Shown: piece after piece, positions 1 to 64,000 of the stretch
How the letters are laid out: the number at the start of each line of letters is the position of its first letter
How positions within the stretch are numbered: the stretch's first letter is position 1
The notes under the pieces: model-generated
Told to the model about the DNA's origin: nothing
What the model saw: the letters and a program-made list of their open reading frames with translations, nothing else
The model's database searches: none
Program-made: the position numbers and the translations under genes
IMG/VR virus record: IMGVR_UViG_3300025732_000024
Coordinates: 1 to 64,000 of that record
Source: a virus
Length of the DNA stretch: 64,000 bases
Strand: one strand, 5' to 3'

Positions 1-25
1 AGCGGGTTTACAGCCCGCTTTTTTG
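1..25 (+). terminator. Rho-independent terminator
   Basis: AGCGGG-tttacag-CCCGCT hairpin followed by a T run. Confidence 0.6.
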
Positions 26-175
26 TTGCAAACAAAGTTATCGAAATCTTGATAACTTTGCCGATAGAATGAAAAGATCCGCAGTTTTTTCAGAAGAAAT
101 GAAAACTTTTATTTACATCCTATTGACGAGTAACCCGTCAATAGGATATGATATTACCAGTCAATTAGGAGAAAC

Positions 176-370
176 ATGGCAAACCCAAAGCCCGCCCCCG
201 CGCCGCCGGAGGTTTTGTTTAAGCCTGGATGGGTCACAGGCAAAACCAAGGCTGTCAGAATCCCGACAGCTTTGGAAAAACAGGTTAAAGACATTGCCAG
301 ATGTCTTGACCGCAAGCCAAGCATTGCGGATCAAGTTTTGGCATACGCTCAGTCATTATTGGCAGAGTAG
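176..370 (+). CDS. Small ribbon-helix-helix-like DNA-binding protein
   Basis: FKPGWxxGKTKAVRIPxxLxxQV pattern typical of small cyanobacterial RHH proteins; AGGAG Shine-Dalgarno upstream. Confidence 0.55.
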   Translation: MANPKPAPAPPEVLFKPGWVTGKTKAVRIPTALEKQVKDIARCLDRKPSIADQVLAYAQSLLAE

Positions 371-510
371 TAAAAAATTTTCCCCCGCACTACCGGAAAT
401 AGTCGAGGGACGACCCCTAGCCTTAAATCCACAAGGAGCATCTCAATGATAAGAAATTTTCAAATGTCTGTCAATCAGACAGATGTACCATTGCGTCCAA
501 GGAGGATGTA

Positions 511-1680
511 ATGGGAAAAATATGTAAGGGCGGAATGCCCGTGTCAGGGTACACAAAGTTACCCAATGAATTGATTCGTAATCAATTCATTGGTGATGGG
601 ACTTTTCGTTTCATCGCCTGGATACAATCTCATGCGGACGGATTTACCGTATCCTTTGCCAGCATCAAGGCAAGCTTGGGATATGGTCGAGAAAAATTGA
701 GAACAATTATCAAAGAAGCAGAAGAAAATGGATATCTGCTTAGATTAAAAGTCAAAGATTCCCAGGGGCGTTATGACTGGGACTATTACATATTTGCCGA
801 TAAAGAGGAATGCAGCCTCTTTAAAGCCACACATCCAGGGGTGGTTTACCCGTCGGTGGACGAACCACCGACGGGTAAACCAGGGGTGGGTAAACCACCG
901 GTGGACGACCGAGTATATGGTTCATCCGTCGGTGGATGCGACCCCCCACATAAGAAGAACATAAATTCAGAAGACAAAAAAGAAGAAGAAAAAGAGAAAG
1001 AAGCCCGCGATTGTGATGGGTTTAAATCTAATTCAACAGATATAAATAATCTTTCTGATAAAAAGACAGATGTTTGCAACTCACCAATAGCCCAATCTAA
1101 GGACGGGTATTCCGCCGCCGCGCTTCAAAATGCTTACGCACAAGCGGCAAATGTCTATGAATTAATAGACACTTTTCTATTAAGTCCAGATACGTCCGAC
1201 ACTGCACCACCATCCGAGATGCTAGGCATTTTTAGAGACCGAGCCAAATGGCAAGGCTGGGTTTTGCCCTGGCGTTCCAAGCGGATGTCCGCGCATTTCC
1301 AAAACTGCAATCCTGAGATAGTCAAAAAATTAGCCATTGACTTGGCAAGAAAGGATAAGTCAACGCCAGAACAGAAGTATGGCCACGCCATAGCCATTAT
1401 CAATCAATGGGAACGGACTAAGGGTGGCTGGGTGAACTTGATGAACTTGTGCGATCGCCCAAGCTGCACTCTTCCATCTCCAGACTTATCGAAAGCATCA
1501 GAGGAACTATCGGAAATTCCCCAATATTTGAAGGATTGGTATGAAATTCAGCACGAATACCACCACCGTACCCAATACCTGAAAAGCCGCTCTTTAGAGG
1601 AATTTTTTGCAGGGAAGGATAACCGCGCTTGGTATCGCTATGCCAAAGAAAAATTCCCCACATGGGAATGGTCAAAATAA
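511..1680 (+). CDS. Phage replication initiator (N-terminal winged HTH, lambda O-like layout)
   Basis: GYTKLPNELIR...wHTH N-terminus, internal DNA repeats, located directly upstream of DnaB; AAGGAGG Shine-Dalgarno. Confidence 0.75.
   Translation: MGKICKGGMPVSGYTKLPNELIRNQFIGDGTFRFIAWIQSHADGFTVSFASIKASLGYGREKLRTIIKEAEENGYLLRLKVKDSQGRYDWDYYIFADKEECSLFKATHPGVVYPSVDEPPTGKPGVGKPPVDDRVYGSSVGGCDPPHKKNINSEDKKEEEKEKEARDCDGFKSNSTDINNLSDKKTDVCNSPIAQSKDGYSAAALQNAYAQAANVYELIDTFLLSPDTSDTAPPSEMLGIFRDRAKWQGWVLPWRSKRMSAHFQNCNPEIVKKLAIDLARKDKSTPEQKYGHAIAIINQWERTKGGWVNLMNLCDRPSCTLPSPDLSKASEELSEIPQYLKDWYEIQHEYHHRTQYLKSRSLEEFFAGKDNRAWYRYAKEKFPTWEWSK
839..940 (+). repeat. 15-bp periodic iteron-like repeats inside the initiator gene (putative ori)
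   Basis: Units gggtggtttacccgt, cggtggacgaaccac, cgacgggtaaaccag, gggtgggtaaaccac, cggtggacgaccgag, followed by an A-rich tract. Confidence 0.65.
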
Positions 1681-1711
1681 ATCTTTTTTTAAAAATCCAG
1701 GACAAGACATC

Positions 1712-3121
1712 ATGTTTCAGTCAAACAACCTAGACCTAGCATCTGACGGATTAGACCGCCTCCCGCCCCAAAACGTCGAGGCTGAACAGGTAATTTTAGG
1801 GGGAATCCTTCTAGACCCCAGTGCCATAGAGAGAATCCATGGCAGATTGCCGGCCGAGGCATTTTACGTGCATTGCCACGCCATGATTTACCGCGTCATG
1901 GTAGAACTTCATTTAGAGTCCAACCCCACAGATATAGTAAGCGTTGCGTCCCGCTTATCAGACAAGGTAGACCTGCGCGGTGAAAGCTACCTTAAATTAA
2001 TCGGTGGCAGAACCAAGCTAAGGGCGTTGCTAGACAGCACCGTCAGCGCGATTAACATAGATAGCCTCGCTGAAATTGTCTATGAGAAATTCCTCAGACG
2101 GGAGCTAATCCGAATCTCCCACCGCAACATCAAACTAGCCTACAGCAGCGAACTGGAACTGCCCAAAATCCTGGAAGAGGCACAGAAAAGCATATTTGAC
2201 TTGACTCAATCCCAATCAGACGACCGACCTGAATTAGCGCACGTATCCACCGCTATGCAAGAAATGTATGGCGAAATGGAAAAGAAAATATCAGGGGAAA
2301 TTGTCCCCATTCAATCTGGATTTTACGACCTGGACGCGCTAACAGGCGGCTTTGAGCCGAACCAATTTGTTGTAATTGGTGGCAGACCCGCCATGGGCAA
2401 AACAGCCATAGGATTAGATATAGCTTGGAACATCGCATCTAAGCAGAACGGTCAGCATAGACCAGTGTTTTTCTTCTCTTTAGAGATGGATAAAATTCAA
2501 TTGGCTAGACGGCTAACAACGCGATTATCAAATGTTGAAGGCGCAAAGCTCAAAGCACCTAGGATGATAAGCAGCCATGAATGGACGCAGATATCTATGG
2601 CTATGGAAACATCAGAAGAGTCTAAGCTATACATTTGCGATTATTCACAGATGGATGTATTGGACATCAACGGCACTATTCGCCGCACCATTGCCCGCAC
2701 TGGAGAAAGACCAGGCGCGATATTTGTAGACCACATCCATATTTTGGCAAGCACTGAAGAGAATGCAAGGGATGAGCAAAGTAAGATCAGCCGCGCTAGT
2801 CGGCTGCTGAAGAGTTTGTCGTCAGGGTCAACCGGTTTCAGCTGTCCCGTGTTTGCCTTAGCGCAACTAAACAGGGGCGTTGAAGGACGGCAAAATAACC
2901 GCCCAATGCTGTCAGATTTAAGGGCATCAGGAAGCATTGAGCAGGATGCAGACTTTGTGTTCCTGCTATACCGAGATGAATATTACAATCCCGATACTCC
3001 AAACAGAGGTATTGGAGAAGTCATTGTAGCCAAGGGGCGCGATTCGGGAACGGGAACAGTAAAATTACTTTACGATGCCCCAAGAGCGCAATTCAAAAAT
3101 TTAGCAAAACCACAATATTAG
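1712..3121 (+). CDS. dnaB: Replicative DNA helicase DnaB
   Basis: DRLPPQNVEAEQ N-terminus, Walker A GRPAMGKT, FSLEM, LAQLNR, RPMLSDLRASGSIEQDAD. Start placed at ATG 1712. Confidence 0.96.
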   Translation: MFQSNNLDLASDGLDRLPPQNVEAEQVILGGILLDPSAIERIHGRLPAEAFYVHCHAMIYRVMVELHLESNPTDIVSVASRLSDKVDLRGESYLKLIGGRTKLRALLDSTVSAINIDSLAEIVYEKFLRRELIRISHRNIKLAYSSELELPKILEEAQKSIFDLTQSQSDDRPELAHVSTAMQEMYGEMEKKISGEIVPIQSGFYDLDALTGGFEPNQFVVIGGRPAMGKTAIGLDIAWNIASKQNGQHRPVFFFSLEMDKIQLARRLTTRLSNVEGAKLKAPRMISSHEWTQISMAMETSEESKLYICDYSQMDVLDINGTIRRTIARTGERPGAIFVDHIHILASTEENARDEQSKISRASRLLKSLSSGSTGFSCPVFALAQLNRGVEGRQNNRPMLSDLRASGSIEQDADFVFLLYRDEYYNPDTPNRGIGEVIVAKGRDSGTGTVKLLYDAPRAQFKNLAKPQY

Positions 3122-3123
3122 CC

Positions 3124-3387
3124 ATGAATATTATCAAATTAAATGCACTAAAACTACACTTAGAAAAGTTGGAAATGCAGTATTGCCAGCAACTTTCCAC
3201 AGACGAGTACGAAGTTTTCAAATACTACCAAGAAAAACTTCACGAAGTCAGGAGACGACTTTCTCAAGTAAAAATAACGCTGCATGAACTAATGGAAATT
3301 GAATCAAATCGCCACCATCTTTTTAGCTGTTTGTCTCAAGATTCAACGCTTGCACATCCAGATGAATCAGAATCAAATTTATGCTGA
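3124..3387 (+). CDS. Hypothetical protein (coiled coil)
   Basis: Tightly packed in the operon after dnaB. Confidence 0.6.
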   Translation: MNIIKLNALKLHLEKLEMQYCQQLSTDEYEVFKYYQEKLHEVRRRLSQVKITLHELMEIESNRHHLFSCLSQDSTLAHPDESESNLC

Positions 3388-3773
3388 TACCTAAATGCGA
3401 GATACATTGTTTAGTCGAGAGAATCCCTAGTAATCATGAATTGCTGGTGTCTATGAAATTAGAGTTGACTCTATTTACGTCCTATGCGGATGCATATCAC
3501 AAAGTCGCAAACTCTATTTATTGGAATGACTCAAATGCTGCTACTAAAAGCAGAATTAGAGCAAAACTTAATAGACTGGCTTATGATGCCATGGATTCAT
3601 TCTGGGAAGCTGTTAAATTGTTCAATGAATACTGTGATGAGATGGATACAAAGCAAATCCCTCCACCTCAATGGACTATTGTTGTTGCTCCAGCGTTAAA
3701 CAGTGCATTGCGATATTTAGAAAAATATCACAACCACCAAATTAACTCGATACAACTAACACTTTTCAAATAA
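3381..3773 (+). CDS. Hypothetical protein
   Basis: Overlaps the previous stop; C-terminal QLTLF resembles a beta-clamp-binding motif. Confidence 0.6.
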   Translation: MLIPKCEIHCLVERIPSNHELLVSMKLELTLFTSYADAYHKVANSIYWNDSNAATKSRIRAKLNRLAYDAMDSFWEAVKLFNEYCDEMDTKQIPPPQWTIVVAPALNSALRYLEKYHNHQINSIQLTLFK

Positions 3774-3783
3774 AGGAGAAACA

Positions 3784-4203
3784 ATGAATAGTTGGCGCAG
3801 TCATGAAATTCAAATTTTGATTAATAGTGCTGGTAAATATACCATAAGAGAGATTAGCGATCGCCTAGGCAAAAGCGTTCAATCTACTACATATCACGCC
3901 AAAAGATTGGGACTAGATTTTAACAAGTGGAGTCAGGAAGATTTGGATTTTTTGAAGCAAAATTCATTTAGATTCACGATTAAGCAGCTTGCAGAAAAGT
4001 TAAATAAAGGACAATATTGTGTTAGGAGGAAAATCAAAGAATTAAGACTGGAGATATTGCCTCACAAAAGAAGATGGACTGAGCAAGAACTAAAATTTCT
4101 AATTACCGATTTCTCTTTAAGTCAAAAAAGCTCAATACTAGGAAGATCCAAACAAGCAATAATGAAAAAACAATGGCAAGCAAACAATGAAAAAACAAAA
4201 TGA
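3784..4203 (+). CDS. HTH/Myb-like repeat DNA-binding protein
   Basis: Three W(S/T/R)xx(E/D)...IxxxLG(K/R)S repeats; AAGGAG Shine-Dalgarno. Confidence 0.65.
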   Translation: MNSWRSHEIQILINSAGKYTIREISDRLGKSVQSTTYHAKRLGLDFNKWSQEDLDFLKQNSFRFTIKQLAEKLNKGQYCVRRKIKELRLEILPHKRRWTEQELKFLITDFSLSQKSSILGRSKQAIMKKQWQANNEKTK

Positions 4204-4212
4204 GAATCAAAT

Positions 4213-4563
4213 ATGCACGACATTAATTCACTTACACTACCTATATGGGCAAAACCCTATACTTGTGATTTTCCCTCACTAGCCAAAAAAGCGGAAATAG
4301 ATAAATGGCGAGTTGAGCGTTCTTTGTTCATCTGGTCTAAAAATTCCGTTGACTATGTTTGCAGAAATATGGATGATGTTCGCAGGATTGTAAATATGCT
4401 TGAAACTACTTGGAATGAACACAAAAATCTAGGCTGGACATTAGAGCAGTCAATAGATGCGGAATTAATGAATCTGAGTGCTGACAAGGAAGAAACCGAA
4501 GAAAAATTAAATAGAATTAACGCCAGGATTAAAGCACTTAAAACCTGGAAGGAAGGGAGCTAA
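4213..4563 (+). CDS. Hypothetical protein
   Basis: ORF in the operon, followed by a terminator. Confidence 0.6.
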   Translation: MHDINSLTLPIWAKPYTCDFPSLAKKAEIDKWRVERSLFIWSKNSVDYVCRNMDDVRRIVNMLETTWNEHKNLGWTLEQSIDAELMNLSADKEETEEKLNRINARIKALKTWKEGS

Positions 4564-4618
4564 ATATTTACAAAATCTAGAAATAAGATTACAATAAAGA
4601 TGTAATCCAACCTTGTGT

Positions 4619-4646
4619 AAAACCTGCCACAAAGCAGGTTTTTTTA
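4619..4646. terminator. Bidirectional Rho-independent terminator
   Basis: AAAACCTGC-cacaaa-GCAGGTTTTTTT between convergent genes. Confidence 0.75.
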
Positions 4647-4647
4647 T

Positions 4648-5436
4648 TCATTCCCCAAACCATAATTGACGGGAATCATCAATAATCTTCTTGTCTAATT
4701 CCTCTAAATAATCTCGCCGCAATTCCTGATTTTCTTTGATACTTGGCACATTCTCCCAAGCATAATCAGGAATATTCAACGAATCAAGGTGTCTATTTAA
4801 TTTAATATAATCGGGTTTTCCGCTTTTAGACACAAAGCCATAGCGTCTACATAAAGCAGTTTTGTTAATGGTCGAACCATCATTAATTAAATCCTGCCCA
4901 TGAATAATGCGATCGCGGTACTCCACTTTTTCCACAACAGAATAACCGAGTATCTTTTGCTGCACAGGTTCAGGGCAAGTAGCAACAATTAAATGACGTG
5001 CATCAAGTACGGCTTTCTCCGCTAAAGCTTTTTGAGTTTCCGCCTGTGCTAATTGCAAACGTAGCTCTAGTTCGCGGATGTGGTCATTTTGTGCAGGAAT
5101 GACGGTTTTAATTATTTGTTTGGCTTCTGAAAATGACTTAACCAGTGTTCGCTTGCATTTTCTGACCTGCTCAGTATTTTTTGATAGGGTCATTACGTAA
5201 GTAGCTTGATCTTCGTTCAAGTAGGCAAACAGTGTAATATTTGTTGCCTTGGATGAGCTTACTACAGATGCGTTTTCAAATCGCAGGTGTCCAAATTCCT
5301 GTAACTCGGTCTGATACTTTCTGATAGTCCTGAAAAATGATCTATGCTCAATCCCCAGTTCTTTGGCTATCAGTCGGGAATCAACAACTAGCTCATCATC
5401 TTTCTGAATTACATCAATTTTTGCTAAACTGTTCAT
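4648..5436 (-). CDS. Rha-family phage regulatory protein / antirepressor
   Basis: LVVDSRLIAKELGIEH...FG.L.F...YLNEDQATYVMTLSKNT...K..LVK.F (Rha signature). Confidence 0.85.
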   Translation of the reverse strand: MNSLAKIDVIQKDDELVVDSRLIAKELGIEHRSFFRTIRKYQTELQEFGHLRFENASVVSSSKATNITLFAYLNEDQATYVMTLSKNTEQVRKCKRTLVKSFSEAKQIIKTVIPAQNDHIRELELRLQLAQAETQKALAEKAVLDARHLIVATCPEPVQQKILGYSVVEKVEYRDRIIHGQDLINDGSTINKTALCRRYGFVSKSGKPDYIKLNRHLDSLNIPDYAWENVPSIKENQELRRDYLEELDKKIIDDSRQLWFGE

Positions 5437-5733
5437 AAGTTCATTTTGGACTGTAATGGACTGTCAACTGGAACGGCGGGAGTATTGCGCGCTCCCTCAC
5501 CGTGTTGACCTATCTATTACATGATAACACTATATTTTTCTCGATATGTGCTAAATTATTCATAGCATTCCTTTGTGTTTAGTAACTTCTGGTAAGCATG
5601 AGTAACGCAAGTTACTTTACGCTTGCCAGACTACATAAATATTACAGATATCTCCATAACTTCATCTTTTATTCGATAGACGCAAGCATTGAACATCATG
5701 CTATGCTCAATTTATCCACAATAATAGATATTT

Positions 5734-5967
5734 ATGGCAAGCTTAAAAAATCTCAGGCCACGAGAGCCGCGCTACATCGAAAATAAAGTCAGACACACTA
5801 TTTGCGTTACCCCGACCGCGTGGGAGAATTTGCAAAAAGAAGCTGTTAACAGAGGGACATCTGTATCTGAGTTAATCGAACTTTTTGCACGGAAAGCCTT
5901 ATCTGTTGAGGATTCAAGAAATTTCTCAAGAGGGGTTGACATATCCCAATTATTGCGTAATAATTGA
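5734..5967 (+). CDS. CopG/RHH transcriptional regulator
   Basis: KVRHTICVTPTAWENL...SVSELIE pattern. Confidence 0.7.
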   Translation: MASLKNLRPREPRYIENKVRHTICVTPTAWENLQKEAVNRGTSVSELIELFARKALSVEDSRNFSRGVDISQLLRNN

Positions 5968-5972
5968 GATAT
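5936..5972 (+). promoter_or_regulatory. Sigma70-type promoter with palindromic operator
   Basis: TTGACA at 5936; inverted repeat ATATCCCAATTATT-gcgt-AATAATTGAGATAT (13/14 match) overlaps the -10 region. Confidence 0.65.
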
Positions 5973-6039
5973 AAACAAAGCGACCGCCGCACCGTGGAAA
6001 GTCAAGCGATCGCCTTCAACCTAATAGGTCTAATTAACT

Positions 6040-6834
6040 ATGTCACACCCTATCTACTCCCGTCAACAGCTTTTAAATCGAGGTTTAGTCAAAGTGAAGA
6101 AAGTCGCTGCTGACATGGGCGTTTTGCCCAGTGGCGACAAGAGGCTGATTACAAACTGGGTAGAGGCTATTTTAGCTCATCAAGCTAAGACTGTGGCGAA
6201 GGTACAGGAAAAATCCGCCGTCATCGAGTTTGACGGTGATAGCTACGAAGGACTGACACAGCCTTACATGGTTGTGTCTGAGGGCAAGATTGTCCATCGC
6301 ACGGAGACCTACCTTCAAGCAGAGAGATTTGTGCAAAATGCCGGACTTGTTCTGATAGAGCCACAAGAGGTGGCACATGCGGAACTAGAAGCGGAACTAG
6401 AGACAGAATTGCAAGTAGTGGCTATAGATTTTGGCTACCACGAGGTGGTCAAAAATGGCGATGTAGTCGCCACAATAGAGATAGTTTTTGACAGAGACCA
6501 CGATTTAGTCTCGTGGGCTGTTAATAAAGGACTAGAAAGACAGTTATTCCTCTCTTATGAGGATGCGGAAGTTTTCGCGCTCAACGACGAGCGTGGTAGT
6601 GGTCGCATAAACCAGCCTATCGAAGACATAGGGTATATTATCGAAGATATGAACTTTGTTGACCTTTGGGGTCAGCAATACTCCGTGAGGTTCAACGGGA
6701 CTTTAGCCGGATACATCTGGCTAGACGACCGATGGGGATGGACACTGGATGGGGAAACCTTTGCAAATGATTGGCGACCAGTTGCCAAGAGTTTGGTTAG
6801 CTTAACCAAGCGAGAATACGCCACCACGGTTTAG
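6040..6834 (+). CDS. Hypothetical phage protein
   Basis: 264-aa ORF downstream of the promoter; modular and acidic. Confidence 0.65.
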   Translation: MSHPIYSRQQLLNRGLVKVKKVAADMGVLPSGDKRLITNWVEAILAHQAKTVAKVQEKSAVIEFDGDSYEGLTQPYMVVSEGKIVHRTETYLQAERFVQNAGLVLIEPQEVAHAELEAELETELQVVAIDFGYHEVVKNGDVVATIEIVFDRDHDLVSWAVNKGLERQLFLSYEDAEVFALNDERGSGRINQPIEDIGYIIEDMNFVDLWGQQYSVRFNGTLAGYIWLDDRWGWTLDGETFANDWRPVAKSLVSLTKREYATTV

Positions 6835-6908
6835 CGCAAGGGCTGGGTGCGATGCCTTGTCAAATCCGCGCGTACACAACGCAAAACACAGGTAAAACAG
6901 GTAAAACG

Positions 6909-7778
6909 ATGACAGTAATAGACACAGACATGATGGATTTTGAAAGTGGGGAATTTTCCCCACAACAGGCAGAGCGTCAGCCGTTCTGCCAAATAATCAA
7001 CCCCCGATGGAACAAGCATGGGATGGCAGACTTCGGGTTTGCCATTACCAAGGCTAATGCCGAAGCATCTGGTTTTGACGCACCTCCAGGCTGGAAACCC
7101 GTGTTGCATGAGTTTGCATCTGGTGACACGGAAGAGATGTATATGGCTCTTCAGCCAAAAATCGTAATCATAGCGCAAACACCGCGCTATGCAAAATCCC
7201 GTGAGACAGGGAAGATAATCGGGGAGACCCGCCAGGTAGATTATTGGGGTAACAAACATTTGTACAAGCCATGCTCCTACGCATGGTGCTATGTACTGGG
7301 AGAAAACGATTCTCCAGTACATCCTACACCCTTGTTGATATCTCTCAACGGCGCAAGCGGAGCGTCGTTTATGTCGGGCTGGTTGCAGTACAAAACAAAA
7401 ACCACAGACCGTAGTGGGTTTTGTTTTGACATGGAAGGTGCTTATGCATTGATGCGTAAACAGCACTACAAAAACATGGGCGAATTATTCCATGCCCACT
7501 GCATTTACGAGCCTCACATTGAGGCGGACGAGCGGGGCGTAAAGCCCAATACCGCACTGGTGGCAGTAGTCAACAGCTACAAAGCTGCCAGTGCAGGGCA
7601 ACTGATCCGTAATGGATCAGAATTGTCAGAAATGATTAAAGTCGGTCGCGAGTCCGTCAAAGACTGGCGACCACGAATAGGCGAAGGTTCTCCCGCATTA
7701 GAGGACGACGGGTACAGCCCAAAGGGCAAACCCCGTGATGTCAGTAGTTATGAGGATGACTTGTATCCTCCCTACTAA
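6909..7778 (+). CDS. Putative single-stranded DNA-binding protein (DUF5895-like)
   Basis: FES.EF...PFCQIINP N-terminus recalled from cyanobacterial DUF5895 proteins; acidic/aromatic C-terminal tail (EDDLYPPY) as in SSBs. Confidence 0.5.
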   Translation: MTVIDTDMMDFESGEFSPQQAERQPFCQIINPRWNKHGMADFGFAITKANAEASGFDAPPGWKPVLHEFASGDTEEMYMALQPKIVIIAQTPRYAKSRETGKIIGETRQVDYWGNKHLYKPCSYAWCYVLGENDSPVHPTPLLISLNGASGASFMSGWLQYKTKTTDRSGFCFDMEGAYALMRKQHYKNMGELFHAHCIYEPHIEADERGVKPNTALVAVVNSYKAASAGQLIRNGSELSEMIKVGRESVKDWRPRIGEGSPALEDDGYSPKGKPRDVSSYEDDLYPPY

Positions 7779-7841
7779 TTCAATCGGCACTAAGTGCTAA
7801 TCCTAAATTAGTGCTTAGTGCCGTTATTAAACTAAAAAAAT

Positions 7842-8069
7842 ATGCAGACTTATCAATTCATTAGCTTGTTTAGCCCGTCCGAGGTTTCTCTCGATGAGAA
7901 CCTACGATGGGTGGAGGACGGATTCAGTTGGAGTTGGCACGACAACGCCAACTGGTGGGCTTATGAGCTCAGTTTCGATCCTGATGCCAACGACGCTCCT
8001 TGCGGTATCAACGACATTATCTATAGCTACGGATTTGAATCTTTCATTAGTAGTCCGCTTGACCACTGA
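7842..8069 (+). CDS. Small acidic Trp-rich hypothetical protein
   Basis: ORF between a long hairpin (about 7785-7823) and a terminator (about 8089-8128). Confidence 0.5.
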   Translation: MQTYQFISLFSPSEVSLDENLRWVEDGFSWSWHDNANWWAYELSFDPDANDAPCGINDIIYSYGFESFISSPLDH

Positions 8070-8358
8070 CGGATAAATAAGAACAATCAAAAGCCGCTAC
8101 ACATACTAAGTTGTGTAGCGGCTTTTTAATGCAATCAATATAATGATAAAATTATCGGCGTATCTATATCAGCATCTCAAATGTACAGCCCGACACAAAA
8201 ACTCCAGTCATTGCTTGACGGATTTGGCGGTAAACATAATGGCAAAATTGAAAAATCAAGTAGCGGATTTTACTATGTAGACAAAGCACGACGGGAATAT
8301 TTAGGTAACGATTACTACGCCTGTATGTCAATTGTCAAGCAACTATTTATTTAGACCC

Positions 8359-8970
8359 ATGATATTAAACGACTCCCAAATTATGCAATATGCCATTGAA
8401 GGCATGATTACACCATTTCAGGTGCAATTAATCAGAGAAGTCAGCATCTGTGGGCATGAGCAAATGTCCAGTCAAATCAGAAAAGCTATCAGTTATGGAC
8501 TTAGCTCCTATGGCTACGACATCAGATTAAGTAGCAAGGAATTTAAGATATTTAGACATATTCCTGGAACAATTGTTAATCCCAAAAACTTCAATTCCCA
8601 GAACCTTGAATCGGTAGAATTACAGCAAGATAAATGGGGCGATTTTTTTATTATTCCTGCACATTCCTATGGACTAGGAGTAGCTATTGAAAAATTACAA
8701 ATGCCTCCAAACTTAACAGCTATTTGCATAGGAAAATCAACCTATGCCCGCGCTGGTTTGATAGCGAATCTAACACCAGTCGAGGCTTCATGGATTGGGC
8801 ATTTAACAATAGAAATATCAAATTCATCAAGTGCTGATTGCCGGGTTTACGCCAATGAAGGCATAGCACAATTATTATTTTTCCAAGGTGAAGAATGCGC
8901 CGTCAACTATGAATCTCGCCAGGGAAAATACCAAAATCAACCAGAGGAAATCGTATTACCATTAGTGTAA
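8359..8970 (+). CDS. dcd: dCTP deaminase
   Basis: ISYGLSSYGYDIRL, GKSTYARAG, TPVEASWIGHLTIE, YANEGIAQ, GKYQNQ. Start at ATG 8359. Confidence 0.96.
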   Translation: MILNDSQIMQYAIEGMITPFQVQLIREVSICGHEQMSSQIRKAISYGLSSYGYDIRLSSKEFKIFRHIPGTIVNPKNFNSQNLESVELQQDKWGDFFIIPAHSYGLGVAIEKLQMPPNLTAICIGKSTYARAGLIANLTPVEASWIGHLTIEISNSSSADCRVYANEGIAQLLFFQGEECAVNYESRQGKYQNQPEEIVLPLV

Positions 8971-9362
8971 TGTCTAAGCAGAAAGGTAATAAGAACTGGA
9001 CAACAAAAGAAATAGAGATAGTAGAAGAAAATGCCGGGTTTATACCACCTACTAAAATAGTACAGGTATTGAATAAACACGGCTTTTACAGAACAGAAAT
9101 AGCAGTGAAAAATTACTGCATAACTCACAACATTTCTTTTGCTTGTCAATACGATAATATATCACTGCGTAAACTTGCCAAGATACTAGGTGTTAGTTCG
9201 TCTACTTCTTCTTATTGGTACAAGAGCGGGCAATTACCAACTTATAAATACAAATCTCGTCAAATGATGGTGAGATTCAAGGATGTACAAAACTTCCTTA
9301 AAAGTCGCACCTTTAAAACCAATTTCAATAAAGAGGGTATTAATTTTTTCTTAGGAGAATAA
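8970..9362 (+). CDS. HTH DNA-binding protein
   Basis: WTxxE repeat plus an excisionase-like SLRKLAKILGVS...W...G.LP motif. Confidence 0.6.
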   Translation: MSKQKGNKNWTTKEIEIVEENAGFIPPTKIVQVLNKHGFYRTEIAVKNYCITHNISFACQYDNISLRKLAKILGVSSSTSSYWYKSGQLPTYKYKSRQMMVRFKDVQNFLKSRTFKTNFNKEGINFFLGE

Positions 9363-9366
9363 CATC

Positions 9367-9720
9367 ATGGCGAATCGTAACTACACTTATTTATTAATAT
9401 TAGATATTCTATTTAGTCGCGGTAGATGCACAGCAGAAGACATAGCCAAAGATGAGGATTTCTTAAATAAAAAACCAGCTACAATTCGATTATATTTAAG
9501 AGAATTAGCCAGCTTAAAACTAATAGATATCCATGCCTGGGAAGAAGAGGATATCTCTGAATCAGGTAGAAGACCTCACAATACCTATTCTTTAAAATGT
9601 AATTGCCCATTGCCTGGCGAGATGGATGAATGTGCGAAATGTCCATCAGGGAAGATAATCAAAAGATTAATCGCCAGTCAGGCAACATCCCAGGCGTGTG
9701 TGATGCCGCCAAAAGAATGA
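9367..9720 (+). CDS. Winged-helix regulator with Cys-rich tail
   Basis: TAEDIA...TIRLYLREL...GRRPHNTYSL; CxCP and CxxCP motifs. Confidence 0.6.
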   Translation: MANRNYTYLLILDILFSRGRCTAEDIAKDEDFLNKKPATIRLYLRELASLKLIDIHAWEEEDISESGRRPHNTYSLKCNCPLPGEMDECAKCPSGKIIKRLIASQATSQACVMPPKE

Positions 9721-9721
9721 T

Positions 9722-9958
9722 ATGATTCTGGCGTACAGATTGGGATATCTTATGGAAAAACATCACGACACACAAGTAGAAATCAGGTGTAGACAGGATT
9801 TAAAGGAAAGTCTGTCTAAAAAGCTCATAGCTTGTGGCTATGTCTACCCCAAGGGATCAGAAGCACTGCCAAGCTTTGCTAAATTCCTGGAAGCGTTAGA
9901 CGGTAAGGACTTGAAGTGGTTTAGAAAAAATTTCAGAAAAGGGGTTGACAATCCCTAA
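9722..9958 (+). CDS. RHH-like small regulator (paralog of 13671..13892)
   Basis: Shares RC..(D/E)LK.SLS.KLIACGY.Y.K..E.L..FA.FLE.LD.KDL.WF with the paralog. Start may be ATG 9752. Confidence 0.65.
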   Translation: MILAYRLGYLMEKHHDTQVEIRCRQDLKESLSKKLIACGYVYPKGSEALPSFAKFLEALDGKDLKWFRKNFRKGVDNP

Positions 9959-9973
9959 AAACTGGGATACAGT
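9945..9973 (+). promoter_or_regulatory. Sigma70-type promoter of ribozyme operon 1
   Basis: TTGACA-17 nt-TACAGT, with an ATCCC...GGGAT inverted repeat in the spacer. Confidence 0.7.
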
Positions 9974-10017
9974 TTAAACATAGGAGACGAGGCAACACCA
10001 CTCACACCTCGGTTAAG

Positions 10018-11223
10018 TTGATAAAAAATTTGCAAAAAAGACAACAAACTTTAATCAATTTAATCACCCGTGTAGGTGGTCGCCAAAACATCCAGAAATG
10101 GATGGATGAGATTTTAAAGATTGATATTAAACTGGAGACAAAGGCAATGTTCAAGATTAATGTTAGCGAGTTACATATTGAGATACAGAAAAAGTTAGCT
10201 GAAGAATTAAACGGAACTTTAGATAATTCTGGGCTAGTAGATGTTATTGTGACATCTGTTAATCCAGAAAACCTGGACTGGTATAAACTGGAAATCGCCA
10301 TTTACGGAGAAATTGATGACGATTCTGACAGATTGTATGAATGTGTTTCTTGGGTTTTGCCCCAAGAAACAACCGCAAAAGTTGATACTTTGCTACAAGA
10401 AATTCAGGCGGCGTTAAGTTCCTTGAATGATTGGTATAAGTATCAACAACATGGCGCGCCATGCGCCATGTTCAATTGCTCTTTTGAAAGAGCAGTTGAG
10501 CCATACTGTCACGGATTAAACAGAGAGTATTGGGGCGAAGCTTTTGCATCAACAGGCAAAAGCAAAAACAAGGTCGCATACGACCAGGGTCTCGGTTTTG
10601 CTGGTAACACAACTGTGGATACCATCTGTTACACTGTATGGGAATATGCCCACGCAGACGGAACTGCTATTTGGGTTACAGAGAAAAAAGAGAATATTCG
10701 TATTGCCACTGAGCAAGAAATTCTTGCCAAGGTGCAAAACAATGTGTACGAATACTGCCAGCGCGAGAAAATCACGTTTGCAGACTTGGTAGCTTCTATC
10801 GAAAAAGTCCGTGTTCGCTGGGAACAGGACGAGTTAGCGAAAATTGCGGCAGAAGAAGCCGCTAAATTGGAAATACCCGAACCAGAGTGGATTCGGAAAG
10901 AAATATACGAAAAAAACCTAAATCGCTTCTGGATCGGTGATGACTACGTATTTAGCTATTGCTGGGATACCACACTAGGGATAGTGTGGGAGGACTGTGA
11001 CGACCGCACCAAGGGCATGGCTGGTCGAGTGAAGACCAGCAGCAACCTCGGCTCTGACAGAGGAGTCGTCATGGCTCGAATAAATTCTCTCATTGAAGAG
11101 AGAAGTCGGAAATCTGCCCAAGAGAGGGCAAAAGAGGAAGGCTATGAAGCCTATAAAAAGGTTCAACAGTCCAACAAGCGGCCTATCAAATCTTTTGAGA
11201 AATGGCTACAAACCGTAGCCTAG
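10018..11223 (+). CDS. Hypothetical protein (first gene of ribozyme operon 1)
   Basis: 401-aa ORF; its stop codon abuts hammerhead 1. Alternative start at ATG 10147. Confidence 0.7.
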   Translation: MIKNLQKRQQTLINLITRVGGRQNIQKWMDEILKIDIKLETKAMFKINVSELHIEIQKKLAEELNGTLDNSGLVDVIVTSVNPENLDWYKLEIAIYGEIDDDSDRLYECVSWVLPQETTAKVDTLLQEIQAALSSLNDWYKYQQHGAPCAMFNCSFERAVEPYCHGLNREYWGEAFASTGKSKNKVAYDQGLGFAGNTTVDTICYTVWEYAHADGTAIWVTEKKENIRIATEQEILAKVQNNVYEYCQREKITFADLVASIEKVRVRWEQDELAKIAAEEAAKLEIPEPEWIRKEIYEKNLNRFWIGDDYVFSYCWDTTLGIVWEDCDDRTKGMAGRVKTSSNLGSDRGVVMARINSLIEERSRKSAQERAKEEGYEAYKKVQQSNKRPIKSFEKWLQTVA

Positions 11224-11285
11224 CCCACCTGATGAGTCCGGCTGGCGACCGGACGAAACACTCCATTGAGTGTCGTGGGAAGCCG
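11224..11285 (+). ncRNA. Hammerhead ribozyme type I (HH1), predicted cleavage after C11274 (GUC)
   Basis: Stem I CCCAC/GTGGG; core CTGATGA; stem II GTCCGG/CCGGAC; GAAA; stem III CACTC/GAGTG; GTC triplet. Loop II TGGC can pair with downstream GCCG. Confidence 0.95.
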
Positions 11286-11305
11286 TTACACCCCACTGGA
11301 AATCT

Positions 11306-11668
11306 ATGACTATTTACTCTTTTTTATCCCAGGAATTAAATACACAACTCGGTATCGTTGCCGATGTTACGTACTCGAAAGAGTACGGGAATACATTCGA
11401 GTTCAGCCTCGAATTCGAGGAACAACTCTTGGTGGAGGAATTCCACCACAGTTACGGGGATAAAGACCTCGTAGAAAGCCAACTCATCACCCTTACTCAG
11501 GGTGATCACGTAATAGCCGCTCACATGAGTGGCGTAACTCTAATCTTGCTGTCAAAAATGGGAGTTAAAGTTTCCCTTTTAGAGACTGAAGTGAGGAAGT
11601 TACCTCCGGAAAAACAAACGGAAAATAAAAAAGCGGAGTTGATATATTCTTTAGTCTCATTGGACTAA
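11306..11668 (+). CDS. Ribozyme-led acidic protein, paralog A
   Basis: Start at ATG 11306 after HH1; near-identical N-terminus to 11764..12009. Confidence 0.75.
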   Translation: MTIYSFLSQELNTQLGIVADVTYSKEYGNTFEFSLEFEEQLLVEEFHHSYGDKDLVESQLITLTQGDHVIAAHMSGVTLILLSKMGVKVSLLETEVRKLPPEKQTENKKAELIYSLVSLD

Positions 11669-11680
11669 AGGCAAACGTAG

Positions 11681-11742
11681 CCCACCTGATGAGTCCGGCT
11701 GGCTACCGGACGAAACACTCCCTTGAATGTCGTGGGAAGCCG
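11681..11742 (+). ncRNA. Hammerhead ribozyme type I (HH2), predicted cleavage after C11731
   Basis: Same architecture as HH1; stem III CACTC/GAATG has one mismatch; loop II TGGCT pairs with AGCCG. Confidence 0.9.
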
Positions 11743-11763
11743 TTACATACCCACTGGAAATCT

Positions 11764-12009
11764 ATGACTATTTATTCTTTTTTATCCCAAGAATTAAATA
11801 CACAACTCGGTATCGTTGCCGATGTTATCATCGCCGACGATGAATGCCACGAGATCACCCTTACTCAGGGTGATCACGTGATAGCCGCAACGATAGACCC
11901 TTTAACTTTAATAGGATTATTTCAAATGGGAGTCAAAGTCTCTCTTTTAGAGACTGAACTCACGGAAAATCAGAAGGCAGGATTGATGTATTCTTTAGTC
12001 TTAGACTAA
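11764..12009 (+). CDS. Ribozyme-led acidic protein, paralog B
   Basis: Start at ATG 11764; MTIYSFLSQELNTQLGIVADV identical to paralog A, with an internal deletion. Confidence 0.75.
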   Translation: MTIYSFLSQELNTQLGIVADVIIADDECHEITLTQGDHVIAATIDPLTLIGLFQMGVKVSLLETELTENQKAGLMYSLVLD

Positions 12010-12026
12010 AGGCAAACTTGTTGTAG

Positions 12027-12088
12027 CCCACCTGACGAGTCCGGTTGGCAACCGGATGAAACTACCACCTGGTAGTAGTGGGAAGCCG
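12027..12088 (+). ncRNA. Hammerhead ribozyme type I (HH3), predicted cleavage after A12077 (GUA)
   Basis: CCCAC/GTGGG; core CTGACGA; GTCCGG/CCGGAT; GAAA; covaried stem III CTACC/GGTAG. Confidence 0.9.
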
Positions 12089-12108
12089 TTACACCCCACT
12101 AGAAAAGC

Positions 12109-12405
12109 ATGAACAAAGCACTGGAGCGTCCGCTTAAATGGCATCAAGAAAAATTCTATGCCACAAAGGAACAACAAGTAAGATGCTACTTGTTGTTCCA
12201 AATGACAGAAGACGGGGAGGAGCATAACTGCTTCTTCCCATACACAAAGAGTGGTTATCAAGCCGCTTTAGCCTTAGCCAAGAAGCTAGGGCAAAGCCCA
12301 GATCGAATTCAAGCCACAAGTGAAAAATTAAAATGGATTCTTCCCTACGGAGTGCGCTCCGTGGAGGAGTATGAGAAGTGGTGTAAAGAGTGGGGTATCG
12401 CTTGA
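12109..12405 (+). CDS. Hypothetical protein downstream of HH3
   Basis: ATG at the same distance from the ribozyme as in paralogs A and B. Confidence 0.7.
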   Translation: MNKALERPLKWHQEKFYATKEQQVRCYLLFQMTEDGEEHNCFFPYTKSGYQAALALAKKLGQSPDRIQATSEKLKWILPYGVRSVEEYEKWCKEWGIA

Positions 12406-12632
12406 TGTCCTACCGCTTAGTAAAATACGCCTACGCGGTAGGCGATAGTCTCATAGGTTACTCTGACAAAAACACAGTCAAAGTAGCTGGGGAAATAAAT
12501 CCCCAAGGGGCAGACTGGTACACCGTCACAACGCCAGTTACCTGGTGTTGTGACGGTGACCTGTTTAAGGGTGATGATGGGGAAATCATCGCTCGCTGGG
12601 AATTGGAAAAAAGAATGGGATGGAATAAGTAA
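12405..12632 (+). CDS. Hypothetical protein
   Basis: TGATG stop/start overlap with the previous gene. Confidence 0.6.
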   Translation: MSYRLVKYAYAVGDSLIGYSDKNTVKVAGEINPQGADWYTVTTPVTWCCDGDLFKGDDGEIIARWELEKRMGWNK

Positions 12633-12806
12633 ATCAAAAGCGATCGCCCCTCCGACCAAGAAGTAAGCGATCGCCTATCACACCAATCATGATGAGATTA
12701 GTGAATTATATCCTAGTTGCCGTCATTTTGATCATATCTGCTAGGGATGATCAGACAGGCGATTGCCTCAAACGCGGCGACTGCAAAGCAAATATCCAGA
12801 ACGCAC

Positions 12807-13175
12807 ATGAAAGGAATATTGTGGGGCGTGCTACAAACGCCCCTGTCCACACCCCGACGTTACCCATTGGGAACGCCACACCACGTCACACTCCAGTTCG
12901 GAGTTGACCGCGACGACTGGAAACACCTGGAGGGTGTTGTTTTCCAAGCTACAACTAAATTTGAAGCCTGGAATGACAAAATTCAGGCTGTAGCTCTAAC
13001 GCTACCAGGTGACATCCCCTGTCAGAACGGAACACCTCACATCAGCGTAAGCTGGTGCGAGGGCATCAAGCCCTATGAGTCAAACCTGATGCTTGCGTCA
13101 GATTTTCACTCAAAGTCCCTGTCCCAAACACTAGAATTCAAAATCGAATTTCTAGCCTGGGAACAACCAGAGTAA
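12807..13175 (+). CDS. 2H phosphodiesterase (cyclic phosphodiesterase / Acb1-like fold)
   Basis: Two Hx(T/S) motifs, PHHVTL and PHISVS, plus KPYESN.ML as in Trl1-CPD-type 2H enzymes. Confidence 0.8.
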   Translation: MKGILWGVLQTPLSTPRRYPLGTPHHVTLQFGVDRDDWKHLEGVVFQATTKFEAWNDKIQAVALTLPGDIPCQNGTPHISVSWCEGIKPYESNLMLASDFHSKSLSQTLEFKIEFLAWEQPE

Positions 13176-13217
13176 CACAGGCATCCTGCCTGTCTCATCC
13201 ACACAAAAGGAATCACA

Positions 13218-13619
13218 ATGAACATCTACTTCTTCTCCCGACACGAACCCCACCCCGAAATGATTGCAGACTTAGGTGCAATCACCCAGCAATTTACAGG
13301 AACAATTTCCAGTATTGTCCGCGATCGCAATACTATAAAATTCCTAGAGACCCCACTAGGTCAAACCGATGCAGTCAGTCACAGCATACCCTCTAACTGC
13401 ATCGTAGTGGCAGTTGCCCCGCTCCCACTACAAGAAGCATGGTTAAAGGCTGGTGCTACATTCCTCGTCCCTCAAAACAAGCGAGAAAAAGACCCTGATG
13501 GGCAATTTGTTTTTAGGTATTCAGGACTACTCAGAGTCCTAAAAATCGAAGTCATAACGGAACAATGGGCAGGTGCATCGCCCAGCTTGGAAGACAAGCA
13601 CCGAGAAAGAAGCGCGTAA
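13218..13619 (+). CDS. SRH-motif small Rossmann-fold protein (Csx16/Csx20-like candidate)
   Basis: N-terminal YFFSRH, central VVAVAPLPL...AGA; AAGGA Shine-Dalgarno. Confidence 0.5.
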   Translation: MNIYFFSRHEPHPEMIADLGAITQQFTGTISSIVRDRNTIKFLETPLGQTDAVSHSIPSNCIVVAVAPLPLQEAWLKAGATFLVPQNKREKDPDGQFVFRYSGLLRVLKIEVITEQWAGASPSLEDKHRERSA

Positions 13620-13625
13620 TTCACA

Positions 13626-13660
13626 ACCCGGATTCTTCAAAGAGTCCGGGTTTTTATTTT
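13626..13660 (+). terminator. Rho-independent terminator of operon 1
   Basis: AACCCGGATTCT-tcaa-AGAGTCCGGGTT followed by a T tract. Confidence 0.85.
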
Positions 13661-13670
13661 GAGGAAAAAC

Positions 13671-13892
13671 ATGGTAAATATCAAGAAGAATCGCACAGTG
13701 AAAATCAAGGGAAGATGTAGTTCTGAGCTAAAGGCATCTCTGTCACGCAAGTTAATTGCTTGTGGCTATATTTATCGCAAAGATACAGAAGTTCTGTGCA
13801 ACTTTGCGGAATTTCTAGAGGATTTGGATAGCAAAGATTTAGAATGGTTTGAGGAAAATTTCACAAATCAGGATGGGTCTAGTATTTCGTAA
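13671..13892 (+). CDS. RHH-like small regulator (paralog of 9722..9958)
   Basis: GAGG Shine-Dalgarno before ATG 13671; clear similarity to the paralog. Confidence 0.7.
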   Translation: MVNIKKNRTVKIKGRCSSELKASLSRKLIACGYIYRKDTEVLCNFAEFLEDLDSKDLEWFEENFTNQDGSSIS

Positions 13893-14410
13893 CCTTCCCT
13901 TTGCAGCTTGTCCGCAGCCGCATTAATATCAGCGAAATATTTAATCCCTCTCATATCATTAATGGCATCAGTGGAACGTCTCAACATTTGACTCCACTGA
14001 TTCATTTCCGCCGCATTATGATTTGACAACGCTTTCTTCTTATCATCCCCAGTTAATCTCAAATCTTCCACTAATTGTCTCGCCTTAGCTTCAATAATTT
14101 TTGCAGCATAATCCCTCGCCAGCTTATGCACAGTATAGCCTTCAGTTACAATTTCTGATAATTCATCAGAGATTTTATCAGAGGTTTTTTCAATGGTTTT
14201 TTCCTGAATTGTTGTCCGTAAAACCTCGCGGTATTCATAGCGTTGAGCTAACCACAATTCAGCTTTTACCCATCGTTCAATACTTCCTTTACCTTGTCCA
14301 GAAACTTTAGACAATCCCCTAATGCCAATGTCGTCCTCACACTCAACATAGCGACGACGGCACTGTTCTTTAGTCCAAGGTTTTGGTAACTCGTCCCACT
14401 TCAAAGTCAT
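13868..14410 (-). CDS. Probable terminase small subunit
   Basis: N-terminal HTH (RRYV...IRGLS..SG....IERW...E.W...R), helical middle; typical size. Confidence 0.55.
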   Translation of the reverse strand: MTLKWDELPKPWTKEQCRRRYVECEDDIGIRGLSKVSGQGKGSIERWVKAELWLAQRYEYREVLRTTIQEKTIEKTSDKISDELSEIVTEGYTVHKLARDYAAKIIEAKARQLVEDLRLTGDDKKKALSNHNAAEMNQWSQMLRRSTDAINDMRGIKYFADINAAADKLQREGYEILDPS

Positions 14411-14585
14411 TCCTCCATTTTTAATTATTAATAATTATATTATTAACACTTTGTGCTATACTTTATATATTATCTAATTAGATTGCACCTAGCAATCATT
14501 ATACTGAATTTTTAATAACTCCTCTTACTCTCCTTTCTTGGTTTTGTCTCCTACCCGTCCCCTTGGACGGGTTTTGTCGTTTTAG

Positions 14586-17500
14586 CTATCTACCGTAGGG
14601 ATTACCGCGATTAATTGAGCCACCAACTCGCATTTCCCGACGGATACCATCAGATACCATTGCCTGTACAGCCTGGGATAATCTGCGAGTATCAACCTCT
14701 GAATCACTGCCTACCGCCACACTTACAGGTACGTTAATAGTCGTTGTGTTCCCCATTCTAGAGGCAATAGCACCATTACCACCAGCACCAACAACGCCAC
14801 CGTTAGCAAATCCGGCAACGCCACCTTGCAACTTGTTCCAAATAGCAGTTTCTTTGTGATTCAACACACGCTCACCCTCAGATGCAATAATGACATGAGG
14901 TACTCGTCCGGTGAGCGATCGCTCTTTATTCAACGCCCCGACTATACCGCCGTTGGCAAAAGTTGGCAGTTCTCCCACCATGCCACCAGCGAAAGCCATA
15001 TTAAAAGAAGTATTGGGAAGCACATCGCCAACGAAAGAGCCGCCCGAAGCCAACCCCGCTCCCTTGCCACCAAACAGTCCTGCGACCCATCCAAACAAAG
15101 AGTCAGTCATTCGCTTAGATGCAATATCAGCCAAAGAATCAATGAGGTTTTTAGTGATGGAATTAAATAAATCGGCTAAAGATTCACCAAAGCTTTTTGT
15201 GCTTAATAAAAACTCTTTAAATCCATTCCTGAAGCCACTCGTGGTATTCTTGATGACAGAAGCTAACTCAGAAAATTGCAATTTAATTGCATCTAGTTTG
15301 TACTCATTTGTTAACCGCAGATTTTCACGCAGTTCATTAATCTGTTCATTGGTTAACTTGTTTGCTCCTGTGGCTTTTTCATTCTTTCTAATAAAATCAT
15401 CCAACTGAATACTAGCTTTAGCAAAATCAAATTGTTGATTAGTAATTGCCACTTGCTTATCTATCTTTTCTGCACGGAAATCAAGCCCATAAGCTTTGAG
15501 TACAGAACTTCTAGCCTCAAGCACGCCCTTAAAGGAATCCTGGATAAATTGCGACCTTTCTAATAGTTTATTTGCGTTGTTAGTTCTCTCGGTAATTTTT
15601 TCAGCTTCAAGTTTAAGCTGAATGTTTTCTTTAGTAATAGCGTTTTCTTGTTGAGCAAGGTTTCTTTGTTTTTTAGCATCTTCAGGTGAAATTTCTTTAG
15701 TCTTTTCCTGTCTTGAGATATTGTTTAATTTTTCTCTCAAATCAAGGTCAGCATTTAATAAAGCTATATTTGCCTCTAATTCCGCAGTTCTAGCAGACTT
15801 AGTATCAAGAGGGTCTAACTGCTGTAGTAGTTTACGTTGCTCAATTTGTTTTTGAAGTAAAGCGACTCCAGATTTTTCATTTTGTATTGCAATACCTGAT
15901 AATCTAAGCTGCTCATCAAAGCCAAACTTTCCTTTAAAAGCATCAAGTATCTTGGGAATACTTGCATCATAATCAGATAGCATTTTTTTGGCTTGCTGAT
16001 TTTGAAGTACAGCAATTTCAAATACCTTGTCATTTGCCTTAATTGCTTTAAGTGCTAATTCTGCTGTGGGGAATTTTTGTAAAGCAGACTCAAACGCCGC
16101 TTTTAACAGTGGCTTATTGTCTACAGTTCCCTGGGTATCACGGATAGTTTTTTCTAAAGATTCTCTCTTTTTCTCCAGGGATCTAACAAGTTCACCATAA
16201 GCAATATTAAACCTTTCTAAGCTACTTAACCCACTAGGAGATAATCCCTCTGCTATTGTTTTAACAAAATCCAAGTTTAAATCCTTCATGCCACTAAGGA
16301 CAGAAAACCCAGCCTCTTCAGTTTGTCTAAGAAGGCGATAAATACCTAGCAATTGCTGTAGTCCATCTGTCAGTCTTTGCGCTTCGTTGTTCATCTCATT
16401 GGTGCTGTTCCTAGTAGCTGCCGCACCAAGATTAAGATTAGCCGCATCTGTAACTAGTCCTTGTAACTTATCAGGGTTAACCGCTCCGCCTGCCATTACA
16501 ATTTGGTTTAATTTTCCAAGGTTTTGTTGATAAAATTTCAAGAAATTGTCGTGCTTACCTTGAGGCGTACCTTGCCCAGAATACGCACTACGTTTATTAC
16601 CTAATCCAATACTTGCGTAGTGAGGGGCTAACTTATTGAGAACAGAGCTATCAATTTTACCCGCTACAACATCATCTAAAACGCCCCGTTGTAGCAAAGA
16701 ACCGATGAAGTATAAATCCTGTAATCCTGGACTAAATCCGGGCTGGTCTTTGCCTTGAAAATCAATCAGTTTAAACATATCAGGCATCGCATCCTTGCCA
16801 AACTGTTTCTTAGCAGCTTGGATAGATGCGTTAAAGTTCATCATCTGGTAACGTCCAGACGCGGTACTAGAATTATTAATGCCAGGAATCCAAGTTGGTT
16901 TTCTACCAGTTCCTACAAACGGATGTGTCGAGAAATCTTTAACATTTGCGCCACCAATCAGCATCCCGTAGCCGAAATTCTCAGAGTTCTTCCTAAAGTC
17001 TGTTCCTTCTGCCCGTGCCACAGCATTAGCTAAGGCTAAAACATTGGGATTCCTACGTAACTCATACAACTTTTTACCTAGTGGAGTCAGTTTTGCGTAT
17101 TCCTCCGCACTAAGGTCGTTACCACCCTGAGTGATTCTAGATGTACCGGGAATAGATTTATTAGATGACTGTGCAACTTTTCCAGTAATTACTTTAGCAA
17201 CTTCTACAGCCCCGACCGCCTGGTCAAAAACGATGTTTTTTATGCCACTGGTTTTGAGTGCTTGCTTGAATTTATTAAACTCAGCTTCGTTAGCAAAAAC
17301 AATGCAACCACTAGATCCAGGGTCAATCAGCCTATCCTTATCAATGTGGAAACCTATAGCTGTTCGTTCTGTTTCAAAGTTAGGTTCAATCCGTATTAAT
17401 TCATTGCCCATTTTCTTTTTGTTGCCAGCCGGGACTGTTTTGCCAAGCGTGTAACTACCAAACTCAAATGGACGTTTAGACCCTGCTTTCGTTTCGCCCG

Positions 17501-20500
17501 CACCGCCGAATATTTGTGTTCTGGGATTGCCAGAATTGACGATAAAACTATCAATAAGTTTACCTCGTTTGATGACAGCTAGCTGTAGTTTTTCAAGTCC
17601 GTATTCATCTTTTTCTCCCAATCTTTGAATTCTCACCAGAGACTCACCTTTGTTGGCATTTTGCACGGTTGCACCTGATTTTACCTTAGAGGTTGCTGGT
17701 GGTTGATTAGCGATCGCGCCGTAATTACCTCTTGCGAGATTGCTCAAAAATACTTGTGGGTTAATGTAGCGACCATTTGCCTTAACTCCAAAGTCCAAAT
17801 GGTCTCCCAGTACGTTTCCTAGCTTTTGTCCGGCTTGAACTTGTACTGATTTTTCTAGCGCACCACCTAATGCTTTTTTGATACTTTCAACAGACAAATG
17901 TCCATACTCTATGGTGATTTTCGTTCCTGATGGTAATACGCTGTTAACAAACACAGCACCATCATTGCCTTCCCATAGCTTTCCTGTGGCTACACCGGGC
18001 AGACTAGCAAGGATTTCCGCACCTGCACCAGCTTTAGCCCGACTATCAAAATCAACTTTACTGTGAATCCTACCTTTAGGGCGACTCCCCATGACGCTTT
18101 GCCCAAAGGTAGGTTTGTAGTTAATCAGGTCTTGAATAGTTGTATTTTTAACTGGTGATGCGAAATTAGTGGCTGGCGATGGTGCTGATGGAATTGTTGG
18201 TGCAGTGCCTGGTGTTGCATTGTCCATTTGCCCTAATATATCTAACGCTCCAGCAGCCCAATTAGGTGCATTCTGTGGAGACAAATCATTTGTTCCTACC
18301 TTTAGGCTATCCAAGGTAGAGGTTAATTTATCCAAAGTTGTGTCTAATTTAGTTCCTACCTCAGCAACGGTAGTACCCAGTCCTTGGAAAGCATCATTGA
18401 GTTGGTTGGTGGCTAATACGGCATCTTGCCCCAAGGATGTAACGACTTGCTGCACATCAGTGTTTATGCCTATAACGCTACCTTGGACTATCTTCAACTG
18501 CTCATCAAAATCTTTAATTTTATTCTCGTCAAAGGGAACTATCTTGCCGGGCAAGCTGCGTTGCAATTCACTGGCACGCAGTTTGATGTCATCTACATTA
18601 TTTTGATAATCATATTGTTGTTTCTTCTCATCCAATCGCTTTTTCTCCATATCAGTAGTTTGAGAAATGATATTAATAATTCCCTCAATAAACTGAGTGT
18701 AAATATTGTCGCCTGCACCTATCAATGCGGCTCTTAATTTGTTTTGCAGTTGAGAACCTTCTAGTGTTTTTTTAGCTTTCTCAAACTCAATACTTGCGCC
18801 TTGCGCTTCCCTGACCGAGGTTCTGTAATATTCAGCAACTTGCTTAGTTTGGTCAATCAAAGCTTGCTTCATATCACGTCGGGCTTTGGCAGTCTCTAGG
18901 GCATTTTGAGTTAATGATTCACGGTCTTTCATTATGTCTTCAGTCAACTTATCGTATTCTGATTGCGCTTCAGCTAAGTTAGTGCCACCCACTGCAATTA
19001 CCTGGGCTATCTTATCAAGAGCAGCCTGATTAGTTTTAAGTTTTTCCTCTAATAAAGTTCGGGAATCATTTAATCCTGCAAGTTGAATGTTTGCTAATTC
19101 AGGTGCTATTTGTTGTGATGTTCCCGCACTTGAATAGACTTTAGATTGACTTAAATTAGACTTGGATCTATTGGCGGAAGAGGCTCTTTCAAACTTAATG
19201 TTTGCATCTTTAACAGCGTTTGTCGCTTGAGTGTAGAGCATTTCTTCTACTGGTTTTACGTCAAATGGCTTGACTCCTGCTATTTGTTTTTTAAGTTCCT
19301 CAATTTGTCTCTGAGTCTCTTGAACAGCAGGAGTAATTAATGCCCCTTGAATACCTTCAACTTCTCCTAAAGTTAATTGTTCTTTATATTTTTCCAGGTT
19401 TTTAAGTTGTTTTTCAAGTATAGGCAATGGTGAGCCAAAACTATCAACTAATTCTTGCCGTCTTTTGTAGAGTTGTTGAATTAATTGCTTGACTTCGCCT
19501 TGTTCTTTGCGAACTTTATCGCTAGGTAATGCTTTGCTTAATTCCACTCCTTTTTTAGTGGCATTAATTAGCTGCTTGTCAACGTTTTTTATCTCTTGAA
19601 AATTGAATGCCCGTTGCACAGAAGCTTTGATTAGTTTTTGCTGATTCTTTTTCTGAGCCTCTAAAACTTTTAGCTCATCTTCAAGTTTAATTGTACCTGC
19701 GTCAGAACCGTCACCCATGCTTAATGCAAAAGCATCAGTGGAAGATGCAGCCATGAGATTTCTAGATGCAGAAACAGCCGCCCTTCTCTTATTAACCTCT
19801 GCCTGTTTCTTTTTAATTTTCTCATCAAGTTCTTTATCTATTCGCTGATTTCCTGGAGTATTACCTATTTGAAATTCAGCAGCAGCTAAAGCTACGGCAT
19901 TTCTCATCTGTTTAGATTTGTTTTCTAGCTCTTTAAACCCAGGTGAGTTTTGTAAATCTTTAATTTCTTGGGGACTAGCACCACTGTTTTTCTTGTCTGC
20001 TATGGCCGCTAGTCTTCTTTTGTTATTGTCTTTAATTTCCTGATTAAGCTTAGATATCGCTGGGGTATTATTAAACGTATTTTGCTGTTCCCCTGTCAAT
20101 GGTTTTATATCAGCCATAAAGTCGCCAGGCTTACCCGTAAAACCTTGACTAGCACCAAATTCTTTTAAGTTCTGAATATTCTTCTTCTGGTCTTCAAAAT
20201 ATTTTAGGATTTGTTGCTGGGCATTGGTTAAACGCGCGTTTTCCCCAAGGTCAAAATAACCTTCTAATTTATTATCTGCGATTAGTTGCTTTTGCTTCCC
20301 TGTCAGTTTAGGAGCAAACAAATCAAGAGCTTTTGTAGCGAGAACTATGGCAGCAATAAAACCACCTATTGAAACGACAATAAGTCCAAGCGGACTCATT
20401 ATAGCGGTAATCAATGGAGTTACCGCCATAGCAAGTCTACCAAAAATAGAAACGGGGGCAGTCGGACCTGCTATAAGAGCCTTGTTTGCGGCTATGGTTG

Positions 20501-23500
20501 CAGCCGTGGATACAGCAGAATTTAGAATTGAACTTAGAACTGATATCCCAGAAGCAAAAGCCGCACCCGCACCAGCAGCCCCCAAAGCACCAACTCCCAC
20601 CGCATCCATGAGAGAGCCGCTTGCAGAATCGCGTTTATTCCTCTCTTTAATTGCATCATCCCACTTAAAGTCGCCACCGCCCCAAAAGCTTCTGATATCC
20701 AGTTGTATGCCTTTAGAGGGTAATGTATCCGCTAACGTACCACCTAGCTTAGTGACACTATTTGTAGCTTTATCAAAGGAATCGGCAGTTTTTTGAACAT
20801 TAGCCCGTATTTCAGTTAGTCCATTGTTTAATTCCTTGGTAGTTTTTGACAACGAATCACCCATGGGATTACTGAAGTCACCTTTAGAGAACATCAAAAT
20901 ACCAAAAGCTACAGCCACATGAGTTAATGCTGTTCGCAAAAATCCCATGGTTGCAGAAAATATTTTTATTCTCGCTTCACTAGCAGCCATAGCAGAACTC
21001 ATAGAGGTCATCATTAGTTCAGCAGCGATTTTCATTGAAGTCATGACGCCCACAAAAGCTTTAGCTGCGCCGCCAAACATTCCTGTGACTGCACCTATGA
21101 ACCCTTTAAATGCAGGAGCCAAGGCCATGACCATTAGTGCTGTACCCTGCTCAAACATGAAGACCATCGCCAGTAATTCTACAAAACCGGGAGGAATAAT
21201 CTTAAAGAATCCAGAAAATACACCTTTAAGCCAATCAATAATATTACCAGCCTGTTCTGCACCTTGAACCAAACCACCAAACACTGACGAGAAACTAAAG
21301 TTACCATCACTCATCGAGCGCATCACTGAGTCAACCGTACTAAATGTGGCTACAATTGCATTCGTGACACCATCCATCATGTTTGCGATTAGGTCTTTTT
21401 CTGCACCCAGCCAATTATCAGCCACGTCCGCAGTTACACCGATAATCATCGGCATCATATTGGTGGCAACGGCTGTAAAGGTTGCCATTAGAAGGTTCTG
21501 CAACGAACCAAACAACACAACCAAGGGTTTTACCTTAGTCATAATCGTAGTTAGTCCAATGGCTATGGTTGCCGCAAAACCAATGGCAAATGCTTGTCCT
21601 AAAGGTATCAACGCGCCAAGTGTATTACTGAACAACGCCAAACCGTCCGCAAACGTGCCAACAAACCAGCCTAAAGTGCTACCAAGTTTGTCAGTAAATA
21701 TTGTTGTAATTTCAAAACCAACATTACCCAATTTATTCAGAGCTACAACCAAGCCTCCAGCTTGATTAGCAGCAGATGCACCATAATCTTGATTCAGGAC
21801 TTTAGCTACATTAGGCAAGACATCTTGAGATAAAACGCTACCAGATGCTACTAATGCATTCATTTCAGGAACAGACACGCCCATAGACTTAGCAAATACA
21901 CCCATGGCAGGCGGGAATTTCTCACCTAATTGCTGCCTTAGTTCTTCCATTGACAGCTTACCTTTTGCCAAGATTTGTGTATATGCCATGAATACCAAAC
22001 TAGCATCTTGCCCACTAATGCCTAATGCACTTAAAGATGCCGTAATACCCTCAAACAAATCCTTGACACCCTGTCCTTCCATCTTGCTACCTCTAGCCGC
22101 AATAGCTAATTGAGAGTAGGAGTTGGCAGCAACTTCAGAAGGGACATTCATTTTGGTGGCTACGTCTTTAGCATACTTAAATTCCGCTTCACCACCAGCC
22201 TTTGAACCACCCAAGAAAGTAAAGCGCCGCTGTAAAACTTCTACTCGCTGGATACCATCTAGCATCTTGGATATGTGAGGCATCACCATACTCACAGCCG
22301 CACCTATACCACCAATAATCGGAGCTAAGGGTAAGAATAGGGGCGATAGAGAAGCAAACAAAGTTGTCACGGGGGCTAAAGTTGTGGCAATAGAACCCAT
22401 GAATTGCAGCATATTGGGGAACATCTCATCGGCTTCTTTGGGATTGCTAAATAGAGCTTTTTTCACTCCTGCTCCCATCTGATTGTACATTTCCTTGAAC
22501 TGATCCTGGGTAGCAATTGTACCGCGAGTCATTCTTCTGAAAATCAAGCCGACAGCATCGCCAAAGTTAGCTTGTCCTATTGCTTTCTTAGCGTTGTATT
22601 CTAAATCATCCTTGGCATTGGCAAGATTACGGACAGAATCTTTAAATCCTTGCGCTAACGCCTTGCCCATATCAAAGCCTTTTTCCTTAAACTTAGCTTG
22701 TAATCCGGTTAGGGTAGCCATTAGTCCGGCTGTGGCTGTGTTTAAAAGTTTAGGGTCTATATTCTGGAGTTGCTCCGACGACATCCCAGCTTTTCTCAAG
22801 CCTTGCATCAACAAGCCTTTCAGTGCTTCCTGATCATTGGTTGCATAAGCTTGTGTAAGTCTGCCAACAACTCCGGTAGTATTAGGATTAGCAGCTAAAT
22901 CACGGCGTGTTTCCTCTAGTTTTCCCGACTGCTTCATAGAGGTGTAATCCGAGAAAGTTACACCGCGCTCTTTTAATACCTTGGCTGTCAGGTAATCTAG
23001 TCGCCTTTGCGCCCTGGGAACACCAAGCTTAAACCTGGAGCGTTCAATATCACCCATTGCAAACATGAGGTTTCGTTCATTTTCAGAGATTGCAAGGGGT
23101 TTACCGATAATATCTTGCCGTGCCTTCTCCAGTTCCTCTCTTGACATGGCTTCACGAGTAGTAGTATCAACGCCACGTCTTCTTAATGCGGCTTTAGTTA
23201 ATGCATCTAATCTCTCTGGTGATATTGTTCCAGACTTCATAGCACGCTCTAAGGCTTTTTCTGTCTTACTTCTTTGTACACCAATAGAACTAATAGCATC
23301 TGCTATTTTCCCTGATTGCTTGTTGATACTACGTCCTGTCATTCCTTGAATTACAGAAGTAGGAATCATGGGGATATTGAGATTTTCTAAAACACTATCT
23401 ACCGCAGTGTTACCTAAATTTTCAATCAATTCTCTACTAGCTTGACCGCCTTTTGCATTGGACAATCCCGCTTTTTTCCTATTAGCTAAAGTCTGTTCTT

Positions 23501-26500
23501 GCAGGACTCTTTCAACAGTAGGTGCTTGATTCTTGGGGTTAGATCGTGTAGATGGGTCTAGTCCTAAAAGTCCACTAAAGGTATTCATGAATGGACCGAA
23601 TAACCCCATGGCAAGAGAAAGGGGACCACCAATACCCGCAGTACCTATAACATTAGGCACAGGATTCATTATTTTAGAAATTGCGTCCAATATTCCGTGA
23701 GATTTTCCACCAGATAGAGAGGTTAGGTTAATCCTAGTAACAGAACTTAATAGCTTTGTTAAAAACCCACCTGGCTTTAAAACATCATTATTGAGTAGAT
23801 TCTTAATAATAGAATTACCTAATCCTAACGTTAATCCCCCAATTATGGGCATCAATGGCTTCAGCATGGGGATTAGCTGCATTGTTTTAGGAATAAACTT
23901 CATAAACCAAGGCAATGCAGATCGAGCTTGAGATAGCAATCCTTTGTAAAGCGGTTGTTTTAACGTATCAGCAAGGGAGAATAGGGCGGCGTTTACAGCA
24001 TTACGCATTACCTGACCTAGTGAAGCATAGCCAGACAATGTACTTTGCCGAATACTATCACCAACTGCGGTAAATAAATTGGTGACTAAGTCCTTACCTA
24101 GTTGTAAGTATTGATTCGTTGCGTTTTGTGGCGTACGAACTCTTATTGGTAAAAATCCGTCTGCGGGTGGTGGTGGTGTTGGGGCAAAGGGAGAAGGAGT
24201 GACAGCGGGAGGTTTGGCTGGTGATGCAGGTATGGGGAAGAATCCAAGTCCAGTAGGTAAACTAGGTTTGATTGTAGTAGATTTAAAGGGTTTAGGAACA
24301 AGAGATGCGGGGACTGTTGGTGGTAAAACAACGGGAAGTCTCGCACCTACTTGTCGAGTGAGCGATCGCACTACAGGAGAGCGCGGCGCGTTCATAAGGT
24401 CATCCAGGACAGTTGCAAAACCAGTCAAACTTGCAGTCATGTTCCTGTTGAGCAGAGCATTTAGGTTGACCAGCAAGTCTTTATTTTTATTAATCAACGC
24501 TTGTGCGTTGACTTCTTGTTGTGTAATAGTTGCCCTTGTCGCAATGCTAGGTCTGGATGGTAATATCAGTTGCGCGTCTGGATTTGGGGTAGCACTGTTT
24601 GGCAACACTAACCGTGCATCTGGATTTGAATTAACACTAGACGACAATACTAACCGTGCATTTGGGTTAGGCGCGAAACTGCGGGGCGTAATTATTGGGC
24701 TAACAGGCTGTGGTACAGCATTTTCCGTAACAGGTGAAGATTTTACATCCCTTTTTGCTTGCTGTAAAATTCCTGGTATTTCTGCCCTAGAAGCTCCAGT
24801 AATTCTAGCCATAACTTTACCAAATGTCGTGCTACTTGCTAAAATTTCCATTGCCTCAAAGGCGTTTAAGTCATTATATTTACCTCCTCTAAACCCTTTG
24901 GCAATCCTTTGATTTTGAGATTCTACTGTAGTGGCGAAATGTTCAGCTTTAGCTTTTTCTGATTCCGTCGCTGTAGCACTTTCATTGACAGTTTTAAGTA
25001 TTAACTCAGCAATTCTTTTATTGGCCAAAACCAAAGCTGCAACCGCACCATTTTCAAAGCCTTCGCCAAAATCCAATCCGATAGACTCCATTACCTTTGA
25101 TGGTGATGCAATCCCAAATACTTTTTTGACTGCGCCTAAAACACCCTTAGCAAAACCAATTACTATCCCCAATACACCGCCGTTAGCAGATAAAAAGCCT
25201 TGCCCAAAAGAAGAGATTAAATTAATACCTACCTCTTTAAGCCCACCACCCTTACTAAATGCAGACTTAGCATTGTTGAATAGATTCCCTAAGAGGTTAT
25301 TATTTCCCGTTGGCTGCTGGGATTCTTGCCCGTTGCCTAAAACGTATTCTTGGATTTTGGGATGATTTAAGAATTGCCCAAAATTACCTTTAGATGCAAT
25401 ATAAGGATTTGCTGCCAAATCTGTTAAATCGTCCAAACCCTTTCTGTCTAAGCGGTGTGTCTGAATATATGGATTGCCACCGATTAATTCAGAATGAACT
25501 GAATGCCCTAATTGAAAATCATTGCCAGACTGTGTATTAAGAAAAGAAAAAAGCTCACGCCCTGTTTTTTTGTTGTATTTAGTAAATGCCTTGGTGTTAC
25601 CAAATAAATTCTCTTCAATGCCTAATAAGCCTCGTAGCCATTTCTTTGACTCCAAAAATTTATATATCTTACTGCCTAAATTTTTAGGTAACTTAAACGG
25701 TGTATTTTTATCCGTATCGGTGTCTTGATGCCAGTCGTAGACATCGTTAATTTGCAAACCTCCGTCTTTGGTTTGTGTGTAATTGAATCCCCCTAGTGTA
25801 TGAGCCAGCGTGGGCAATGTCTTGTGTTTAACCATGCCCACCACGCCACCGTCAGGAAAATAACCATCACCTTTTTCGGCTGATTGCATCATATTGAAAA
25901 TAGTTGCAATTTCAGCCTCTCTAGCCAATTGTGGATTCAGCTTATGAACCTGGGTTGTACCTTGATAAAATGCCCCTAAATGCCTCAAGGGTGTTCGGAT
26001 TGATTTTGGAACTAAATTAGTGTCTGCAACACCCATCATCGCAGTCCCTAGAATCATTCCTGGGATTGTCGCTTTACTTGCTTTCTTAGCATTATCAAAA
26101 ACTTTTTTTGTAGTTTCTGAATTACTAGATACGGCATTTTTAATTGCCTGATCGTAAGATTCTATTCCTTCTGATGGTATTGATTTGATATTTTTTAAAC
26201 CATTGCCAACAACATCAGTCAGTAAGTCACTAGCACCGGAAACATCAACTACACCTTTTTTGATTCCAATAGCCAATCCCGATGCAATCATCAACCCTAA
26301 CGCAATCATTACTTTAGATGGTGATTGAATTTCCATCTTGGCTTTAACAGTCTTGATCAAGTCATCCAGCATAGCGCGGGCAGCATCGGATACACCACCA
26401 GCAGCGTGTTGAATACCTTTCTTTAGTCCTGCATCTACTTCTATACCCAGACTTTCCGCTTGGGCGACATAGCCTTTTAATTGCTGGTCAAACAGTTTTT

Positions 26501-28670
26501 TGTCTGCAAGGTTTAGCTTACCCAGAAAACCTTTCTCTGCACTGCGTGTATTCTTGGAAATACTAGACTTACCACTGCTATGAATCCTAGATAATTCACT
26601 GTTAATATCTTTGCTAAAACCCGCATCTTCTCCAGTTTTTACATATCTATCAATGGTAGAAATTGCTTCTTTTGACCTGGATACAAAATTAGAAACCTCA
26701 GACCTTGCAGCACTGATATCCTCTTTTGTACCAGCATCACTGATGGCATATTTAACCTTTGCCTGAATCCTCTTGTACTCATCGCTGAAATATTTGTTTA
26801 TTGCTATCAGCGACTGTTCAATACTATCCAAGGAAACCTGAGCAGATTTCTTGGTATTTTTAGACGATGGAATAAAAGGTAATGGTGTTAAATCATTTTC
26901 TGATTTTGTGGCGTTTTTATAGCCTTCAGATATATCAATATTTTTATGTATTTCAGATTGAATTGTTTTAAATAATGGCTTAATTTGCTCAGGAATATTT
27001 ACAGGAATAGGCTCTAATTCCCGTTTTTGTTGAGGTGGTGGCAATGGAGATTTGTTTGCTTTAGGTGGCAGTTGCTTAGGTATGGGTGCCGCATCTTGCC
27101 AAGGGTCTGAGATTGTTTTAGCAACAAAAGGTTTACTGGTTTTTGCCGTAGGCTCTGTTGACTTGACACTAACAGCAGCATCGCTCAACGCTTTAGCCGC
27201 ATTTTTTAAATCTGATGCGGCTTCCTTGAGAATATCTGAAGAAGATTTAGCGATTGGTTCTACTGGTTTTGCCGACACTCCAGTCTTTAGAAAATCTTTA
27301 ATAACTGGAGAAGCATTAGGCAATAATCTATTAAAAATAGACTCTACTGCTTTTTTTGATTGTGAAGCTATCCCTTCTCCAATATATTTATTAACTGCAC
27401 CTTTATCGCTACTTTCAGCAGCATCGAAGAATCCACTAATAGCATTTTGAACCCCAGGTGCAGAATTTTGAGTGACCGCTTTAGCGGATTGTCTGGCTTG
27501 TCTAATGGTTGCTAATTTAGCATTTTGAGCAACGCTTTCAATAGTGACATTAATGCTGTCAGAGAACGCCTTGTTTATCTCCGAAAATGTACTAGAAATA
27601 ACTCCGGAATTACTTTGTTTTATTGAACTACCAGAATATTCCTTAATAGCATCCTCAATGATTGCCTTAACCCTAGCCTGCTCATTTTTGGGGTCTGATT
27701 GTGCTTTTCTGCCAACTCCAAAATATCTTAACGCGCTGCTACTAGCTATCCTACTAGCACTTTCAAAGTCTACACCTATATCATCACTAGCGGCACTCCT
27801 GGTGGCTCTTCTACCCCTAGTGCCTTTTTCTACCCTACTATCATGAGTTCTAATAAACGCATCCATTCCATCTTTGAAAATAGCCTCAATGCGCTTCTGT
27901 TCATTCTTAGGGTCTGATTGTGCTTTTTTGCCAACTCCAAAATACCGTAAAAGCATATTTCCAGACATTCTAGTCATGTCATCCATGCTTACACCAATAG
28001 TATCCTCAATGCTGCTATTGATACCTTTAGTCAGTCTTTTCCCCACATTCTCGAAAGCACCATCAATAATGGAACGCATGGGACTAGCAACCACATCTAC
28101 CCGTTGAGCTTTACTAGAAGATGCGCTGTCTTTTTGTGCTTGCTGTTGAGATGATGCAACGGAAGACTCACTTACAGCATCTCTAACAGCACTTTGAACA
28201 GCATCGGTTAAGCTCTTTTCTAACTGTTTGCTTAACTCAGATTCAACGGTAATAGTAATAGTTTTATTTGATAATTTCCCTAATCTTTCTTCTAGTTCAT
28301 CTAGTTTAGTAACATCAGTATTAACAACAATAGGATTACTATTAAAATATTTATTAACCTCTTTAAGGTGTTGTACTTTGAGGTTTAAATGTTTGTTTAA
28401 ATCAACTAAACTATCGTCGTCAACGTTAACAACAATAGGATTATTACTGAAATATTTATTAACCTCTTTAAGGTGTTGTACCTTGAGATTCAAATGTTTG
28501 TTTAAATCAACCAAGTTATCATCATCTACATTAATTTCTAAATTGATTTTCTCAAAACTTTTTTCAATAGAACTTGCAGCTTCATAGGCTTTCTTTTTAG
28601 CCTGCTCTAAAGATTTTTCTAATTGTGCAGTATCAGCACACAATTCAACAACTAATTCACCTAAATTCAT
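14586..28670 (-). CDS. Giant tape measure protein with M23 peptidase, L,D-transpeptidase-like and lysozyme domains
   Basis: MNLGELVVEL start, SPSKVM motifs, tape-measure domain AKGKLSMEELRQQLGE, C-terminal FA.GG/SEGERVL. Located after the tail chaperones. Confidence 0.92.
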   Translation of the reverse strand: MNLGELVVELCADTAQLEKSLEQAKKKAYEAASSIEKSFEKINLEINVDDDNLVDLNKHLNLKVQHLKEVNKYFSNNPIVVNVDDDSLVDLNKHLNLKVQHLKEVNKYFNSNPIVVNTDVTKLDELEERLGKLSNKTITITVESELSKQLEKSLTDAVQSAVRDAVSESSVASSQQQAQKDSASSSKAQRVDVVASPMRSIIDGAFENVGKRLTKGINSSIEDTIGVSMDDMTRMSGNMLLRYFGVGKKAQSDPKNEQKRIEAIFKDGMDAFIRTHDSRVEKGTRGRRATRSAASDDIGVDFESASRIASSSALRYFGVGRKAQSDPKNEQARVKAIIEDAIKEYSGSSIKQSNSGVISSTFSEINKAFSDSINVTIESVAQNAKLATIRQARQSAKAVTQNSAPGVQNAISGFFDAAESSDKGAVNKYIGEGIASQSKKAVESIFNRLLPNASPVIKDFLKTGVSAKPVEPIAKSSSDILKEAASDLKNAAKALSDAAVSVKSTEPTAKTSKPFVAKTISDPWQDAAPIPKQLPPKANKSPLPPPQQKRELEPIPVNIPEQIKPLFKTIQSEIHKNIDISEGYKNATKSENDLTPLPFIPSSKNTKKSAQVSLDSIEQSLIAINKYFSDEYKRIQAKVKYAISDAGTKEDISAARSEVSNFVSRSKEAISTIDRYVKTGEDAGFSKDINSELSRIHSSGKSSISKNTRSAEKGFLGKLNLADKKLFDQQLKGYVAQAESLGIEVDAGLKKGIQHAAGGVSDAARAMLDDLIKTVKAKMEIQSPSKVMIALGLMIASGLAIGIKKGVVDVSGASDLLTDVVGNGLKNIKSIPSEGIESYDQAIKNAVSSNSETTKKVFDNAKKASKATIPGMILGTAMMGVADTNLVPKSIRTPLRHLGAFYQGTTQVHKLNPQLAREAEIATIFNMMQSAEKGDGYFPDGGVVGMVKHKTLPTLAHTLGGFNYTQTKDGGLQINDVYDWHQDTDTDKNTPFKLPKNLGSKIYKFLESKKWLRGLLGIEENLFGNTKAFTKYNKKTGRELFSFLNTQSGNDFQLGHSVHSELIGGNPYIQTHRLDRKGLDDLTDLAANPYIASKGNFGQFLNHPKIQEYVLGNGQESQQPTGNNNLLGNLFNNAKSAFSKGGGLKEVGINLISSFGQGFLSANGGVLGIVIGFAKGVLGAVKKVFGIASPSKVMESIGLDFGEGFENGAVAALVLANKRIAELILKTVNESATATESEKAKAEHFATTVESQNQRIAKGFRGGKYNDLNAFEAMEILASSTTFGKVMARITGASRAEIPGILQQAKRDVKSSPVTENAVPQPVSPIITPRSFAPNPNARLVLSSSVNSNPDARLVLPNSATPNPDAQLILPSRPSIATRATITQQEVNAQALINKNKDLLVNLNALLNRNMTASLTGFATVLDDLMNAPRSPVVRSLTRQVGARLPVVLPPTVPASLVPKPFKSTTIKPSLPTGLGFFPIPASPAKPPAVTPSPFAPTPPPPADGFLPIRVRTPQNATNQYLQLGKDLVTNLFTAVGDSIRQSTLSGYASLGQVMRNAVNAALFSLADTLKQPLYKGLLSQARSALPWFMKFIPKTMQLIPMLKPLMPIIGGLTLGLGNSIIKNLLNNDVLKPGGFLTKLLSSVTRINLTSLSGGKSHGILDAISKIMNPVPNVIGTAGIGGPLSLAMGLFGPFMNTFSGLLGLDPSTRSNPKNQAPTVERVLQEQTLANRKKAGLSNAKGGQASRELIENLGNTAVDSVLENLNIPMIPTSVIQGMTGRSINKQSGKIADAISSIGVQRSKTEKALERAMKSGTISPERLDALTKAALRRRGVDTTTREAMSREELEKARQDIIGKPLAISENERNLMFAMGDIERSRFKLGVPRAQRRLDYLTAKVLKERGVTFSDYTSMKQSGKLEETRRDLAANPNTTGVVGRLTQAYATNDQEALKGLLMQGLRKAGMSSEQLQNIDPKLLNTATAGLMATLTGLQAKFKEKGFDMGKALAQGFKDSVRNLANAKDDLEYNAKKAIGQANFGDAVGLIFRRMTRGTIATQDQFKEMYNQMGAGVKKALFSNPKEADEMFPNMLQFMGSIATTLAPVTTLFASLSPLFLPLAPIIGGIGAAVSMVMPHISKMLDGIQRVEVLQRRFTFLGGSKAGGEAEFKYAKDVATKMNVPSEVAANSYSQLAIAARGSKMEGQGVKDLFEGITASLSALGISGQDASLVFMAYTQILAKGKLSMEELRQQLGEKFPPAMGVFAKSMGVSVPEMNALVASGSVLSQDVLPNVAKVLNQDYGASAANQAGGLVVALNKLGNVGFEITTIFTDKLGSTLGWFVGTFADGLALFSNTLGALIPLGQAFAIGFAATIAIGLTTIMTKVKPLVVLFGSLQNLLMATFTAVATNMMPMIIGVTADVADNWLGAEKDLIANMMDGVTNAIVATFSTVDSVMRSMSDGNFSFSSVFGGLVQGAEQAGNIIDWLKGVFSGFFKIIPPGFVELLAMVFMFEQGTALMVMALAPAFKGFIGAVTGMFGGAAKAFVGVMTSMKIAAELMMTSMSSAMAASEARIKIFSATMGFLRTALTHVAVAFGILMFSKGDFSNPMGDSLSKTTKELNNGLTEIRANVQKTADSFDKATNSVTKLGGTLADTLPSKGIQLDIRSFWGGGDFKWDDAIKERNKRDSASGSLMDAVGVGALGAAGAGAAFASGISVLSSILNSAVSTAATIAANKALIAGPTAPVSIFGRLAMAVTPLITAIMSPLGLIVVSIGGFIAAIVLATKALDLFAPKLTGKQKQLIADNKLEGYFDLGENARLTNAQQQILKYFEDQKKNIQNLKEFGASQGFTGKPGDFMADIKPLTGEQQNTFNNTPAISKLNQEIKDNNKRRLAAIADKKNSGASPQEIKDLQNSPGFKELENKSKQMRNAVALAAAEFQIGNTPGNQRIDKELDEKIKKKQAEVNKRRAAVSASRNLMAASSTDAFALSMGDGSDAGTIKLEDELKVLEAQKKNQQKLIKASVQRAFNFQEIKNVDKQLINATKKGVELSKALPSDKVRKEQGEVKQLIQQLYKRRQELVDSFGSPLPILEKQLKNLEKYKEQLTLGEVEGIQGALITPAVQETQRQIEELKKQIAGVKPFDVKPVEEMLYTQATNAVKDANIKFERASSANRSKSNLSQSKVYSSAGTSQQIAPELANIQLAGLNDSRTLLEEKLKTNQAALDKIAQVIAVGGTNLAEAQSEYDKLTEDIMKDRESLTQNALETAKARRDMKQALIDQTKQVAEYYRTSVREAQGASIEFEKAKKTLEGSQLQNKLRAALIGAGDNIYTQFIEGIINIISQTTDMEKKRLDEKKQQYDYQNNVDDIKLRASELQRSLPGKIVPFDENKIKDFDEQLKIVQGSVIGINTDVQQVVTSLGQDAVLATNQLNDAFQGLGTTVAEVGTKLDTTLDKLTSTLDSLKVGTNDLSPQNAPNWAAGALDILGQMDNATPGTAPTIPSAPSPATNFASPVKNTTIQDLINYKPTFGQSVMGSRPKGRIHSKVDFDSRAKAGAGAEILASLPGVATGKLWEGNDGAVFVNSVLPSGTKITIEYGHLSVESIKKALGGALEKSVQVQAGQKLGNVLGDHLDFGVKANGRYINPQVFLSNLARGNYGAIANQPPATSKVKSGATVQNANKGESLVRIQRLGEKDEYGLEKLQLAVIKRGKLIDSFIVNSGNPRTQIFGGAGETKAGSKRPFEFGSYTLGKTVPAGNKKKMGNELIRIEPNFETERTAIGFHIDKDRLIDPGSSGCIVFANEAEFNKFKQALKTSGIKNIVFDQAVGAVEVAKVITGKVAQSSNKSIPGTSRITQGGNDLSAEEYAKLTPLGKKLYELRRNPNVLALANAVARAEGTDFRKNSENFGYGMLIGGANVKDFSTHPFVGTGRKPTWIPGINNSSTASGRYQMMNFNASIQAAKKQFGKDAMPDMFKLIDFQGKDQPGFSPGLQDLYFIGSLLQRGVLDDVVAGKIDSSVLNKLAPHYASIGLGNKRSAYSGQGTPQGKHDNFLKFYQQNLGKLNQIVMAGGAVNPDKLQGLVTDAANLNLGAAATRNSTNEMNNEAQRLTDGLQQLLGIYRLLRQTEEAGFSVLSGMKDLNLDFVKTIAEGLSPSGLSSLERFNIAYGELVRSLEKKRESLEKTIRDTQGTVDNKPLLKAAFESALQKFPTAELALKAIKANDKVFEIAVLQNQQAKKMLSDYDASIPKILDAFKGKFGFDEQLRLSGIAIQNEKSGVALLQKQIEQRKLLQQLDPLDTKSARTAELEANIALLNADLDLREKLNNISRQEKTKEISPEDAKKQRNLAQQENAITKENIQLKLEAEKITERTNNANKLLERSQFIQDSFKGVLEARSSVLKAYGLDFRAEKIDKQVAITNQQFDFAKASIQLDDFIRKNEKATGANKLTNEQINELRENLRLTNEYKLDAIKLQFSELASVIKNTTSGFRNGFKEFLLSTKSFGESLADLFNSITKNLIDSLADIASKRMTDSLFGWVAGLFGGKGAGLASGGSFVGDVLPNTSFNMAFAGGMVGELPTFANGGIVGALNKERSLTGRVPHVIIASEGERVLNHKETAIWNKLQGGVAGFANGGVVGAGGNGAIASRMGNTTTINVPVSVAVGSDSEVDTRRLSQAVQAMVSDGIRREMRVGGSINRGNPYGR
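28323..28535 (-). repeat. 105-bp (35-aa) tandem duplication at the tape measure N-terminus
   Basis: NVDDD(N/S)LVDLNKHLNLKVQHLKEVNKYFxxNPIVV occurs twice. Confidence 0.9.
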
Positions 28671-28733
28671 AATAAATATTTCCTCTTATAAAAAAAGATT
28701 GTAAATCCGTAATTTATAATTCGTAATTTACAA

Positions 28734-29129
28734 TCAAGGTAATAGCAGACTCAACGCGGACAGAACAGGAGCGGACAAACCATTGGTTTTAATTAGCTCT
28801 GAAATAATGGCTTCAGTAGCTTGACTTACTTTCCGGTTATTCTCTTTAATCTCATCTGCAAACGGCAACAAATCCACAAAATCAATACTAGGGTCGGTTT
28901 CTTTTTTAAAGCCATTGAACAACCCAGACCAGCCGATAGCGTGAACCCTTGCCTCAATGTTTGCCTGTTCCTTCCTGTTCTTTTCAAGTGCATCAATGCA
29001 CTCAAAAACTATATGAATTGGCTGATCAAGAAATGACTCCCAATCAGCAAATCTAGGGTCTAATATTCTGTAAGACTGGATTCTCCAGTAGATGCTACTC
29101 CAGTCAATTGGACCGGTGGCTGCTCCCCC
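28734..29129 (-). CDS. Tail assembly chaperone frameshift extension (gpGT-like)
   Basis: The -1 frame is open from GGGGGAG (29129-29123) and reads GAATGPIDWSSIYWRIQ... continuously into the 28734..28922 ORF. Confidence 0.75.
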   Translation of the reverse strand, partial: GGAATGPIDWSSIYWRIQSYRILDPRFADWESFLDQPIHIVFECIDALEKNRKEQANIEARVHAIGWSGLFNGFKKETDPSIDFVDLLPFADEIKENNRKVSQATEAIISELIKTNGLSAPVLSALSLLLP

Positions 29130-29887
29130 TGGACTGCATTGGAAACAGGAGATTCAATCTGCCAACGACTACGCTCGTTTTCATAGAACTTGTAGATAGC
29201 CACCACAAATTCGTTACTACAACCCTTGGTATCTTCTTCAGTCCAATCTTCTGTACCAACTTGATATTTTTTCTCACCTTTACTGTACAAGAAACCGATT
29301 ACAGCCTCTAAGTTTTCAGACACGGGGAAAACATTAATAATCAAATAATCTTCTTCAACAGCAGGTTCATGATTGCCATTGACAATTACCAGGCAATCGC
29401 CAAACTTAATTACCTGTTTATCTTTGAGATAAAAGCTGATGGGCGCAATTTTAATAGAAGTAGCATTAAACGCCACAGGAGCTAACAATTCGACCGGGAA
29501 CGCCACCCGTTTTTGAATCATCAGAGTAGCGATCGCAATAGAGACCGATGCACTATCAATGGCACTCAAAGAATTTAATTCAGTAAAATCCTCAATGTAG
29601 TCATAAATGACAGCCGAATTATCTACCTCCACGCCAGCATCAGCACTGCGAGTAGGTGACAACATTTCCTGGGCTTCAGCAATAGTAACGCCACGGTCAA
29701 CGGAAATTTTCTTTACCAATTTAGATGCGATGATTGCAGCCTTTTGGCGTTTAGAGTCAATCAAATCTACAGCACTAGCCTCACCAACCGTGAGAGAGCC
29801 GCGTTTTTCTAGATAGATTACACCAGATAGTTCATCACCAACCGGCATAATTTCATATTTAGGCTTCTTATTAATGACTGGACGCAT
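29060..29887 (-). CDS. Tail assembly chaperone (gpG-like)
   Basis: Lies between the major tail and tape measure genes; GGAG Shine-Dalgarno before ATG 29887. Confidence 0.7.
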   Translation of the reverse strand: MRPVINKKPKYEIMPVGDELSGVIYLEKRGSLTVGEASAVDLIDSKRQKAAIIASKLVKKISVDRGVTIAEAQEMLSPTRSADAGVEVDNSAVIYDYIEDFTELNSLSAIDSASVSIAIATLMIQKRVAFPVELLAPVAFNATSIKIAPISFYLKDKQVIKFGDCLVIVNGNHEPAVEEDYLIINVFPVSENLEAVIGFLYSKGEKKYQVGTEDWTEEDTKGCSNEFVVAIYKFYENERSRWQIESPVSNAVQGEQPPVQLTGVASTGESSLTEY

Positions 29888-30113
29888 ATTCAATCTCCAA
29901 ATTATCTTCTGAGTCTGCAAAAACTTGATAGGTTGCTATCTGTTGAACCGATTCAGGAATCTTGATTTTACAGGTGGTTCTGCCATTAGAAACGCTGATT
30001 TCTCCAGACAAACCACCTCTAAAAACAGCCGCACCACATAGCAACCTATCGTGATGGATGCGGCAATTAATCAAGATAGCTAGTAAACCCGTACTATCTT
30101 TAAGAACCTTCAT
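29871..30113 (-). CDS. Hypothetical tail-region protein
   Basis: Start overlaps the stop of the major tail gene. Confidence 0.55.
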   Translation of the reverse strand: MKVLKDSTGLLAILINCRIHHDRLLCGAAVFRGGLSGEISVSNGRTTCKIKIPESVQQIATYQVFADSEDNLEIEYASSH

Positions 30114-30871
30114 TAGAGGTTATAGGAAGGGAATCCATTAGCTAAACCACCAGTAGCGTAGTACGCAGGTGTCCAAATCCAATCGTCTTGGAACTCTAAA
30201 GTAAAGGTATACTTCATTACTTCCATCGGAGTACCTGTCAAGTTCAAAGCAGTGGATTTAGCTGCACCCTCAAACCTTGAACCATTGGGATAAGTAGCAA
30301 TAGCGTATAACTCGCGGTTCATGTACACAGGGTCAAAGTGCGTACGCTTGATAAATTGCTCTAATGCAATATCACCAACATACTCGATACCTTCTACAGA
30401 TATTTCCCGTTTAGAACGGATAATAGCGGAACTAGTACCTGAACCAGACTGAGAGTGAGTGGTATCAACCACAGTAGGAGAAGGCTGCAAACCAAAGCTG
30501 GTAATGCCTAGCAGAGGAAACATATCCTGAACTAAGCGAGAAGTGGAGTTAATAGCGATCGCATCCAATAAAGGAGCAATAGTGAGAGTTACAGCAGTTG
30601 CACCCGCCAGAGTTGCGTTTGCCAAAACTAAAGCTTGCTGCCTGATTGTGGGATTAGAAGGAGCAACAAAACTCAAAGAAGTGCCAGCAGCAATCGTGTA
30701 GGTGACACCCGCAGTAGTAGCCACACTAAGAGAAGTTGCACCTTCGGCAGCCGCAGAGGTTACGGTAATAGTCGCGGTGGTGACGCTACGGGTATTTTCG
30801 GGCAATAGCTTCAAATCCAAGGTGTAGTTTTGAAGAATTACGGTCTGTACAGGACGGTTAGCAGTTGCCAT
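30113..30871 (-). CDS. Major tail tube protein
   Basis: Thr/Ala-rich; VVDTT...EISVEG...YPNGSRFEG...YTFTLEFQ tube-like C-terminus; synteny. Confidence 0.75.
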   Translation of the reverse strand: MATANRPVQTVILQNYTLDLKLLPENTRSVTTATITVTSAAAEGATSLSVATTAGVTYTIAAGTSLSFVAPSNPTIRQQALVLANATLAGATAVTLTIAPLLDAIAINSTSRLVQDMFPLLGITSFGLQPSPTVVDTTHSQSGSGTSSAIIRSKREISVEGIEYVGDIALEQFIKRTHFDPVYMNRELYAIATYPNGSRFEGAAKSTALNLTGTPMEVMKYTFTLEFQDDWIWTPAYYATGGLANGFPSYNL

Positions 30872-30918
30872 ATTTTAAAGTTCCTAGATTAAAAATGTTG
30901 ACCTTTAACAAGCAGAGA

Positions 30919-31530
30919 TTAGACACTTCTAGAGACACGAATGCCACTATAGAAAGCATCTAAATCAATACTTGGGGTATTACCTTGAGAGTCCACTAAA
31001 TTAATGATTGCACTAGCATTGGCAGGTGTACCAGCAGCACCATTTAGGCTACCGTCGTACACAAAGAAGGTAGGACGGATTGATACCACAGACCCGGACT
31101 TGACATAGGTAAGCCTGATACCCCAAGCAGTAGGGGTAATAGCAGGTGGTGTAACAGTAATGACGGTGCTGTTAGCACTTGTACTGCCAGCCGTTGGTGC
31201 AACGCTCAAGGTAATGGACGTAGTGCTATTAACAGCAGTCACAGTATTAGCGGCTACAGTGCCACCACCGCTACTGACAGTGATTACATCACCAACTCTA
31301 ACCGAAACAAAGCCGTTAGCCGTGGTGGTGGTGATGGTAGTATTTGTTGCTATCAGATTACAACCAGACACATTAAACGCAGTCGGGGTAATAGATGCGT
31401 GAGTGAAAGGCAGAAAATACGATTCTTCTACACTTGTGTCCACTTCTACCGCAGTGCCAGCGTTAATTACTGCGTTAGTTGAGTTGGTAGTAACGGACTT
31501 AGGGCGGTTAAAATCTAGTGTGATTGGCAT
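30919..31530 (-). CDS. Virion structural/decoration protein (beta-rich)
   Basis: Thr/Ser/Val-rich ORF in the structural operon; start at ATG 31530. Confidence 0.6.
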   Translation of the reverse strand: MPITLDFNRPKSVTTNSTNAVINAGTAVEVDTSVEESYFLPFTHASITPTAFNVSGCNLIATNTTITTTTANGFVSVRVGDVITVSSGGGTVAANTVTAVNSTTSITLSVAPTAGSTSANSTVITVTPPAITPTAWGIRLTYVKSGSVVSIRPTFFVYDGSLNGAAGTPANASAIINLVDSQGNTPSIDLDAFYSGIRVSRSV

Positions 31531-31534
31531 AGTT

Positions 31535-31903
31535 TTAAATAACAATAGGGTCAAAAATGAGGATTCTACTTTGTTCCAAGGTGTCAGATGCAGCCGGAAG
31601 GTGGGTATAGCGAGACACATTAAAACGTTTTTCAATCTTGGCAAGGGCTAAGGGTAAATTAGAGTTTTTTGCCCAATTCCTCAAAGTCACCTCCCACAAC
31701 TGCGGTTTATACTTATACCCGGCACTGGTAGCACGAGCCACGGTATCAGGTGTTTCCTTAATCAAGCACTCCAGTCCATTACTAGAGGATGGTGGTTGTG
31801 AGGAGCTACCGTATACCCACACAGAGGGTGTACCGTTGGTATAAGTACCTAACTCAGTCGCCAACAAAGCCGTTAAAATTCTTCTTAAATCAGCTACCTT
31901 CAT
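31535..31903 (-). CDS. Putative tail terminator/completion protein
   Basis: Size and synteny. Confidence 0.5.
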   Translation of the reverse strand: MKVADLRRILTALLATELGTYTNGTPSVWVYGSSSQPPSSSNGLECLIKETPDTVARATSAGYKYKPQLWEVTLRNWAKNSNLPLALAKIEKRFNVSRYTHLPAASDTLEQSRILIFDPIVI

Positions 31904-32285
31904 ACTGCACCTGATAAGAGTTTTTCAACGCACCTGTATCAACGATATCTCTAGGAGAATCAACAACAGCACCACTTTTTCTAACAGTAGTGCGCGGCCA
32001 TTGCCACCTAGTATCGCTAATATTTGATTGACAATTTTCCCCAAACCCTTCGGACATTTCTAGGAACGCCTGCTTGAAGTTATGGGACTGGGAAAAACTG
32101 TCAGCATATTTATTTAAAAAATCATATTCTTTGATAGCAACATCTACCCAGGGTCTGGCAGGTTTTTCGCTGCCATTAACAGAGGTAGAGCCTTCGTGAA
32201 CAGCAGCCGCATAGGGTGTATTCCAGGAATGAATAGCCTTGAGTTTTTTAGGAATATTCAATTTAATCCAATTAGCTTCTACCAT
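31890..32285 (-). CDS. Head-tail/tail completion protein (HK97 gp10-like)
   Basis: YAAAVHEG...PARPW and PRDIVDTGALKNS motifs. Confidence 0.7.
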   Translation of the reverse strand: MVEANWIKLNIPKKLKAIHSWNTPYAAAVHEGSTSVNGSEKPARPWVDVAIKEYDFLNKYADSFSQSHNFKQAFLEMSEGFGENCQSNISDTRWQWPRTTVRKSGAVVDSPRDIVDTGALKNSYQVQYEGS

Positions 32286-32289
32286 TTGT

Positions 32290-32715
32290 TTACACCTTAC
32301 TTGCTATCGTTAGAGTGCCTTTAATAAGTTTATTTCTAACATTTAGATAACTAGAAACTCTATTTTGAACCACTGGAGTGAATCGCCATACTCCTGTTAT
32401 TTGCGCTCCTTGAGAGTCGGTCAAAACCGCATTAGCTATAGACTCGTAACCTATACCTGATGGTAAGTTTGACGTTAATCTACCCTTGAGTCGCATTACC
32501 TGTTGTCCAATTTCCGCTACTTCTGGAATAAGCCTAGACTGAGAATCATCACTCACCGTAGCGGTAACAATAACAGTAGTCACGTTCTCAATTAAATTAC
32601 CTACAGCATCCTCAATAAACTGACCGTTTCCAGATTTAAAGGATAAACTTAAATTAGCCGCAAAATGTGGCTTATTTAAGTAACCAATTGTCTGTGAAAC
32701 ATAGGAGTCAATCAT
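32290..32715 (-). CDS. Putative head-closure protein
   Basis: D..GN.I pattern and synteny; start at ATG 32715. Confidence 0.5.
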   Translation of the reverse strand: MIDSYVSQTIGYLNKPHFAANLSLSFKSGNGQFIEDAVGNLIENVTTVIVTATVSDDSQSRLIPEVAEIGQQVMRLKGRLTSNLPSGIGYESIANAVLTDSQGAQITGVWRFTPVVQNRVSSYLNVRNKLIKGTLTIASKV

Positions 32716-33127
32716 GATTTTATTCAGTAATTTTATTGCCAAATTTCCAGAATTTACAAACGAACAAACCAAGTTTAATTTATTTATGCCTGATGTTGAA
32801 TCAGAGATAAATATTTATAATTGGGGAACTTTGAGAAACACAGCGACGGAACTGTTATTAGCTCACAGAATCTCAATTACCAAACCCAGTCAAAACAGCG
32901 ATTACACAACAGGAACTTTGAGAATTTTAGAGGTAGAAGACGACTCCTACCGAGTAGAATTACAACCCTTATCTGACAACAACTACGCTTTAAGTAAGTA
33001 TGGATTGGAATACCAAAGACTACTAAAGATAGTCACCCATTCCAGTGATGAAAAATCATCTTTTACAAAAGGAACTTCCATCACCGGAACGACAGGAGCT
33101 AGTAAAATCAAGTGGTCGCAGCATTAA
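32714..33127 (+). CDS. Head-tail adaptor (DUF4054-like), inverted relative to the operon
   Basis: F..KFPEF, LLLAHRI, SKYGLEYQRL motifs; AGGAG Shine-Dalgarno at 32703. Confidence 0.7.
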   Translation: MILFSNFIAKFPEFTNEQTKFNLFMPDVESEINIYNWGTLRNTATELLLAHRISITKPSQNSDYTTGTLRILEVEDDSYRVELQPLSDNNYALSKYGLEYQRLLKIVTHSSDEKSSFTKGTSITGTTGASKIKWSQH

Positions 33128-34281
33128 ACATCCACTTTTCTAGCACCAATAAACCGAGGATCAGGTACTAATGGAAATCCACGGCCAGCTACAGTAATTT
33201 TTTCCTGGGGTGGCTCTTTACTGACTATTTCAGTAGTTGTAACTAGACCACCTGCGAAATTATTAGAAGCAGTAGGTACAATCGCTCGCTCGATGAAATT
33301 GTCAGTAGCAAAGAAATAGTAGTTTGCCGGAATATAAGAAAGGGTTTGTGTGCCTGTAACATTTGCGCCGCGCTGATAGTAGAACGCATCAGACACAATG
33401 ATTTGCACAGTGCCATATTGCCCACCACCTGCGATAACACGCTGGTTGATAGCATCACTTACAGCCTCTAAAGAAGGCGGAGGCAATTGCCCAATGGCAG
33501 CCGCGTCAGGTGTTCCTACTTCCATCAATACGCCTGTATTACGTGCAACAATCGCTTTTGTGCTACTTTGATTACGTAAGTCATTAGCTGTCTTACGGGA
33601 CATAACAATAAAAGGCGGGAACTTCTTCAAGTTGTCGTAATAAGCATTCATGTGACCAACAATATCGTTGATACCGGTAGCGTTTGCCCAGTTCGACCAT
33701 ACGGATGTACCTGTGAGTGCAGATGGTAGGTTGCCGTTTGGTATTTGACTGGCATAACTCAAGTTAGCTGTAATACCAGAGGTGGGGTCTGCATAGTTGC
33801 AAATACCCGTACAAGCCACCTGCAACGACATAACTGTATGCAAGTTGATTAATGATTGTGTCAACATCGCAGGAACAGCTAGGAACATATTCCTGATTGC
33901 TTCGGCTGCTTGACCATTGCCACTCATGGCTAGTTGCTCCGCTTGACGAGCAACAATGAAGTCCTCTTCAGTAATTAGCCGTGATTTAGCAAGTTTAAAG
34001 TTACCAAAAGTCTCCTGAGTAACTGTCAATCGCTCGCTATCCTGGGGAATATCACCATCAGTTGCCACGACGTACCCCACGGTAGGAGTGTAAGAGCGCA
34101 TTTTTAGCAACGCCAGAATAGGGTCTGAATACTGCACAAAAGGCAAGAATCTATTCAAAGCGGGGTCAGGATAACCATCTCTGTAGACTTCCCCCGTACT
34201 AGACACTGTAGACAGTTGCAAGTCAATAGCACGCTGCACTACACCGGGTTGATTGTTGACTAATTCGATAATAGAAGGCAT
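33124..34281 (-). CDS. Major capsid protein (lambda gpE-like)
   Basis: 385 aa; VVA.DG.IP, W......GI.DI, IVMS pattern; follows the protease and decoration genes. Confidence 0.8.
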   Translation of the reverse strand: MPSIIELVNNQPGVVQRAIDLQLSTVSSTGEVYRDGYPDPALNRFLPFVQYSDPILALLKMRSYTPTVGYVVATDGDIPQDSERLTVTQETFGNFKLAKSRLITEEDFIVARQAEQLAMSGNGQAAEAIRNMFLAVPAMLTQSLINLHTVMSLQVACTGICNYADPTSGITANLSYASQIPNGNLPSALTGTSVWSNWANATGINDIVGHMNAYYDNLKKFPPFIVMSRKTANDLRNQSSTKAIVARNTGVLMEVGTPDAAAIGQLPPPSLEAVSDAINQRVIAGGGQYGTVQIIVSDAFYYQRGANVTGTQTLSYIPANYYFFATDNFIERAIVPTASNNFAGGLVTTTEIVSKEPPQEKITVAGRGFPLVPDPRFIGARKVDV

Positions 34282-34292
34282 CTAATCACCAC

Positions 34293-35225
34293 CTAAACTA
34301 AATTAATTTGTGGATACAACGCTGTTAACTGACCATCAATGTAGGGAAGACGGCTTAGATATACGTCTGTATCCACATATAGTCCGTAGTTCTGACTTTC
34401 TCTGTATAGCAAATCAATTGCTAAAGCAGGGGAAAGCATACCTAAATTATCAGGCAAGCTTGTTGCCACGCCTAAAGGCATACCCAAAGGCACGGATACA
34501 GCAGCCGCACCGATTGTTACAACATCAGTGGCGGTATTTACGGCGGATATAGTCCCCACGGTGGTGTTAGGAGCAAGGTTGGCAGCTGACGCGGTGGCTG
34601 TTCCGTTGGTAGCTGTATCAGCAACGGTTAAACTATACAGACTGGTAAAGTCCTTAGCCCACAGAACTATATCTGTACTAGTTCCAGAACCAGCCACGGC
34701 TAAACCACTTACAAGCTTAGACAAGTATGGATTAGCGTTAATAGCAGCAATAATTTTATTTGCTACGTTTAAGTTAGTAGCGGTCAAAGATGCGCCAACA
34801 TCGCCAGACACCACGGTATAAACCAACGCCTGACCATTAATAGTAACGGTGACAGTATCACCCGCAGCCCAGCCACCACTAGCAGATGCAACGTTTACCC
34901 GTGCAGATGGTGGGATGATTGAAAGCACATCACCAACAACAAAAATACCAGCAGTTCCAGGCTTAAAAGTAACACTTGTACCACTAGCAGCCGTAGCAGC
35001 AACCGTAGTCATCCGTGGTAGAATCCGAGCCTTTGCAGAACCAGGAATGCTACCAGCAAAAAAACCAGGGGCGAATATTTTGACAAGCTTTCTAATAGCT
35101 CCTTCTTTCCCGGTGGCATAATCAGAATCTAGTGATTGGTATCGAGTTGCGATCGCTTCAGACCTTGCCAAAACAGGTAAAAAACCTGACAACTCATCAT
35201 CGTAAACATAGGTTTCATGTCTCAT
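34293..35225 (-). CDS. Head decoration / structural protein
   Basis: Between protease and capsid; Ala/Thr-rich; C-terminal RLPY.D. Confidence 0.6.
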   Translation of the reverse strand: MRHETYVYDDELSGFLPVLARSEAIATRYQSLDSDYATGKEGAIRKLVKIFAPGFFAGSIPGSAKARILPRMTTVAATAASGTSVTFKPGTAGIFVVGDVLSIIPPSARVNVASASGGWAAGDTVTVTINGQALVYTVVSGDVGASLTATNLNVANKIIAAINANPYLSKLVSGLAVAGSGTSTDIVLWAKDFTSLYSLTVADTATNGTATASAANLAPNTTVGTISAVNTATDVVTIGAAAVSVPLGMPLGVATSLPDNLGMLSPALAIDLLYRESQNYGLYVDTDVYLSRLPYIDGQLTALYPQINLV

Positions 35226-35236
35226 TATTTATCCCC

Positions 35237-36376
35237 TTACATAAAGATGGGTGATTGATTTAAAGTCTTGAGCAGTTCCGCCGCGTGAGATTCAACCTCT
35301 TTAGAGTCAGGCTGTGAAGGGTTCACAACAGGTTCTTTAATTGATTGCTCCAAGTTAATAAGAGGCTTTGCTCTTTTTTCAATCAATTCCAAGTGAAACT
35401 CAATGTGTCCAAGTTTGTCCGATTGGGACTTAGTGTGAAAAGCGATATCTTCACTAGGAACAGCAGAAAATAGCTCATTAAATTCACTATTTGATAACTT
35501 AGCTTCAGATACTAAATCTTCTGCTTTCTGGCGTAAATCATAATAGCGACTAGCAACTATTTCTTTCTTTTCAAAGTTAGCGATTAGAGCAGATTTTTCA
35601 GTTAATGCTGACTCCAGATGCTTAACCTGACCAGCTAATTTGTCGTTTTCAGAAGTGAGGATTTGCTGCTTGCTAAGAGCATCAGACAAAGCAGTTTTAG
35701 CAGATGCTAATTCTACTTCCAGGGTTTTATTGTCTAATTCATTCATACTATTTGTTGGTGAATTAAGGTAAAAATTGGGATTACCATTGATAGCTACATT
35801 TTTCAATTCCACAAAAGATTTACCATAACCGACACTAGGATCTGCGGGTATATCCTCAGAGGAAATTTCAAATAAAACTATCTTTGTAGCCTCTAACAAA
35901 GCCTTTTTTGTTAGCTCCCTATAACCATCGTTATCAGAATATTCAGCAGGTGTAACTACTCGATATTCCTCAACTGAATAACCAAAGCTAATACCGCCAG
36001 ATGTCCCGTCCTCAATATCAGACATGAACTGATCTGCCAGGGCATTTTTAGATAACTTAGCCATAGCAAAACCCTTTTCGCCGTCCAAAATCACATTCTT
36101 GATAATGCCGATTTTCTGACCGCGAGTATGATTTTTTAAGAATGGACAAGTACCACTAGCCACCCTAGACAAATCCCAGGCATTAGGGTCATGGGATAAA
36201 TACTCATCAAATACCACACTAGCTCCGTCGGGAAGCTCAGATAAATAACCGTATCTTTCACAGATATTCCCCTTAGAGGAAAAGGAAAAACCAACGGTTC
36301 TTTCCTCTCGGTTCAACTGTAAATCCGTAGACAGAAACTTGGTTAATATAGTTTTATTTTTGATTGCTGTGGGCAT
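35237..36376 (-). CDS. Prohead protease fused to scaffold
   Basis: PFLKNH...IG, GISFGYSV, EISS..IPADPSVG; coiled-coil C-terminus. Confidence 0.85.
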   Translation of the reverse strand: MPTAIKNKTILTKFLSTDLQLNREERTVGFSFSSKGNICERYGYLSELPDGASVVFDEYLSHDPNAWDLSRVASGTCPFLKNHTRGQKIGIIKNVILDGEKGFAMAKLSKNALADQFMSDIEDGTSGGISFGYSVEEYRVVTPAEYSDNDGYRELTKKALLEATKIVLFEISSEDIPADPSVGYGKSFVELKNVAINGNPNFYLNSPTNSMNELDNKTLEVELASAKTALSDALSKQQILTSENDKLAGQVKHLESALTEKSALIANFEKKEIVASRYYDLRQKAEDLVSEAKLSNSEFNELFSAVPSEDIAFHTKSQSDKLGHIEFHLELIEKRAKPLINLEQSIKEPVVNPSQPDSKEVESHAAELLKTLNQSPIFM

Positions 36377-36521
36377 GAATAAAACTTCAATTTAAACTAT
36401 CAACATTTTAGCAATAGCCATTTATAATATAATTAGATAATCAATGGAAGTCGCACATAGTAGCGATTTTCACCAATATTAATGTATAATATTAAAAATA
36501 ATTTACGCTATAAATAAACCA

Positions 36522-36779
36522 GTGATTGACCATCCTAACTCTTACGAAAATCTCACAACAGAGGAAAAAATAGGAATCCTTATTTTTATCTGTAGAGAAT
36601 CAAAAAACATTTCCAGAAAGCAATTAGCATCTAAAACAGGAAAGACTGTAGAGGTTGTCAGTGCTATTGAAAACCTGTTTCAACATCGAGAAGGCAAAAG
36701 GCAATCAATAACCTATGGTGAGATAGAAATGATTGCCCAAGCGTTAGAAGTTCCCATATCCCATATACTCCCTAAATAG
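36522..36779 (+). CDS. XRE-family HTH regulator
   Basis: RESKNISRKQLA..TG....VSAIE...IAQALEVP. Confidence 0.8.
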   Translation: MIDHPNSYENLTTEEKIGILIFICRESKNISRKQLASKTGKTVEVVSAIENLFQHREGKRQSITYGEIEMIAQALEVPISHILPK

Positions 36780-36781
36780 TT

Positions 36782-37111
36782 ATGCCAGCCACAGCACCAA
36801 GTTCTCTAAAACTAAGCTGGGAAAATGCCCTCAGTTTTGAATCATCCTTAGTCGCTCAGAACTACTACGGTGGTGTAGACGAGAAAGGCAATAGAAATCA
36901 GATTAATCAAGTGACTCAAACTCAAACACTATCCCTAGTCGTTCCCACCTTTGCAGATTACACGGAGATAGATACATTTCTGTTAGCCAATCTAGGCAAA
37001 CCATTCTATTTTGGCAACGTCTTATATCTCTGTGAATCGTTTAAATGGACTTGTCAAAACATGGAAGTTTTCAGTTTAGACCTTAGTCTAGTACAGGTTT
37101 TCCGTCCATAA
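36782..37111 (+). CDS. Minor tail protein (lambda gpM-like distal tail)
   Basis: IN...IDTFL...GKPFYF...YLCE.F...QVF pattern. Confidence 0.55.
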   Translation: MPATAPSSLKLSWENALSFESSLVAQNYYGGVDEKGNRNQINQVTQTQTLSLVVPTFADYTEIDTFLLANLGKPFYFGNVLYLCESFKWTCQNMEVFSLDLSLVQVFRP

Positions 37112-37149
37112 CCATGTAACACAAGCATCCTGCTTGTACTAACAACAAA

Positions 37150-38067
37150 TCAAAACAGCGATAACTGATGACTACCCGGTTCAACATCCTCTAATACTTT
37201 TTCTGTCTCCTCTACATTTAATCCACTATCAATCAGAGGAGTATTTAAGCGTTTGTGGATAATATCAATGTATTCTTTTTCTTTCTCAATGCAGATATAG
37301 TTTCTATTGAGTTCTTTACAAGCTAGTGCTGTTGTACCACTGCCAGCAAAGGGGTCAAGCACTGTACCACCTTCAGGGGTAAGCATTTCCACTAATCTTT
37401 TCATTACTTCCAATGGTTTTCCCGTGGGGTGGCAAACCATGTTTTTGTTGCCTTGATATTTTAAGCGTTCACTTTGCGTTGGTGGCAAAAAAGACCACAC
37501 ATTTGTATAGTTCGCAAGTCCTGGACTTCTATCCCCTCCACCACTAAATCTTTTATATTCTGGCAATCTTGATGAAGCTCGAGTGTGATGATTGTAATCA
37601 TCACCTTTAATAAGTTTTAATCTGAGATCCTTTATGTGCCTATCAATTCCTTCAAGTGTGGCAACATCCACTAAAACACCCGGAAGTTTAACATCTTCAT
37701 ATTTTCCTTTAGTTTGGTAAAATTTTTTATTTTTTAATGTATATACAATAATAGATTCATGTGATCTCTGAAGCCTTGGTGATGGTACGCAAACTCTCTT
37801 AATCCATGAAATATGCTCACAATAATGTAGGTTTTCATTATTAGCTGAATTAATCCAATCAACCATAGTTGGCATTTGCCCAAAGAACGCATAAAAGTCA
37901 TTTGTGACTCGTTTTACTTCCTTGGTAAACAGCGGAATATTAACAACATTATCCCATTTGGCAAGTCCAATACCATACGGCGGATCTGTAATTACAGCAT
38001 CAATAGACCTGTCAGGAATATCTTTTAAAACCTCAAAACAATCACCATGAATTACCTGATTAATCAT
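37150..38067 (-). CDS. Orphan N6-adenine/N4-cytosine DNA methyltransferase (beta class)
   Basis: GDC, TDPPY, HPTGKP, LDPFAGSGTT. Confidence 0.93.
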   Translation of the reverse strand: MINQVIHGDCFEVLKDIPDRSIDAVITDPPYGIGLAKWDNVVNIPLFTKEVKRVTNDFYAFFGQMPTMVDWINSANNENLHYCEHISWIKRVCVPSPRLQRSHESIIVYTLKNKKFYQTKGKYEDVKLPGVLVDVATLEGIDRHIKDLRLKLIKGDDYNHHTRASSRLPEYKRFSGGGDRSPGLANYTNVWSFLPPTQSERLKYQGNKNMVCHPTGKPLEVMKRLVEMLTPEGGTVLDPFAGSGTTALACKELNRNYICIEKEKEYIDIIHKRLNTPLIDSGLNVEETEKVLEDVEPGSHQLSLF

Positions 38068-38126
38068 AAGTAATAAGCAAAACTATATTTCATGGTAACA
38101 TTTTCACCTTACGTAACACAGCCAAC

Positions 38127-39605
38127 CTAACCAAAAGGATTGTAAATTTTCCCACCCACAAAACTACTACGGGGCGTGGAGTCCTGTAACTCACCAAAAG
38201 CACCATCGGTGCTATCCACAATGTCATTAGTTAGCGGCTTCTTGCTCCCATCAAATTCATGTAAAGCCGCCAAAAACTGGTCGTTCCAAGCACCTCTAAA
38301 TAACTTAACTTTTCCATCTTTAGCAGCTACAGCTAAAGGCATGGCACGGGTAACTTTATCTCCCAATGGCTTAACACCCTTAGCATCGTAACCTACCAAC
38401 TGGCGTTTAAGTGCCGACTCATACCGCTTACCAGCACTACCACCCTCTAGCTCCCACCGCACCTTGCAAGATGCCCCATCTTGTTGTGCTATCCGTAATA
38501 CTGAGTTATCCCCATCGTCTGCTGATACCTGCTCCCAATAGCAATCAAGCACATAGTAGATGCCTTCATAAAACTTGATTTTAGTCCGTACACTATAGAA
38601 ACTACTCTTGGATGCGGTAGCTGAAGATGTGGCCGCAAAGTCCCAAAATGCCACAGTTTGACCACCACTGGGAACAGCGTTAACGACTTCAAACCAATGG
38701 CGATTGAAAATAGTTCCCGACTCATATTTAATCTTCCAGTTTCCTTTAAGTAGTCGCTCCATCTCCACAGGATGCAACGATAAAAGATTCTGGAGATATT
38801 GGGGATTTGATTCCAATAAATGGGGATTATCGTAGACAGTCCCCTTGATAAAAGTAAAGCTTTTCGGCGGTGCAATTGCAGCCATATCAGGAAACTTATC
38901 CATTAATTCCTGCTCCGAATCACCCCAGTGCATCTCACTATTTATTCTGTAAAAATATCTCAAAACTCCAGACCGTTCCTCAATGGGATAACCAGTATCC
39001 TGGTTGATATACCAATTAATTAATTTAGCTACCCATGAGTCAGCGTCAGGGTTACAGGTTGCATCTATGCGCGGTCTCACTCCACAAGTTGACCTATTTC
39101 TGGAGAATAAAAACCAAAATTGACGCTCGGTAAATTTAGTCAACTCATCAAAGCCAAGATGACAAATCTGTGAACCGGGATACTTGTCCTCCACATCTTT
39201 TTCGTATTGGGCGTGCCCAAAACTAATTGCACTACCAGTAGGAAAATTCCAGTCCAATTGATATTCCCTAGACTGGGCATTAGGGATTAATTTATATAAA
39301 TTTCTAGACTCATCCCACAAACCACCTTCATTAGTTATTTCTGGTCGAGTCCGCCGCAAAATCACCGAACCATATCCAGGAACTTCCAAATGTTTAGCCG
39401 CTTTTAAAAGCATGGAATAAGACTTCCCGCTTCCGGCTGCTCCTCCATATATGCACACATCAGCAGGAGTATTGTAAAAAAGTTCTTGCGCTCCTGGTGA
39501 TGGTGCAGGCAAATCTACCACAAACTCAGTTAAATCAACGACATCTCTTGAAGCTTCTTTAATTTTATGTTTATTTCTAGGATTAAGTTGCCCAAACTTT
39601 ATCAT
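38127..39605 (-). CDS. Terminase large subunit
   Basis: YGGAAGSGKS Walker A, FDEL Walker B, ATCNP, WDFAAT and DIVDS nuclease motifs; start at ATG 39605. Confidence 0.94.
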   Translation of the reverse strand: MIKFGQLNPRNKHKIKEASRDVVDLTEFVVDLPAPSPGAQELFYNTPADVCIYGGAAGSGKSYSMLLKAAKHLEVPGYGSVILRRTRPEITNEGGLWDESRNLYKLIPNAQSREYQLDWNFPTGSAISFGHAQYEKDVEDKYPGSQICHLGFDELTKFTERQFWFLFSRNRSTCGVRPRIDATCNPDADSWVAKLINWYINQDTGYPIEERSGVLRYFYRINSEMHWGDSEQELMDKFPDMAAIAPPKSFTFIKGTVYDNPHLLESNPQYLQNLLSLHPVEMERLLKGNWKIKYESGTIFNRHWFEVVNAVPSGGQTVAFWDFAATSSATASKSSFYSVRTKIKFYEGIYYVLDCYWEQVSADDGDNSVLRIAQQDGASCKVRWELEGGSAGKRYESALKRQLVGYDAKGVKPLGDKVTRAMPLAVAAKDGKVKLFRGAWNDQFLAALHEFDGSKKPLTNDIVDSTDGAFGELQDSTPRSSFVGGKIYNPFG

Positions 39606-39716
39606 TATATTTATGTTTATTTTATTAACCAAGTTTAATATAAAATCATTGCATTTATTCTGACAAATTAAACGCAAGGATGCAATAATATTATTAGATA
39701 ATAACGACTTTCAACG

Positions 39717-40451
39717 ATGCAATTAATCAAAGATTCTCGTTTTCAGGTAGTAATTGATAAAGATGCGAGTTCCCCAAATCCCCAAGTCGCTATATGGAAA
39801 GGACAACATAGATGTGTTGCTGAAAAGTTCCTTCCCGATGATGAAACACCTTCGCCAGAGAAGTGCGGAGAAACCATCATCAAGCACCAATTAGCGGGCG
39901 ATAGAGGGCATTATTCAGTTTTAAGGAAAGCTTTTATTAGCTTCCATTGCATAGGCTTTCCCCATAGCGTTGTCAGCCAAATTACCAGGCATCAAGACTC
40001 ATCTTTCCTGGTTCAATCAATGCGATATACAGGAAAAAGAATAGTTGATTGTGCTAATTTGGATATCCCTGTTGAAGATGTATTTTATTTTCGTCCAATA
40101 GGAAATTATAGCGATCGCCAGGGTAGCAAGTACGAATATACTAATCCCGACTTAATGGACGACAAAGCCGCGTCTTATCGGTCAGCAGTCTTGTATGGGG
40201 AAAAGATTGCTGACGGGCATTCAGAGGAACACGCCAGGGATTTGCTGACATACAACTTCCGTCAGGACTTCGACCTTGGTGGCGACCTACAGGCAATCTG
40301 GCACTTGTTAGATCAGCGCACCAAGTCCGACTCTCAGATTGAGGTCAGAACACTAGCATGGATGATGCTAGATTGCCTCAAAGAATTTACCCCAGAACTT
40401 ACAGAATGGTATCTGGAGAATAGGGCAGGGAAAGCTAGGCTAGCACCGTGA
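39717..40451 (+). CDS. thyX: FAD-dependent thymidylate synthase ThyX
   Basis: GHYSVL, FPHSVVSQITRH, SFLVQSMRY, EHARD, SQIEVR, KARLAP. Confidence 0.92.
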   Translation: MQLIKDSRFQVVIDKDASSPNPQVAIWKGQHRCVAEKFLPDDETPSPEKCGETIIKHQLAGDRGHYSVLRKAFISFHCIGFPHSVVSQITRHQDSSFLVQSMRYTGKRIVDCANLDIPVEDVFYFRPIGNYSDRQGSKYEYTNPDLMDDKAASYRSAVLYGEKIADGHSEEHARDLLTYNFRQDFDLGGDLQAIWHLLDQRTKSDSQIEVRTLAWMMLDCLKEFTPELTEWYLENRAGKARLAP

Positions 40452-40516
40452 GGATACGTACGGCAAAGCCCGCTACTCGTGAGATTAAGTAGCGGGCTTT
40501 ATGCTATTTGGTTGCA

Positions 40517-41002
40517 TTAAATTGTCACAATCCATCCGCAGGTGCGGACTCCGTAGGGGAATCCGTCAACGTCGACGGGGTTGGATTGACCGACTACGAA
40601 CTCAAGCTCGATAGGTTTGCAGCCATTAGCCTTGGCTACAAACTTTACCTTAGACCCCACGGGAATTTCATATTCTGCGACACACCACTTGCCATGATTT
40701 CCTTTGTTGCCAACAAGTTCCCATTCGGGTTTTTCTAGAGGCTTCAAAGCCTCCCAGATGGGTTTGCCGTTTACGGTGACGGTTGCTGATCTCCACTCGG
40801 TTGTATGGCTCTCTGAGCCAGTCTTCGTTTGTACTTTCATTGCTTTCATTTTGCATTCCTTCTTTGCCACTAGTTTGTCTAGTTCTCCTTCCAAGATAAC
40901 AAGACGGTCAACGAACCATTTAACACCCCTTTCAATTTCGCGTAGGCAAGCAGCGATTTGGTTTTTTACTGTACGGATTTGAAAAGAAAGTGTAGTAGCC
41001 AT
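40517..41002 (-). CDS. Hypothetical protein with shared QIAACLREI N-terminal module
   Basis: Has its own promoter cassette; N-terminus similar to 41092..41529. Confidence 0.7.
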   Translation of the reverse strand: MATTLSFQIRTVKNQIAACLREIERGVKWFVDRLVILEGELDKLVAKKECKMKAMKVQTKTGSESHTTEWRSATVTVNGKPIWEALKPLEKPEWELVGNKGNHGKWCVAEYEIPVGSKVKFVAKANGCKPIELEFVVGQSNPVDVDGFPYGVRTCGWIVTI

Positions 41003-41066
41003 TGCCTTGTTTCCTTTGTGTTTTCTGTATATGAATAATATAGTCTATCCATTAACAATATGTCAA
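41003..41066 (-). promoter_or_regulatory. Repeated promoter/leader module, copy 1
   Basis: TTGACA-tattgttaatggatagac-TATATT...AAAGGAAACAAGGCA-ATG. Confidence 0.8.
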
Positions 41067-41091
41067 CCTTTAGGATAAGCTATTTTTGATG

Positions 41092-41529
41092 TTATTTCAA
41101 TAAAACGACAACTCCACATTTTCTTGTCATTGGTCTGCCCCAGTCGTCTTTATAATTTTCCGTTATGTCAATGCTTATACTCGTTTCTGTTTTGTTTACT
41201 ATAAAATAATTTTTTCTGCCAATTCTACCTTCAGGTAAGCCACTAGCTAAAAGTGCCTTAACTCCTTTAATTTCAGTAGCCGTTACGTGACTATTATTCT
41301 TACCTTTTATTGATTTAACTTGATTCTTGGTTGTTGTAGTTGCTGCTTCTGTTAATTCTTTGTTTAATCCTTCTAACTTATCTTCTAGAATAACTAACCT
41401 ATCAATATAACTTCTTATTCCTCTATAAATTTCCCGCAAGCACGCCGCTATCTGTTTATTTAAAACAAGTATTTTAAATCTAATTTCTTGAATTAAACTT
41501 TGTTGTTTTTTGCTTATTGTAGTAGTCAT
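41092..41529 (-). CDS. Hypothetical protein with shared QIAACLREI N-terminal module
   Basis: Start at ATG 41529 after the repeated leader. Confidence 0.7.
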   Translation of the reverse strand: MTTTISKKQQSLIQEIRFKILVLNKQIAACLREIYRGIRSYIDRLVILEDKLEGLNKELTEAATTTTKNQVKSIKGKNNSHVTATEIKGVKALLASGLPEGRIGRKNYFIVNKTETSISIDITENYKDDWGRPMTRKCGVVVLLK

Positions 41530-41591
41530 TGCCGTGTCCCTTGTGTTTTGTGTATATGAATAATATAGTCTATCCATTAATAATATGTCAA
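41530..41591 (-). promoter_or_regulatory. Repeated promoter/leader module, copy 2
   Basis: TTGACATATTATTAATGGATAGACTATATT. Confidence 0.8.
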
Positions 41592-41694
41592 CTACTTTTT
41601 TCTTAATTTTATACTGAATTTTAAAATATTTATTTGATACAGAGTGACTAGCTACTTACAATAAAAAACATCCAGTTGTCTGGATGCTTATTTT

Positions 41695-42153
41695 TTAGAA
41701 GGGTAGATTTTCTGGGGTTATTGACTGTTTATCTTTTTTCATTTGCCTTAACCAAGGTCTTAAGTATCGGCAATTTGTTATTTTTTGTTCCTCTTCTTCA
41801 GAGAAATCTTCTAACCAGCATCTTATGTCTTGACCTTCTTTCCAAAAAGACCTGCGACAAACCTCCGCTATTGCCTCGTCTAAATCACTCGTCTCTATCA
41901 AGTTCCTGTTCATTGTCTCGTAGCTGTAGCCCTTTTTTATTAAGACTTCATCTACAGAAGTGCCGTCAAGACATAATAAATAATTTGAATGCTTGATAGA
42001 AAAATCTAATAATTTAACGTCTTTTTTGTCTTTATAAATCTCCTTTATTTCGTATCCGTGTTCCTTTAATTTTATCTGTACTAGCTTTGCTACAAATTTT
42101 TGGTATGCTGTGAGTTCTTCTTTACACCATGCCAGGTTAAAATTTGTAACCAT
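41695..42153 (-). CDS. Hypothetical protein
   Basis: Own promoter cassette; AGGAG Shine-Dalgarno. Confidence 0.7.
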   Translation of the reverse strand: MVTNFNLAWCKEELTAYQKFVAKLVQIKLKEHGYEIKEIYKDKKDVKLLDFSIKHSNYLLCLDGTSVDEVLIKKGYSYETMNRNLIETSDLDEAIAEVCRRSFWKEGQDIRCWLEDFSEEEEQKITNCRYLRPWLRQMKKDKQSITPENLPF

Positions 42154-42189
42154 TGTCTGTGTCTCCTGTTGTTTATTTGTTTTTCCTTA

Positions 42190-42285
42190 CATAATTAATA
42201 TAGTCTATCCATTAATAATATGTCAAGGGTTTTAAAAAATATTTTTTTTGGCATTAAAAAACCCTGAGTTAATCAGGGTTTTAGC
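42190..42285 (-). promoter_or_regulatory. Repeated terminator plus promoter module, copy 3
   Basis: AAAACCCTGA...TCAGGGTTTT hairpin, then TTGACATATTATTAATGGATAGACTATATT. Confidence 0.8.
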
Positions 42286-42289
42286 TTTA

Positions 42290-42718
42290 TTAAAATTTTA
42301 TATTTTCTGGCTTGAACAATCCGTTCTCTACAGTTTTACCTAACGCTACTAAATTTTCTCCAGTGTACTGCTCTAAATAAACTTTTATTTCTCCAGGTAA
42401 AAAACCAGCCTCTAACATCAATAGTTCAACGCTACGTTTATTGGAAATATGCCAAGTGATGATTGCATTGTTGGCTCTATAAGCCCCTGACTTGAAGTGG
42501 ACTACCCAATACCCGTCATCGTGCTTATGTTCCCAAAAATAATCATCAAGTAACTGTCTTTCATACCAAGGAATTGTTCCTCGGTAAAGTTTGCCAAACT
42601 CGTCACCTTCTGCTAATTTTTCATATTTTTCTAGTAGAGCGATCGCCTTCTTGATTTGATTTTCTTTTAATACTAACTTTTTGTCAAATAATCTACCGTT
42701 TAATTCTACTAATGCCAT
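42290..42718 (-). CDS. Hypothetical protein
   Basis: Own promoter cassette. Confidence 0.7.
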   Translation of the reverse strand: MALVELNGRLFDKKLVLKENQIKKAIALLEKYEKLAEGDEFGKLYRGTIPWYERQLLDDYFWEHKHDDGYWVVHFKSGAYRANNAIITWHISNKRSVELLMLEAGFLPGEIKVYLEQYTGENLVALGKTVENGLFKPENIKF

Positions 42719-42838
42719 TGCCTTGTTTCCTTTGTGTTTTGTGTATATGAATAATATAGTCTATCCATTAATAATATGTCAAGGGTTTTAAAAAATATTT
42801 TTTTGACATTAAAAAACCCTGACTAGGTCAGGGTTTCA
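42719..42838 (-). promoter_or_regulatory. Repeated terminator plus promoter/leader module, copy 4
   Basis: Near-identical to copies 1-3. Confidence 0.8.
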
Positions 42839-42841
42839 GGC

Positions 42842-43009
42842 TTATTCCGCTTGTTTCTTTTCGGCATATTTACGCCGCATATACTCCCGCTTGGCTTCTC
42901 GTTGCTTCTCCAGTTGCTCTGGAGTCATACTTTGCTGCCACTTCCTTTTGCGGGCTTTCCCTTTTTCTGTGGCGTCGTATCGTGCTTGGGTTTCTGGATC
43001 GTAACTCAT
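42842..43009 (-). CDS. Small basic helical protein (candidate cassette regulator)
   Basis: AAAGGA Shine-Dalgarno, ATG 43009; Lys/Arg-rich; its promoter carries the same GATAGACTATA box. Confidence 0.6.
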   Translation of the reverse strand: MSYDPETQARYDATEKGKARKRKWQQSMTPEQLEKQREAKREYMRRKYAEKKQAE

Positions 43010-43151
43010 GGCAGTCCTTTGATAATTATATATTTTATATAGTCTATCTAGCACTCCTTGTCAATGAATAGCGTATACAGAAATACTAGGAAATATTTTT
43101 AAATTAAGTATAGACTATATTAATTATATAAAAGACAAAGGAAACACAACA

Positions 43152-43529
43152 ATGACTACCTATAAAGAGTATTTGACTTGGAATTATGACAAACTAGAAG
43201 CAGAGTATACAAGACAAGGCTTCTATTCTCTGACTACTTTTCTGTTGGCACAGAAGAACAAAACTAATGTAATTAAAAAATCTAATAAACATAAAGTAAA
43301 AGTTTCAGACATCAAATCTGGGCATTGTGTGGGATTCACAAAGGAAGGCTATTCCATAATTGCTGGCAAGAAACAAACTAAGGGTATTATTAAAATTTAC
43401 TATGCAATATATGATCCTAAACTGTATACACCTCTTGTTACCAAGAATTTTCCATCGGTAAAACTGATGGTTGATGAAATAAACACGATATTAGATGAAG
43501 AGAAAACAGAAGAACTTGCTTGGTGGTGA
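43152..43529 (+). CDS. Hypothetical protein
   Basis: Preceded by a TAGACTATATT box and an AAAGGAAACAC leader on the + strand. Confidence 0.7.
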   Translation: MTTYKEYLTWNYDKLEAEYTRQGFYSLTTFLLAQKNKTNVIKKSNKHKVKVSDIKSGHCVGFTKEGYSIIAGKKQTKGIIKIYYAIYDPKLYTPLVTKNFPSVKLMVDEINTILDEEKTEELAWW

Positions 43530-43659
43530 GTATCTATCCACAACACAAAAACCGCTTAGACACCAATCTAAGCGGTTTTTGTGTTATATTAGTAATATTC
43601 CTGTTGAACTCTCACAAATTCACAGAGAATGTAAAACGCCCCATTGGGGCGTTTTTGGT

Positions 43660-43920
43660 TTATGTCATCAATTGATGAATCGCCTTTTTAGCGTAATCAA
43701 AAAACACATCAATATTCTCACAAGGGTCTATGTGATCAGCCGCAATGCTGTAATAATGTCCGGCATTCGCTATATCTACAGCCAAAATGCCACCATTGGG
43801 GCATAAATATTTTATTGTCCAATTATTGTAAGTATCTGTTCTTCTAGCGTAACCCAAATCAAAATCAAACTCTGATTTAGAGATTGCAACTATGCAAAAA
43901 TCTGACGCAATTAAACTCAT
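43660..43920 (-). CDS. Hypothetical protein
   Basis: AAGGA Shine-Dalgarno, ATG start. Confidence 0.55.
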   Translation of the reverse strand: MSLIASDFCIVAISKSEFDFDLGYARRTDTYNNWTIKYLCPNGGILAVDIANAGHYYSIAADHIDPCENIDVFFDYAKKAIHQLMT

Positions 43921-43989
43921 ATTCTCATCCTTGAACTCTCACTTTTATATAATACATTAATAACCCAAAAATGTCACTAAAAGTATTTT

Positions 43990-44322
43990 ATGCCTAACTA
44001 CAAAGTACGATATGGCAACATCAAAAAATACAAGAAACGTTGCCACAAAGCACACCTCAGAACTCATGGGATTTGTGCTGTATGCTTAATTAATAAATCC
44101 GAACAAATCCATCACTCCAGTTATCGCAAGTCGGGAGATAGGTACGGGATTAACATTTTCCCAACGTGCAAACATTGTCATCTTAATGTCTGTCATAGTC
44201 TTAAAAATTGGATTATTCACCCTACAGAACCGGAGTGGAAAAATCACAACACTCCGGCATTTACCAAGATGCTACAGAGGAATTACAGGAAGATCCAAAG
44301 ATATTATGCGGAAAATTCCTAG
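43990..44322 (+). CDS. HNH endonuclease-like protein (paralog of 63004..63324)
   Basis: CAVC...IHH..Y...PTCKHCH. Confidence 0.7.
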   Translation: MPNYKVRYGNIKKYKKRCHKAHLRTHGICAVCLINKSEQIHHSSYRKSGDRYGINIFPTCKHCHLNVCHSLKNWIIHPTEPEWKNHNTPAFTKMLQRNYRKIQRYYAENS

Positions 44323-44353
44323 CGTATTAATAGGCTAAGGTTTTCCGATGGAA

Positions 44354-45064
44354 TTACAAGACTTTAACTAAACCAGGATACTTAGATTCTAGATACTGAG
44401 GGAGTAAAGCAGGCTTATATTTTTGCTCCAAAAAATACCTAAAATATTCCAATTCTCTCATCTGATAACACCAAGGATTACAGTATCTACCATCGGGAAA
44501 ACGGTATTTAAACTTGATGCGATCGCCACTCCAGTCTTTATCTTTGCGGTGGTTAGACCAGTGAATACCGATAGAACCATCTAATAAGTCAGCTTTATCA
44601 ACAGGATATCTGAGCTTTTGTTCTACCCATATAAGCAGATTTGCGGATTCATGCAATACGCACCAATAACCAATGGGTATTTTATTAGCGTCATCAAACA
44701 TTGATTCTACTCGTTGAGTATACGCGCCCAATCTCTGGGGTTGCTTAGTTGCCGAGTAAGATCCGGTTTCACGAATACTTGGTAATACTTCCTCAAATAC
44801 CCATTTCTGAAAAACTTTAGCAGATGGAAGTTTAGATCCAAATACCAATTGATAGATACCAGCTTCTTCTAGTACGGTCACAGACTGCATTCCACCAGGT
44901 GTTACCATTTTGGTAACACCTTTGTATTCACTGTCAACCTTAGTGGAGACTGTCTTAGCCGGGTTGGCATAACCTAATATAGCTGCGACATCGTTAGCAA
45001 CAGGTTTACCATCAATAAAACGAATGGGTTGCGAATCAAACTGAAAAACTGCTAAATTATTCAT
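44354..45064 (-). CDS. BRO-N domain antirepressor
   Basis: VANDVAAILGY.NP, EAGIYQLVFGSKLP.A..FQKWVFEEVLPSIRETGSY. Confidence 0.92.
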   Translation of the reverse strand: MNNLAVFQFDSQPIRFIDGKPVANDVAAILGYANPAKTVSTKVDSEYKGVTKMVTPGGMQSVTVLEEAGIYQLVFGSKLPSAKVFQKWVFEEVLPSIRETGSYSATKQPQRLGAYTQRVESMFDDANKIPIGYWCVLHESANLLIWVEQKLRYPVDKADLLDGSIGIHWSNHRKDKDWSGDRIKFKYRFPDGRYCNPWCYQMRELEYFRYFLEQKYKPALLPQYLESKYPGLVKVL

Positions 45065-45194
45065 GTGACCTCTTACTAGGTTAATTCCCCTGCGGACTCG
45101 GTGTTGTCAGCACCATCCGGCGAGGGGATTACATGATAATTATAACACACTTATAGGTATTTCGGATAGTTGCGTTATGGTTTCGATAAGTAGA

Positions 45195-46235
45195 CTACAA
45201 CCACTGCTCAATAACAGCTTTTGCAACTTGTTCGGTCATGCGTGGTGGCACACTCATTCCTATCATGTATTTGCCTATCTTATCGGTTTTAGCTTGGTAA
45301 TCGTCAGGGAATGAGCCAAGACGTTTATATTCGCGGTAGGTCAATCTTCTAGGCTCTGACCAATGAGTAAAGTTTGAATGAGAGCTTGTTATTGTACATG
45401 ATGGAACTAAATTGTTTAATTTGTAGTTATTAAACCAGGCATGTTTTTTAAATATCTTTGAATGTGCAACATCTAAAAAATTACCTTTGGGTGTGTTGTT
45501 CCACAAGAGCAACTCTCTATCACTTACTTTATTATCCCTAATTTCATCATCAGTAAGTACCTGTAAATCACTTGTAGCCTCACCAGCACTAATCCATCTA
45601 GATTTGGGAGCTAACACCAATTTAGGTTTATTAATATCATCACGTAACGCAATAAAAAATACCCGTTCTCGTTTCTGTGGCACTCCACAATCAGCAGCAT
45701 TAATCAAGAATAATTGAGGTTTATATCCAATTTTCCTAAACCTATCAATTATCATTTTGCAGTAACCTTTAGCGTTACCTTGCAACATACCTTTAACATT
45801 TTCAGCTATGGCAACTCTAGGCTTTAGATGCTCAACTAAATCCAAATAATCAAAGAATAAATCATCTAAAACCTGTTCGGCTTGACCTTCCCTAAAATGC
45901 TTTTTCTTACCCCATGCTTTCTCTCTACTACCTGCCATTGAGAACGTACTGCATGGAGGCGAGCCATCTAATATGTCTAAATGATATAATTCATCGGGCA
46001 ATTTTGTCTTAATTAAGTCTTTAATAGGACACAGAAAATAATGTTTAGGTTTGAGGTTTAGTTTGTAATGATAAGCCATTTCAGAGTCAATATCATTAGC
46101 GGCAATTACGTCACAACCTGCTAATTTATAACCCATAGAACTCCCACCACCACAGCTAAAAGTTGACATAACTTTTAATCCGTTCTGTGGGATGTCTTTT
46201 AAATCTTTTAAGTACCACGCTATAGGATTGCTCAT
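45195..46235 (-). CDS. Orphan C5-cytosine DNA methyltransferase
   Basis: FSCGGG, GSPPC, ENVKG, VPQKRERVFF, RLGSFPDDY, GMSVPP. Confidence 0.93.
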   Translation of the reverse strand: MSNPIAWYLKDLKDIPQNGLKVMSTFSCGGGSSMGYKLAGCDVIAANDIDSEMAYHYKLNLKPKHYFLCPIKDLIKTKLPDELYHLDILDGSPPCSTFSMAGSREKAWGKKKHFREGQAEQVLDDLFFDYLDLVEHLKPRVAIAENVKGMLQGNAKGYCKMIIDRFRKIGYKPQLFLINAADCGVPQKRERVFFIALRDDINKPKLVLAPKSRWISAGEATSDLQVLTDDEIRDNKVSDRELLLWNNTPKGNFLDVAHSKIFKKHAWFNNYKLNNLVPSCTITSSHSNFTHWSEPRRLTYREYKRLGSFPDDYQAKTDKIGKYMIGMSVPPRMTEQVAKAVIEQWL

Positions 46236-46786
46236 TCTTTACTATTAAACTCAAAACCACATTTAGGACATTTATGTTCAAAGTCAAATTCGTCTACATC
46301 AACCTCTTTAGACGATGATTCTGGTATATTTCCATCCCCACCACTGCCACATTCACCATCCCCATCATCCTTTTGCACATCATCCAAAAAACTTAACTCC
46401 AGTTCACCAAACCCAGTCAAACTTAGCTCAAAATCCTCCTCTTGCAAAAACTCAAAATCAATCTTCAGTAGTTCCGGGTCAAAGCCGGTATTCATTGTCA
46501 GCTTATTATGCGCCAGCCGATAAGCCACCTTTTGAGCATCGGTCAACCCCGTCACCTGAATTACGGGAATAGTCTTATCACCACGTTTTTTAGCTGCCAA
46601 TAGCCGACCATGACCTTCTAGTAATTCACCCTTCTCATCCACTGCCACCGGGTCGAGAAACGTAAACTCTTCTATAGAATTGGCTATCTGTTCCACATGG
46701 GAATCAGGATGTAGCTTTGCGTTATTCGCATAAGGGCTTAAACGCTCAATATCCCACTCTTCTATTTGGCTTCGTTTAATAGTCAT
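46232..46786 (-). CDS. ParB-N (ParBc) domain protein with C-terminal CPxC
   Basis: L.PY.NNAKLH...IANSI.EF...GHGRL.AA...LAHNKL; start at ATG 46786. Confidence 0.85.
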   Translation of the reverse strand: MTIKRSQIEEWDIERLSPYANNAKLHPDSHVEQIANSIEEFTFLDPVAVDEKGELLEGHGRLLAAKKRGDKTIPVIQVTGLTDAQKVAYRLAHNKLTMNTGFDPELLKIDFEFLQEEDFELSLTGFGELELSFLDDVQKDDGDGECGSGGDGNIPESSSKEVDVDEFDFEHKCPKCGFEFNSKE

Positions 46787-46956
46787 GTAATTACAGGTAA
46801 AATTTAATGCAATTTTAGCATGAGAAAAATATTTTAAAAATACGGACAATTTGCTATTGACACGGATAAAATACTATGGCATTATATAAATATAGAGGCA
46901 AGGGAAGCACCCCAAGCCTCTAAATCAAACAAGCATAGCATTAAGGACATTGTATC

Positions 46957-47295
46957 ATGGTAAGCTCCACAGACACATATCTTTCTGGAATTATATCTGC
47001 TTACGAAAAATTCAAAAATCAAGCAATAGAAGAAGGAATCAAATCCAGCACTCAAGCATCGCATAGTGGTAGTGGATATTCCGTTGAATTTCTCCCAAGC
47101 GGTAGCTACCGCGTTCTTTGGGATAATCAAATTGGCAATCTTTACAAGTCAGAAGGCGTGATAATTGGTATTCCCGCTTGTTCTAGCGATGAATCACCTG
47201 ACGACGATAATGATGAATGGTTTTTTGATAATGCCGTTAATGAGTTTGAAGAAAAGTTCAATCAATGGAAATCCGATTATTTAGAAAATGCTTAA
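46957..47295 (+). CDS. Small acidic hypothetical protein
   Basis: Downstream of a TTGACA promoter (about 46857); AAGGA Shine-Dalgarno. Confidence 0.65.
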   Translation: MVSSTDTYLSGIISAYEKFKNQAIEEGIKSSTQASHSGSGYSVEFLPSGSYRVLWDNQIGNLYKSEGVIIGIPACSSDESPDDDNDEWFFDNAVNEFEEKFNQWKSDYLENA

Positions 47296-47324
47296 TACTA
47301 ATGCGATCGCTAACCGAATAGTCA

Positions 47325-47666
47325 GTGATCGCATCAGCCTTTAGCCCCATCAAATTCATGGAACAGCCTTTCCCGGTAAGCAGTCTTGAAACTGCTTACC
47401 GATTAGTAATAGACATCGCTGAAACATTGCTAGTTCACAATGTCCCACTGCATCAATATAATCCGGATTTCCCTTTCCGGAATCCAACCCCATCTAAAGC
47501 AGAAATAGAAGGATTTGATATTTCCTGGTTATCAAATCCTGATGGTTCAAAATACGCACCGGACGGAAACAACGCCAGCGTTGTTCCGTCCGATGTTTTG
47601 GATAGATTAGCTGATGCTATAAACGCATTGGCTGAAATCGAAGAAAGGTATTGGAGCAATAAATGA
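47325..47666 (+). CDS. Hypothetical protein
   Basis: ORF in the operon; start may be ATG 47358. Confidence 0.55.
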   Translation: MIASAFSPIKFMEQPFPVSSLETAYRLVIDIAETLLVHNVPLHQYNPDFPFRNPTPSKAEIEGFDISWLSNPDGSKYAPDGNNASVVPSDVLDRLADAINALAEIEERYWSNK

Positions 47667-48463
47667 AAAAATCAAGCATTGCTCCAACACAGAAATACGG
47701 TAAATTAACCGTAATGGAAAGAGACAATGCAAAAACAAACAAAAAGCCTTTTTGGTGCTGCCAATGCGAATGTGGTAGCACTACATCTGTTAGAGCCGAT
47801 TACCTGACATCAGGAAAAATCGTATCCTGTGGATGCTATAGAAATAGTAAATTTAAAGCATCACCAGAAAACATTGAACAGTGCAAAGAACTGTTCAACC
47901 AAGGCAAAAGCATTAATGAAATAGCTGCGTTAATGCGGATTTCACCATCTAACGTCCAGAAGTTTTTATCTACTTCTGGCATTGAAACCGAATGTATTTC
48001 AAGGGAGGAATTAAAAGCCTACAAAGAAGAAGATAAGCTGCGATGGGCTAAAAAATATGTCATTTTCAAGATGTCGTTGAGCGCGATCGCCGAAGGAGAA
48101 AATACCACGACAGCATCTATATCTAGGTCTCTCAATAAACTCGGTATACCCATGAGAGAACCGGGAAGTCAATCTGCTGAAATGCTCTCTCGATTTAAAG
48201 CAAAAGCCAATGAATACTGGCAGTTTTACAAAGATGGGATATCTTCGGTTGAGATTGCTAAATTATTCGATTTATCAAGTCCAAATGTTGTGCTTTATAT
48301 CCTCAAAGCACATGGATACAAAATAAGAACAAATCAGGAAGTGCGTAGAGTAAAAAGGATTAACTTCAGGAAAGAAACTAGAAGCTTAATAAAGACTCGC
48401 GGAGTCAAATTAAGCGAAACAAGGAAAGCTGAAAAGCTTCGCAACTTAGAAGAATTAAAATGA
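47663..48463 (+). CDS. Zn-ribbon (homing-endonuclease-associated N-terminal domain) plus repeated HTH protein
   Basis: YGKLTV...WCCQCECG...SCGC followed by three (G/K).S..(E/A)IA HTH units. Confidence 0.65.
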   Translation: MKKSSIAPTQKYGKLTVMERDNAKTNKKPFWCCQCECGSTTSVRADYLTSGKIVSCGCYRNSKFKASPENIEQCKELFNQGKSINEIAALMRISPSNVQKFLSTSGIETECISREELKAYKEEDKLRWAKKYVIFKMSLSAIAEGENTTTASISRSLNKLGIPMREPGSQSAEMLSRFKAKANEYWQFYKDGISSVEIAKLFDLSSPNVVLYILKAHGYKIRTNQEVRRVKRINFRKETRSLIKTRGVKLSETRKAEKLRNLEELK

Positions 48464-48481
48464 CTAAGAAAGGAGATTCCA

Positions 48482-48736
48482 ATGTCAAACAAATCAAATG
48501 CGTGCAAAACAGACGGCACACTCAAAGGATGCTTTGTCATCCAAAACGAAAAAAAATGGGAATTCACAATCGTAGACCCCTGGAACAGAGGGTTTTACCG
48601 CACACCAGACCCAAAAAGATTTGCTTCTCTTAAAGAGGCAGAAAAGTTTGTTAGAGAAAACAACATAAAAGGCACTATTGTGAAGGGTTGGTGCGACCCT
48701 TCCCAGGGATTTTTCCCAGGGGAGTTCCCTGGATAA
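48482..48736 (+). CDS. Hypothetical protein
   Basis: AAGGAG Shine-Dalgarno. Confidence 0.6.
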   Translation: MSNKSNACKTDGTLKGCFVIQNEKKWEFTIVDPWNRGFYRTPDPKRFASLKEAEKFVRENNIKGTIVKGWCDPSQGFFPGEFPG

Positions 48737-48984
48737 TGACTAGAAAACAGGAGAGTATAACGCTCTCCCTTTCATTGGAACAGAAAGCCGAACTCGAAAA
48801 CATAGCCTTAGAGTTCGGTTATTTATGGGGTGAAAACCCCAATATTTCAGCATTAATCAAAGCAATAGCAAAAGGCGAGCTATTGCTGATAAAACCCGAA
48901 TCATCTGGAAAGCAAAATCGGGTATTAGCCAAGGATGCGATCGCCAGCATCCAAGATGCAATTACATTGTTGGAGTTGATATAA
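48736..48984 (+). CDS. Stand-alone RHH resembling the N-terminus of cyanobacterial CRISPR-associated WYL regulators
   Basis: MTRKQESITLSLS...KAELE.IALEFG.LWGENPNISALIKAIA; TAATG stop/start overlap; no WYL domain follows. Confidence 0.6.
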   Translation: MTRKQESITLSLSLEQKAELENIALEFGYLWGENPNISALIKAIAKGELLLIKPESSGKQNRVLAKDAIASIQDAITLLELI

Positions 48985-49172
48985 AAAGCCAATCAAAGGT
49001 TTCAGGTAATTTGATTGGCTTTTTCTTATTATATTAATTCGCATTTTCAACATCAATTTATCATTGCAAATACATCTGTAAAATGTTAAAATATACAAAA
49101 ATAAAGTAGTGAATCTGCGTCAACAGATTCACTATTGCCACAACCTCTACACAGGCTGATGACACCAATATT

Positions 49173-50741
49173 ATGACACAATTAGAGCTAATCAAGAAAG
49201 AAATTCAACAACCCAAACTCAGAGATTATCAGATTGATTTTATCAGAGATATTTACAATGAAATTCGCAAAGGTGAGAAGCGAATTTTAGGAGTATCCGG
49301 CACCGGATCAGGTAAAACAGTTATTGCATCCAGGATGGTAGCTGATGCTGTTAGTCGTGGGCGCAAAGTATTGTTTATTGTCCATTTAGATGTATTAGTG
49401 GGACAAACTTATGAGAAGTTTTCCGCATTTGGACTAGAATGTGGATTCATTAAATCAGGATGGAGTGAAAATCAAAACGCTTTAGTACAAATTGCATCGG
49501 CTCAAACATTGCACCGCCGGAATTGGTGGCGAGATGGATTTGTACCAGATATAATTATCTGCGATGAAGCACACGAGACCGCATGGATATCCGTAGTATC
49601 CGAGTTGCTTGAAGAGAACGAAAACGCCATAAAAATCGGGCTGACCGCTACACCTTACCGATTATCAAAGAAGCAGGGCATGGCTGACAAGTTTGATGTG
49701 CTAGTAGCTGCACCCACGCCAGGAGAACTAATGAACAAGGGTTTTCTTGTTCCTGCCACTTACTACGGCATCAAGCAGCCTGATTTATCCAAAGTCAAAA
49801 CCATAGCTGGAGACTATTCCGAAAGCGGACTAAGCGAGGTTATGAACGATAGCGACGTTTTAGACTCAATGCTACGCAACTGGCAACGACTAGCTAGTAA
49901 CAGAAAGACCATCGCTTTTGCGGTTGATGTCAAGCATTCAAAAGCGATCGCACAAAAATTCAATGACAACGGAATAGTCGCAGAACACCTGGACGGAGAC
50001 ACCCCAGGGCATATCAGAAAACAAATGTTTGAGCGGTTAGCAATAGGTAAGACTCAGGTATTGTCATCCTGCAAAGCACTCCAGATAGGGTTTGACTGCC
50101 CACCCGCCGACTGCGTGCTGATGTGTCGTCCTACTAAGTCCAAGTCAATTTACTTTCAACAATTGGGGCGTGGCTTGCGTCCATCCCCAGGTAAAAAAGA
50201 TTGCATGGTGCTAGACCAGGCTGGCAATGTCGCCAGATTTGGTTTTGTGGAAGATATCAAGAAATTTAGTCTAACCAAGGGCAAAGAATCACAAGGTGAA
50301 GCACCAGTTAAATGTTGTCCCGATTGCCAAAAAATTCTCTATTGCTTTGTGATGAAATGCCCACAATGCAGCCATGTTTTCCCCAGGCAGGATGTAGAAA
50401 AACCAACTGGCGAGATGTTTGCATTAAAGTCAAAAGCCAAAAAATCAAAAGCTAAATCAAGCGATGACTCGCTACTTGAAGAGAGGATTAACTTTGTAAA
50501 AGAATCGCTTCAAAAAGTCTGGAAATACAAAATAAAACCAGGCTGGGTGTATTTTCAATTTAAAGAAAAGTTTGGAACAACGCCCCATAGACAAATGTTC
50601 TTGCATGGAATTTTTGGGGAAAATCCAACAGAAGAAGACAAGCAAAATTACTGGACTTTTCTGATGGCTAAATCTGAAAACGACATCACTTATTCCCAAA
50701 GGTATTACTCATGGGAATTCGGGGAAAATAGAACAGCATGA
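49173..50741 (+). CDS. SF2 DEAD/DEAH-box helicase with Zn finger
   Basis: LRDYQ, GTGSGKT, DEAH, TATP, QQLGRGLR, CPDC/CPQC. Confidence 0.93.
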   Translation: MTQLELIKKEIQQPKLRDYQIDFIRDIYNEIRKGEKRILGVSGTGSGKTVIASRMVADAVSRGRKVLFIVHLDVLVGQTYEKFSAFGLECGFIKSGWSENQNALVQIASAQTLHRRNWWRDGFVPDIIICDEAHETAWISVVSELLEENENAIKIGLTATPYRLSKKQGMADKFDVLVAAPTPGELMNKGFLVPATYYGIKQPDLSKVKTIAGDYSESGLSEVMNDSDVLDSMLRNWQRLASNRKTIAFAVDVKHSKAIAQKFNDNGIVAEHLDGDTPGHIRKQMFERLAIGKTQVLSSCKALQIGFDCPPADCVLMCRPTKSKSIYFQQLGRGLRPSPGKKDCMVLDQAGNVARFGFVEDIKKFSLTKGKESQGEAPVKCCPDCQKILYCFVMKCPQCSHVFPRQDVEKPTGEMFALKSKAKKSKAKSSDDSLLEERINFVKESLQKVWKYKIKPGWVYFQFKEKFGTTPHRQMFLHGIFGENPTEEDKQNYWTFLMAKSENDITYSQRYYSWEFGENRTA

Positions 50742-50795
50742 TTTCCCAGTAAATATTCACGACAAGCGCTCGCCATTGGCGGGCTTTTTTGTGCA

Positions 50796-51641
50796 TCAAT
50801 ACGGCACTTCCGCCATGTTCCCCAATGGGTCTACCTTGATATCAGTGACAATCTTCCTGGCCTGTGTAGCGACAAAACCAGCTTTCTTGACCATGCGCTC
50901 CCACAGGGAACGGAACAGTCCTTTGCGTCTTTTCCATTGAAAAACAACCGCTTTGACGGCTGGTATGCAGGGGGCTTCAACCACAATATCCCCAATACCG
51001 TAGTATGTACCCCGGAAATCATGCAGGGCAAAGAATAGCGCATTATACAACTCAACCATCAGCATACCACCGTGGTCGGGCATACAATTGAACGCCGTAA
51101 TGTCTTCAGAGTGCTTCAAGCTTTCGTTGATTCTATCCCGACGCACCTGATCAAACACCTGATAGAAGATGAGCATCTTAGCAATATCAACTCGCTCTAG
51201 AACTGGTGGTGTGGCCACGCCGTGACCAGGTACACCAGCACGTTTTCCCCACGCCGCACCCTTGGGGCGATTCTCCAAATCATACCAAAATAGTCCCCAG
51301 GATATCTGGAGTTTTCGGTATGTGAGCAGCGTCTTAGTGTTGTGATACGCTCCAGCCCAGCAATGCTGAAGATATCCTTCCGTAAAGTCTAGGGGTACTG
51401 TAATCTGCACATTGCCCTGGGCAGAGCAGGCAAGCAGGTTGTTCCAATTCTCAGGGACTACCCTGTCCATGCCCTCTTCCCGTCTGATAGCCTGGTAATC
51501 CGTAGCTGCGCGCCACACCAGGGAATTAAGGATGCCCATGTGAGTAAATAGCTGGCGGTCGGTTAGGGTCTCTGATGCCGCAAAAGCCAACTCTTTAATT
51601 TCTAGGATTTGATTTTTTGAGAGAATTGTGTTATTATTCAT
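50796..51641 (-). CDS. Hypothetical protein
   Basis: Long ORF with higher GC; start near ATG 51641. Confidence 0.6.
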   Translation of the reverse strand: MNNNTILSKNQILEIKELAFAASETLTDRQLFTHMGILNSLVWRAATDYQAIRREEGMDRVVPENWNNLLACSAQGNVQITVPLDFTEGYLQHCWAGAYHNTKTLLTYRKLQISWGLFWYDLENRPKGAAWGKRAGVPGHGVATPPVLERVDIAKMLIFYQVFDQVRRDRINESLKHSEDITAFNCMPDHGGMLMVELYNALFFALHDFRGTYYGIGDIVVEAPCIPAVKAVVFQWKRRKGLFRSLWERMVKKAGFVATQARKIVTDIKVDPLGNMAEVPY

Positions 51642-52056
51642 ATAGATGATGAATAAAGTTTGCATTGCAAGAATCTTGTAATGTGCGCGCACTGGCATTA
51701 GTCAGTGCGTTTTGCTTTTTACCCGACCACCGCAACATCACGATTATAACACCATATCCAATATTATGCAAGCGGCTGAAACCCTTGCTGTATCTACATC
51801 TCTACTTTTACTTACAGTATCCTCCTCATCCAGTGGAGACTGCTCATTTGGATTTTTTCTTTTGGAAAATTCTTTTCTTGGATTCCATTCCCATAAGCTC
51901 TGCATCATGAGAAGGATACTGTAAGTAAAACGCCAAATCCTTGTAGGGTAGGCGGTTCACCGTCAAGCTAGTTAAAGCTGTTGCGATGATTGTACTGATA
52001 CAGGCGTCAAGATTGTGACTTTTGTAAAATTCAGTATAAATCTAAGATAAAAGGTG

Positions 52057-52085
52057 TTGACAATTAATCTGAGATAAATTATATT
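52057..52085 (+). promoter_or_regulatory. Sigma70 promoter with direct-repeat operator
   Basis: TTGACA-17 nt-TATATT; AATCT(A/G)AGATAAA repeated on either side of the -35 box. Confidence 0.7.
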
Positions 52086-52170
52086 GATTACATGAGAGGC
52101 AAAACACTAATCCCAAAACAACCCGCAGGCCTCACGGGGTGCAGATGGTAGGGACTCTGCATTAAGGAAG

Positions 52171-52347
52171 ATGTTTGAACAAATTGAGTCCATGAAATCC
52201 GATGCTGCCAAATGGCAGCCTGAGTTAACTGAAACGTCATTATCTGACTATATGCTTACCCTAGCATCTGCTGGGGATTTAGAAGCTATAGAATGGGTAA
52301 TAGAACACATTATGGAGTCTTCAGAAGAAGACTCTGAAGAGTTTTAG
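52171..52347 (+). CDS. 58-aa highly acidic protein (not in the ORF track)
   Basis: AAGGAAG Shine-Dalgarno; MFEQIESMKSDAAKWQPELTETSLSDYMLTLASAGDLEAIEWVIEHIMESSEEDSEEF. Confidence 0.6.
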   Translation: MFEQIESMKSDAAKWQPELTETSLSDYMLTLASAGDLEAIEWVIEHIMESSEEDSEEF

Positions 52348-52466
52348 TTGTTACTAACTCCCAATTTGACGGCCATTTCAATCCCGAAATATTAAGTTAT
52401 GGGGTAAGAATCAAATTCTTAATGGCCGCATTCCCCGAAACCGTTATTCAATAGGGGACTAATCAA

Positions 52467-52775
52467 ATGCAAATCAAAATCACAGAAAAAAGCAGCTTTG
52501 CGCTGCTAGAAATTCTTGCGGACAATGGCAACCCTGCCAGCCCCCAAAATCCAGTAGACGAACAATCAGAACTGGCGAAAGCCAACTTCCCTGAAGCCAA
52601 CGGACAGTTGGCTGTCATTAGCGGAATGCCAGTCAGTGCAATCGCCTTGGTGGCGTTGCACTACAAAAACCTGTTCGGCGCAACTGCTGTCGCCAATCCC
52701 CGTCTTGGGGTGGCACTGGTGGTTCACTCCACCAACCCAGCCTACCCACTGGGTGCGTCAATCCCTTTGGGATAA
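52467..52775 (+). CDS. Csx3/Crn3-like cyclic-oligoadenylate-binding protein
   Basis: VISG.P...LH......AVANPRLG.A.VVHS matches the recalled Csx3 consensus VISGRGP...H..H...AVYDPRLG.AVVV.SH; similar length. Confidence 0.7.
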   Translation: MQIKITEKSSFALLEILADNGNPASPQNPVDEQSELAKANFPEANGQLAVISGMPVSAIALVALHYKNLFGATAVANPRLGVALVVHSTNPAYPLGASIPLG

Positions 52776-52780
52776 TCGAG

Positions 52781-52903
52781 TTGTGGCAGAATCGCACCGT
52801 TAAAAAGCGCGGTAGACCTGCCACAGGTCAAGGTGAATCAAGGTATATTCCTCTTGAATTGTTACCCGCCGTAGATAATCTCCTAGAGGAATACAGAAAG
52901 TAA
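52781..52903 (+). CDS. 40-aa RHH-like regulator (Aca-like; not in the ORF track)
   Basis: TTG start; KKRGRPATGQGESRYIPLELLPAVDNLL; ends at a terminator. Confidence 0.5.
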   Translation: MWQNRTVKKRGRPATGQGESRYIPLELLPAVDNLLEEYRK

Positions 52904-52992
52904 AAGAAATCCCTAGTCAATGGCTGGGGATTTTTATTTTGAAAATATTTTATTTCGCTATTGACATTATAGAGAAATTATTCTATAGTGTA
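52903..52992 (+). promoter_or_regulatory. Terminator plus promoter module, copy 1
   Basis: TCCCTAGTC-aat-GGCTGGGGA-TTTTT, then TTGACA-17 nt-TATAGT. Confidence 0.8.
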
Positions 52993-53017
52993 AGAAGTTG
53001 AAGAAACAAAGGCAATT

Positions 53018-53569
53018 ATGGAAGCTATCAAAATTTGGCACGCAGCCGAAGGGATGAGTCTTTCACCAACAGGTTTTAGGTTGGCTGACTCAGATGAGTT
53101 GGTGAAAGATGCTATTTATGGGGCCGTTTGCCCTGGCGATATTTTAGAGTTAGGCGATGGTAAGTTTGTTGTCGAAAAAGACAGGAGTTTATCCTGTCAG
53201 ACAAAACGTTTTAACTTTGTCTTTAAGCATTGTTTCCTCGAAGATCCACTAAAATGGATGGATCATATACTGGAAGGAATAGGTTTAAAGAAAGAAAAGA
53301 TTGTCAAAAGCTACGGAGCTATGGCAAATCTCCAAAGTCACGAATGGAACAATCGTGACGGCGAAAATTGCGATTTAATTGCAGTTAACAGCCGAAGATG
53401 GGATAAAAACATTCCCGTTTATGGTTTCACCTACAAAGATGAGGACGGTGAAAGTATGGACGATTGGATTTTAAAAGAATTTATACCTGCTTGCAAAAAG
53501 CTGATGTCGCAAGCAGGAGAAGTGAACATAACTTATTTTGAAAATGAAACTGGTTGGTGGATTGAATGA
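53018..53569 (+). CDS. Hypothetical protein
   Basis: First gene after the promoter. Confidence 0.7.
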   Translation: MEAIKIWHAAEGMSLSPTGFRLADSDELVKDAIYGAVCPGDILELGDGKFVVEKDRSLSCQTKRFNFVFKHCFLEDPLKWMDHILEGIGLKKEKIVKSYGAMANLQSHEWNNRDGENCDLIAVNSRRWDKNIPVYGFTYKDEDGESMDDWILKEFIPACKKLMSQAGEVNITYFENETGWWIE

Positions 53570-54015
53570 ATCTTTCTCAAATCCTCCACAAAATCTTGAG
53601 CAACTACAAAAGCATCTATGATGCTGCTCAGGAAATCTCGCTGCAAACAGGCGAGAAGCTTGACACAGTACACCACCGATTGTCCAAGTGGTGTAAAAAA
53701 GACCCTGAAACATGGGTCAAAATCAACCAAGCTTTAAACCTGCTTGGCTATGAAATTCAAATCAAAAAGCAAGGCAACATGAAAGCAAAAGCAATGTTAA
53801 CTTCCAAGACACTGGCAGGGTCTGGTGGACTTGTCTCTGTAATCTATGAGGTCGTAGATTACGACGAAAGAGAGAATGCTATTTACGGCATCATTGATAC
53901 CAATTTCAGGGGCATTGCCCTTGTAATTGAAGAAACTCCAGCCTCAAGAAAGGTTGAGGTTTACGCGACAGAATTACCTGTGCTTTCTCTTTTGAGAGAG
54001 TACGTGGACTTTTAA
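53566..54015 (+). CDS. HTH-domain protein
   Basis: SIYDAAQEIS...TVHHRLSKW...LNLLGYEIQI pattern of XRE-like HTH domains. Confidence 0.55.
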   Translation: MNLSQILHKILSNYKSIYDAAQEISLQTGEKLDTVHHRLSKWCKKDPETWVKINQALNLLGYEIQIKKQGNMKAKAMLTSKTLAGSGGLVSVIYEVVDYDERENAIYGIIDTNFRGIALVIEETPASRKVEVYATELPVLSLLREYVDF

Positions 54016-54075
54016 GTATTTGCGGAACTCCTTAGTTCCGCGAATACCCTGTCCAATAACTGGAGATTTTTAAAC

Positions 54076-54483
54076 ATGATTATTGACTTTGGTAAATACA
54101 AAGGAAAAAATATTGGGGAAGTCCCCACTCAATATCTCGCATGGGGCGCAGTTTACCTCTCCAATCGATGGAGAGATGTTTTTGAACAGGAATACGACTC
54201 TCGGTTACATTCGAGATTGTATAGGTTTCAGGTGTTTTTAAACACCACAGAACCTGAAGAATGCCTGTCCCTTCCACAGGACTTACTGCGCTCTCTACGC
54301 CTCTACAAGAGGTTCTGGGGAAACAAGAAGATAGCTTACATAGAGAATGATGGTGATTTCATCATTCTTCCACAAGAACTGGATGAGCGGCAAAAAGATA
54401 CACTTGACTTTTACTTAAAAAGTACAAGTACCATGATGGAATATTGTTGTGAACTTAATCACAACAATTACCGACAGTTCTAA
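54076..54483 (+). CDS. Protein with N-terminal FGKYKG (DUF3820/ExoX C-terminal-like) domain
   Basis: FGKYKGK.I.EVP.QYL.W. Confidence 0.65.
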   Translation: MIIDFGKYKGKNIGEVPTQYLAWGAVYLSNRWRDVFEQEYDSRLHSRLYRFQVFLNTTEPEECLSLPQDLLRSLRLYKRFWGNKKIAYIENDGDFIILPQELDERQKDTLDFYLKSTSTMMEYCCELNHNNYRQF

Positions 54484-54488
54484 AAAAA

Positions 54489-54580
54489 AAGAAACCCCTG
54501 GTCAACGACTGGGGATTTTTTATTTTAAAAATATTTTATTTTACTAGTTGACATTGTAGAGAAATTATTCTATAGTGTTA
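54489..54580 (+). promoter_or_regulatory. Terminator plus promoter module, copy 2 (promoter of ribozyme operon 2)
   Basis: Near-identical to 52903-52992; TTGACA at 54548, TATAGT at 54571. Confidence 0.8.
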
Positions 54581-54607
54581 AACATGAGACAAAAGGAGAT
54601 AAAGAGT

Positions 54608-55024
54608 ATGACTTTTGTAAAACCAGTAATTGCAAATAAAACAGTTAAAAAATACGATAAGGTTCTCTTTGGAAGCGGTTCAAGCCGCCCCTACAGTCCA
54701 TATACCCTACTTAGTGACGTAACTGTCACTACAAAAGATACAAGGTCTACAGGAAGTGTGAGCTTCCATATTTCTGGCACGTTGCCAGATGGTAGAACAA
54801 TACAAACAGAAGGATTTTTGTACAAGAAAGGGCGCAGTCCTTGGAAGTTCAGCGGTGCTGGTCTAGCACCATTGGAATATTCCGGTGGTATGTTAAGTCA
54901 CTGCCAGGATGCAGTGCATTTTATGTTTGACCCTGGAGAATGGGATAGGTCTTATCGCTACAAATTCCCTGAAACGCTTGTAACGGATACATGGTCTGCC
55001 AAGCAGACGTGGCAAGAATGGTAA
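54608..55024 (+). CDS. Hypothetical protein (first gene of ribozyme operon 2)
   Basis: AAGGAG Shine-Dalgarno; stop codon abuts HH4. Confidence 0.7.
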   Translation: MTFVKPVIANKTVKKYDKVLFGSGSSRPYSPYTLLSDVTVTTKDTRSTGSVSFHISGTLPDGRTIQTEGFLYKKGRSPWKFSGAGLAPLEYSGGMLSHCQDAVHFMFDPGEWDRSYRYKFPETLVTDTWSAKQTWQEW

Positions 55025-55088
55025 GCCGAAACGGGAGCAATCCCGTCCGCACAGGATGACAACCTGCGCGCTGATGAGGCAAGTTAAC
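55025..55088 (+). ncRNA. Hammerhead ribozyme type II (HH4), predicted cleavage after C55047 (GUC)
   Basis: Open stem II GCC/GGC; GAAA; stem III CGGGA-gcaa-TCCCG; TC; stem I CGCACAGG/CCTGCGCG; CTGATGA. Loop I TGAC can pair with downstream GTTA. Confidence 0.9.
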
Positions 55089-55100
55089 AAAGGAGCAGGT

Positions 55101-55676
55101 ATGCGTACAATAGAATTAGCTAAAAAATTGAATTTAAAAGAAAACCAAGCAATCACTTGGTTGTCATTACCGGAATGGAAGCCTTATTTCAGGGTTAGCT
55201 TTGAGGAGAAATTAACTTCTTCATTGAGAAAGGAGATTAGCAAAAGGCTGTGGAAATATCATAGAGTTAGAAATCCCGTTAAGTTCAAGAAAATCCAAGG
55301 GGGGTTCCTTGGGACGGTAAACAATTTAATAGTTGAGGTGAATTTCTATGCTTATTACAAACCAAGCATAGAAGTCACGACAAAATACCCTTATTCAAAG
55401 GAAACAGAAACTGTTCCTGATGTCTGGATGCCTCAAGAATATTATCTACCAACCATTGACATTAGGGAATTTAATCCGACGGATTACTCTGATGTGGCGC
55501 ACCCGCTACACGAGTGGTTTGAACTAGGGGCATCGTTGGGGTATGGGGACGGGTTTTGGAATAGAGACCCTGATGAACCCCTTAATGATACTCCTGAATT
55601 CCCTACTAGGGAAGCTGAAACAGCTTACCGTGGAGGATATGAAAGAGGATTCACCAACGGGGTAATGGATGAATAA
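55101..55676 (+). CDS. Hypothetical protein between HH4 and HH5
   Basis: AAGGAG Shine-Dalgarno before ATG 55101; basic N-terminal half, acidic C-terminal half. Confidence 0.7.
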   Translation: MRTIELAKKLNLKENQAITWLSLPEWKPYFRVSFEEKLTSSLRKEISKRLWKYHRVRNPVKFKKIQGGFLGTVNNLIVEVNFYAYYKPSIEVTTKYPYSKETETVPDVWMPQEYYLPTIDIREFNPTDYSDVAHPLHEWFELGASLGYGDGFWNRDPDEPLNDTPEFPTREAETAYRGGYERGFTNGVMDE

Positions 55677-55738
55677 CCCACCTGATGAGTCCGGCTGGCG
55701 ACCGGACGAAACACTCCGATGAGTGTCGTGGGCAGCCG
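55677..55738 (+). ncRNA. Hammerhead ribozyme type I (HH5), predicted cleavage after C55727
   Basis: Matches HH1 apart from loop III (CGAT) and one base in the 3' tail. Confidence 0.95.
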
Positions 55739-55759
55739 TATAATTACACTGGAGAATTT

Positions 55760-56059
55760 ATGATTTATTCTGTTGGTTTTGATGAACAGGAATTGAGCAA
55801 GGTCAGCCTAGAAGCTAACAAACTCTTGTCCGGACAAGAACTTGTTTATGACAAAAAATTAATAACGTTCACCTCTTTTTCATCCTATGAAGGGGAGGAA
55901 GAGTGTGACAGAGAAGAGACCGACATCCTCTCTGGAGATACGGTGATTGTGTCCTGGTGGACTCCCTTTGCCTACATCGAAAGGATGAGGCAGGACAAAA
56001 TAAAAGTCATTGTTCTGGAAACAGAACACGGAGGTATTATCAGGGTAATTTCATCTTAG
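55760..56059 (+). CDS. Ribozyme-led acidic protein, paralog C
   Basis: GGAG Shine-Dalgarno, ATG 55760; MIYS...QEL, GD.VI and KV..LETE shared with paralogs A and B. Confidence 0.7.
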   Translation: MIYSVGFDEQELSKVSLEANKLLSGQELVYDKKLITFTSFSSYEGEEECDREETDILSGDTVIVSWWTPFAYIERMRQDKIKVIVLETEHGGIIRVISS

Positions 56060-56060
56060 T

Positions 56061-56122
56061 CCCACCTGATGAGTCCGGCTGGCAACCGGACGAAACACTC
56101 CGATGAGTGTCGTGGGCAGCCG
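56061..56122 (+). ncRNA. Hammerhead ribozyme type I (HH6), predicted cleavage after C56111
   Basis: Differs from HH5 only in loop II (CTGGCAA). Confidence 0.95.
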
Positions 56123-56144
56123 TATAATTACACTGGATAAACTG

Positions 56145-56176
56145 AAAAAACCCGTCAGAAATGACGGGTTTTTTAT
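56145..56176 (+). terminator. Rho-independent terminator of operon 2
   Basis: AAAAAACCCGTCA-gaaa-TGACGGGTTTTTT. Confidence 0.85.
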
Positions 56177-56489
56177 TGCCCATTCTCCAATAGTTCCGCT
56201 AAAGTCTCCAGAAGCCACACCAAATCCTCTCTAGGCATCCATCCCAGCTTGTTAAATCTGTCCAGAATTTGCCGGAATCGCTCCTGTTTGTCGTCCATGA
56301 TTGAATTGTACCGTTCGTGTGTCCCTACCTCAAACAATTATATATAAATAATTGTAGAGATAAATTTAATCCAATTAGCAAACCAATCGGCATAGTCCAT
56401 TAATTGTGCAATCAATTTTAGGCATAAATAAACCCGCTAAAACTGTATTAATTTTAGCGGGTTTTAGTTATTGGTGCAATTCAAAAAGG

Positions 56490-57005
56490 TCACGCTATTC
56501 TCAAAAAAGTATCTAGCGTTTTTGGCGGCACGGGTAAGTGGGATGAGAACTCCAGATTGTATTTTTTTGCCCATCGCCTCAAGGTTTTAATAGTGGGAGA
56601 TTTGCCAATTTGACGACACAACCACGCAGGAACTTCCGAACCTTTGATGCCCTCAATGGCAATTCCGTCGCCCAATGCTTTATCAAGTTCCGTCTTCAAT
56701 ACCGGACTTGAATTTAACCGCTTAACAATTTGAGGTAAAGTCACCCCTGTGTTGCACCCTACTGGTCTTTTAGTTCCGTTTTCTCTCTTCTGCTCAAAGC
56801 GGATATATGCCAGCATCATCAGCCATTGACAATGAGTTTTGCTGATAATCGGCTCTTCTCCTTTCTTTAATTTACGAAAGTCGGGAACTTGACAAATCTG
56901 CTTGTATTTCCGCCAAGTGCGATCGCTTATCGGGTCATTGTAAATATGAGCGCAAGCAGCCCACACCCAGCGTTCCGGATATCCTTGGGGTTCATTATTT
57001 TTCAT
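56490..57005 (-). CDS. Putative DNA-binding protein (two MerR/HTH-like units)
   Basis: PISDRTWRKY and PTIKTLRRW motifs. Confidence 0.5.
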   Translation of the reverse strand: MKNNEPQGYPERWVWAACAHIYNDPISDRTWRKYKQICQVPDFRKLKKGEEPIISKTHCQWLMMLAYIRFEQKRENGTKRPVGCNTGVTLPQIVKRLNSSPVLKTELDKALGDGIAIEGIKGSEVPAWLCRQIGKSPTIKTLRRWAKKYNLEFSSHLPVPPKTLDTFLRIA

Positions 57006-57507
57006 TTCTCCACTCCTTCGCATTAATAAAATTAATATTGGCCGCTACTGCCGCTTGTCTGTCCTCTTCCCTATCTCCCACCATCAAATACTCGTGTCCA
57101 GGATACAAACTAATCCCAAAATTCAACATTCCTGGATTAGGTTTTCTAAAGTTGCCAAAATCTTCCCAGCGATTTGATAGTAGTGGACTCTGTCCGACTT
57201 CCCTGGCAAATTTAGATAGTCGGTAAAAAGTTTCACCTCCATCGGTGCAGAAGAAAATCATTAACATCTTAGGGATTAAATCAAGGGTGATTTTCTGTTC
57301 TGTAAAACAATCTTCAAGGGACTTAAACCCTGCTTTCACGCCACCTTGATTGGTGACACCAATGATTTTGTAATCGTGATAGCGAGCGATCGCATCTTCA
57401 ACTCCAGGAATCATCTCCTGGTCATAGGGGTCATTGATGAACGTCGCCCCTGACTTACTGCGGCGCACCGTTCCGTCCAAATCCAAAAACAATACTTTAC
57501 TGCTCAT
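56995..57507 (-). CDS. HAD-IIIA phosphatase (polynucleotide 3'-phosphatase/GmhB-like)
   Basis: DLDGT, TNQGGV, RKPNPGM, MVGDREED. Confidence 0.88.
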   Translation of the reverse strand: MSSKVLFLDLDGTVRRSKSGATFINDPYDQEMIPGVEDAIARYHDYKIIGVTNQGGVKAGFKSLEDCFTEQKITLDLIPKMLMIFFCTDGGETFYRLSKFAREVGQSPLLSNRWEDFGNFRKPNPGMLNFGISLYPGHEYLMVGDREEDRQAAVAANINFINAKEWRNEK

Positions 57508-57883
57508 TTTGCTTTTCTAGGTTTAGCCGTTTTTTCCTACCGCGATTCTTGTAATGTCCAAATTCCTTTATCTGAATTCGCTCTTCCGTTACTCCAAACT
57601 CTAACGCTTTCTCCCGCTCATGCGTCCTAACGCTATCCTGTTCTTGTCGCCACAAAGCCGCTACAGCCATTTGCAGTCCGGTTGTGACATCTACTCCGTA
57701 GCAGGCAATGACTCTTAAAAATTTACGCTTAGATTCCGCCGGAACTTTACCCCGGATTTCTCGCATAGCATCGCCTACTACGGGCTTGCCGTCAATCATC
57801 CCTCGGTCAGGATGATTGCTGATATCTTCTTCTAGTTCTTGTTTAGTCTGTGGTTTCCGTCGTTCGGTCATGATATTCATCAA
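57497..57883 (-). CDS. Hypothetical protein (possible RHH)
   Basis: IRGKVP.E.K..F pattern; overlaps the next gene. Confidence 0.5.
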   Translation of the reverse strand: MMNIMTERRKPQTKQELEEDISNHPDRGMIDGKPVVGDAMREIRGKVPAESKRKFLRVIACYGVDVTTGLQMAVAALWRQEQDSVRTHEREKALEFGVTEERIQIKEFGHYKNRGRKKRLNLEKQNEQ

Positions 57884-58009
57884 AGTTATTTTCTACTATT
57901 AGCACACTATTAGCGGAAAATGATATGCTATAAAAAAATAGTCCCTATTTTGCTGAAACCAAAATAGGGACACACCCCACTAGCCGTTACCTAATGGAGT
58001 ACCCCAATC

Positions 58010-58243
58010 ATGGCACAAACCACAACAAGAATCCAAGAAATTGCAGACAAATTAATGAAAGATGGGCGCATATACCCTGGAGAATACGGGTATATATCAA
58101 GATGTATTCAGGCGATTTATTACCAGCTAGAGAAATTTTATAATGGCACTGGTGTTGAACCACCTAGTAGAAAAACTATAGAAAAATGGTTTGAAAGAGA
58201 TTGTCCTGATTGGGCGATCGCTATTTTAAATAAAGCAATTTAA
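58010..58243 (+). CDS. Hypothetical protein (HTH-like)
   Basis: PSRKTIEKW...PDW; GGAG Shine-Dalgarno. Confidence 0.55.
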   Translation: MAQTTTRIQEIADKLMKDGRIYPGEYGYISRCIQAIYYQLEKFYNGTGVEPPSRKTIEKWFERDCPDWAIAILNKAI

Positions 58244-58517
58244 AACAGATAACCTACATTTGTCGGTAAACCTATAGCCACCCCACAAGGGTGGTTTTAT
58301 ATTGGTGACATAACCCAGACATGACCCAGACATCACAAATTTACCACCATGGAAAAAACCAAAACTCGCGCATATTTTGAAGCACTGGTAAAGGACGGCG
58401 TTTCGTCTCAAACAGCAAGACAAGCAGCATCAACCATGAGATGCGATGACTACTTTGAAAAACGGACAGAGCGAGGCTCTAACAAAGTATTAGACGCGTG
58501 GGAAGAAAGTATGTTAA

Positions 58518-58793
58518 ATGCCAAATAGAAAGCAGATTGCCCAAGAAGTCGGTGTAGGAGAAAGACAACTGCAAAGATACATAAAACTAGCATCCCAATA
58601 TTTAGATATGTTTGCATCTTTTAGGGATAAAACCACCAATAATCTGATTGGGATGCCAGTTGAAAATGATGAGCAGATTCAAATATTAAAAGCAATAAGG
58701 ACGCTAATTTTAAAATACAAAAACACCAAAAACGGAGCGGAAATTATTGCAACAGAGCTACAGAAAATCAACAAAGGAGACAGCAATGTTTAA
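58518..58793 (+). CDS. HTH DNA-binding protein
   Basis: RKQIAQEVGVGERQLQRYI. Confidence 0.7.
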   Translation: MPNRKQIAQEVGVGERQLQRYIKLASQYLDMFASFRDKTTNNLIGMPVENDEQIQILKAIRTLILKYKNTKNGAEIIATELQKINKGDSNV

Positions 58794-59037
58794 ATCTAAA
58801 ATCACAGCATCAATCATCATTATCCTTGCCTTAGCAATGCCAGCCATATCCTACGCAGCAGCCAAATACATACCATCAGCACAGGTTCAAGCCAATGGAA
58901 AACACTGAAATTTTAATTGTAATCAGGCAACATGAACCAGACGGAAGTTACAAAGAATGGACGGCACAACCAGGGTTATCAGCCTTTAGTGCAGCCGCCA
59001 AAAAACAAATCAAGAAACTATTGGGAGTAGGCAAATT

Positions 59038-59571
59038 ATGACAGTGGCAGATTTAGTTAAAAGCTTCATGAACTCGGAAATGTCAGTAGACAACGTTTGG
59101 GAAAAAACCCAAGCAATATGCGCTATCTATGGCATTGATCCAAACACATTAGATGAAGCAAACGCCCAATTTATAGCAGGTGAAATTGATAAAGAAAATG
59201 CCAGTTTAGCCGTTAGTGGTAATGGCGGCGGACTGACTGTAACTGAAGACAACGGAAAGAAAAAGAAGAAAAATACACCAGTAGCTACCAATAATTCACA
59301 GCAAGCGCAAACCCTAAAACCTGCGGTAATTGGACTAAGAAATGCTATTGAATCCGAAGTAGCGGGCTTGTCTAATGCCTTCGATTCAGAGTTTACCAAG
59401 CACGAGAAAAACGCAGCCCAAAAAATCACACAGAGAGCCAAACAATTTGCTCCCAATGTAGTCAATTACGTAGCCGAAGAACTGGAGGGCTACAAAGCAG
59501 ATTCAGAAATCTTTCACGGACAAATTACAGGAATCATCGAAGAGGCTTTTAGCGGTTTCCTCGACGATTAG
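59038..59571 (+). CDS. Hypothetical helical protein
   Basis: ORF in the module upstream of the FtsK-like ATPase. Confidence 0.65.
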   Translation: MTVADLVKSFMNSEMSVDNVWEKTQAICAIYGIDPNTLDEANAQFIAGEIDKENASLAVSGNGGGLTVTEDNGKKKKKNTPVATNNSQQAQTLKPAVIGLRNAIESEVAGLSNAFDSEFTKHEKNAAQKITQRAKQFAPNVVNYVAEELEGYKADSEIFHGQITGIIEEAFSGFLDD

Positions 59572-59636
59572 ACCATCTAATTGGATGATTGCAGCCGCAA
59601 TTATTCAGTCAATCGCACTAATAGGAGTTCTCGTTT

Positions 59637-60008
59637 ATGCAGCATCGCAACCTCCCCGACCCGTGGGAGGAGACAACCACCCAAACACCCAAGAACCCCA
59701 TAGAATTTACCGTGAAACCGACTGGTGAATTTACATTTAAAGGGTCACCTAATCCCGATTTAGTCAGGCAATTAATAGTCTCTAGCGACTATCATCAAGA
59801 CCAATACCGTCGCCACAAATCTGAAACAGAGCAACGCATTGATAGTCAAGCACAGATGACTAATTATTTAACAATCGGATTCTTGGGGACATCTATTTTA
59901 GTATTAGCAGCGTGTCTAATACTGTCAGCAAACAAAGGTCAAAATCAACAAAATCAAGGAAATATTAATTATGATGGACAATTTATTCGGGGGACTAGTT
60001 GCAGGTAA
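59637..60008 (+). CDS. Single-pass membrane protein
   Basis: Hydrophobic stretch YLTIGFLGTSILVLAACLILS; AGGAG Shine-Dalgarno. Confidence 0.65.
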   Translation: MQHRNLPDPWEETTTQTPKNPIEFTVKPTGEFTFKGSPNPDLVRQLIVSSDYHQDQYRRHKSETEQRIDSQAQMTNYLTIGFLGTSILVLAACLILSANKGQNQQNQGNINYDGQFIRGTSCR

Positions 60009-60405
60009 ATCCAGTAAATTAACTGGCAGTGGGCAAAATCCAACCGCTATCGGCAACTTAGGAAACTCAATGGCACGGGTAAAAGACAAGATGCAGCTAC
60101 CCGTCGAAATATCAGCAGCAAAAGTTATTCAATTAGAACAAGAAATGGGACAAACAGCAGGCGAAATGGAATTAGCAAGTCAGATTTTTTCTGCACAAGA
60201 AAAACTCCTAAACGATGCAATCACCTTACACGGTAAAAACACTGACTGGGCAGCTATCACCATGAGAGCGGATCAGAAATTGCGAGAAATCGAATCAAAA
60301 CATCATCAGCAAATTGCCACCTATAGCCTAGGCGCAGCCAAAACCCAGGCTTACGTTGACGGATACACGGGAGCATATCAAATGAGTGCGGAGATTTTCC
60401 AATGA
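59971..60405 (+). CDS. Coiled-coil hypothetical protein
   Basis: Overlapping operon gene. Confidence 0.65.
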   Translation: MMDNLFGGLVAGKSSKLTGSGQNPTAIGNLGNSMARVKDKMQLPVEISAAKVIQLEQEMGQTAGEMELASQIFSAQEKLLNDAITLHGKNTDWAAITMRADQKLREIESKHHQQIATYSLGAAKTQAYVDGYTGAYQMSAEIFQ

Positions 60406-60902
60406 TATTCAAACGAAATTCAGAAGCAGACAACGCATTGTTTCTATTCTTTAATAAGGTCGGTTGGGTGGTGCTATTTTATAATGCGTACACCCTATAT
60501 CCATACTTTTACGACCTTTTAAAAGCAGCAGATTATTGGCAAAGAATCTTTGCTAGTGCTGTATCTGTGGCATTAATTCTAGGGATTGAATCATCTACCA
60601 TGACCGTATTGTCCGACCCTAGAGTTTTAGTGAAAGTCCTAGAAAAACCTAGAGTTGACAAAGAAATTAAACAGATTTTTGATGTCGTCAGCTTCATGGG
60701 AATTGCTAGTTTTTTATTAGTCGCATCCTATACTTTTTGGACTGATTATCAAATCAATTTAAAACAATTAGGCAACCCTAGCATGATGTTTTTAAAAATA
60801 TTATGCGGCGTGTTTGTGATTGGTGCTGAGTTAGCTTTTGGTTGTGCAAACATATTTTTAATAGCCAGCAAGGAGGCTGAATTAAATGATTCCAGACGCT
60901 AA
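60402..60902 (+). CDS. Four-TM membrane protein
   Basis: Four hydrophobic segments. Confidence 0.7.
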   Translation: MIFKRNSEADNALFLFFNKVGWVVLFYNAYTLYPYFYDLLKAADYWQRIFASAVSVALILGIESSTMTVLSDPRVLVKVLEKPRVDKEIKQIFDVVSFMGIASFLLVASYTFWTDYQINLKQLGNPSMMFLKILCGVFVIGAELAFGCANIFLIASKEAELNDSRR

Positions 60903-60979
60903 AGGTATTATTACCATCCTATTGATAGCTTTGTTTTTGGGGATGATTTTATATTTGCAATATGACATGAGGAGATGAC

Positions 60980-61279
60980 ATGAAAATCAAAATGGAGGAC
61001 TTATTTACCGTCGGTTGCCTATTTTCTGGATATGCCTTTTTCCAGTTAATGGGAATCATCATCAGAGGGTTTCCCGGTAGTCGTACTGGCGCGATCGCTC
61101 TTTCTGTACTAGGAATCCTTCTTATATTCGGTATGGGATTCAGTAACTGGTGTGGGTTGTGGTACAAGCGCGGCGGTGTCCTGAGCAAAAATCAATCCGT
61201 TGTTGGCTTTGCTCCATTTTATGTACTTGGTACATTTGCACTGGTGGCGTTAATTATTGGATTCAATGCGGGAGGCTGA
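60980..61279 (+). CDS. Three-TM membrane protein
   Basis: GAGGAG Shine-Dalgarno; hydrophobic segments. Confidence 0.7.
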   Translation: MKIKMEDLFTVGCLFSGYAFFQLMGIIIRGFPGSRTGAIALSVLGILLIFGMGFSNWCGLWYKRGGVLSKNQSVVGFAPFYVLGTFALVALIIGFNAGG

Positions 61280-61280
61280 C

Positions 61281-62813
61281 ATGACTAACCCGTTTGCATC
61301 CAAAAAAGAAGTATTTGCCCCATTAATTAACGCCGAACGGTGGCTAATGGGTGCGTTCGCTGTGGCTGGCATCGGGTTTACATTCACTCCCGTCATCTGG
61401 CCACAACAAAGACCGGAAGTTAAGCTGATTCAATCAGTTTTTGGATTATTCTCCAGTGGATGCTTTACCCTTTCAGCTATAGAAAGAAAGAGTAAGGAAA
61501 AAGACTATCAAGCTATTTCTCACGCTCACCATGAGATTGTAAAAGAGGAACTCAAGGGGCAATTTGCCTTTGAGCAATCACGGCAGCAGATAGAATCTAA
61601 GCGCAAACTTGCCACCTATGTAAACGCATTACCACTAGAAGAAAGGCAGCAATGGGCGATACAATACGGACTACACGGGTTGATTGAGTTGCCACAAATA
61701 CAGCAAGCCGTAATTGAGCAGCCGCGACGATTGCCAGGGCGCATCCCTAGTCCTGATATTGCGGATGTAAATGAAGATGCGGTTCAGGAAATTATCAATC
61801 CTGGGGTGATGTCTGTATTGCAAGAATTAGCCGCTCAATACCCTGAATACATCAGGATTGATGAGCAATGGGTTGACGAGTTATGCGATTCATCATCGTT
61901 GCAGGACATGGGGAAACGAGCTAACCATCACTTCAGTTTTTGGGGTGAAACCCAATCTGGTAAATCAACTTTAGCAGGTGTTTTTATCAATAAAATAGCT
62001 GCTAAGTCTCAAAGCCCAGCCATAGTCATTGGTTCAGACCCCAAGAATTATTTAACTACTTGGCTATGTAAATTTAGCCGTAAATTTGACGGGTTCAAAG
62101 ATAATTTAGATGACTGGGTAACGTTTGCCACAAAGGTTATAGACTCCAGGCAAAACGAATATAAAGACAACAAAAAAGGAACGGGTTTACCCGAATTATT
62201 TTTAATTCAGGACGAGGTAAACGTAGTCTATGGCGAAGGAAAAGGCTTACTCGGTCAAGTCCCTAAAGAGACAGCATTGAACCTTTGCGCTATGTGGAAT
62301 TACATCATTAATTTCACAGCCGCCATGAAGATTCACGGTATATTCATGGGACAAAACCCATTAAGTGGTTACACAGGTTTTAGTCGTCCAGCACTTAAAA
62401 ATATCTGTTTTTTAGCATTAGGAAAAGTATCGAATTACGTCCTAACTAAAATGCCAGAAATATTAAATGTAAAATCAGAAATCCTGGAATTATTAGGTAA
62501 TGCCTGTGAACTACTTGATAAAGGGGGCGTACGCTATGCTTTAGTAGTTCCCACTCGTGGCAATCCTTACGTAGCACTAATTCCTACATTTGATATTAAT
62601 TCATTAGAGCAAACAACACAACCCCAAGCAGACGATGAACAAGAAGCAAGTGACGCGACTAACTGGTATGAAATCTTAGTTGAATGGGTAAAACAATTAG
62701 AAAGACAACCCACGCCCCAAGAACTTAAAGCAGCATGGAAACAACTAACCAAGCAAGAATTAAATGATAGCGGCGTTGCTCTGTTAATGGAGAAACTAGG
62801 ATTCAAGGAATAA
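61281..62813 (+). CDS. Membrane-anchored FtsK/HerA-like P-loop ATPase
   Basis: Two N-terminal TMs, Walker A GETQSGKS, DPK, Walker B LIQDE, hhhhGQ motif; GGAGG Shine-Dalgarno. Confidence 0.75.
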   Translation: MTNPFASKKEVFAPLINAERWLMGAFAVAGIGFTFTPVIWPQQRPEVKLIQSVFGLFSSGCFTLSAIERKSKEKDYQAISHAHHEIVKEELKGQFAFEQSRQQIESKRKLATYVNALPLEERQQWAIQYGLHGLIELPQIQQAVIEQPRRLPGRIPSPDIADVNEDAVQEIINPGVMSVLQELAAQYPEYIRIDEQWVDELCDSSSLQDMGKRANHHFSFWGETQSGKSTLAGVFINKIAAKSQSPAIVIGSDPKNYLTTWLCKFSRKFDGFKDNLDDWVTFATKVIDSRQNEYKDNKKGTGLPELFLIQDEVNVVYGEGKGLLGQVPKETALNLCAMWNYIINFTAAMKIHGIFMGQNPLSGYTGFSRPALKNICFLALGKVSNYVLTKMPEILNVKSEILELLGNACELLDKGGVRYALVVPTRGNPYVALIPTFDINSLEQTTQPQADDEQEASDATNWYEILVEWVKQLERQPTPQELKAAWKQLTKQELNDSGVALLMEKLGFKE

Positions 62814-63003
62814 ATAAATCTCTGCATATTTCCCAGATTCACTTACTAGGAAATAATCATGAAAACCACAATCAACGAACTAGTCAGAGTTGCTATCAAA
62901 TCCCTAGACGCACTTTCACAACATCCAGAAATATCCAATAATTCTGATATTGAAAGTGCCATTAATCTTATTCTTAAATTGCGTAATCAAGATTACTCAA
63001 AGC

Positions 63004-63324
63004 ATGAACTTCAATAAACGCTATGGCAACCTTAAAAAATATCGTCAACAATGCGCGATCGCTCACAAATCCACTCACGGTCTATGCTGTGTCTGCATGA
63101 CCAGAAAGTCACAAGAGATACACCACGCATTTTACGGTAACGATATTATCGGCGTGTCCACCTATCCGGTCTGTGCAAAATGTCATCAAACAATCTGCCA
63201 CAGTCCGGAAAACTGGATTAAAGACCATCAGAACCCCGTCTGGAAGAACCGGAACACAATGCAATTTACTCAAAGATTGCAGCTTGGGTACAAGTTACTT
63301 TACGAAGGTATAAACCATCAGTAG
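63004..63324 (+). CDS. HNH endonuclease-like protein (paralog of 43990..44322)
   Basis: RYGN.KKY...C..AH..THG.C.VC...IHH..Y...P.C..CH...CHS..NWI. Confidence 0.7.
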   Translation: MNFNKRYGNLKKYRQQCAIAHKSTHGLCCVCMTRKSQEIHHAFYGNDIIGVSTYPVCAKCHQTICHSPENWIKDHQNPVWKNRNTMQFTQRLQLGYKLLYEGINHQ

Positions 63325-63405
63325 AAACGAGGTGCATCAACGCACCCTTTGTAATTCCTGTATAGTATAAATAGTAAGCGTTTTTGACGAGAATTTGACG
63401 AGAAT

Positions 63406-64000
63406 ATGAGTATTATTTACGCTAAAAAGACTACCGCACAGGGCGGAAGATGTATCAAGTGCAGCAGATACCGATGGTTAGAGGCACGAAGCGACGACGG
63501 CGGCATCTGTACAGAATGCGTTCTTAGTCTGAAAAAGCAAAAATTAATCAGCTTCGCCAGACCACCTAAGCCACCTAAACCAGTAAAAATCAAGCCACCT
63601 AAACCACCTAAGCCACCTAAGCCACCCACAAGAAGAGAGATAGTAACAGCAACGTCGGACAAAATACTGGAAGTCATGAAGAAGTCCAAGACTCCGTTAA
63701 GTGTTCACGAATTAGCCGCAAAACTTGACATTCAACCCAATAGGGCAAAGTTGCAATGGCTAAGAAAAATATGTCAAAAAATGACAACCAACAAGCTACT
63801 TGCTCAATCTGACAGTCGTTACAAACAATACATTAACATCTCCAGGCGACACTTGTTGTCTAAATTATCCACACACAATTACTTACGGAATGCAAGGGAA
63901 TTATCTATAGATAAAGTCAAAAAATTCCTAGAATCATCCACAACCGCTCAAAGTTGCTCACAGATATTAGATGGATTGAATGGACTAACAAGAGTAGTAT
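63406..64000 (+). CDS. Zn-finger / PPK-linker / winged-helix protein, truncated by the window end
   Basis: Open frame from ATG 63406: CIKC...CTEC, (PPK)n linker, ILEVMKKSKTPLSVHELAAKL. Confidence 0.6.
   Translation, partial: MSIIYAKKTTAQGGRCIKCSRYRWLEARSDDGGICTECVLSLKKQKLISFARPPKPPKPVKIKPPKPPKPPKPPTRREIVTATSDKILEVMKKSKTPLSVHELAAKLDIQPNRAKLQWLRKICQKMTTNKLLAQSDSRYKQYINISRRHLLSKLSTHNYLRNARELSIDKVKKFLESSTTAQSCSQILDGLNGLTRVV

Follow-up and report, generated by a model that had tools for sequence, protein, structure and literature searches.

Two operons of an uncultured freshwater phage, known from a freshwater metagenome, probably encode genuine cis-acting type I hammerhead ribozymes, each with a pseudoknot between loop II and the 3' tail, that would cut the two operon transcripts between their cistrons. 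We analysed a stretch of DNA, hereafter the window, that makes up the first 64 kb of an IMG/VR virus record; the record is 95,304 bp long and bears direct terminal repeats. The window contains five near-identical type I hammerheads, all on the + strand and all intergenic, with predicted cleavage at 11274/11275 (HH1), 11731/11732 (HH2), 12077/12078 (HH3), 55727/55728 (HH5) and 56111/56112 (HH6); an earlier note on this DNA had spanned 11224-12088, that is HH1 to HH3, and HH5 and HH6 lie far downstream. A pattern search of the window for the core plus stem II returned 5 matches against 0.00 expected, and across the whole 95,304-base genome a covariance model and Rfam together gave five type I hammerheads, one type II hammerhead and no more.

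Each type I unit of ~57 nt runs in the order CCCAC, CUGA(U/C)GA, stem II, a 7-nt loop, GAAA, stem III, U(C/A) and GUGGG. Stem II is GUCCGG/CCGGA(C/U), 6 bp, in every copy, and stem III has 5-6 bp and is closed by ~4 nt. The hammerhead core (C3 U4 G5 A6 N7 G8 A9, G12 A13 A14, A15.1-U16.1, H17) is complete in all five, its catalytic columns are invariant across 51 homologs, and the layout is that of type I, with three helices arranged round the core, loops closing stems II and III, and stem I open. HH1 (11224-11296; 81.6 bits with our covariance model, fold z -2.34) can serve as the reference, its parts being read directly from the sequence: stem I pairs 11224-11228 with 11275-11279, the core CUGAUGA lies at 11229-11235, stem II pairs 11236-11241 with 11249-11254 around loop II at 11242-11248 (UGGC at 11243-11246), GAAA follows at 11255-11258, stem III pairs 11259-11264 with 11268-11273 (CACUC/GAGUG being 11260-11264/11268-11272), and the pseudoknot tail GCCG at 11282-11285 is followed by a second CCCAC at 11292-11296. 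HH2 (11681-11754; 79.6 bits) has the loop II CUGGCUA (11699-11705), which permits a 5-bp pseudoknot, the tail GCCG at 11739-11742, a second CCCAC at 11750-11754, and a stem III CACUC/GAAUG with one C.A mismatch. HH3 (12027-12099; 75.5 bits, fold z -3.09) has its tail GCCG at 12085-12088 and its second CCCAC at 12095-12099; it departs from the other copies in its stem III (CUACC/GGUAG), in a CUGACGA core with C at N7, in a GUA cleavage triplet and in a G.U pair at the base of stem II (CCGGAU).

The two copies of the downstream operon share the stem III CACUC/GAGUG with HH1. HH5 (55677-55738; 81.1 bits), whose first base directly follows the TAA stop at 55674-55676, has its tail GCCG at 55735-55738 and carries UAUAAUUACAC in place of the downstream CCCAC. 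HH6 (56061-56122; 81.2 bits) begins 1 nt past the TAG stop at 56057-56059, ends in a tail GCCG at 56119-56122 and has no gene 3' of it, only the terminator at 56147-56175. Its 3' side consists of a leader remnant and the operon terminator, and cleavage there would detach the terminator hairpin from the last mRNA. The leaders of both copies (55739-55750 and 56123-56134) read GUAUAAUUACAC where orthologs carry GUUACAUCCCAC, a replacement by which the second CCCAC is lost and a TATAAT hexamer arises.

At minimum energy, each of the five 59-nt units folds into the hammerhead three-way junction, with energies of -22.4 to -24.1 kcal/mol and z values of -1.85 to -3.09, the exception being HH2, whose fold is weaker at -17 kcal/mol. 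At gathering scores, Rfam gives no match in the window. By E-value, RF00163 (Hammerhead_1) lists four of the five copies at 23.9-24.6 bits against a gathering score of 34, which is an operational criterion and not a defining feature of the ribozyme; HH3 is absent from the RF00163 listing even by E-value. The shortfall stems from the longer stems and loops of these units and not from their core. With a covariance model derived from homologs, the five copies score 75-82 bits and no further copy turns up in the whole genome, and Rfam gives no other ribozyme and nothing relevant in the last 31 kb. A larger conserved RNA around the hammerheads was considered and rejected, since upstream of stem I only a stop codon is common to the five copies.

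Several features of the individual copies had been pointed out in the earlier note and can be read in the sequence as it described them: the exchange of CACTC/GAGTG (HH1, HH5, HH6) for CTACC/GGTAG (HH3) is compensatory, three pairs differing on both sides, and the variation of the core (CTGATGA/CTGACGA) and of the triplet (GUC/GUA) is verified, C at N7 and GUA both belonging to HH3. The mismatch in stem III of HH2 and the G-U pair at the base of stem II of HH3 are likewise present. The proposal attached to these last two, that they tune cleavage rate and hence gene stoichiometry, is not supported as written.

Whether the units are RNAs under selection or a neutral DNA repeat is decided by homologs. 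These were collected by a scan in which the core and stem II were specified and the loop was left free, so that the stem II sequence was fixed in the first set; the matches comprised 10 loci from viruses, 63 from metagenomes and 2 from genomes (a Gorillibacterium MAG and a Verrucomicrobiia MAG), and 48 of them could be parsed into complete type I hammerheads. Copies with other stem II sequences came from a second viral scan and from the covariance model. In an ungapped MAFFT alignment of 51 distinct viral and metagenome copies, restricted to those with a 7-nt loop II, 94.6% of cells are paired as opposed to 75.2% in shuffles that ignore relatedness (0/500 as high), and the covariation score is 0.526 against 0.154 (again 0/500). 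When the partners are slid along the same alignment, pairing falls to 29.6-43.6%. Stem I is 98.0% paired and four of its five pairs show changes on both sides; the corresponding values are 99.0% and four of six pairs for stem II, and 98.4% and five of six for stem III.

Further copies occur in other phages. Two uncultured ones hold dense arrays of the subfamily in which stem II differs from copy to copy, one with five type I hammerheads in 2.3 kb (L091:648-2904) and one with four in 1.3 kb (L012:2066-3376). A related phage has a degenerate copy (L007:2586-2659) in which core and stem II are intact, A stands for U16.1 and stem I has no partner, a 7-bp hairpin substituting for the 3' side.

The same test was applied to the pseudoknot. 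UGGC is present in loop II of all five copies, and GCCG stands 2 nt past stem I in all five, just as the earlier note had stated; this very invariance means that the pairing is undemonstrable from the window alone and that homologs are needed. With the pseudoknot core defined as loop positions 2-5 paired to tail positions 11-8 after the cut, the 4 bp are 91.2% paired in the 51 homologs against 80.2% in shuffles that ignore relatedness (0/500 as high) and 11-53% when slid, which bears out the tertiary contact suggested there. Pair 24-74 is CG in 30 copies, UA in 18, AU in 2 and GU in 1, and is never unpaired; pair 23-75 is GC in 43, AU in 5, GU in 1 and unpaired in 2. A fifth pair (U-A) is formed in 21 of the 51 copies, HH2 included. 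The two strands change in step, the window's UGGC/GCCG being replaced by UGGCU/AGCCA, UUGGCU/AGCCAA, UGACU/AGUCA, UAGCU/AGCUA, UGGU/ACCA, UGGUUA/UAACCA, GGAUA/UAUCC or GCGGA/UCCGC, and when loops are permuted against tails the mean best helix falls from 4.14 to 3.35 +/- 0.12 (0/2000 as high). On a weak tree of ~55 columns from which the pseudoknot was excluded, pair 24-74 undergoes six changes, each of them both-sided, but the 1-2 independent pairs on its few supported branches fall short of significance. In the window itself the pseudoknot has only 4 bp in four of the five copies, and one of these pairs is U.G. That hammerheads use such a pseudoknot is already published: Perreault et al. 2011 described such contacts for hammerheads of all three types and probed them with disruptive and compensatory mutants, and predicted that ~40% of all hammerheads use one (PMC3088659).

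Evidence of the same kind comes from a 99%-identical phage, L083. There, the flanks of the HH1 ortholog are unchanged, and two helices differ from the window by compensatory changes, stem II being GGACGG/CCGUCC as opposed to GUCCGG/CCGGAC, and stem III CAUUC/GAAUG as opposed to CACUC/GAGUG. To judge by the homolog set, selection maintains the pseudoknot as well, even between near-identical phages. Because stems and pseudoknot remain paired while both of their sides change, we regard the units as selected RNAs; a neutral DNA repeat is ruled out by the compensatory changes, and the earlier claim of selection on the RNA is borne out by the homologs and by the L083 ortholog alike.

The L083 ortholog also sheds light on HH2. 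The 3' half of HH2, from the stem III loop on, matches that of the HH1 ortholog of L083 letter for letter, and the stem III mismatch thus looks like a duplication or recombination junction. Judged from the sequence, it would mark the junction of the duplication behind the A1/A2 gene pair and not a setting of the cleavage rate. An ortholog of HH6 (L011:9145-9213) has a stem II GUCCGG/CCGUCC with two mismatches; it looks like a chimera of two variants and may be decaying. Recombination between copies clearly happens. One could therefore ask if these ~75-bp units act mainly as portable homology for the duplication, loss and swap of cassettes, any RNA activity being secondary or decaying. Such a role would account for the tandem paralogs A1 and A2 with HH2 between them, for the chimeric appearance of HH2 and of the HH6 ortholog, for the recurrence of a gene family (MxIYSF...) after hammerheads in several phages, and for the promoter or terminator, instead of a gene, that follows some units. 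However, homology for recombination needs no base pairing, and both-sided changes in all four helices together with an invariant core can be accounted for only by selection on the folded RNA. We consider it improbable that portable homology is the main function; it is possible as an added consequence, not as the sole one. The mismatch of HH2 and the position of HH6 with no gene downstream indicate that not every copy need be active or useful.

The positions of the ribozymes are best understood from the two operons, each of which carries a clustered array of three co-oriented hammerheads on the + strand, as are the genes. Operon A (9945-13652) extends from a promoter-like site at 9945-9973 to a terminator-like hairpin at 13625-13652 and comprises, in order, a gene at 10018-11223, HH1, A1 (11306-11668), HH2, A2 (11764-12009), HH3 and four further + strand genes (12109-12405, 12390-12632, 12747-13175 and 13218-13619). 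Operon B (54548-56175, + strand) begins with a near-consensus promoter, TTGACA-17-TATAGT, at 54548-54576 and ends with the terminator hairpin at 56147-56175; between them stand a gene at 54608-55024, the type II hammerhead, a gene at 55101-55676, HH5, B2 (55760-56059) and HH6. The ribozymes of the window begin 0-17 nt past the upstream stop codon. Among 56 distinct homologs, the gap between upstream stop and stem I has a median of 2 nt (n=44), and a Shine-Dalgarno site plus ORF lies downstream in 43, with the start codon a median of 32 nt past the cut. Related phage records have 2-4 copies in the same one or two clusters, relatives in general 2-5 per cluster, and metagenome contigs up to five copies within 2.3 kb.

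The type II hammerhead of operon B, the 'HH4' of the earlier note, occupies 55025-55088 on the + strand, includes the base after the TAA stop, and scores 31.2 bits with RF02276 against a gathering score of 37. Its stem II is GCC/GGC, its stem III CGGGA/UCCCG, its predicted cleavage site 55047/55048, and its permuted core conforms to type II, as does the structure of minimum energy (z -2.45). Stem I has an A.C mismatch in the window and covaries in orthologs, the closest relative, L075, having a perfect stem and L034 a wholly different yet complementary one. A 4-bp pairing between loop I and the 3' tail (UGAC/GUUA) is lost in L034, one diverged ortholog, and a pseudoknot of this kind in the type II element is doubtful.

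Pfam and PHROGs give no match for eight of nine flanking proteins and only sub-threshold Pfam matches for the ninth (54076-54483), and a search of the protein atlas returned only scores < 0.9. Among the GenBank phage records searched there was no match for a 384-aa ORF at 33124-34281, picked as a likely structural protein, nor, by blastn, for the HH1 unit. A1 and A2 are tandem paralogs of a small family seen solely in metagenomes, whose members follow hammerheads in several phages. For A1 (120 aa, 11306-11668; paralog at 11764-12009), a fold is predicted with pLDDT 89.8, and each of the nine top structural matches is the N-terminal domain of a Cas1 integrase, with 70-76 residues aligned at Z 5.8-6.4 (Foldseek E 0.035-0.047). 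These Z values are middling and make the resemblance a lead only; if the predicted fold is right, A1 could be a stand-alone protein like the Cas1 N-domain that interferes with CRISPR adaptation. Elsewhere in the window, a single ORF of 4,694 aa on the - strand (14586-28670) probably encodes, to judge by its sequence, a giant protein, of the tape-measure or the injected kind, whose C-terminal part resembles a peptidase or lysozyme.

Parts of operon A occur in contigs of four metatranscriptome runs from three studies, where carry-over of DNA is possible. These contigs stop at the repeats (X17 and X18, for example, both start at 11340), and since they are assemblies that break at repeats, they cannot reveal RNA ends or cleavage and are uninformative on strand. 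One metatranscriptome contig, from run X18, matches the 44 nt at 12634-12677 alone, with unrelated letters on both sides; one flank, GTCGTTTCAGTCCCCTTGCGGGGATTAGAT, looks like a CRISPR repeat of a cyanobacterial kind, and the match may be a host spacer against the phage, hence a clue to the host.

We infer that cleavage takes place in vivo and that it serves to let every cistron have a stability and a translation of its own, as opposed to controlling a single target gene. In the sequence of events that we propose, the ribozymes would be transcribed within the two operons, each placed after a stop codon and ahead of the next ribosome-binding site, and the Watson-Crick pseudoknot of UGGC with GCCG would hold stems I and II side by side. 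If the related ribozymes of Perreault et al. 2011 are a guide, this would give fast cleavage at cellular Mg2+; pseudoknots of this type were required there for fast cleavage at 0.5 mM Mg2+, and clustered prophage hammerheads cleaved in living E. coli (PMC3088659). The polycistronic transcript would then be split into single-gene mRNAs by self-cleavage after C17 or A17, the upstream piece having the folded ribozyme body at its end, terminated by a 2',3'-cyclic phosphate, and the downstream piece beginning with a 5'-OH and a leader of ~32 nt that carries the Shine-Dalgarno site. The packing of the units between a stop codon and the next start fits such cutting into single-gene mRNAs.

In HH1 to HH3, the leader could also form a 5'-terminal GUGGG...CCCAC hairpin, and this raises the possibility that cleavage is gated or made irreversible, the CCCAC located 17-25 nt past the cut and before the Shine-Dalgarno site rivalling the upstream CCCAC for GUGGG. 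Prior to cleavage, such competition would hold some molecules inactive and tune the extent of cutting; afterwards, the 3' product would be caught in a 5'-terminal hairpin, so that re-ligation would be blocked and the mRNA protected. CCCAC at +17 to +25 is found in 30 of the 56 distinct homologs, all of them members of the AT-rich GUGGGAAG clade that includes the window, and it stands directly before the Shine-Dalgarno site even as the spacer between cut and CCCAC varies in sequence and length. The 3' products of HH1 to HH3 are predicted to fold into the GUGGG/CCCAC hairpin at -6.4 to -6.9 kcal/mol, and the lowest-energy fold of a 78-nt precursor contains this alternative hairpin and not stem I. 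However, in energy the hairpin does not surpass shuffled sequences (z -0.6 to -1.35), CCCAC is absent from other clades that share this GUGGG, HH5 and HH6 of the window have lost it, and the motif could equally belong to the translation start region. Covariation is of no help in this case, being impossible where GUGGG never varies inside the clade. We therefore treat the downstream CCCAC hairpin as a lead, not a finding, and think gating of this kind rather unlikely. If true, it would be a natural counterpart of the synthetic insulator RiboJ of Lou et al. 2012, which was reportedly engineered from a plant satellite RNA hammerhead. The resemblance lies in the order of hammerhead, short hairpin and ribosome-binding site, and in the fixed 5' end provided to the downstream gene; unlike in RiboJ, the hairpin here is predicted only and is built on the stem I strand itself.

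A further consequence of tandem hammerheads may be considered. Retrozymes and viroid-like circular RNAs are eukaryotic RNAs, non-coding or belonging to retroelements, whose circularisation is established. As in these, a unit that can be excised at both ends lies between direct repeats of a type I or III hammerhead; unlike in these, the unit in the window is a protein-coding cistron of a phage, for which no circle is known. HH5-B2-HH6 (55728-56111, 384 nt) might be excised, rebuild a hammerhead from its ends and be circularised by self-ligation or by a host ligase of the RtcB type. The stem I and pseudoknot strands of HH5 are the same as those of HH6, so that the 5' end of the excised RNA would fit the ribozyme body at its own 3' end, HH6 is not followed by a gene, and the possibility of circles was mentioned by Perreault et al. 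2011; spliced or circular products were, however, sought in that work and none were found (PMC3088659). Moreover, any tandem hammerheads share ends that can be rebuilt, and HH6 orthologs may be decaying in a relative. We judge circular mRNAs highly improbable at this locus; if they did exist, they would be the phage counterpart of retrozyme and viroid-like circles.

Known systems come close to this locus. The units resemble the pseudoknotted type I hammerheads (Perreault et al. 2011; RF00163, clan CL00010) in having the same core, an open stem I and a pseudoknot of at least four pairs that replaces the loop-loop contact. They differ from the members of RF00163 in that the subfamily of the window, with its 6-bp stem II, 7-nt loop II and 6-bp stem III, falls below the gathering score, and from known pseudoknotted type I hammerheads in that one clade of the subfamily adds CCCAC past the pseudoknot strand. 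As in the prophage clusters (Perreault 2011 Figure 3; the Agrobacterium tumefaciens triple), the ribozymes are co-oriented, intergenic, of mixed types II and I and on one transcript, the flanked genes vary between phages, and the proposed role is the processing of single-gene mRNAs; unlike in that description, the packing is quantified here (medians of 2 nt and 32 nt) and one unit precedes a terminator. The arrangement has been known in phages since 2011, and this locus is a good new example and not a new type of element.

The role of bacterial and phage hammerheads was called unresolved in a 2019 review (PMC6765202). With two small, bounded operons and six ribozymes of two types, the locus provides a clean case for the study of hammerhead function, and it offers natural variants in the form of a stem III mismatch, a core-adjacent G.U pair, and copies with and without the downstream CCCAC. 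Since the subfamily is missed at Rfam gathering scores, counts of phage hammerheads that are based on Rfam are too low. Any functional model for these ribozymes must explain why they are packed, with only a few bases to spare, between a stop codon and a ribosome-binding site.

Follow-up and report, generated by a model that had tools for sequence, protein, structure and literature searches.

A predicted Csx3-fold protein in an acr-aca-like phage operon, a candidate factor against type III CRISPR immunity

All Crn3/Csx3 ring nucleases known so far belong to type III CRISPR loci of cells. Among 28,114 phage genomes, a published survey detected AcrIII-1, Csx16 and Csx20 and did not find Crn3, and no Csx3-family protein from a phage has been reported in the literature (PMC12409355). 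The window that we analysed, a viral DNA stretch of 64,000 nucleotides, contains a short operon in which a sequence-only reading had recognised a phage-borne Csx3-like protein with an altered catalytic motif, and it raises the question of what such a protein might do for a virus and how its expression might be controlled. The Csx3-like gene comes from a complete 95-kb virus genome with terminal repeats, which bears out the phage origin that had been claimed for it, and the owner of the operon is probably a cyanobacterial phage of fresh water. Unlike the genes of the known Crn3/Csx3 proteins, this one is phage-encoded and lies outside a type III CRISPR-Cas locus; its neighbours are a helicase gene on one side and small ORFs on the other.

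The sequence-only reading had described an acr-aca-like arrangement of a promoter with a direct-repeat operator, an acidic ORF of 58 codons, the Csx3-like ORF, a 40-aa ORF resembling ribbon-helix-helix (RHH) proteins and a terminator, and all of these elements lie where it had placed them. Together with those added by the current analysis they are as follows:

52036..52051, + strand: operator 1, ATAAATCTAAGATAAA, with the palindromic core ATCT-A-AGAT, immediately upstream of the -35 box
52057..52085, + strand: sigma-70-type promoter, TTGACA (52057-52062), 17 nt and TATATT (52080-52085), 11/12 matches
52063..52078, + strand: operator 2, ATTAATCTGAGATAAA, in the spacer that separates the -35 box from the -10 box, at a distance of 27 nt from operator 1
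52092..52170, + strand: conserved 5' leader with a Shine-Dalgarno sequence, left cargo-swap boundary
52171..52347, + strand: cargo ORF of 58 aa, pI 4.05, no known family
52362..52466, + strand: structured intergenic region, right cargo-swap boundary
52467..52775, + strand: protein of 102 aa with a predicted Csx3/Crn3 fold, L64, K67, N77 and T89 at the catalytic positions, S52, G53 and R79 kept
52763..52769, + strand: C_CCT_TTG heptamer in X_XXY_YYZ register, one codon 5' of the stop, candidate -1 frameshift site
52769..52903, + strand: -1-frame tail of 44 aa, basic (pI 9.4), with a KKRGRPATG arm, an RHH-like strand and helix A
52781..52826, + strand: stem-loop starting 11 nt past the heptamer, possible frameshift stimulator
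52781-52903, + strand: 40-aa ORF with a TTG start, within the tail, in frame -1 relative to the Csx3-like ORF
52902..52938, + strand: intrinsic-terminator-like hairpin, then a T-run

The reading that we prefer, and to which as a whole we give slightly less than even credence, is that of an autoregulated anti-defence-type operon encoding a Csx3-fold protein that binds cyclic oligoadenylate (cOA) and carries a frameshifted, operator-binding tail. A strong promoter with two ATCT-N-AGAT operators would drive a swappable cargo gene, represented here by the 58-aa acidic protein, and after it the conserved Csx3/Crn3-fold gene. The product of the latter would most likely bind cA4 or a similar signal but not cleave it in the Crn3 manner and might serve as a sponge or a sensor against type III CRISPR signalling. 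Some ribosomes would shift into the -1 frame at C_CCU_UUG, one codon 5' of the stop, and would thereby add a basic tail of 44 aa consisting of a GRP arm, an RHH strand and helix A; two such tails, paired by the Csx3 dimer, could then recognise the palindromic operators, with repression of the operon as the result.

The identity of the 102-aa protein was approached by structure prediction and by profile comparison. Its AF2 model (pLDDT 95.8) matched AfCsx3-cA4 (6yud) with a Z of 13.1 and an rmsd of 1.7 Å over 90 residues in the VIA comparison, and Foldseek ranks 1-13 were all occupied by AfCsx3/Crn3 (TM ~0.7). The second-best structural match was the cA4-binding region of Cat1 (chain residues 147-258, Z 8.8), and an identity with STAS or anti-sigma-antagonist proteins was rejected at Z <=4.4 versus 13 for Csx3. 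A profile of 24 family members aligned residues 24-99 to the AfCsx3 chains at E 2.2e-8; searches of PDB sequences with the single sequence or with the close family missed AfCsx3, which was found by the wider profile alone. The comparison with the Cas_csx3 HMM that had been suggested as a check came out divided. The window protein itself scores 19.3 bits, below the Pfam cut-off of 21, whereas 32 of 35 relatives match PF09620 at E<=0.1, the best of them at 1e-6; against the NCBIfam equivalog model the protein reaches 15 bits, below a cut-off of 55.4. On the strength of the model and the profiles we regard the protein as having a genuine Csx3/Crn3 fold, and the original Csx3 call is upheld by the fold match, the profile alignment and the Pfam matches of its relatives. 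With the known family (AfCsx3, AF_1864; 6yud, 3wzg; PF09620, TIGR02579) the phage protein has in common its fold and size, an SG-P loop and an xPRLG motif in which Arg71 is conserved, and it is likely to be a dimer with two ligand faces; it differs from that family in falling below both curated cut-offs and in its linkage to a tail predicted to bind DNA.

The regulatory region upstream is built on a direct repeat (52036-52060 and 52063-52087) with a spacing of 27 nt; the promoter and the direct-repeat operator predicted earlier were both recovered. The operator core, AATCTRAGATAAA, is a 9-bp palindrome of the form ATCT-N-AGAT and occurs in two copies in the entire 95-kb genome, both of them at this promoter. 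Among the eight loci having enough upstream sequence, six carry the operator motif upstream of the Csx3-like gene; the same operator pair is found in L001, L002, L003, L006 and L007, a diverged form is present in L011, and in L004 the motif is absent within 2.5 kb upstream of the gene. The promoter is kept together with its operators in related loci. The cargo position behaves differently from the gene and tail downstream, which are constant across loci: L004 has a homologue of the 58-aa ORF, unrelated ORFs take its place in L001, L002, L006 and L007, and the leader of L001 is near-identical to that of the window despite the different ORF behind it. The operator pair travels with the Csx3-like gene, and the upstream cargo is exchanged between phages. 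The cargo protein of the window has 16 acidic residues (D+E) versus 2 basic ones (K+R), and the ESM Atlas returned nothing useful for it. In the intergenic region that forms the right boundary, the last hairpin, TCCCC-N17-GGGGA (52432-52458), sequesters an SD-like GGGGA and presents an invariant loop, GTTATTCA. A comparison of the window with Rfam gave nothing at the gathering score, and at an E-value threshold only sub-threshold matches were seen, among them terminator look-alikes (BSnc120), hammerhead and histone stem-loop.

This organization resembles that of acr-aca operons: a strong promoter has its -35/-10 region overlaid by inverted-repeat operators, the small genes that come first vary and belong to no known family, a conserved module predicted to bind DNA lies at the distal end, and there is a terminator. 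The likeness that had been proposed therefore stands as regards operators, swappable cargo and a conserved DNA-binding module, but it has to be amended in that the Csx3-like gene is the conserved anchor and not a variable cargo. The anchor also differs from the HTH Aca proteins in combining a signal-binding fold with half of an RHH, anchor and tail may form one polypeptide by way of a frameshift, and no cargo gene is a known Acr.

The RHH likeness of the 40-aa ORF was likewise retained in part. A profile of the tail aligned to a 65-aa RHH protein with an hhalign probability of 96.9% (E 1.9e-10), and a sister protein in L020 matches Pfam RHH_1 at the 20.5-bit cut-off; the tail itself has no Pfam match at E<=10, and its profile found only a chance match, the C-terminus of the Fyn SH3 domain, among PDB sequences. 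The likeness extends to the arm, the strand and helix A, after which the tail of the window ends, helix B of the RHH fold being missing; the longer relatives L010, P0083 and P0084 have an extra C-terminal extension where helix B would lie. By these alignments the tail appears to correspond to the N-arm, strand and helix A of RHH repressors and presumably binds DNA. The monomer model of the tail is poor (pLDDT 66.6), and a model of two Csx3-like chains with two tails scored 0.00, a value that speaks neither for nor against binding.

The sequence-only reading had listed the 40-aa ORF as an element of its own, and this part of it has to be revised: the ORF lies in the -1 frame, half of the loci have no canonical start for it, and it is probably either an extension of the Csx3-like protein or tightly coupled to it. 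The heptamer C_CCT_TTR (TTG/A) is present in all 12 loci, and of the degenerate codons in the 40 columns with an invariant residue, its CCT is the only one that never varies. Six of the 12 loci are without ATG, GTG or TTG ahead of the conserved GRP motif. Since a -1 frame follows an invariant heptamer in every locus and half of the loci offer no canonical start, a -1 frameshift that fuses the 40-aa ORF to the Csx3-like protein is the most economical reading of the alignments, and we consider it somewhat more probable than otherwise. The stem-loop behind the heptamer has a predicted energy of -29.7 kcal/mol in an 88-nt window (z -3.6) and is retained in 9/10 loci, being absent in L003; compensatory changes are not seen in its main 6-bp stem, both arms of which encode conserved residues. 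The candidate site resembles the -1 frameshifts of phages and insertion sequences (tail chaperone G/GT, dnaX, the IS3 family) in having X_XXY_YYZ in register with a downstream hairpin, and in that two products with a common N-terminal domain would be made in a fixed ratio. It differs from them in lying one codon 5' of the stop, in adding a short DNA-binding arm as the extension, and in a heptamer, C_CCU_UUG/A, that is not A/K-rich, the shift being a candidate in this case. Among bacterial shift sites, U-rich heptamers with a final G do not rank as the most efficient.

The main competitor of this reading dispenses with the frameshift. The tail would then be a separate Aca-like repressor of 40-44 aa, translated by termination and reinitiation, and the Csx3-like protein would consist of its 102 aa only; we rate this as quite possible, short of probable. 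In the databases, tail relatives occur with an MDLWQ start as a separate gene coupled by its start to the preceding stop; many relatives begin MDLWQ, MSLW or MKLW, and their ATG coincides exactly with the codon that reads ATC or ATT here. The TAATG overlap of stop and start is a classical arrangement for translational coupling, and free-standing versions of the tail with their own N-termini exist (P0083, P0084). A search of viral contigs with a DNA pattern for the TAATG-coupled variant gave two unrelated matches only. In the loci compared here, where the relatives have ATG, reinitiation would have to use AUC/AUU, a TTG/CTG two codons later, or AUA (in L003). TTG is present in 6/12 loci, but three different non-standard starts would be needed to serve all 12, and TTG and CTG interchange freely at the supposed start among near-identical phages (~90% identical). 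L003 has no usable start, AUA being all that it offers, yet its arm is clearly coding-constrained, differing from that of the window mostly by synonymous changes. Reinitiation also leaves unexplained why CCT and the preceding C are invariant while all other degenerate codons vary.

The catalytic motif reads ANPRLG in the window, with N77 in place of the aspartate, as had been noted. The loss of a catalytic histidine had been noted as well and is wider than claimed: in the family-profile alignment H57 of AfCsx3 becomes L64, H60 becomes K67 and H80 becomes T89, besides the changes D69 to N77 and R46 to M54. S44, G45 and R71 are kept as S52, G53 and R79, so that five of eight mapped ligand or catalytic side chains are altered. 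H57 and H60 are the Mn-site histidines of AfCsx3 and were described as 'absolutely conserved', and D69A by itself abolishes AfCsx3 activity (PMC7371418). By alignment, all of the known Crn3 catalytic residues are lost in the 102-aa protein. Because the backbone and arginine contacts that hold cOA are kept while the Mn histidines and the catalytic aspartate are gone, binding without Crn3-type cleavage seems the likely outcome. The ligand may be something other than cA4, since R46, which contacts cA4 through its side chain, is a methionine here. The D69 column contains N, D, T, A, V and S in the wider family A2, D being confined to distant cellular-type members; in the phage clade the residue is N, V, T, S or A, which suggests that the column is not selected for any single chemistry.

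The protein might nevertheless still be a ring nuclease that uses other residues, with K67, H87/S88 and R79 taking part in an in-line cleavage of cA4 that needs no metal, like that of Crn1 and AcrIII-1, although we think this rather doubtful. The conservation pattern is what invites the idea: Y66-K67, S88, S52 and G53 are invariant in the close family A1, where most members also have H87; K67 and S88 are nearly invariant in A2; the R79 position is R or K across the family; and R79, S52 and G53 are retained in the window. The invariant lysine stands at the H60 position, and the Csx3-like proteins of Planktothrix and Desertifilum have Lys there too while retaining DPR/DPK. The known viral factors against type III immunity, AcrIII-1 and AcrIII-2 (SAVED), are enzymes (PMC12409355, PMC12751052), and sponging has been argued to be a weak strategy, perhaps one that fails against the large amounts of cOA that type III systems produce (PMC13148439). 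Against an altered nuclease stand the effect of D69A on AfCsx3, the variable phage-clade column at that position and the fact that a metal-independent Csx3 would be without precedent. As a small protein of a phage whose fold is one for binding cyclic nucleotides, the window protein can be compared with AcrIII-1 (DUF1874), AcrIII-2 (viral SAVED), Csx15 and the sponges Acb2 and Tad, but its fold family is not that of AcrIII-1, AcrIII-2 or Acb2, and Csx15, in contrast to it, is not seen in phages. Csx15 is a filament-forming cA4 sponge or slow nuclease, some members sequestering rather than cutting, and head-to-tail stacking on cA4 is common to Csx15 and Csx3 (PMC13148439).

Binding without cleavage would suit a sensor as well as a sponge. 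The long form could be a cOA-gated repressor in the manner of Csa3, which cA4 would release from the operators so that the cargo is turned on; we consider this unlikely. A ligand-binding fold without catalytic residues is here joined or coupled to a DNA-binding module whose operators are co-conserved with it, the region of Cat1 that gave the second structural match belongs to a non-nuclease, filament-forming cA4 receptor, and AfCsx3 dimers stack head-to-tail on cA4, by which DNA binding could be changed. Csa3, with its cA4-sensing and DNA-binding domains, and Cat1, with its Csx3-like sensor region, likewise combine a non-catalytic cA4 receptor domain with an output module, but the output here would be a 44-aa RHH-like arm, possibly present on a recoded fraction only, and the context is viral. 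An effect of the ligand on DNA binding is, however, conjectured throughout, and the short form, made in excess, would compete for the ligand. More doubtful still is the elaborate version in which one gene would yield two proteins by the -1 frameshift, a free cA4 binder and an RHH-armed repressor that host cA4 would free from DNA by stacking the Csx3 dimers, with induction of the cargo.

Finally, the fold may have no link to CRISPR, serving as the dimerisation scaffold of a hotspot regulator or as a binder of some other small molecule or RNA, RNA binding being also known for AfCsx3 (3wzi). This is just as unlikely as a cOA-gated repressor: the curated family thresholds are missed, most of the mapped side chains have changed and neither cas genes nor known anti-CRISPR genes were identified within the operon, but the best-kept motifs of the family, SG(x)P and (N/D)PR(L)G, are those that contact cA4 in 6yud, the nearest cellular relatives (the Planktothrix and Desertifilum proteins) bear the NCBI name Csx3, and the anatomy of the operon is that of anti-defence loci.

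Relatives of the Csx3-like gene occur in viral and freshwater contigs. When 185,579 species genomes were scanned by pattern, once for the close family and once for the cellular-type subset, no close relatives were found, and tblastn searches of plasmids with the window protein and with P0044 gave no match; in GenBank phages tblastn returned only chance matches to Klebsiella tail proteins, and further viral scans with P0028 and P0023 as queries added zero new loci. Matches in the ESM Atlas (~0.8), which are to be taken as leads only, have as their nearest clusters some auto-named Csx3 with cyanobacterial and Uroviricota members.

The Csx3-like protein with its tail makes a good candidate for an anti-type-III-CRISPR factor of a new kind. 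If our preferred reading is true, it would rank either as the first anti-CRISPR to derive from Csx3 or, among viral proteins directed against type III systems, as the first sponge or sensor for cA4, and a phage lineage of this kind would directly test the view that sponging cannot beat type III signalling. A domain that carries an operator-binding arm, possibly by recoding, would also tie an anti-defence protein to its autorepressor very compactly and at a fixed ratio. The leader on the left and the structured element on the right mark a hotspot of cargo exchange, whose small genes, with that of the acidic 58-aa protein among them, are good candidates for novel cyanophage functions against host defence.

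Some of these features can also be followed in RNA. Transcriptional slippage as a source of the tail was rejected, there being no homopolymer run and, as weak evidence, no heptamer indels in RNA-library contigs. Cover by such contigs is missing over the promoter, the intergenic region and the tail end and is uninformative for these parts. Metatranscriptome contigs from three studies cover the Csx3-like gene, two of them continue across the heptamer into the tail, and one metatranscriptome contig begins at 52111, inside the leader.

The parent virus record is complete (95,304 bp, with direct terminal repeats), the window being its first 64 kb. An acr-aca-like operon with promoter, repeats, ORFs of 58, 102 and 40 aa and a terminator had been proposed here in a sequence-only reading, and every element of that layout is present.

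Features of the operon in the window
52057-52085: promoter, TTGACA-17-TATATT
Operator pair: two copies of AATCTRAGATAAA, 27 nt apart, one adjoining the -35 box and the other within the spacer
52171-52347: acidic ORF (ORF1), 58 aa, pI 4.05
Structured spacer of 120 nt between the 58-aa and 102-aa ORFs
102-aa Csx3-like ORF
52763-52769: heptamer matching the X_XXY_YYZ register exactly, with a single codon between it and the stop of the Csx3-like ORF
40-aa ORF (the tail), then a terminator-like hairpin

The core of AATCTRAGATAAA is the palindrome ATCT-N-AGAT, and no further copy of AATCTRAGATAAA occurs anywhere in the 95-kb genome. Neighbouring genes encode a phage helicase (phrog_16) and a member of a family confined to phages (phrog_34986).

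The assignment of the 102-aa protein as Csx3/Crn3-like was upheld, although not by the Cas_csx3 profile on the single protein, which scores 19.3 bits against a Pfam cut-off of 21 (profile positions 10-77/78) and, far below threshold, 15 bits against the NCBIfam equivalog (cut-off 55.4). The protein belongs to a compact family of ~100-aa proteins (39 clusters at 90% identity and 21 representatives at 50% identity, among 1.8 billion), in which 32 of the 35 members tested touch Cas_csx3, and a family profile built from 24 diverse members matches the five AfCsx3 PDB sequences at E ~2e-8 over almost the full length. The best Foldseek matches of its confident AlphaFold model (pLDDT 95.8) are all AfCsx3/Crn3 (probability 1.0, TM ~0.7); VIA comparison with the cA4 complex 6yud gave Z 13.1 and an rmsd of 1.7 Å over 90 residues, and second in rank comes Cat1, matched in its cA4-binding region (Z 8.8). 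Identity as a STAS domain was rejected (structural Z <=4.4).

Athukoralage et al. 2020 (PMC7371418) describe the residues of AfCsx3: H57 and H60, absolutely conserved, probably bind Mn; D69 is the catalytic residue, and the D69A mutant is dead; the scissile phosphate is clamped by R71, the second dimer is pinned by H80, and S44, G45, R46, I49 and I22 contact cA4.

Residues of AfCsx3 and their counterparts in the window protein, from the HMMER alignment
H57: L64, lost
H60: K67, Lys nearly invariant in the family
D69: N77, lost
H80: T89, lost
R46: M54, lost
S44: S52, kept
G45: G53, kept
R71: R79, kept

The loss of catalytic residues claimed earlier is thus borne out and extended, as H57, H60, D69 and H80 are all replaced in the alignment. 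Across the wider family the residue at the D69 position is N, D, T, A, V or S; DPR or DPK is kept only by distant members, including Planktothrix and Desertifilum proteins named Csx3 by NCBI, and these too carry Lys at the H60 position. The family therefore retains the ligand-holding SG(x)P and xPRLG motifs and lacks the catalytic apparatus of Crn3. Mn-dependent cleavage of the Crn3 type is very unlikely and binding of a cyclic oligoadenylate plausible, though with R46 lost the ligand may not be cA4; a metal-independent ring nuclease is one of the alternatives.

The 40-aa ORF, described as an RHH-like gene, is present and RHH-like but probably not free-standing, since it lies in the -1 frame relative to the Csx3-like ORF and half of the loci lack a canonical start for it. 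The Csx3-like ORF ends AT[C CCT TTG] GGA TAA, and C_CCT_TTG or C_CCT_TTA is found in 12/12 loci, at protein identities of 94% to 57%. All 12 read on in the -1 frame as PFG(V/I)I(D/E)LWQNR..KKRGRPATGQGE.RYIP..LLP.V...L, while in 6/12 no ATG, GTG or TTG precedes the conserved GRP motif. Where TTG is the supposed start, some phages ~90% identical have CTG instead, and at one locus (L003) the sole candidate start is an AUA overlapping the stop; the arm there differs from that of the window by mostly synonymous changes (AGA/CGC, ACA/ACC, GGT/GGA, TAT/TAC). The three codons from the stop to 'LW' also vary in a coding-like manner in the -1 frame (ATC/ATT, GAG/GAA/GAC/GAT). In eight divergent loci the terminal Pro is always CCT, the sole unvarying degenerate codon among 40 invariant residue columns, and the terminal Leu is only TTG or TTA. 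A stable hairpin begins 11 nt 3' of the heptamer (88-nt window, -29.7 kcal/mol, z -3.6); its main 6-bp stem, both arms of which encode conserved residues, shows no compensatory covariation.

On these comparisons we lean slightly towards a -1 frameshift that would join the tail to the Csx3-like protein in a computed product of 145 aa (~15.6 kDa). Appreciably less probable is stop-start coupled reinitiation, which would make the tail a separate, coupled Aca-like peptide. In the databases, related tails are annotated as ORFs that begin MDLWQ..., with ATG at the codon that is ATC or ATT in these loci, so that TAATG forms a classical stop-start coupling, and free-standing versions exist (P0083, P0084); however, reinitiation does not span all 12 loci as one mechanism, and only frameshifting does. 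Metatranscriptomes from three studies (four runs) yielded contigs over ORF1 and the Csx3-like gene, and two of these contigs, one of them the start-less CTG variant, span the heptamer into the tail; none of the RNA-library contigs covering the heptamer, in which contaminating DNA is possible, carries an indel there. One contig (run X22) matches the gene to 52761 and continues with 227 nt of unrelated sequence, and therefore a tail-less relative, its gene ending just before the heptamer, may exist.

Pfam has no match for the tail. Its profile nevertheless aligns with residues 4-41 of a 65-aa phage protein at locus L021 (96.9% probability, E 1.9e-10), which comprise the N-arm, strand and helix A of an RHH domain, and the sister protein at L020 matches Pfam RHH_1 at cut-off. 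The window tail stops after helix A; longer relatives (L010, P0083, P0084) extend further C-terminally. Modelled as a monomer, the window tail scores poorly (pLDDT 66.6), and only residues 31-45 form a confident helix. Such a half-RHH would need a dimerisation partner, which the Csx3 dimer could supply. The complete RHH proteins of 61-65 aa (L020 3007-3192, L021 2992-3189) occur in unrelated high-GC phages and share the N-terminal arm KKRGRPATG with the window tail, so the arm and strand appear to be a widespread phage DNA-binding module.

An operator-paired promoter lies 5' of the Csx3-like gene in the window and at L001, L002, L003, L006 and L007; at L003 it is directly upstream, with a perfect TTTATCTAAGATAAA, L011 has a diverged pair, and at L004 none was found within 2.5 kb upstream. 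The cargo between promoter and gene differs at each locus (window, 58 aa; L001, 92 aa; L002, 124 aa; L006, 184 + 68 aa; L007, 237 + 84 + 72 + 71 aa), and Pfam gives no family for any of these ORFs. The exchange is bounded on the left by a conserved leader including the SD and on the right by a conserved hairpin, TCCCC-N17-GGGGA with invariant loop GTTATTCA, which covers the SD-like GGGGA of the Csx3-like gene.

The arrangement of operators, variable cargo and a distal conserved module is that of an acr-aca-type anti-defence locus, and to that extent the earlier reading stands; the roles are rearranged, the Csx3-like gene with its tail occupying the Aca position. Our best model, held jointly at a little under even chances, is of a phage Csx3 derivative that would bind cyclic oligoadenylate without Crn3-type catalysis. 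It would exist in two forms, one short and one extended by frameshifting and able to bind the operators, and its gene would form the conserved end of an anti-defence operon that swaps its cargo. A cA4-gated repressor is an alternative to this model, as is an operon role unrelated to CRISPR.

Aphanizomenon phage CL131 is the sole GenBank phage with detectable DNA similarity to the window phage, and the operon stretch recurs in freshwater and lake metagenomes of many studies; this makes a freshwater filamentous cyanobacterium the probable host. All retrieved loci with the Csx3-like gene are viral or freshwater metagenome contigs. Pattern scans of 185,579 species (one genome each) found no relative of the protein, nor did the plasmid and GenBank phage collections. 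Ring-nuclease HMMs run over 28,114 phage genomes reported AcrIII-1, Csx20 and Csx16 and not Crn3 (Hoikkala et al. 2025, PMC12409355), and our literature search found no paper naming Csx3 together with cyanophage.

The spacer 5' of the Csx3-like gene (window 52362-52466; L001 5890-6000; L006 1170-1279) exists in two unrelated structured versions, a nested hairpin GGCC...GGCC (window, L004, L011) and a T-arm-like hairpin TCTCAGG-TTCGATG-CCTGAGA (L001, L006-L009), both followed by the same SD-sequestering hairpin; it matches no Rfam family and could be a processing site, translational control element or repeat mimic. The first cargo ORF of L006 (343-897) shares its N-terminus, MFEQ..MKSDAAKWQP, with ORF1 and then diverges completely into a ~184-aa protein, suggesting that recombination joined the two parts within the ORF. 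Further 3' in the sister phage, L001 has sub-threshold Rfam hits to hammerhead ribozymes at 9458-9522 / 9762-9819 (type II, 30.6 bits, cut-off 37; type I, 26.9 bits, cut-off 34). L002 carries the operator-bearing promoter module TTGACAATTTATCT[AT]AGATAAAATATATT twice (3953-3981 and 5399-5427; -2048 and -602 relative to the gene start at 6001), so two cargo units may be under the control of the same repressor. Elsewhere in the window, the promoter cassette TTGACATT[AG]TAGAGAAATTATTCTATAGT occurs in two near-identical plus-strand copies (52961-52989 and 54548-54576) and the cassette TTGACATAT[TG]... in four minus-strand copies (41066, 41591, 42226 and 42782); this recurrence suggests many small independent transcription units under shared regulation.

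Follow-up and report, generated by a model that had tools for sequence, protein, structure and literature searches.

A type II hammerhead ribozyme in an operon with type I hammerheads of a cyanophage: predicted structure, lineage and gene context

The stretch of DNA analysed here (the window; 64,000 nucleotides) constitutes the initial 64 kb of a virus record (IMG/VR record IMGVR_UViG_3300025732_000024) that is complete at 95,304 bp and bears direct terminal repeats. The phage is related to Aphanizomenon phage vB_AphaS-CL131 (CL131) and to Cylindrospermopsis phages by DNA and protein similarity, and its host is therefore probably a filamentous cyanobacterium. A consensus scan placed a putative sigma-70-type promoter (TTGACA-17 nt-TATAGT; 11 of 12 matches) at 54548–54576 on the plus strand, downstream of a terminator-like hairpin (54496–54514). 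The operon that it is predicted to serve comprises gene A, the hammerhead HH4, gene B, the hammerhead HH5, gene C and the hammerhead HH6, and closes with a predicted bidirectional intrinsic terminator (56145–56175) made up of an A-run, CCCGTCA-GAAA-TGACGGG and a T-run, at which terminator-like Rfam near-matches were obtained on both strands. Between the promoter at 54548–54576 and the terminator at about 56150, no terminator-like site ranked above chance.

Gene A (54608–55024, plus strand; 138 aa) has its probable ATG at 54608, in a frame that is open from 54575; AAGGAG (54594–54599) precedes the ATG, and the stop codon is TAA (55022–55024). Its 138-aa form is identical to an Atlas entry and has 93 % identity to the counterpart in the related phage contig G001. 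Gene B (55101–55676, plus strand; 191 aa) has a Shine–Dalgarno sequence, AAGGAG (55090–55095), 5 nt ahead of its ATG. HH5 (55677–55732, plus strand; predicted cleavage after C55727) was identified as a type I hammerhead by Rfam RF00163 (24.6 bits) and by a descriptor of our own. Gene C (55760–56059, plus strand; 99 aa) belongs to the "MIYS" family of small proteins, members of which also follow hammerheads in the other hammerhead operon of the window (the first operon) and in relatives. HH6 (56061–56116, plus strand; predicted cleavage after C56111; Rfam and own descriptor) is a type I hammerhead with no gene behind it. HH4, HH5 and HH6 thus bracket genes B and C on one strand. Searches with genes A, B and C and the genes of the first operon gave no Pfam or PHROG family and no usable Atlas hit, and the structure model of gene B (pLDDT 68) had no Foldseek match. 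Homology was considered for a set of genes that begin with MKALERP; the match was limited to the first 8–10 residues and a weak stretch (E 0.008 to 1e-4), and these genes are probable relatives at most.

Five type I hammerheads and one type II hammerhead were found in the genome, distributed over the two operons. The type I copies of the first operon lie at 11224–11279, 11681–11736 and 12027–12082 (plus strand; Rfam and own descriptor). All five type I copies are on the plus strand, each directly after a stop codon, and have the stems CCCAC/GUGGG (stem I), GUCCGG/CCGGAC (stem II) and CACUC/GAGUG (stem III), none of which occurs in HH4. Twister, twister-sister, pistol, hatchet, HDV-like and other ribozymes were found neither in the window nor in the rest of the genome nor in the relatives examined.

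HH4, including its 3′ tail, occupies 55025–55088 on the plus strand and was assigned by Rfam RF02276, the minimum free energy (MFE) fold, a descriptor and covariation. It begins with the 3′ strand of stem II (GCC, 55025–55027; partner GGC, 55078–55080), the first base of which directly follows the stop codon of gene A. Next come the core nucleotides G12-A13-A14 (55028–55030; sequence and Rfam alignment) and the stem III hairpin (55031–55046), in which ACGGGA (55031–55036) and UCCCGU (55041–55046) form 6 bp closed by a GCAA loop. C17, the last base of a GUC triplet, is C55047, and core numbering predicts cleavage between 55047 and 55048. The stem I hairpin (55048–55070) reads CGCACAGG-AUGACAA-CCUGCGCG; its strands (55048–55055 and 55063–55070) provide eight positions with a single A·C mismatch, and the loop occupies 55056–55062. 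The core segment CUGAUGA (C3–A9; 55071–55077), the 5′ strand of stem II (GGC, 55078–55080; sequence and MFE fold) and the tail AAGUUAAC (55081–55088) complete the element. All invariant nucleotides of the hammerhead core are present (C3 U4 G5 A6 N7 G8 A9, G12 A13 A14, A15.1-U16.1, and H17, which is not G), and the pairs beside the core are the standard ones: G55078-C55027 (10.1-11.1), C55048-G55070 (1.1-2.1) and A55031-U55046 (15.1-16.1). The order of parts (stem II strand, GAAA, stem III hairpin, C17, stem I hairpin, CUGAUGA, stem II strand) gives the type II topology, in which stems I and III are capped by loops and stem II is open to the flanks.

Folding of 55020–55095 returned exactly the hammerhead three-way junction with all three helices as the MFE structure. 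The fold energy is ordinary for the composition (z = −1.5 for 76 nt and −1.45 for 201 nt), and in the 201-nt context the MFE structure replaces the 3-bp stem II by other pairings while stems I and III persist. Little weight was given to the energy and to the long-context fold because the folding program cannot model a pseudoknot. Such a pseudoknot was assigned between UGAC in loop I (55057–55060) and GUUA in the 3′ tail (55083–55086), from the register and the covariation seen in relatives; it has four pairs, one of them G·U. An earlier note on this DNA had described a type II topology with stem II open, on which part order and MFE fold agree, with stems unrelated to those of the type I copies, with which HH4 indeed has no stem sequence in common. 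The note's start of HH4 on the base after TAA was confirmed (TAA 55022–55024, GCC from 55025), as were the Shine–Dalgarno sequence and ATG downstream (AAGGAG 55090–55095, ATG 55101), and both its coordinates and its cleavage position after C55047 agree with the core numbering. The pseudoknot between loop I and the 3′ tail was absent from that description.

The search against Rfam Hammerhead_II (RF02276) that had been proposed as a check gave a match over the full model at 55024–55088; its score of 31.2 bits lies below the gathering score of 37. The corresponding E-values are 0.024 when the entire window is searched against Rfam in full (4227 families) and 8.2e-6 for the single family against the 95,304-bp genome. 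At gathering thresholds no Rfam match is obtained in the window, and its hammerheads surface only when an E-value threshold is applied. Relatives of HH4 in the same clade likewise score 26.6–36.7 bits against Hammerhead_II; the gathering threshold is an operational cut-off and no structural feature. A strict type II descriptor was written for this analysis and applied to both strands of the genome and of 200 dinucleotide-preserving shuffles: HH4 was the one match in 95,304 bp, and the shuffles gave none.

Further members of the HH4 lineage were collected with a pattern in which the core, stem II, the two leading bases of the tail and four stem III pairs were the only fixed parts; stem I, loop I and the remainder of the tail were left free. 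Viral and metagenome contigs yielded 23 further distinct members (24 with HH4). In the 24-member alignment, two-sided changes occur in all eight pairs of stem I, 93 % of cells are paired (26–40 % with slid partners), and the covariation score of stem I is 0.52 as compared with 0.16 in shuffles and 0.04–0.10 when slid. The pseudoknot joins bases 2–5 of loop I to bases 3–6 of the tail after stem II; three of its four pairs have changed on both sides, and 81.5 % of its cells are paired. The register is evident in UAAC/GUUA, UGGC/GCCA, UGAUC/GAUCA, AUUAC/GUAAU, UUAGG/CCUAA and CCGCG/CGCGG among the relatives. The innermost pair of stem III (55036-55041) covaries as well (AU:14, CG:5, GC:5); the search pattern had prescribed stem II and the other five pairs of stem III, which are therefore uninformative on covariation. 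The position of the A·C mismatch in stem I of HH4 is G-C in locus L162 and U·G in L101, and the pseudoknot helix of the related phage G002 contains U·U or a bulge. In G001 and G002 the core segment reads CUGACGA rather than CUGAUGA, a change at the variable position 7. When the downstream protein was used as a probe for related loci no match was found in viral contigs, and the loci were gathered with DNA patterns instead. Two of the four viral matches to one such pattern, CTGAYGAGGCAAGTTAA, proved to be chance matches within coding sequence (L127 and L129) and were rejected.

The closest comparison is with G001 (65 kb; L006/L128), the operon of which shows 96 % identity as far as 55087, one base past the pseudoknot tail of HH4. 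An unrelated 75-aa gene then stands in place of gene B, and homology returns at 55665, 12 nt before HH5. The HH4 counterpart in G001 differs from HH4 only at the variable core position 7; the counterpart of HH6 has a disrupted stem II and an Rfam score of 12.1 bits, and this last hammerhead seems to be decaying. The first operons of the window and of G001 display the same pattern of replacement, together with a difference in copy number of a hammerhead-plus-gene unit.

Other relatives have other arrangements. Locus L146 carries gene A, a second HH4-like ribozyme that differs in stem I, an extra gene, HH4, gene B, a type I hammerhead and gene C; L142 carries HH4, gene B, a type I hammerhead, a gene and a further type I hammerhead. 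In L160 a type II hammerhead and a gene are followed by an HH4 variant whose stem I is remodelled, then gene B, a spacer of 73 nt, a gene C-like gene and a type II hammerhead; the spacer holds no ribozyme, so that cleavage is not obligatory at every junction. Homologues of gene B (51–88 % identity) follow HH4-type ribozymes in L142, L146 and L160/L154, and L156 has its HH4-like ribozyme farther upstream, by about 490 nt. Members of the lineage were also found between other gene pairs in L146, L142, L160, L156 and G002, and among the relatives the two flanks of HH4 vary independently of each other. Different hammerhead forms occupy corresponding positions: upstream of the block that contains a 2H-type phosphoesterase gene, the window, G001 and L166–L170 have type I, and CL131 and G002 have type II, the G002 copy being of the HH4 lineage; after gene C, type I is found in the window and type II in L160. 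The type II hammerhead of CL131 (MG209611, 97349–97417, complementary strand; 36.2 bits) is unannotated and lies in a syntenic operon. Homologous junctions thus bear a hammerhead of either type, and in one case they lack a ribozyme.

These comparisons bear on three further points of the earlier note. Its proposal that selection, and not just duplication of repeats, accounts for cleavage between these genes is supported by the compensatory changes, the varied gene pairs and the exchange of type I and type II. Its phrase "two independent ribozyme families" holds in so far as two lineages with two topologies are present; both are hammerheads and so belong to one ribozyme class. Orthologous junctions, which it had suggested might carry other ribozyme classes, were found in the relatives to carry other hammerhead forms and no other class.

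The placement of HH4 was compared with that of other type II hammerheads. A looser type II pattern matched at least 120 viral loci, about five of which are estimated to arise by chance. Among the 129 phage type II matches listed, an open stem II of 3–4 bp is typical, and 2–4 bp is the usual range for the family (PMC3088659). Placement was counted for the 118 other phage type II hammerheads among the matches listed that had enough upstream sequence. In 104 of these 118 listed ribozymes, an ORF of 60 or more codons ends no more than 40 nt ahead of the element (19 % at random positions); in 95 of the 118, only 1–9 nt separate the stop codon from GAAA, the stop codon abutting or overlapping the stem II strand. 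The distribution of this spacing among the listed phage type II hammerheads has a sharp peak with its mode at 3 nt, which is also the value for HH4. A start codon follows within 120 nt in 113 of the 118 listed, at a median of 26 nt after the core. HH4 therefore occupies the usual place of phage type II hammerheads, since 95 of the 118 listed ones abut or overlap a stop codon. By our own descriptors, which had no shuffle matches, the 119 other listed type II-bearing locus strands contained no hammerhead of type I or type III. Mixed arrays of type I and type II recur in the cyanophage clade of HH4 (G001, L142, L146 and L162) and look uncommon outside it. HH4 is thus a solid but ordinary type II hammerhead, unusual mainly for the presence of a different hammerhead form in the same operon.

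The evidence argues with good confidence for HH4 as a genuine type II self-cleaving hammerhead, held by a 4-bp pseudoknot, that cuts the A/B message and so separates the cistrons; the shared messenger RNA is probably cut between genes A and B. The motif, its statistics, the covariation, the position and the interchange of forms are observed here; co-transcription, cleavage and effects on stability and translation are inferred, along the following lines. One message would run from the promoter at about 54548 through gene A, HH4, gene B, a type I hammerhead, gene C and a second type I hammerhead to the terminator at about 56150. Once the 3′ half of HH4 (CUGAUGA-GGC-tail) has been made, the RNA would fold and cut itself between C55047 and C55048. 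If established hammerhead chemistry is followed, the message of gene A would retain its stop codon and extend 23 nt beyond it, finishing with the stem III hairpin and a 2′,3′-cyclic phosphate. The message of gene B would start with a 5′-hydroxyl on the stem I hairpin and pseudoknot, followed by an unpaired Shine–Dalgarno sequence and, 53 nt downstream, the ATG. Each cistron would become a separate message with structured ends of its own, and its stability and translation would be independent of its neighbours; this would suit an operon whose genes related phages exchange as cassettes. With the type I copies, nearly the whole ribozyme would remain on the upstream product, and the downstream message would have a short unstructured leader. 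Type I and type II may give different end protection, because their parts are divided differently at the cut.

Several other explanations have to be weighed against a ribozyme that cuts the message. It is unlikely that the hammerheads are mainly junction modules of exchangeable cassettes, which supply 60–80 conserved nt as homology for swaps or travel with the following gene, RNA cleavage being secondary to, or part of, mobility. Much in the comparison of loci fits such modules: the replacement between the window and G001 begins one base past the pseudoknot tail of HH4 and stops 12 nt before HH5, the first operon repeats this pattern and adds the difference in hammerhead-plus-gene copy number, in L146 an additional HH4-like-plus-gene unit separates gene A from HH4, each flank of HH4 varies independently among relatives, and unrelated genes behind hammerheads have the first codons MKALERP in common. 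Homology for recombination, however, needs neither an intact core nor compensatory changes in the stems, both of which have been kept, and the occurrence of different hammerhead forms at homologous junctions points to selection on activity and not on one sequence. Mobility might proceed by way of RNA units that are excised or circular, the gene C unit between two type I copies being one example; Perreault et al. sought spliced or circular products of prophage arrays and found none (PMC3088659), and the phage is without an RNA ligase or RtcB gene. The module reading is compatible with cutting of the message as the best explanation, and the ribozymes may hitch-hike with exchangeable cassettes. 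Interchange of forms at homologous junctions, together with a breakpoint at the end of the ribozyme, fits the view that the cut itself is selected.

The tight spacing from the stop codon raises the question of whether cleavage is conditional. A ribosome that terminates on TAA (55022–55024) would cover GCC-GAAA-stem III and block folding, so that HH4 would be a sensor coupled to translation of gene A, cutting only if gene A is untranslated, and not a constitutive cutter. The stop codon abuts or overlaps the stem II strand both in HH4 and in 95 of the 118 listed phage type II hammerheads, with the sharp peak at a mode of 3 nt, and regulated cleavage has been proposed for phage hammerheads (PMC3088659). 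Compaction of phage genomes and retention of the stop codon on the 5′ product would nevertheless explain this spacing equally well, the type I copies are equally near stop codons despite their other order of parts, and no alternative, mutually exclusive structure was evident in the 76-nt and 201-nt folds; we regard the sensor as rather improbable. That HH4 is a relic without activity, or resembles a hammerhead by chance and has no function at the RNA level, is more improbable by far. The score below the gathering threshold, the unremarkable folding z-score, the A·C mismatch in stem I, the stem II of just 3 bp and the apparent decay of the last hammerhead in the related operon of G001 are what such an element would lead one to expect; against them stand the absence of any descriptor match in 200 shuffled genomes, an invariant core with covarying stems and pseudoknot over 24 members, and the conservation of the ribozyme while neighbouring genes vary, and a stem II of 2–4 bp is normal in type II hammerheads (PMC3088659).

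Genes for RNA-end-healing enzymes were observed in or beside both hammerhead operons. The 2H-type phosphoesterase (12747–13175) was recognised by Pfam PF08302 (27.6 bits) and by its HxT and HxS motifs. With a 133-aa partner it forms a conserved block, and a hammerhead lies one to three genes upstream in nine of nine related loci. The partner (13218–13619) was modelled with a pLDDT of 88, and its best structural matches (Foldseek E 0.035, Z 5.0) were generic alpha/beta only. A PNK-type 3′-phosphatase gene (56995–57507) converges on the HH4–HH6 operon. The two enzymes act on the types of end that hammerheads make. PF08302 was found in none of 50 other hammerhead-bearing viral records, a weak negative, given that the control genomes were also silent; on these grounds (none in the 50 others, with a silent control) the link between hammerheads and the 2H gene was treated as clade-specific synteny. 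No RNA ligase, RtcB or P-loop kinase domain was found in the phage, which therefore does not encode a complete heal-and-seal pathway. It is a speculative suggestion that hammerheads of either topology in these Nostocales cyanophages are interchangeable cassette-junction modules, the 2′,3′-cyclic-phosphate ends of which may be substrates of the phage end-healing enzymes; a functional link of the 2H and PNK-type enzymes with the hammerheads is itself improbable. If the suggestion were true, the phages would possess an expression system of ribozymes plus RNA-end healing, and its two enzymes would be more than anti-defence RNA repair functions encoded nearby by coincidence.

Natural type II hammerheads were described by Perreault et al. 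in 2011, with a pseudoknot that is typical and critical for fast cleavage; in most members, at least four pairs connect loop I with the bases immediately 3′ of stem II (PMC3088659). HH4 is like the RF02276 type II hammerheads of that study in its core, part order, short stem II, pseudoknot and bacterial or phage setting (PMC3088659). It differs in that HH4 and its clade relatives score below the gathering threshold, its pseudoknot is at the short end (four pairs, one of them G·U), and its activity is a predicted one. The same work reported prophage clusters in which type I, II or III hammerheads flank single variable genes (Agrobacterium tumefaciens with a triple arrangement at ardA, Clostridium scindens and Azorhizobium caulinodans), and proposed that hammerheads process long phage transcripts into single-gene messages; three arrays cleaved in vitro and one in E. 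coli (PMC3088659). The HH4 operon resembles these published arrays in its one-strand hammerheads that bracket single variable genes of a phage operon, and the same cutting of transcripts is proposed for it here. Its phage, in contrast, is a relative of CL131 of a filamentous cyanobacterium, type II and unrelated type I stand in one operon, and the clade displays interchange of forms at homologous junctions and a replacement breakpoint at the end of a ribozyme. Cleavage has been demonstrated for the published arrays, whereas for the HH4 array it is predicted.

Where twister and hammerhead, as unrelated motifs, occur in the same places, a need for cleavage as such has been deduced, and the biological role of such ribozymes is still regarded as unsettled (PMC6765202). 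The earlier note reasons in the same way. The hammerhead, twister, twister-sister, pistol and hatchet ribozymes that have been found near the same bacterial and phage genes share with the present case that unrelated motifs take equivalent positions, as if the particular motif did not matter (PMC6765202). By contrast, the HH4 genome and the relatives examined alternate topologies and lineages of the hammerhead only.

Synthetic insulators such as RiboJ provide a further parallel, in that a self-cleaving hammerhead ahead of a ribosome-binding site strips the upstream RNA context. Insulators of this kind leave a hairpin at the new 5′ end and were engineered from a type III satellite-RNA hammerhead. 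HH4 differs from RiboJ in being natural, type II and pseudoknotted, and it would also shape the 3′ end of the upstream message.

The additions made here are modest: an operon of mixed hammerhead forms, homologous junctions at which these forms interchange, a ribozyme end at which a gene replacement has its breakpoint, and an unannotated hammerhead in CL131. CL131 is cultured and carries its type II hammerhead in a syntenic operon, and the question is therefore open to experiment. The HH4 locus provides a well-supported case of two unrelated hammerhead lineages, of different topology, at equivalent junctions, and it fits the view of these ribozymes as context-insulating joints between exchangeable phage genes.

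Gene B, which follows the type II hammerhead HH4 (55025-55088, plus strand), is replaced in the related phage G001 by an unrelated 75-aa gene; the exchanged segments are 55088-55664 in the window and L006:4514-4741 in G001. The breakpoints of this replacement lie one base past the HH4 pseudoknot tail (55083-55086) and 12 nt ahead of the next hammerhead, and both alternative genes have the common ending ATGGATGAATAA. Three small genes that are otherwise dissimilar, each located behind a hammerhead, begin with the N-terminus M(N)KALERP: window 12109-12405 (after type I), L006:4526-4753 in G001 and L136:4336-4569 in the cultured Aphanizomenon phage CL131 (both after type II). Because this start is common to three dissimilar post-hammerhead genes, the sequences suggest that the 5′ edge of the cassette is shared, or was exchanged along with the ribozyme.

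The frame of gene A, upstream of HH4, is open from GTG 54575 and ATG 54584 (region 54575-54610), and the transcription start expected from a predicted promoter coincides approximately with ATG 54584. ATG 54608, situated behind AAGGAG, is more likely to be the start of gene A than either of these codons. The small operon immediately upstream of the hammerhead region includes a 102-aa ORF (52467-52775, plus strand) that weakly matches Pfam's Csx3 (E 0.001), its 19.3 bits falling short of the cut-off, 21. Elsewhere in the window, 14586-28670 (minus strand) is one uninterrupted open reading frame of 4694 aa.

The type I hammerhead HH6 is the last one and has no gene after it; its counterpart in G001 (L006:5139-5196) looks like a decaying copy, as two changes disrupt stem II and it scores 12.1 bits versus 24-27 for the others. 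At the junction of gene B and a gene C-like gene in L160 (6493-6565) the hammerhead core is absent; the 73-nt spacer contains a small hairpin (ACGAC...GUCGU) and matched no Rfam family.

Strong covariation was found in the type I lineage (window 11224-12082 and relatives L167-L170), with stem II variants GUCCGG/CCGGAC, GGGAGG/CCUCCC and GGACGG/CCGUCC, and stem III variants CACUC/GAGUG, CUACC/GGUAG and UUACC/GGUAA; the following gene is usually a paralogue of the 'MIYS' protein family (ca. 100-120 aa). Among the type II matches listed from IMG/VR (120 loci, L007-L126), the phage hammerheads adjoin a stop codon almost always (stop codon-to-GAAA distance 1-9 nt in 95 of 118), several contigs carry two to three type II copies, and none of 119 locus strands mixes type II with type I or III copies.

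A 2H-type phosphoesterase (142 aa; 12747-13175, plus strand; Pfam tRNA_lig_CPD, 27.6 bits; HxT and HxS motifs) has counterparts at L136:4472-4927, L135:842-1207 (minus strand) and L165-L171; CL131 gp125 is 64% identical to it. In all nine related loci the 2H gene is preceded, at a distance of one to three genes, by a hammerhead, which is type I at seven and type II at two (CL131 and the related phage G002). The family was found in none of 50 other viral records bearing hammerheads. Hammerheads leave 2′,3′-cyclic phosphate ends, the substrate class of 2H-type phosphoesterases.

A HAD-type polynucleotide kinase 3′-phosphatase (170 aa; 56995-57507, minus strand; PF08645, E 3.5e-8) is convergent with the HH4-HH6 operon, with which it has a common terminator; its orthologue in CL131 is gp120. 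The phage was found to encode neither RtcB nor an RNA ligase, and no kinase domain either.

CL131 itself (vB_AphaS-CL131) carries a type II hammerhead that its annotation lacks, scoring 36.2 bits, at L136:4261-4329 (plus strand), corresponding to MG209611.1 97349-97417 on the complementary strand. The annotated start of gp126 falls within it; translation probably begins instead at L136:4336, an ATG preceded by GGAGG. With a type II hammerhead in a cultured phage, an experimental system is at hand.
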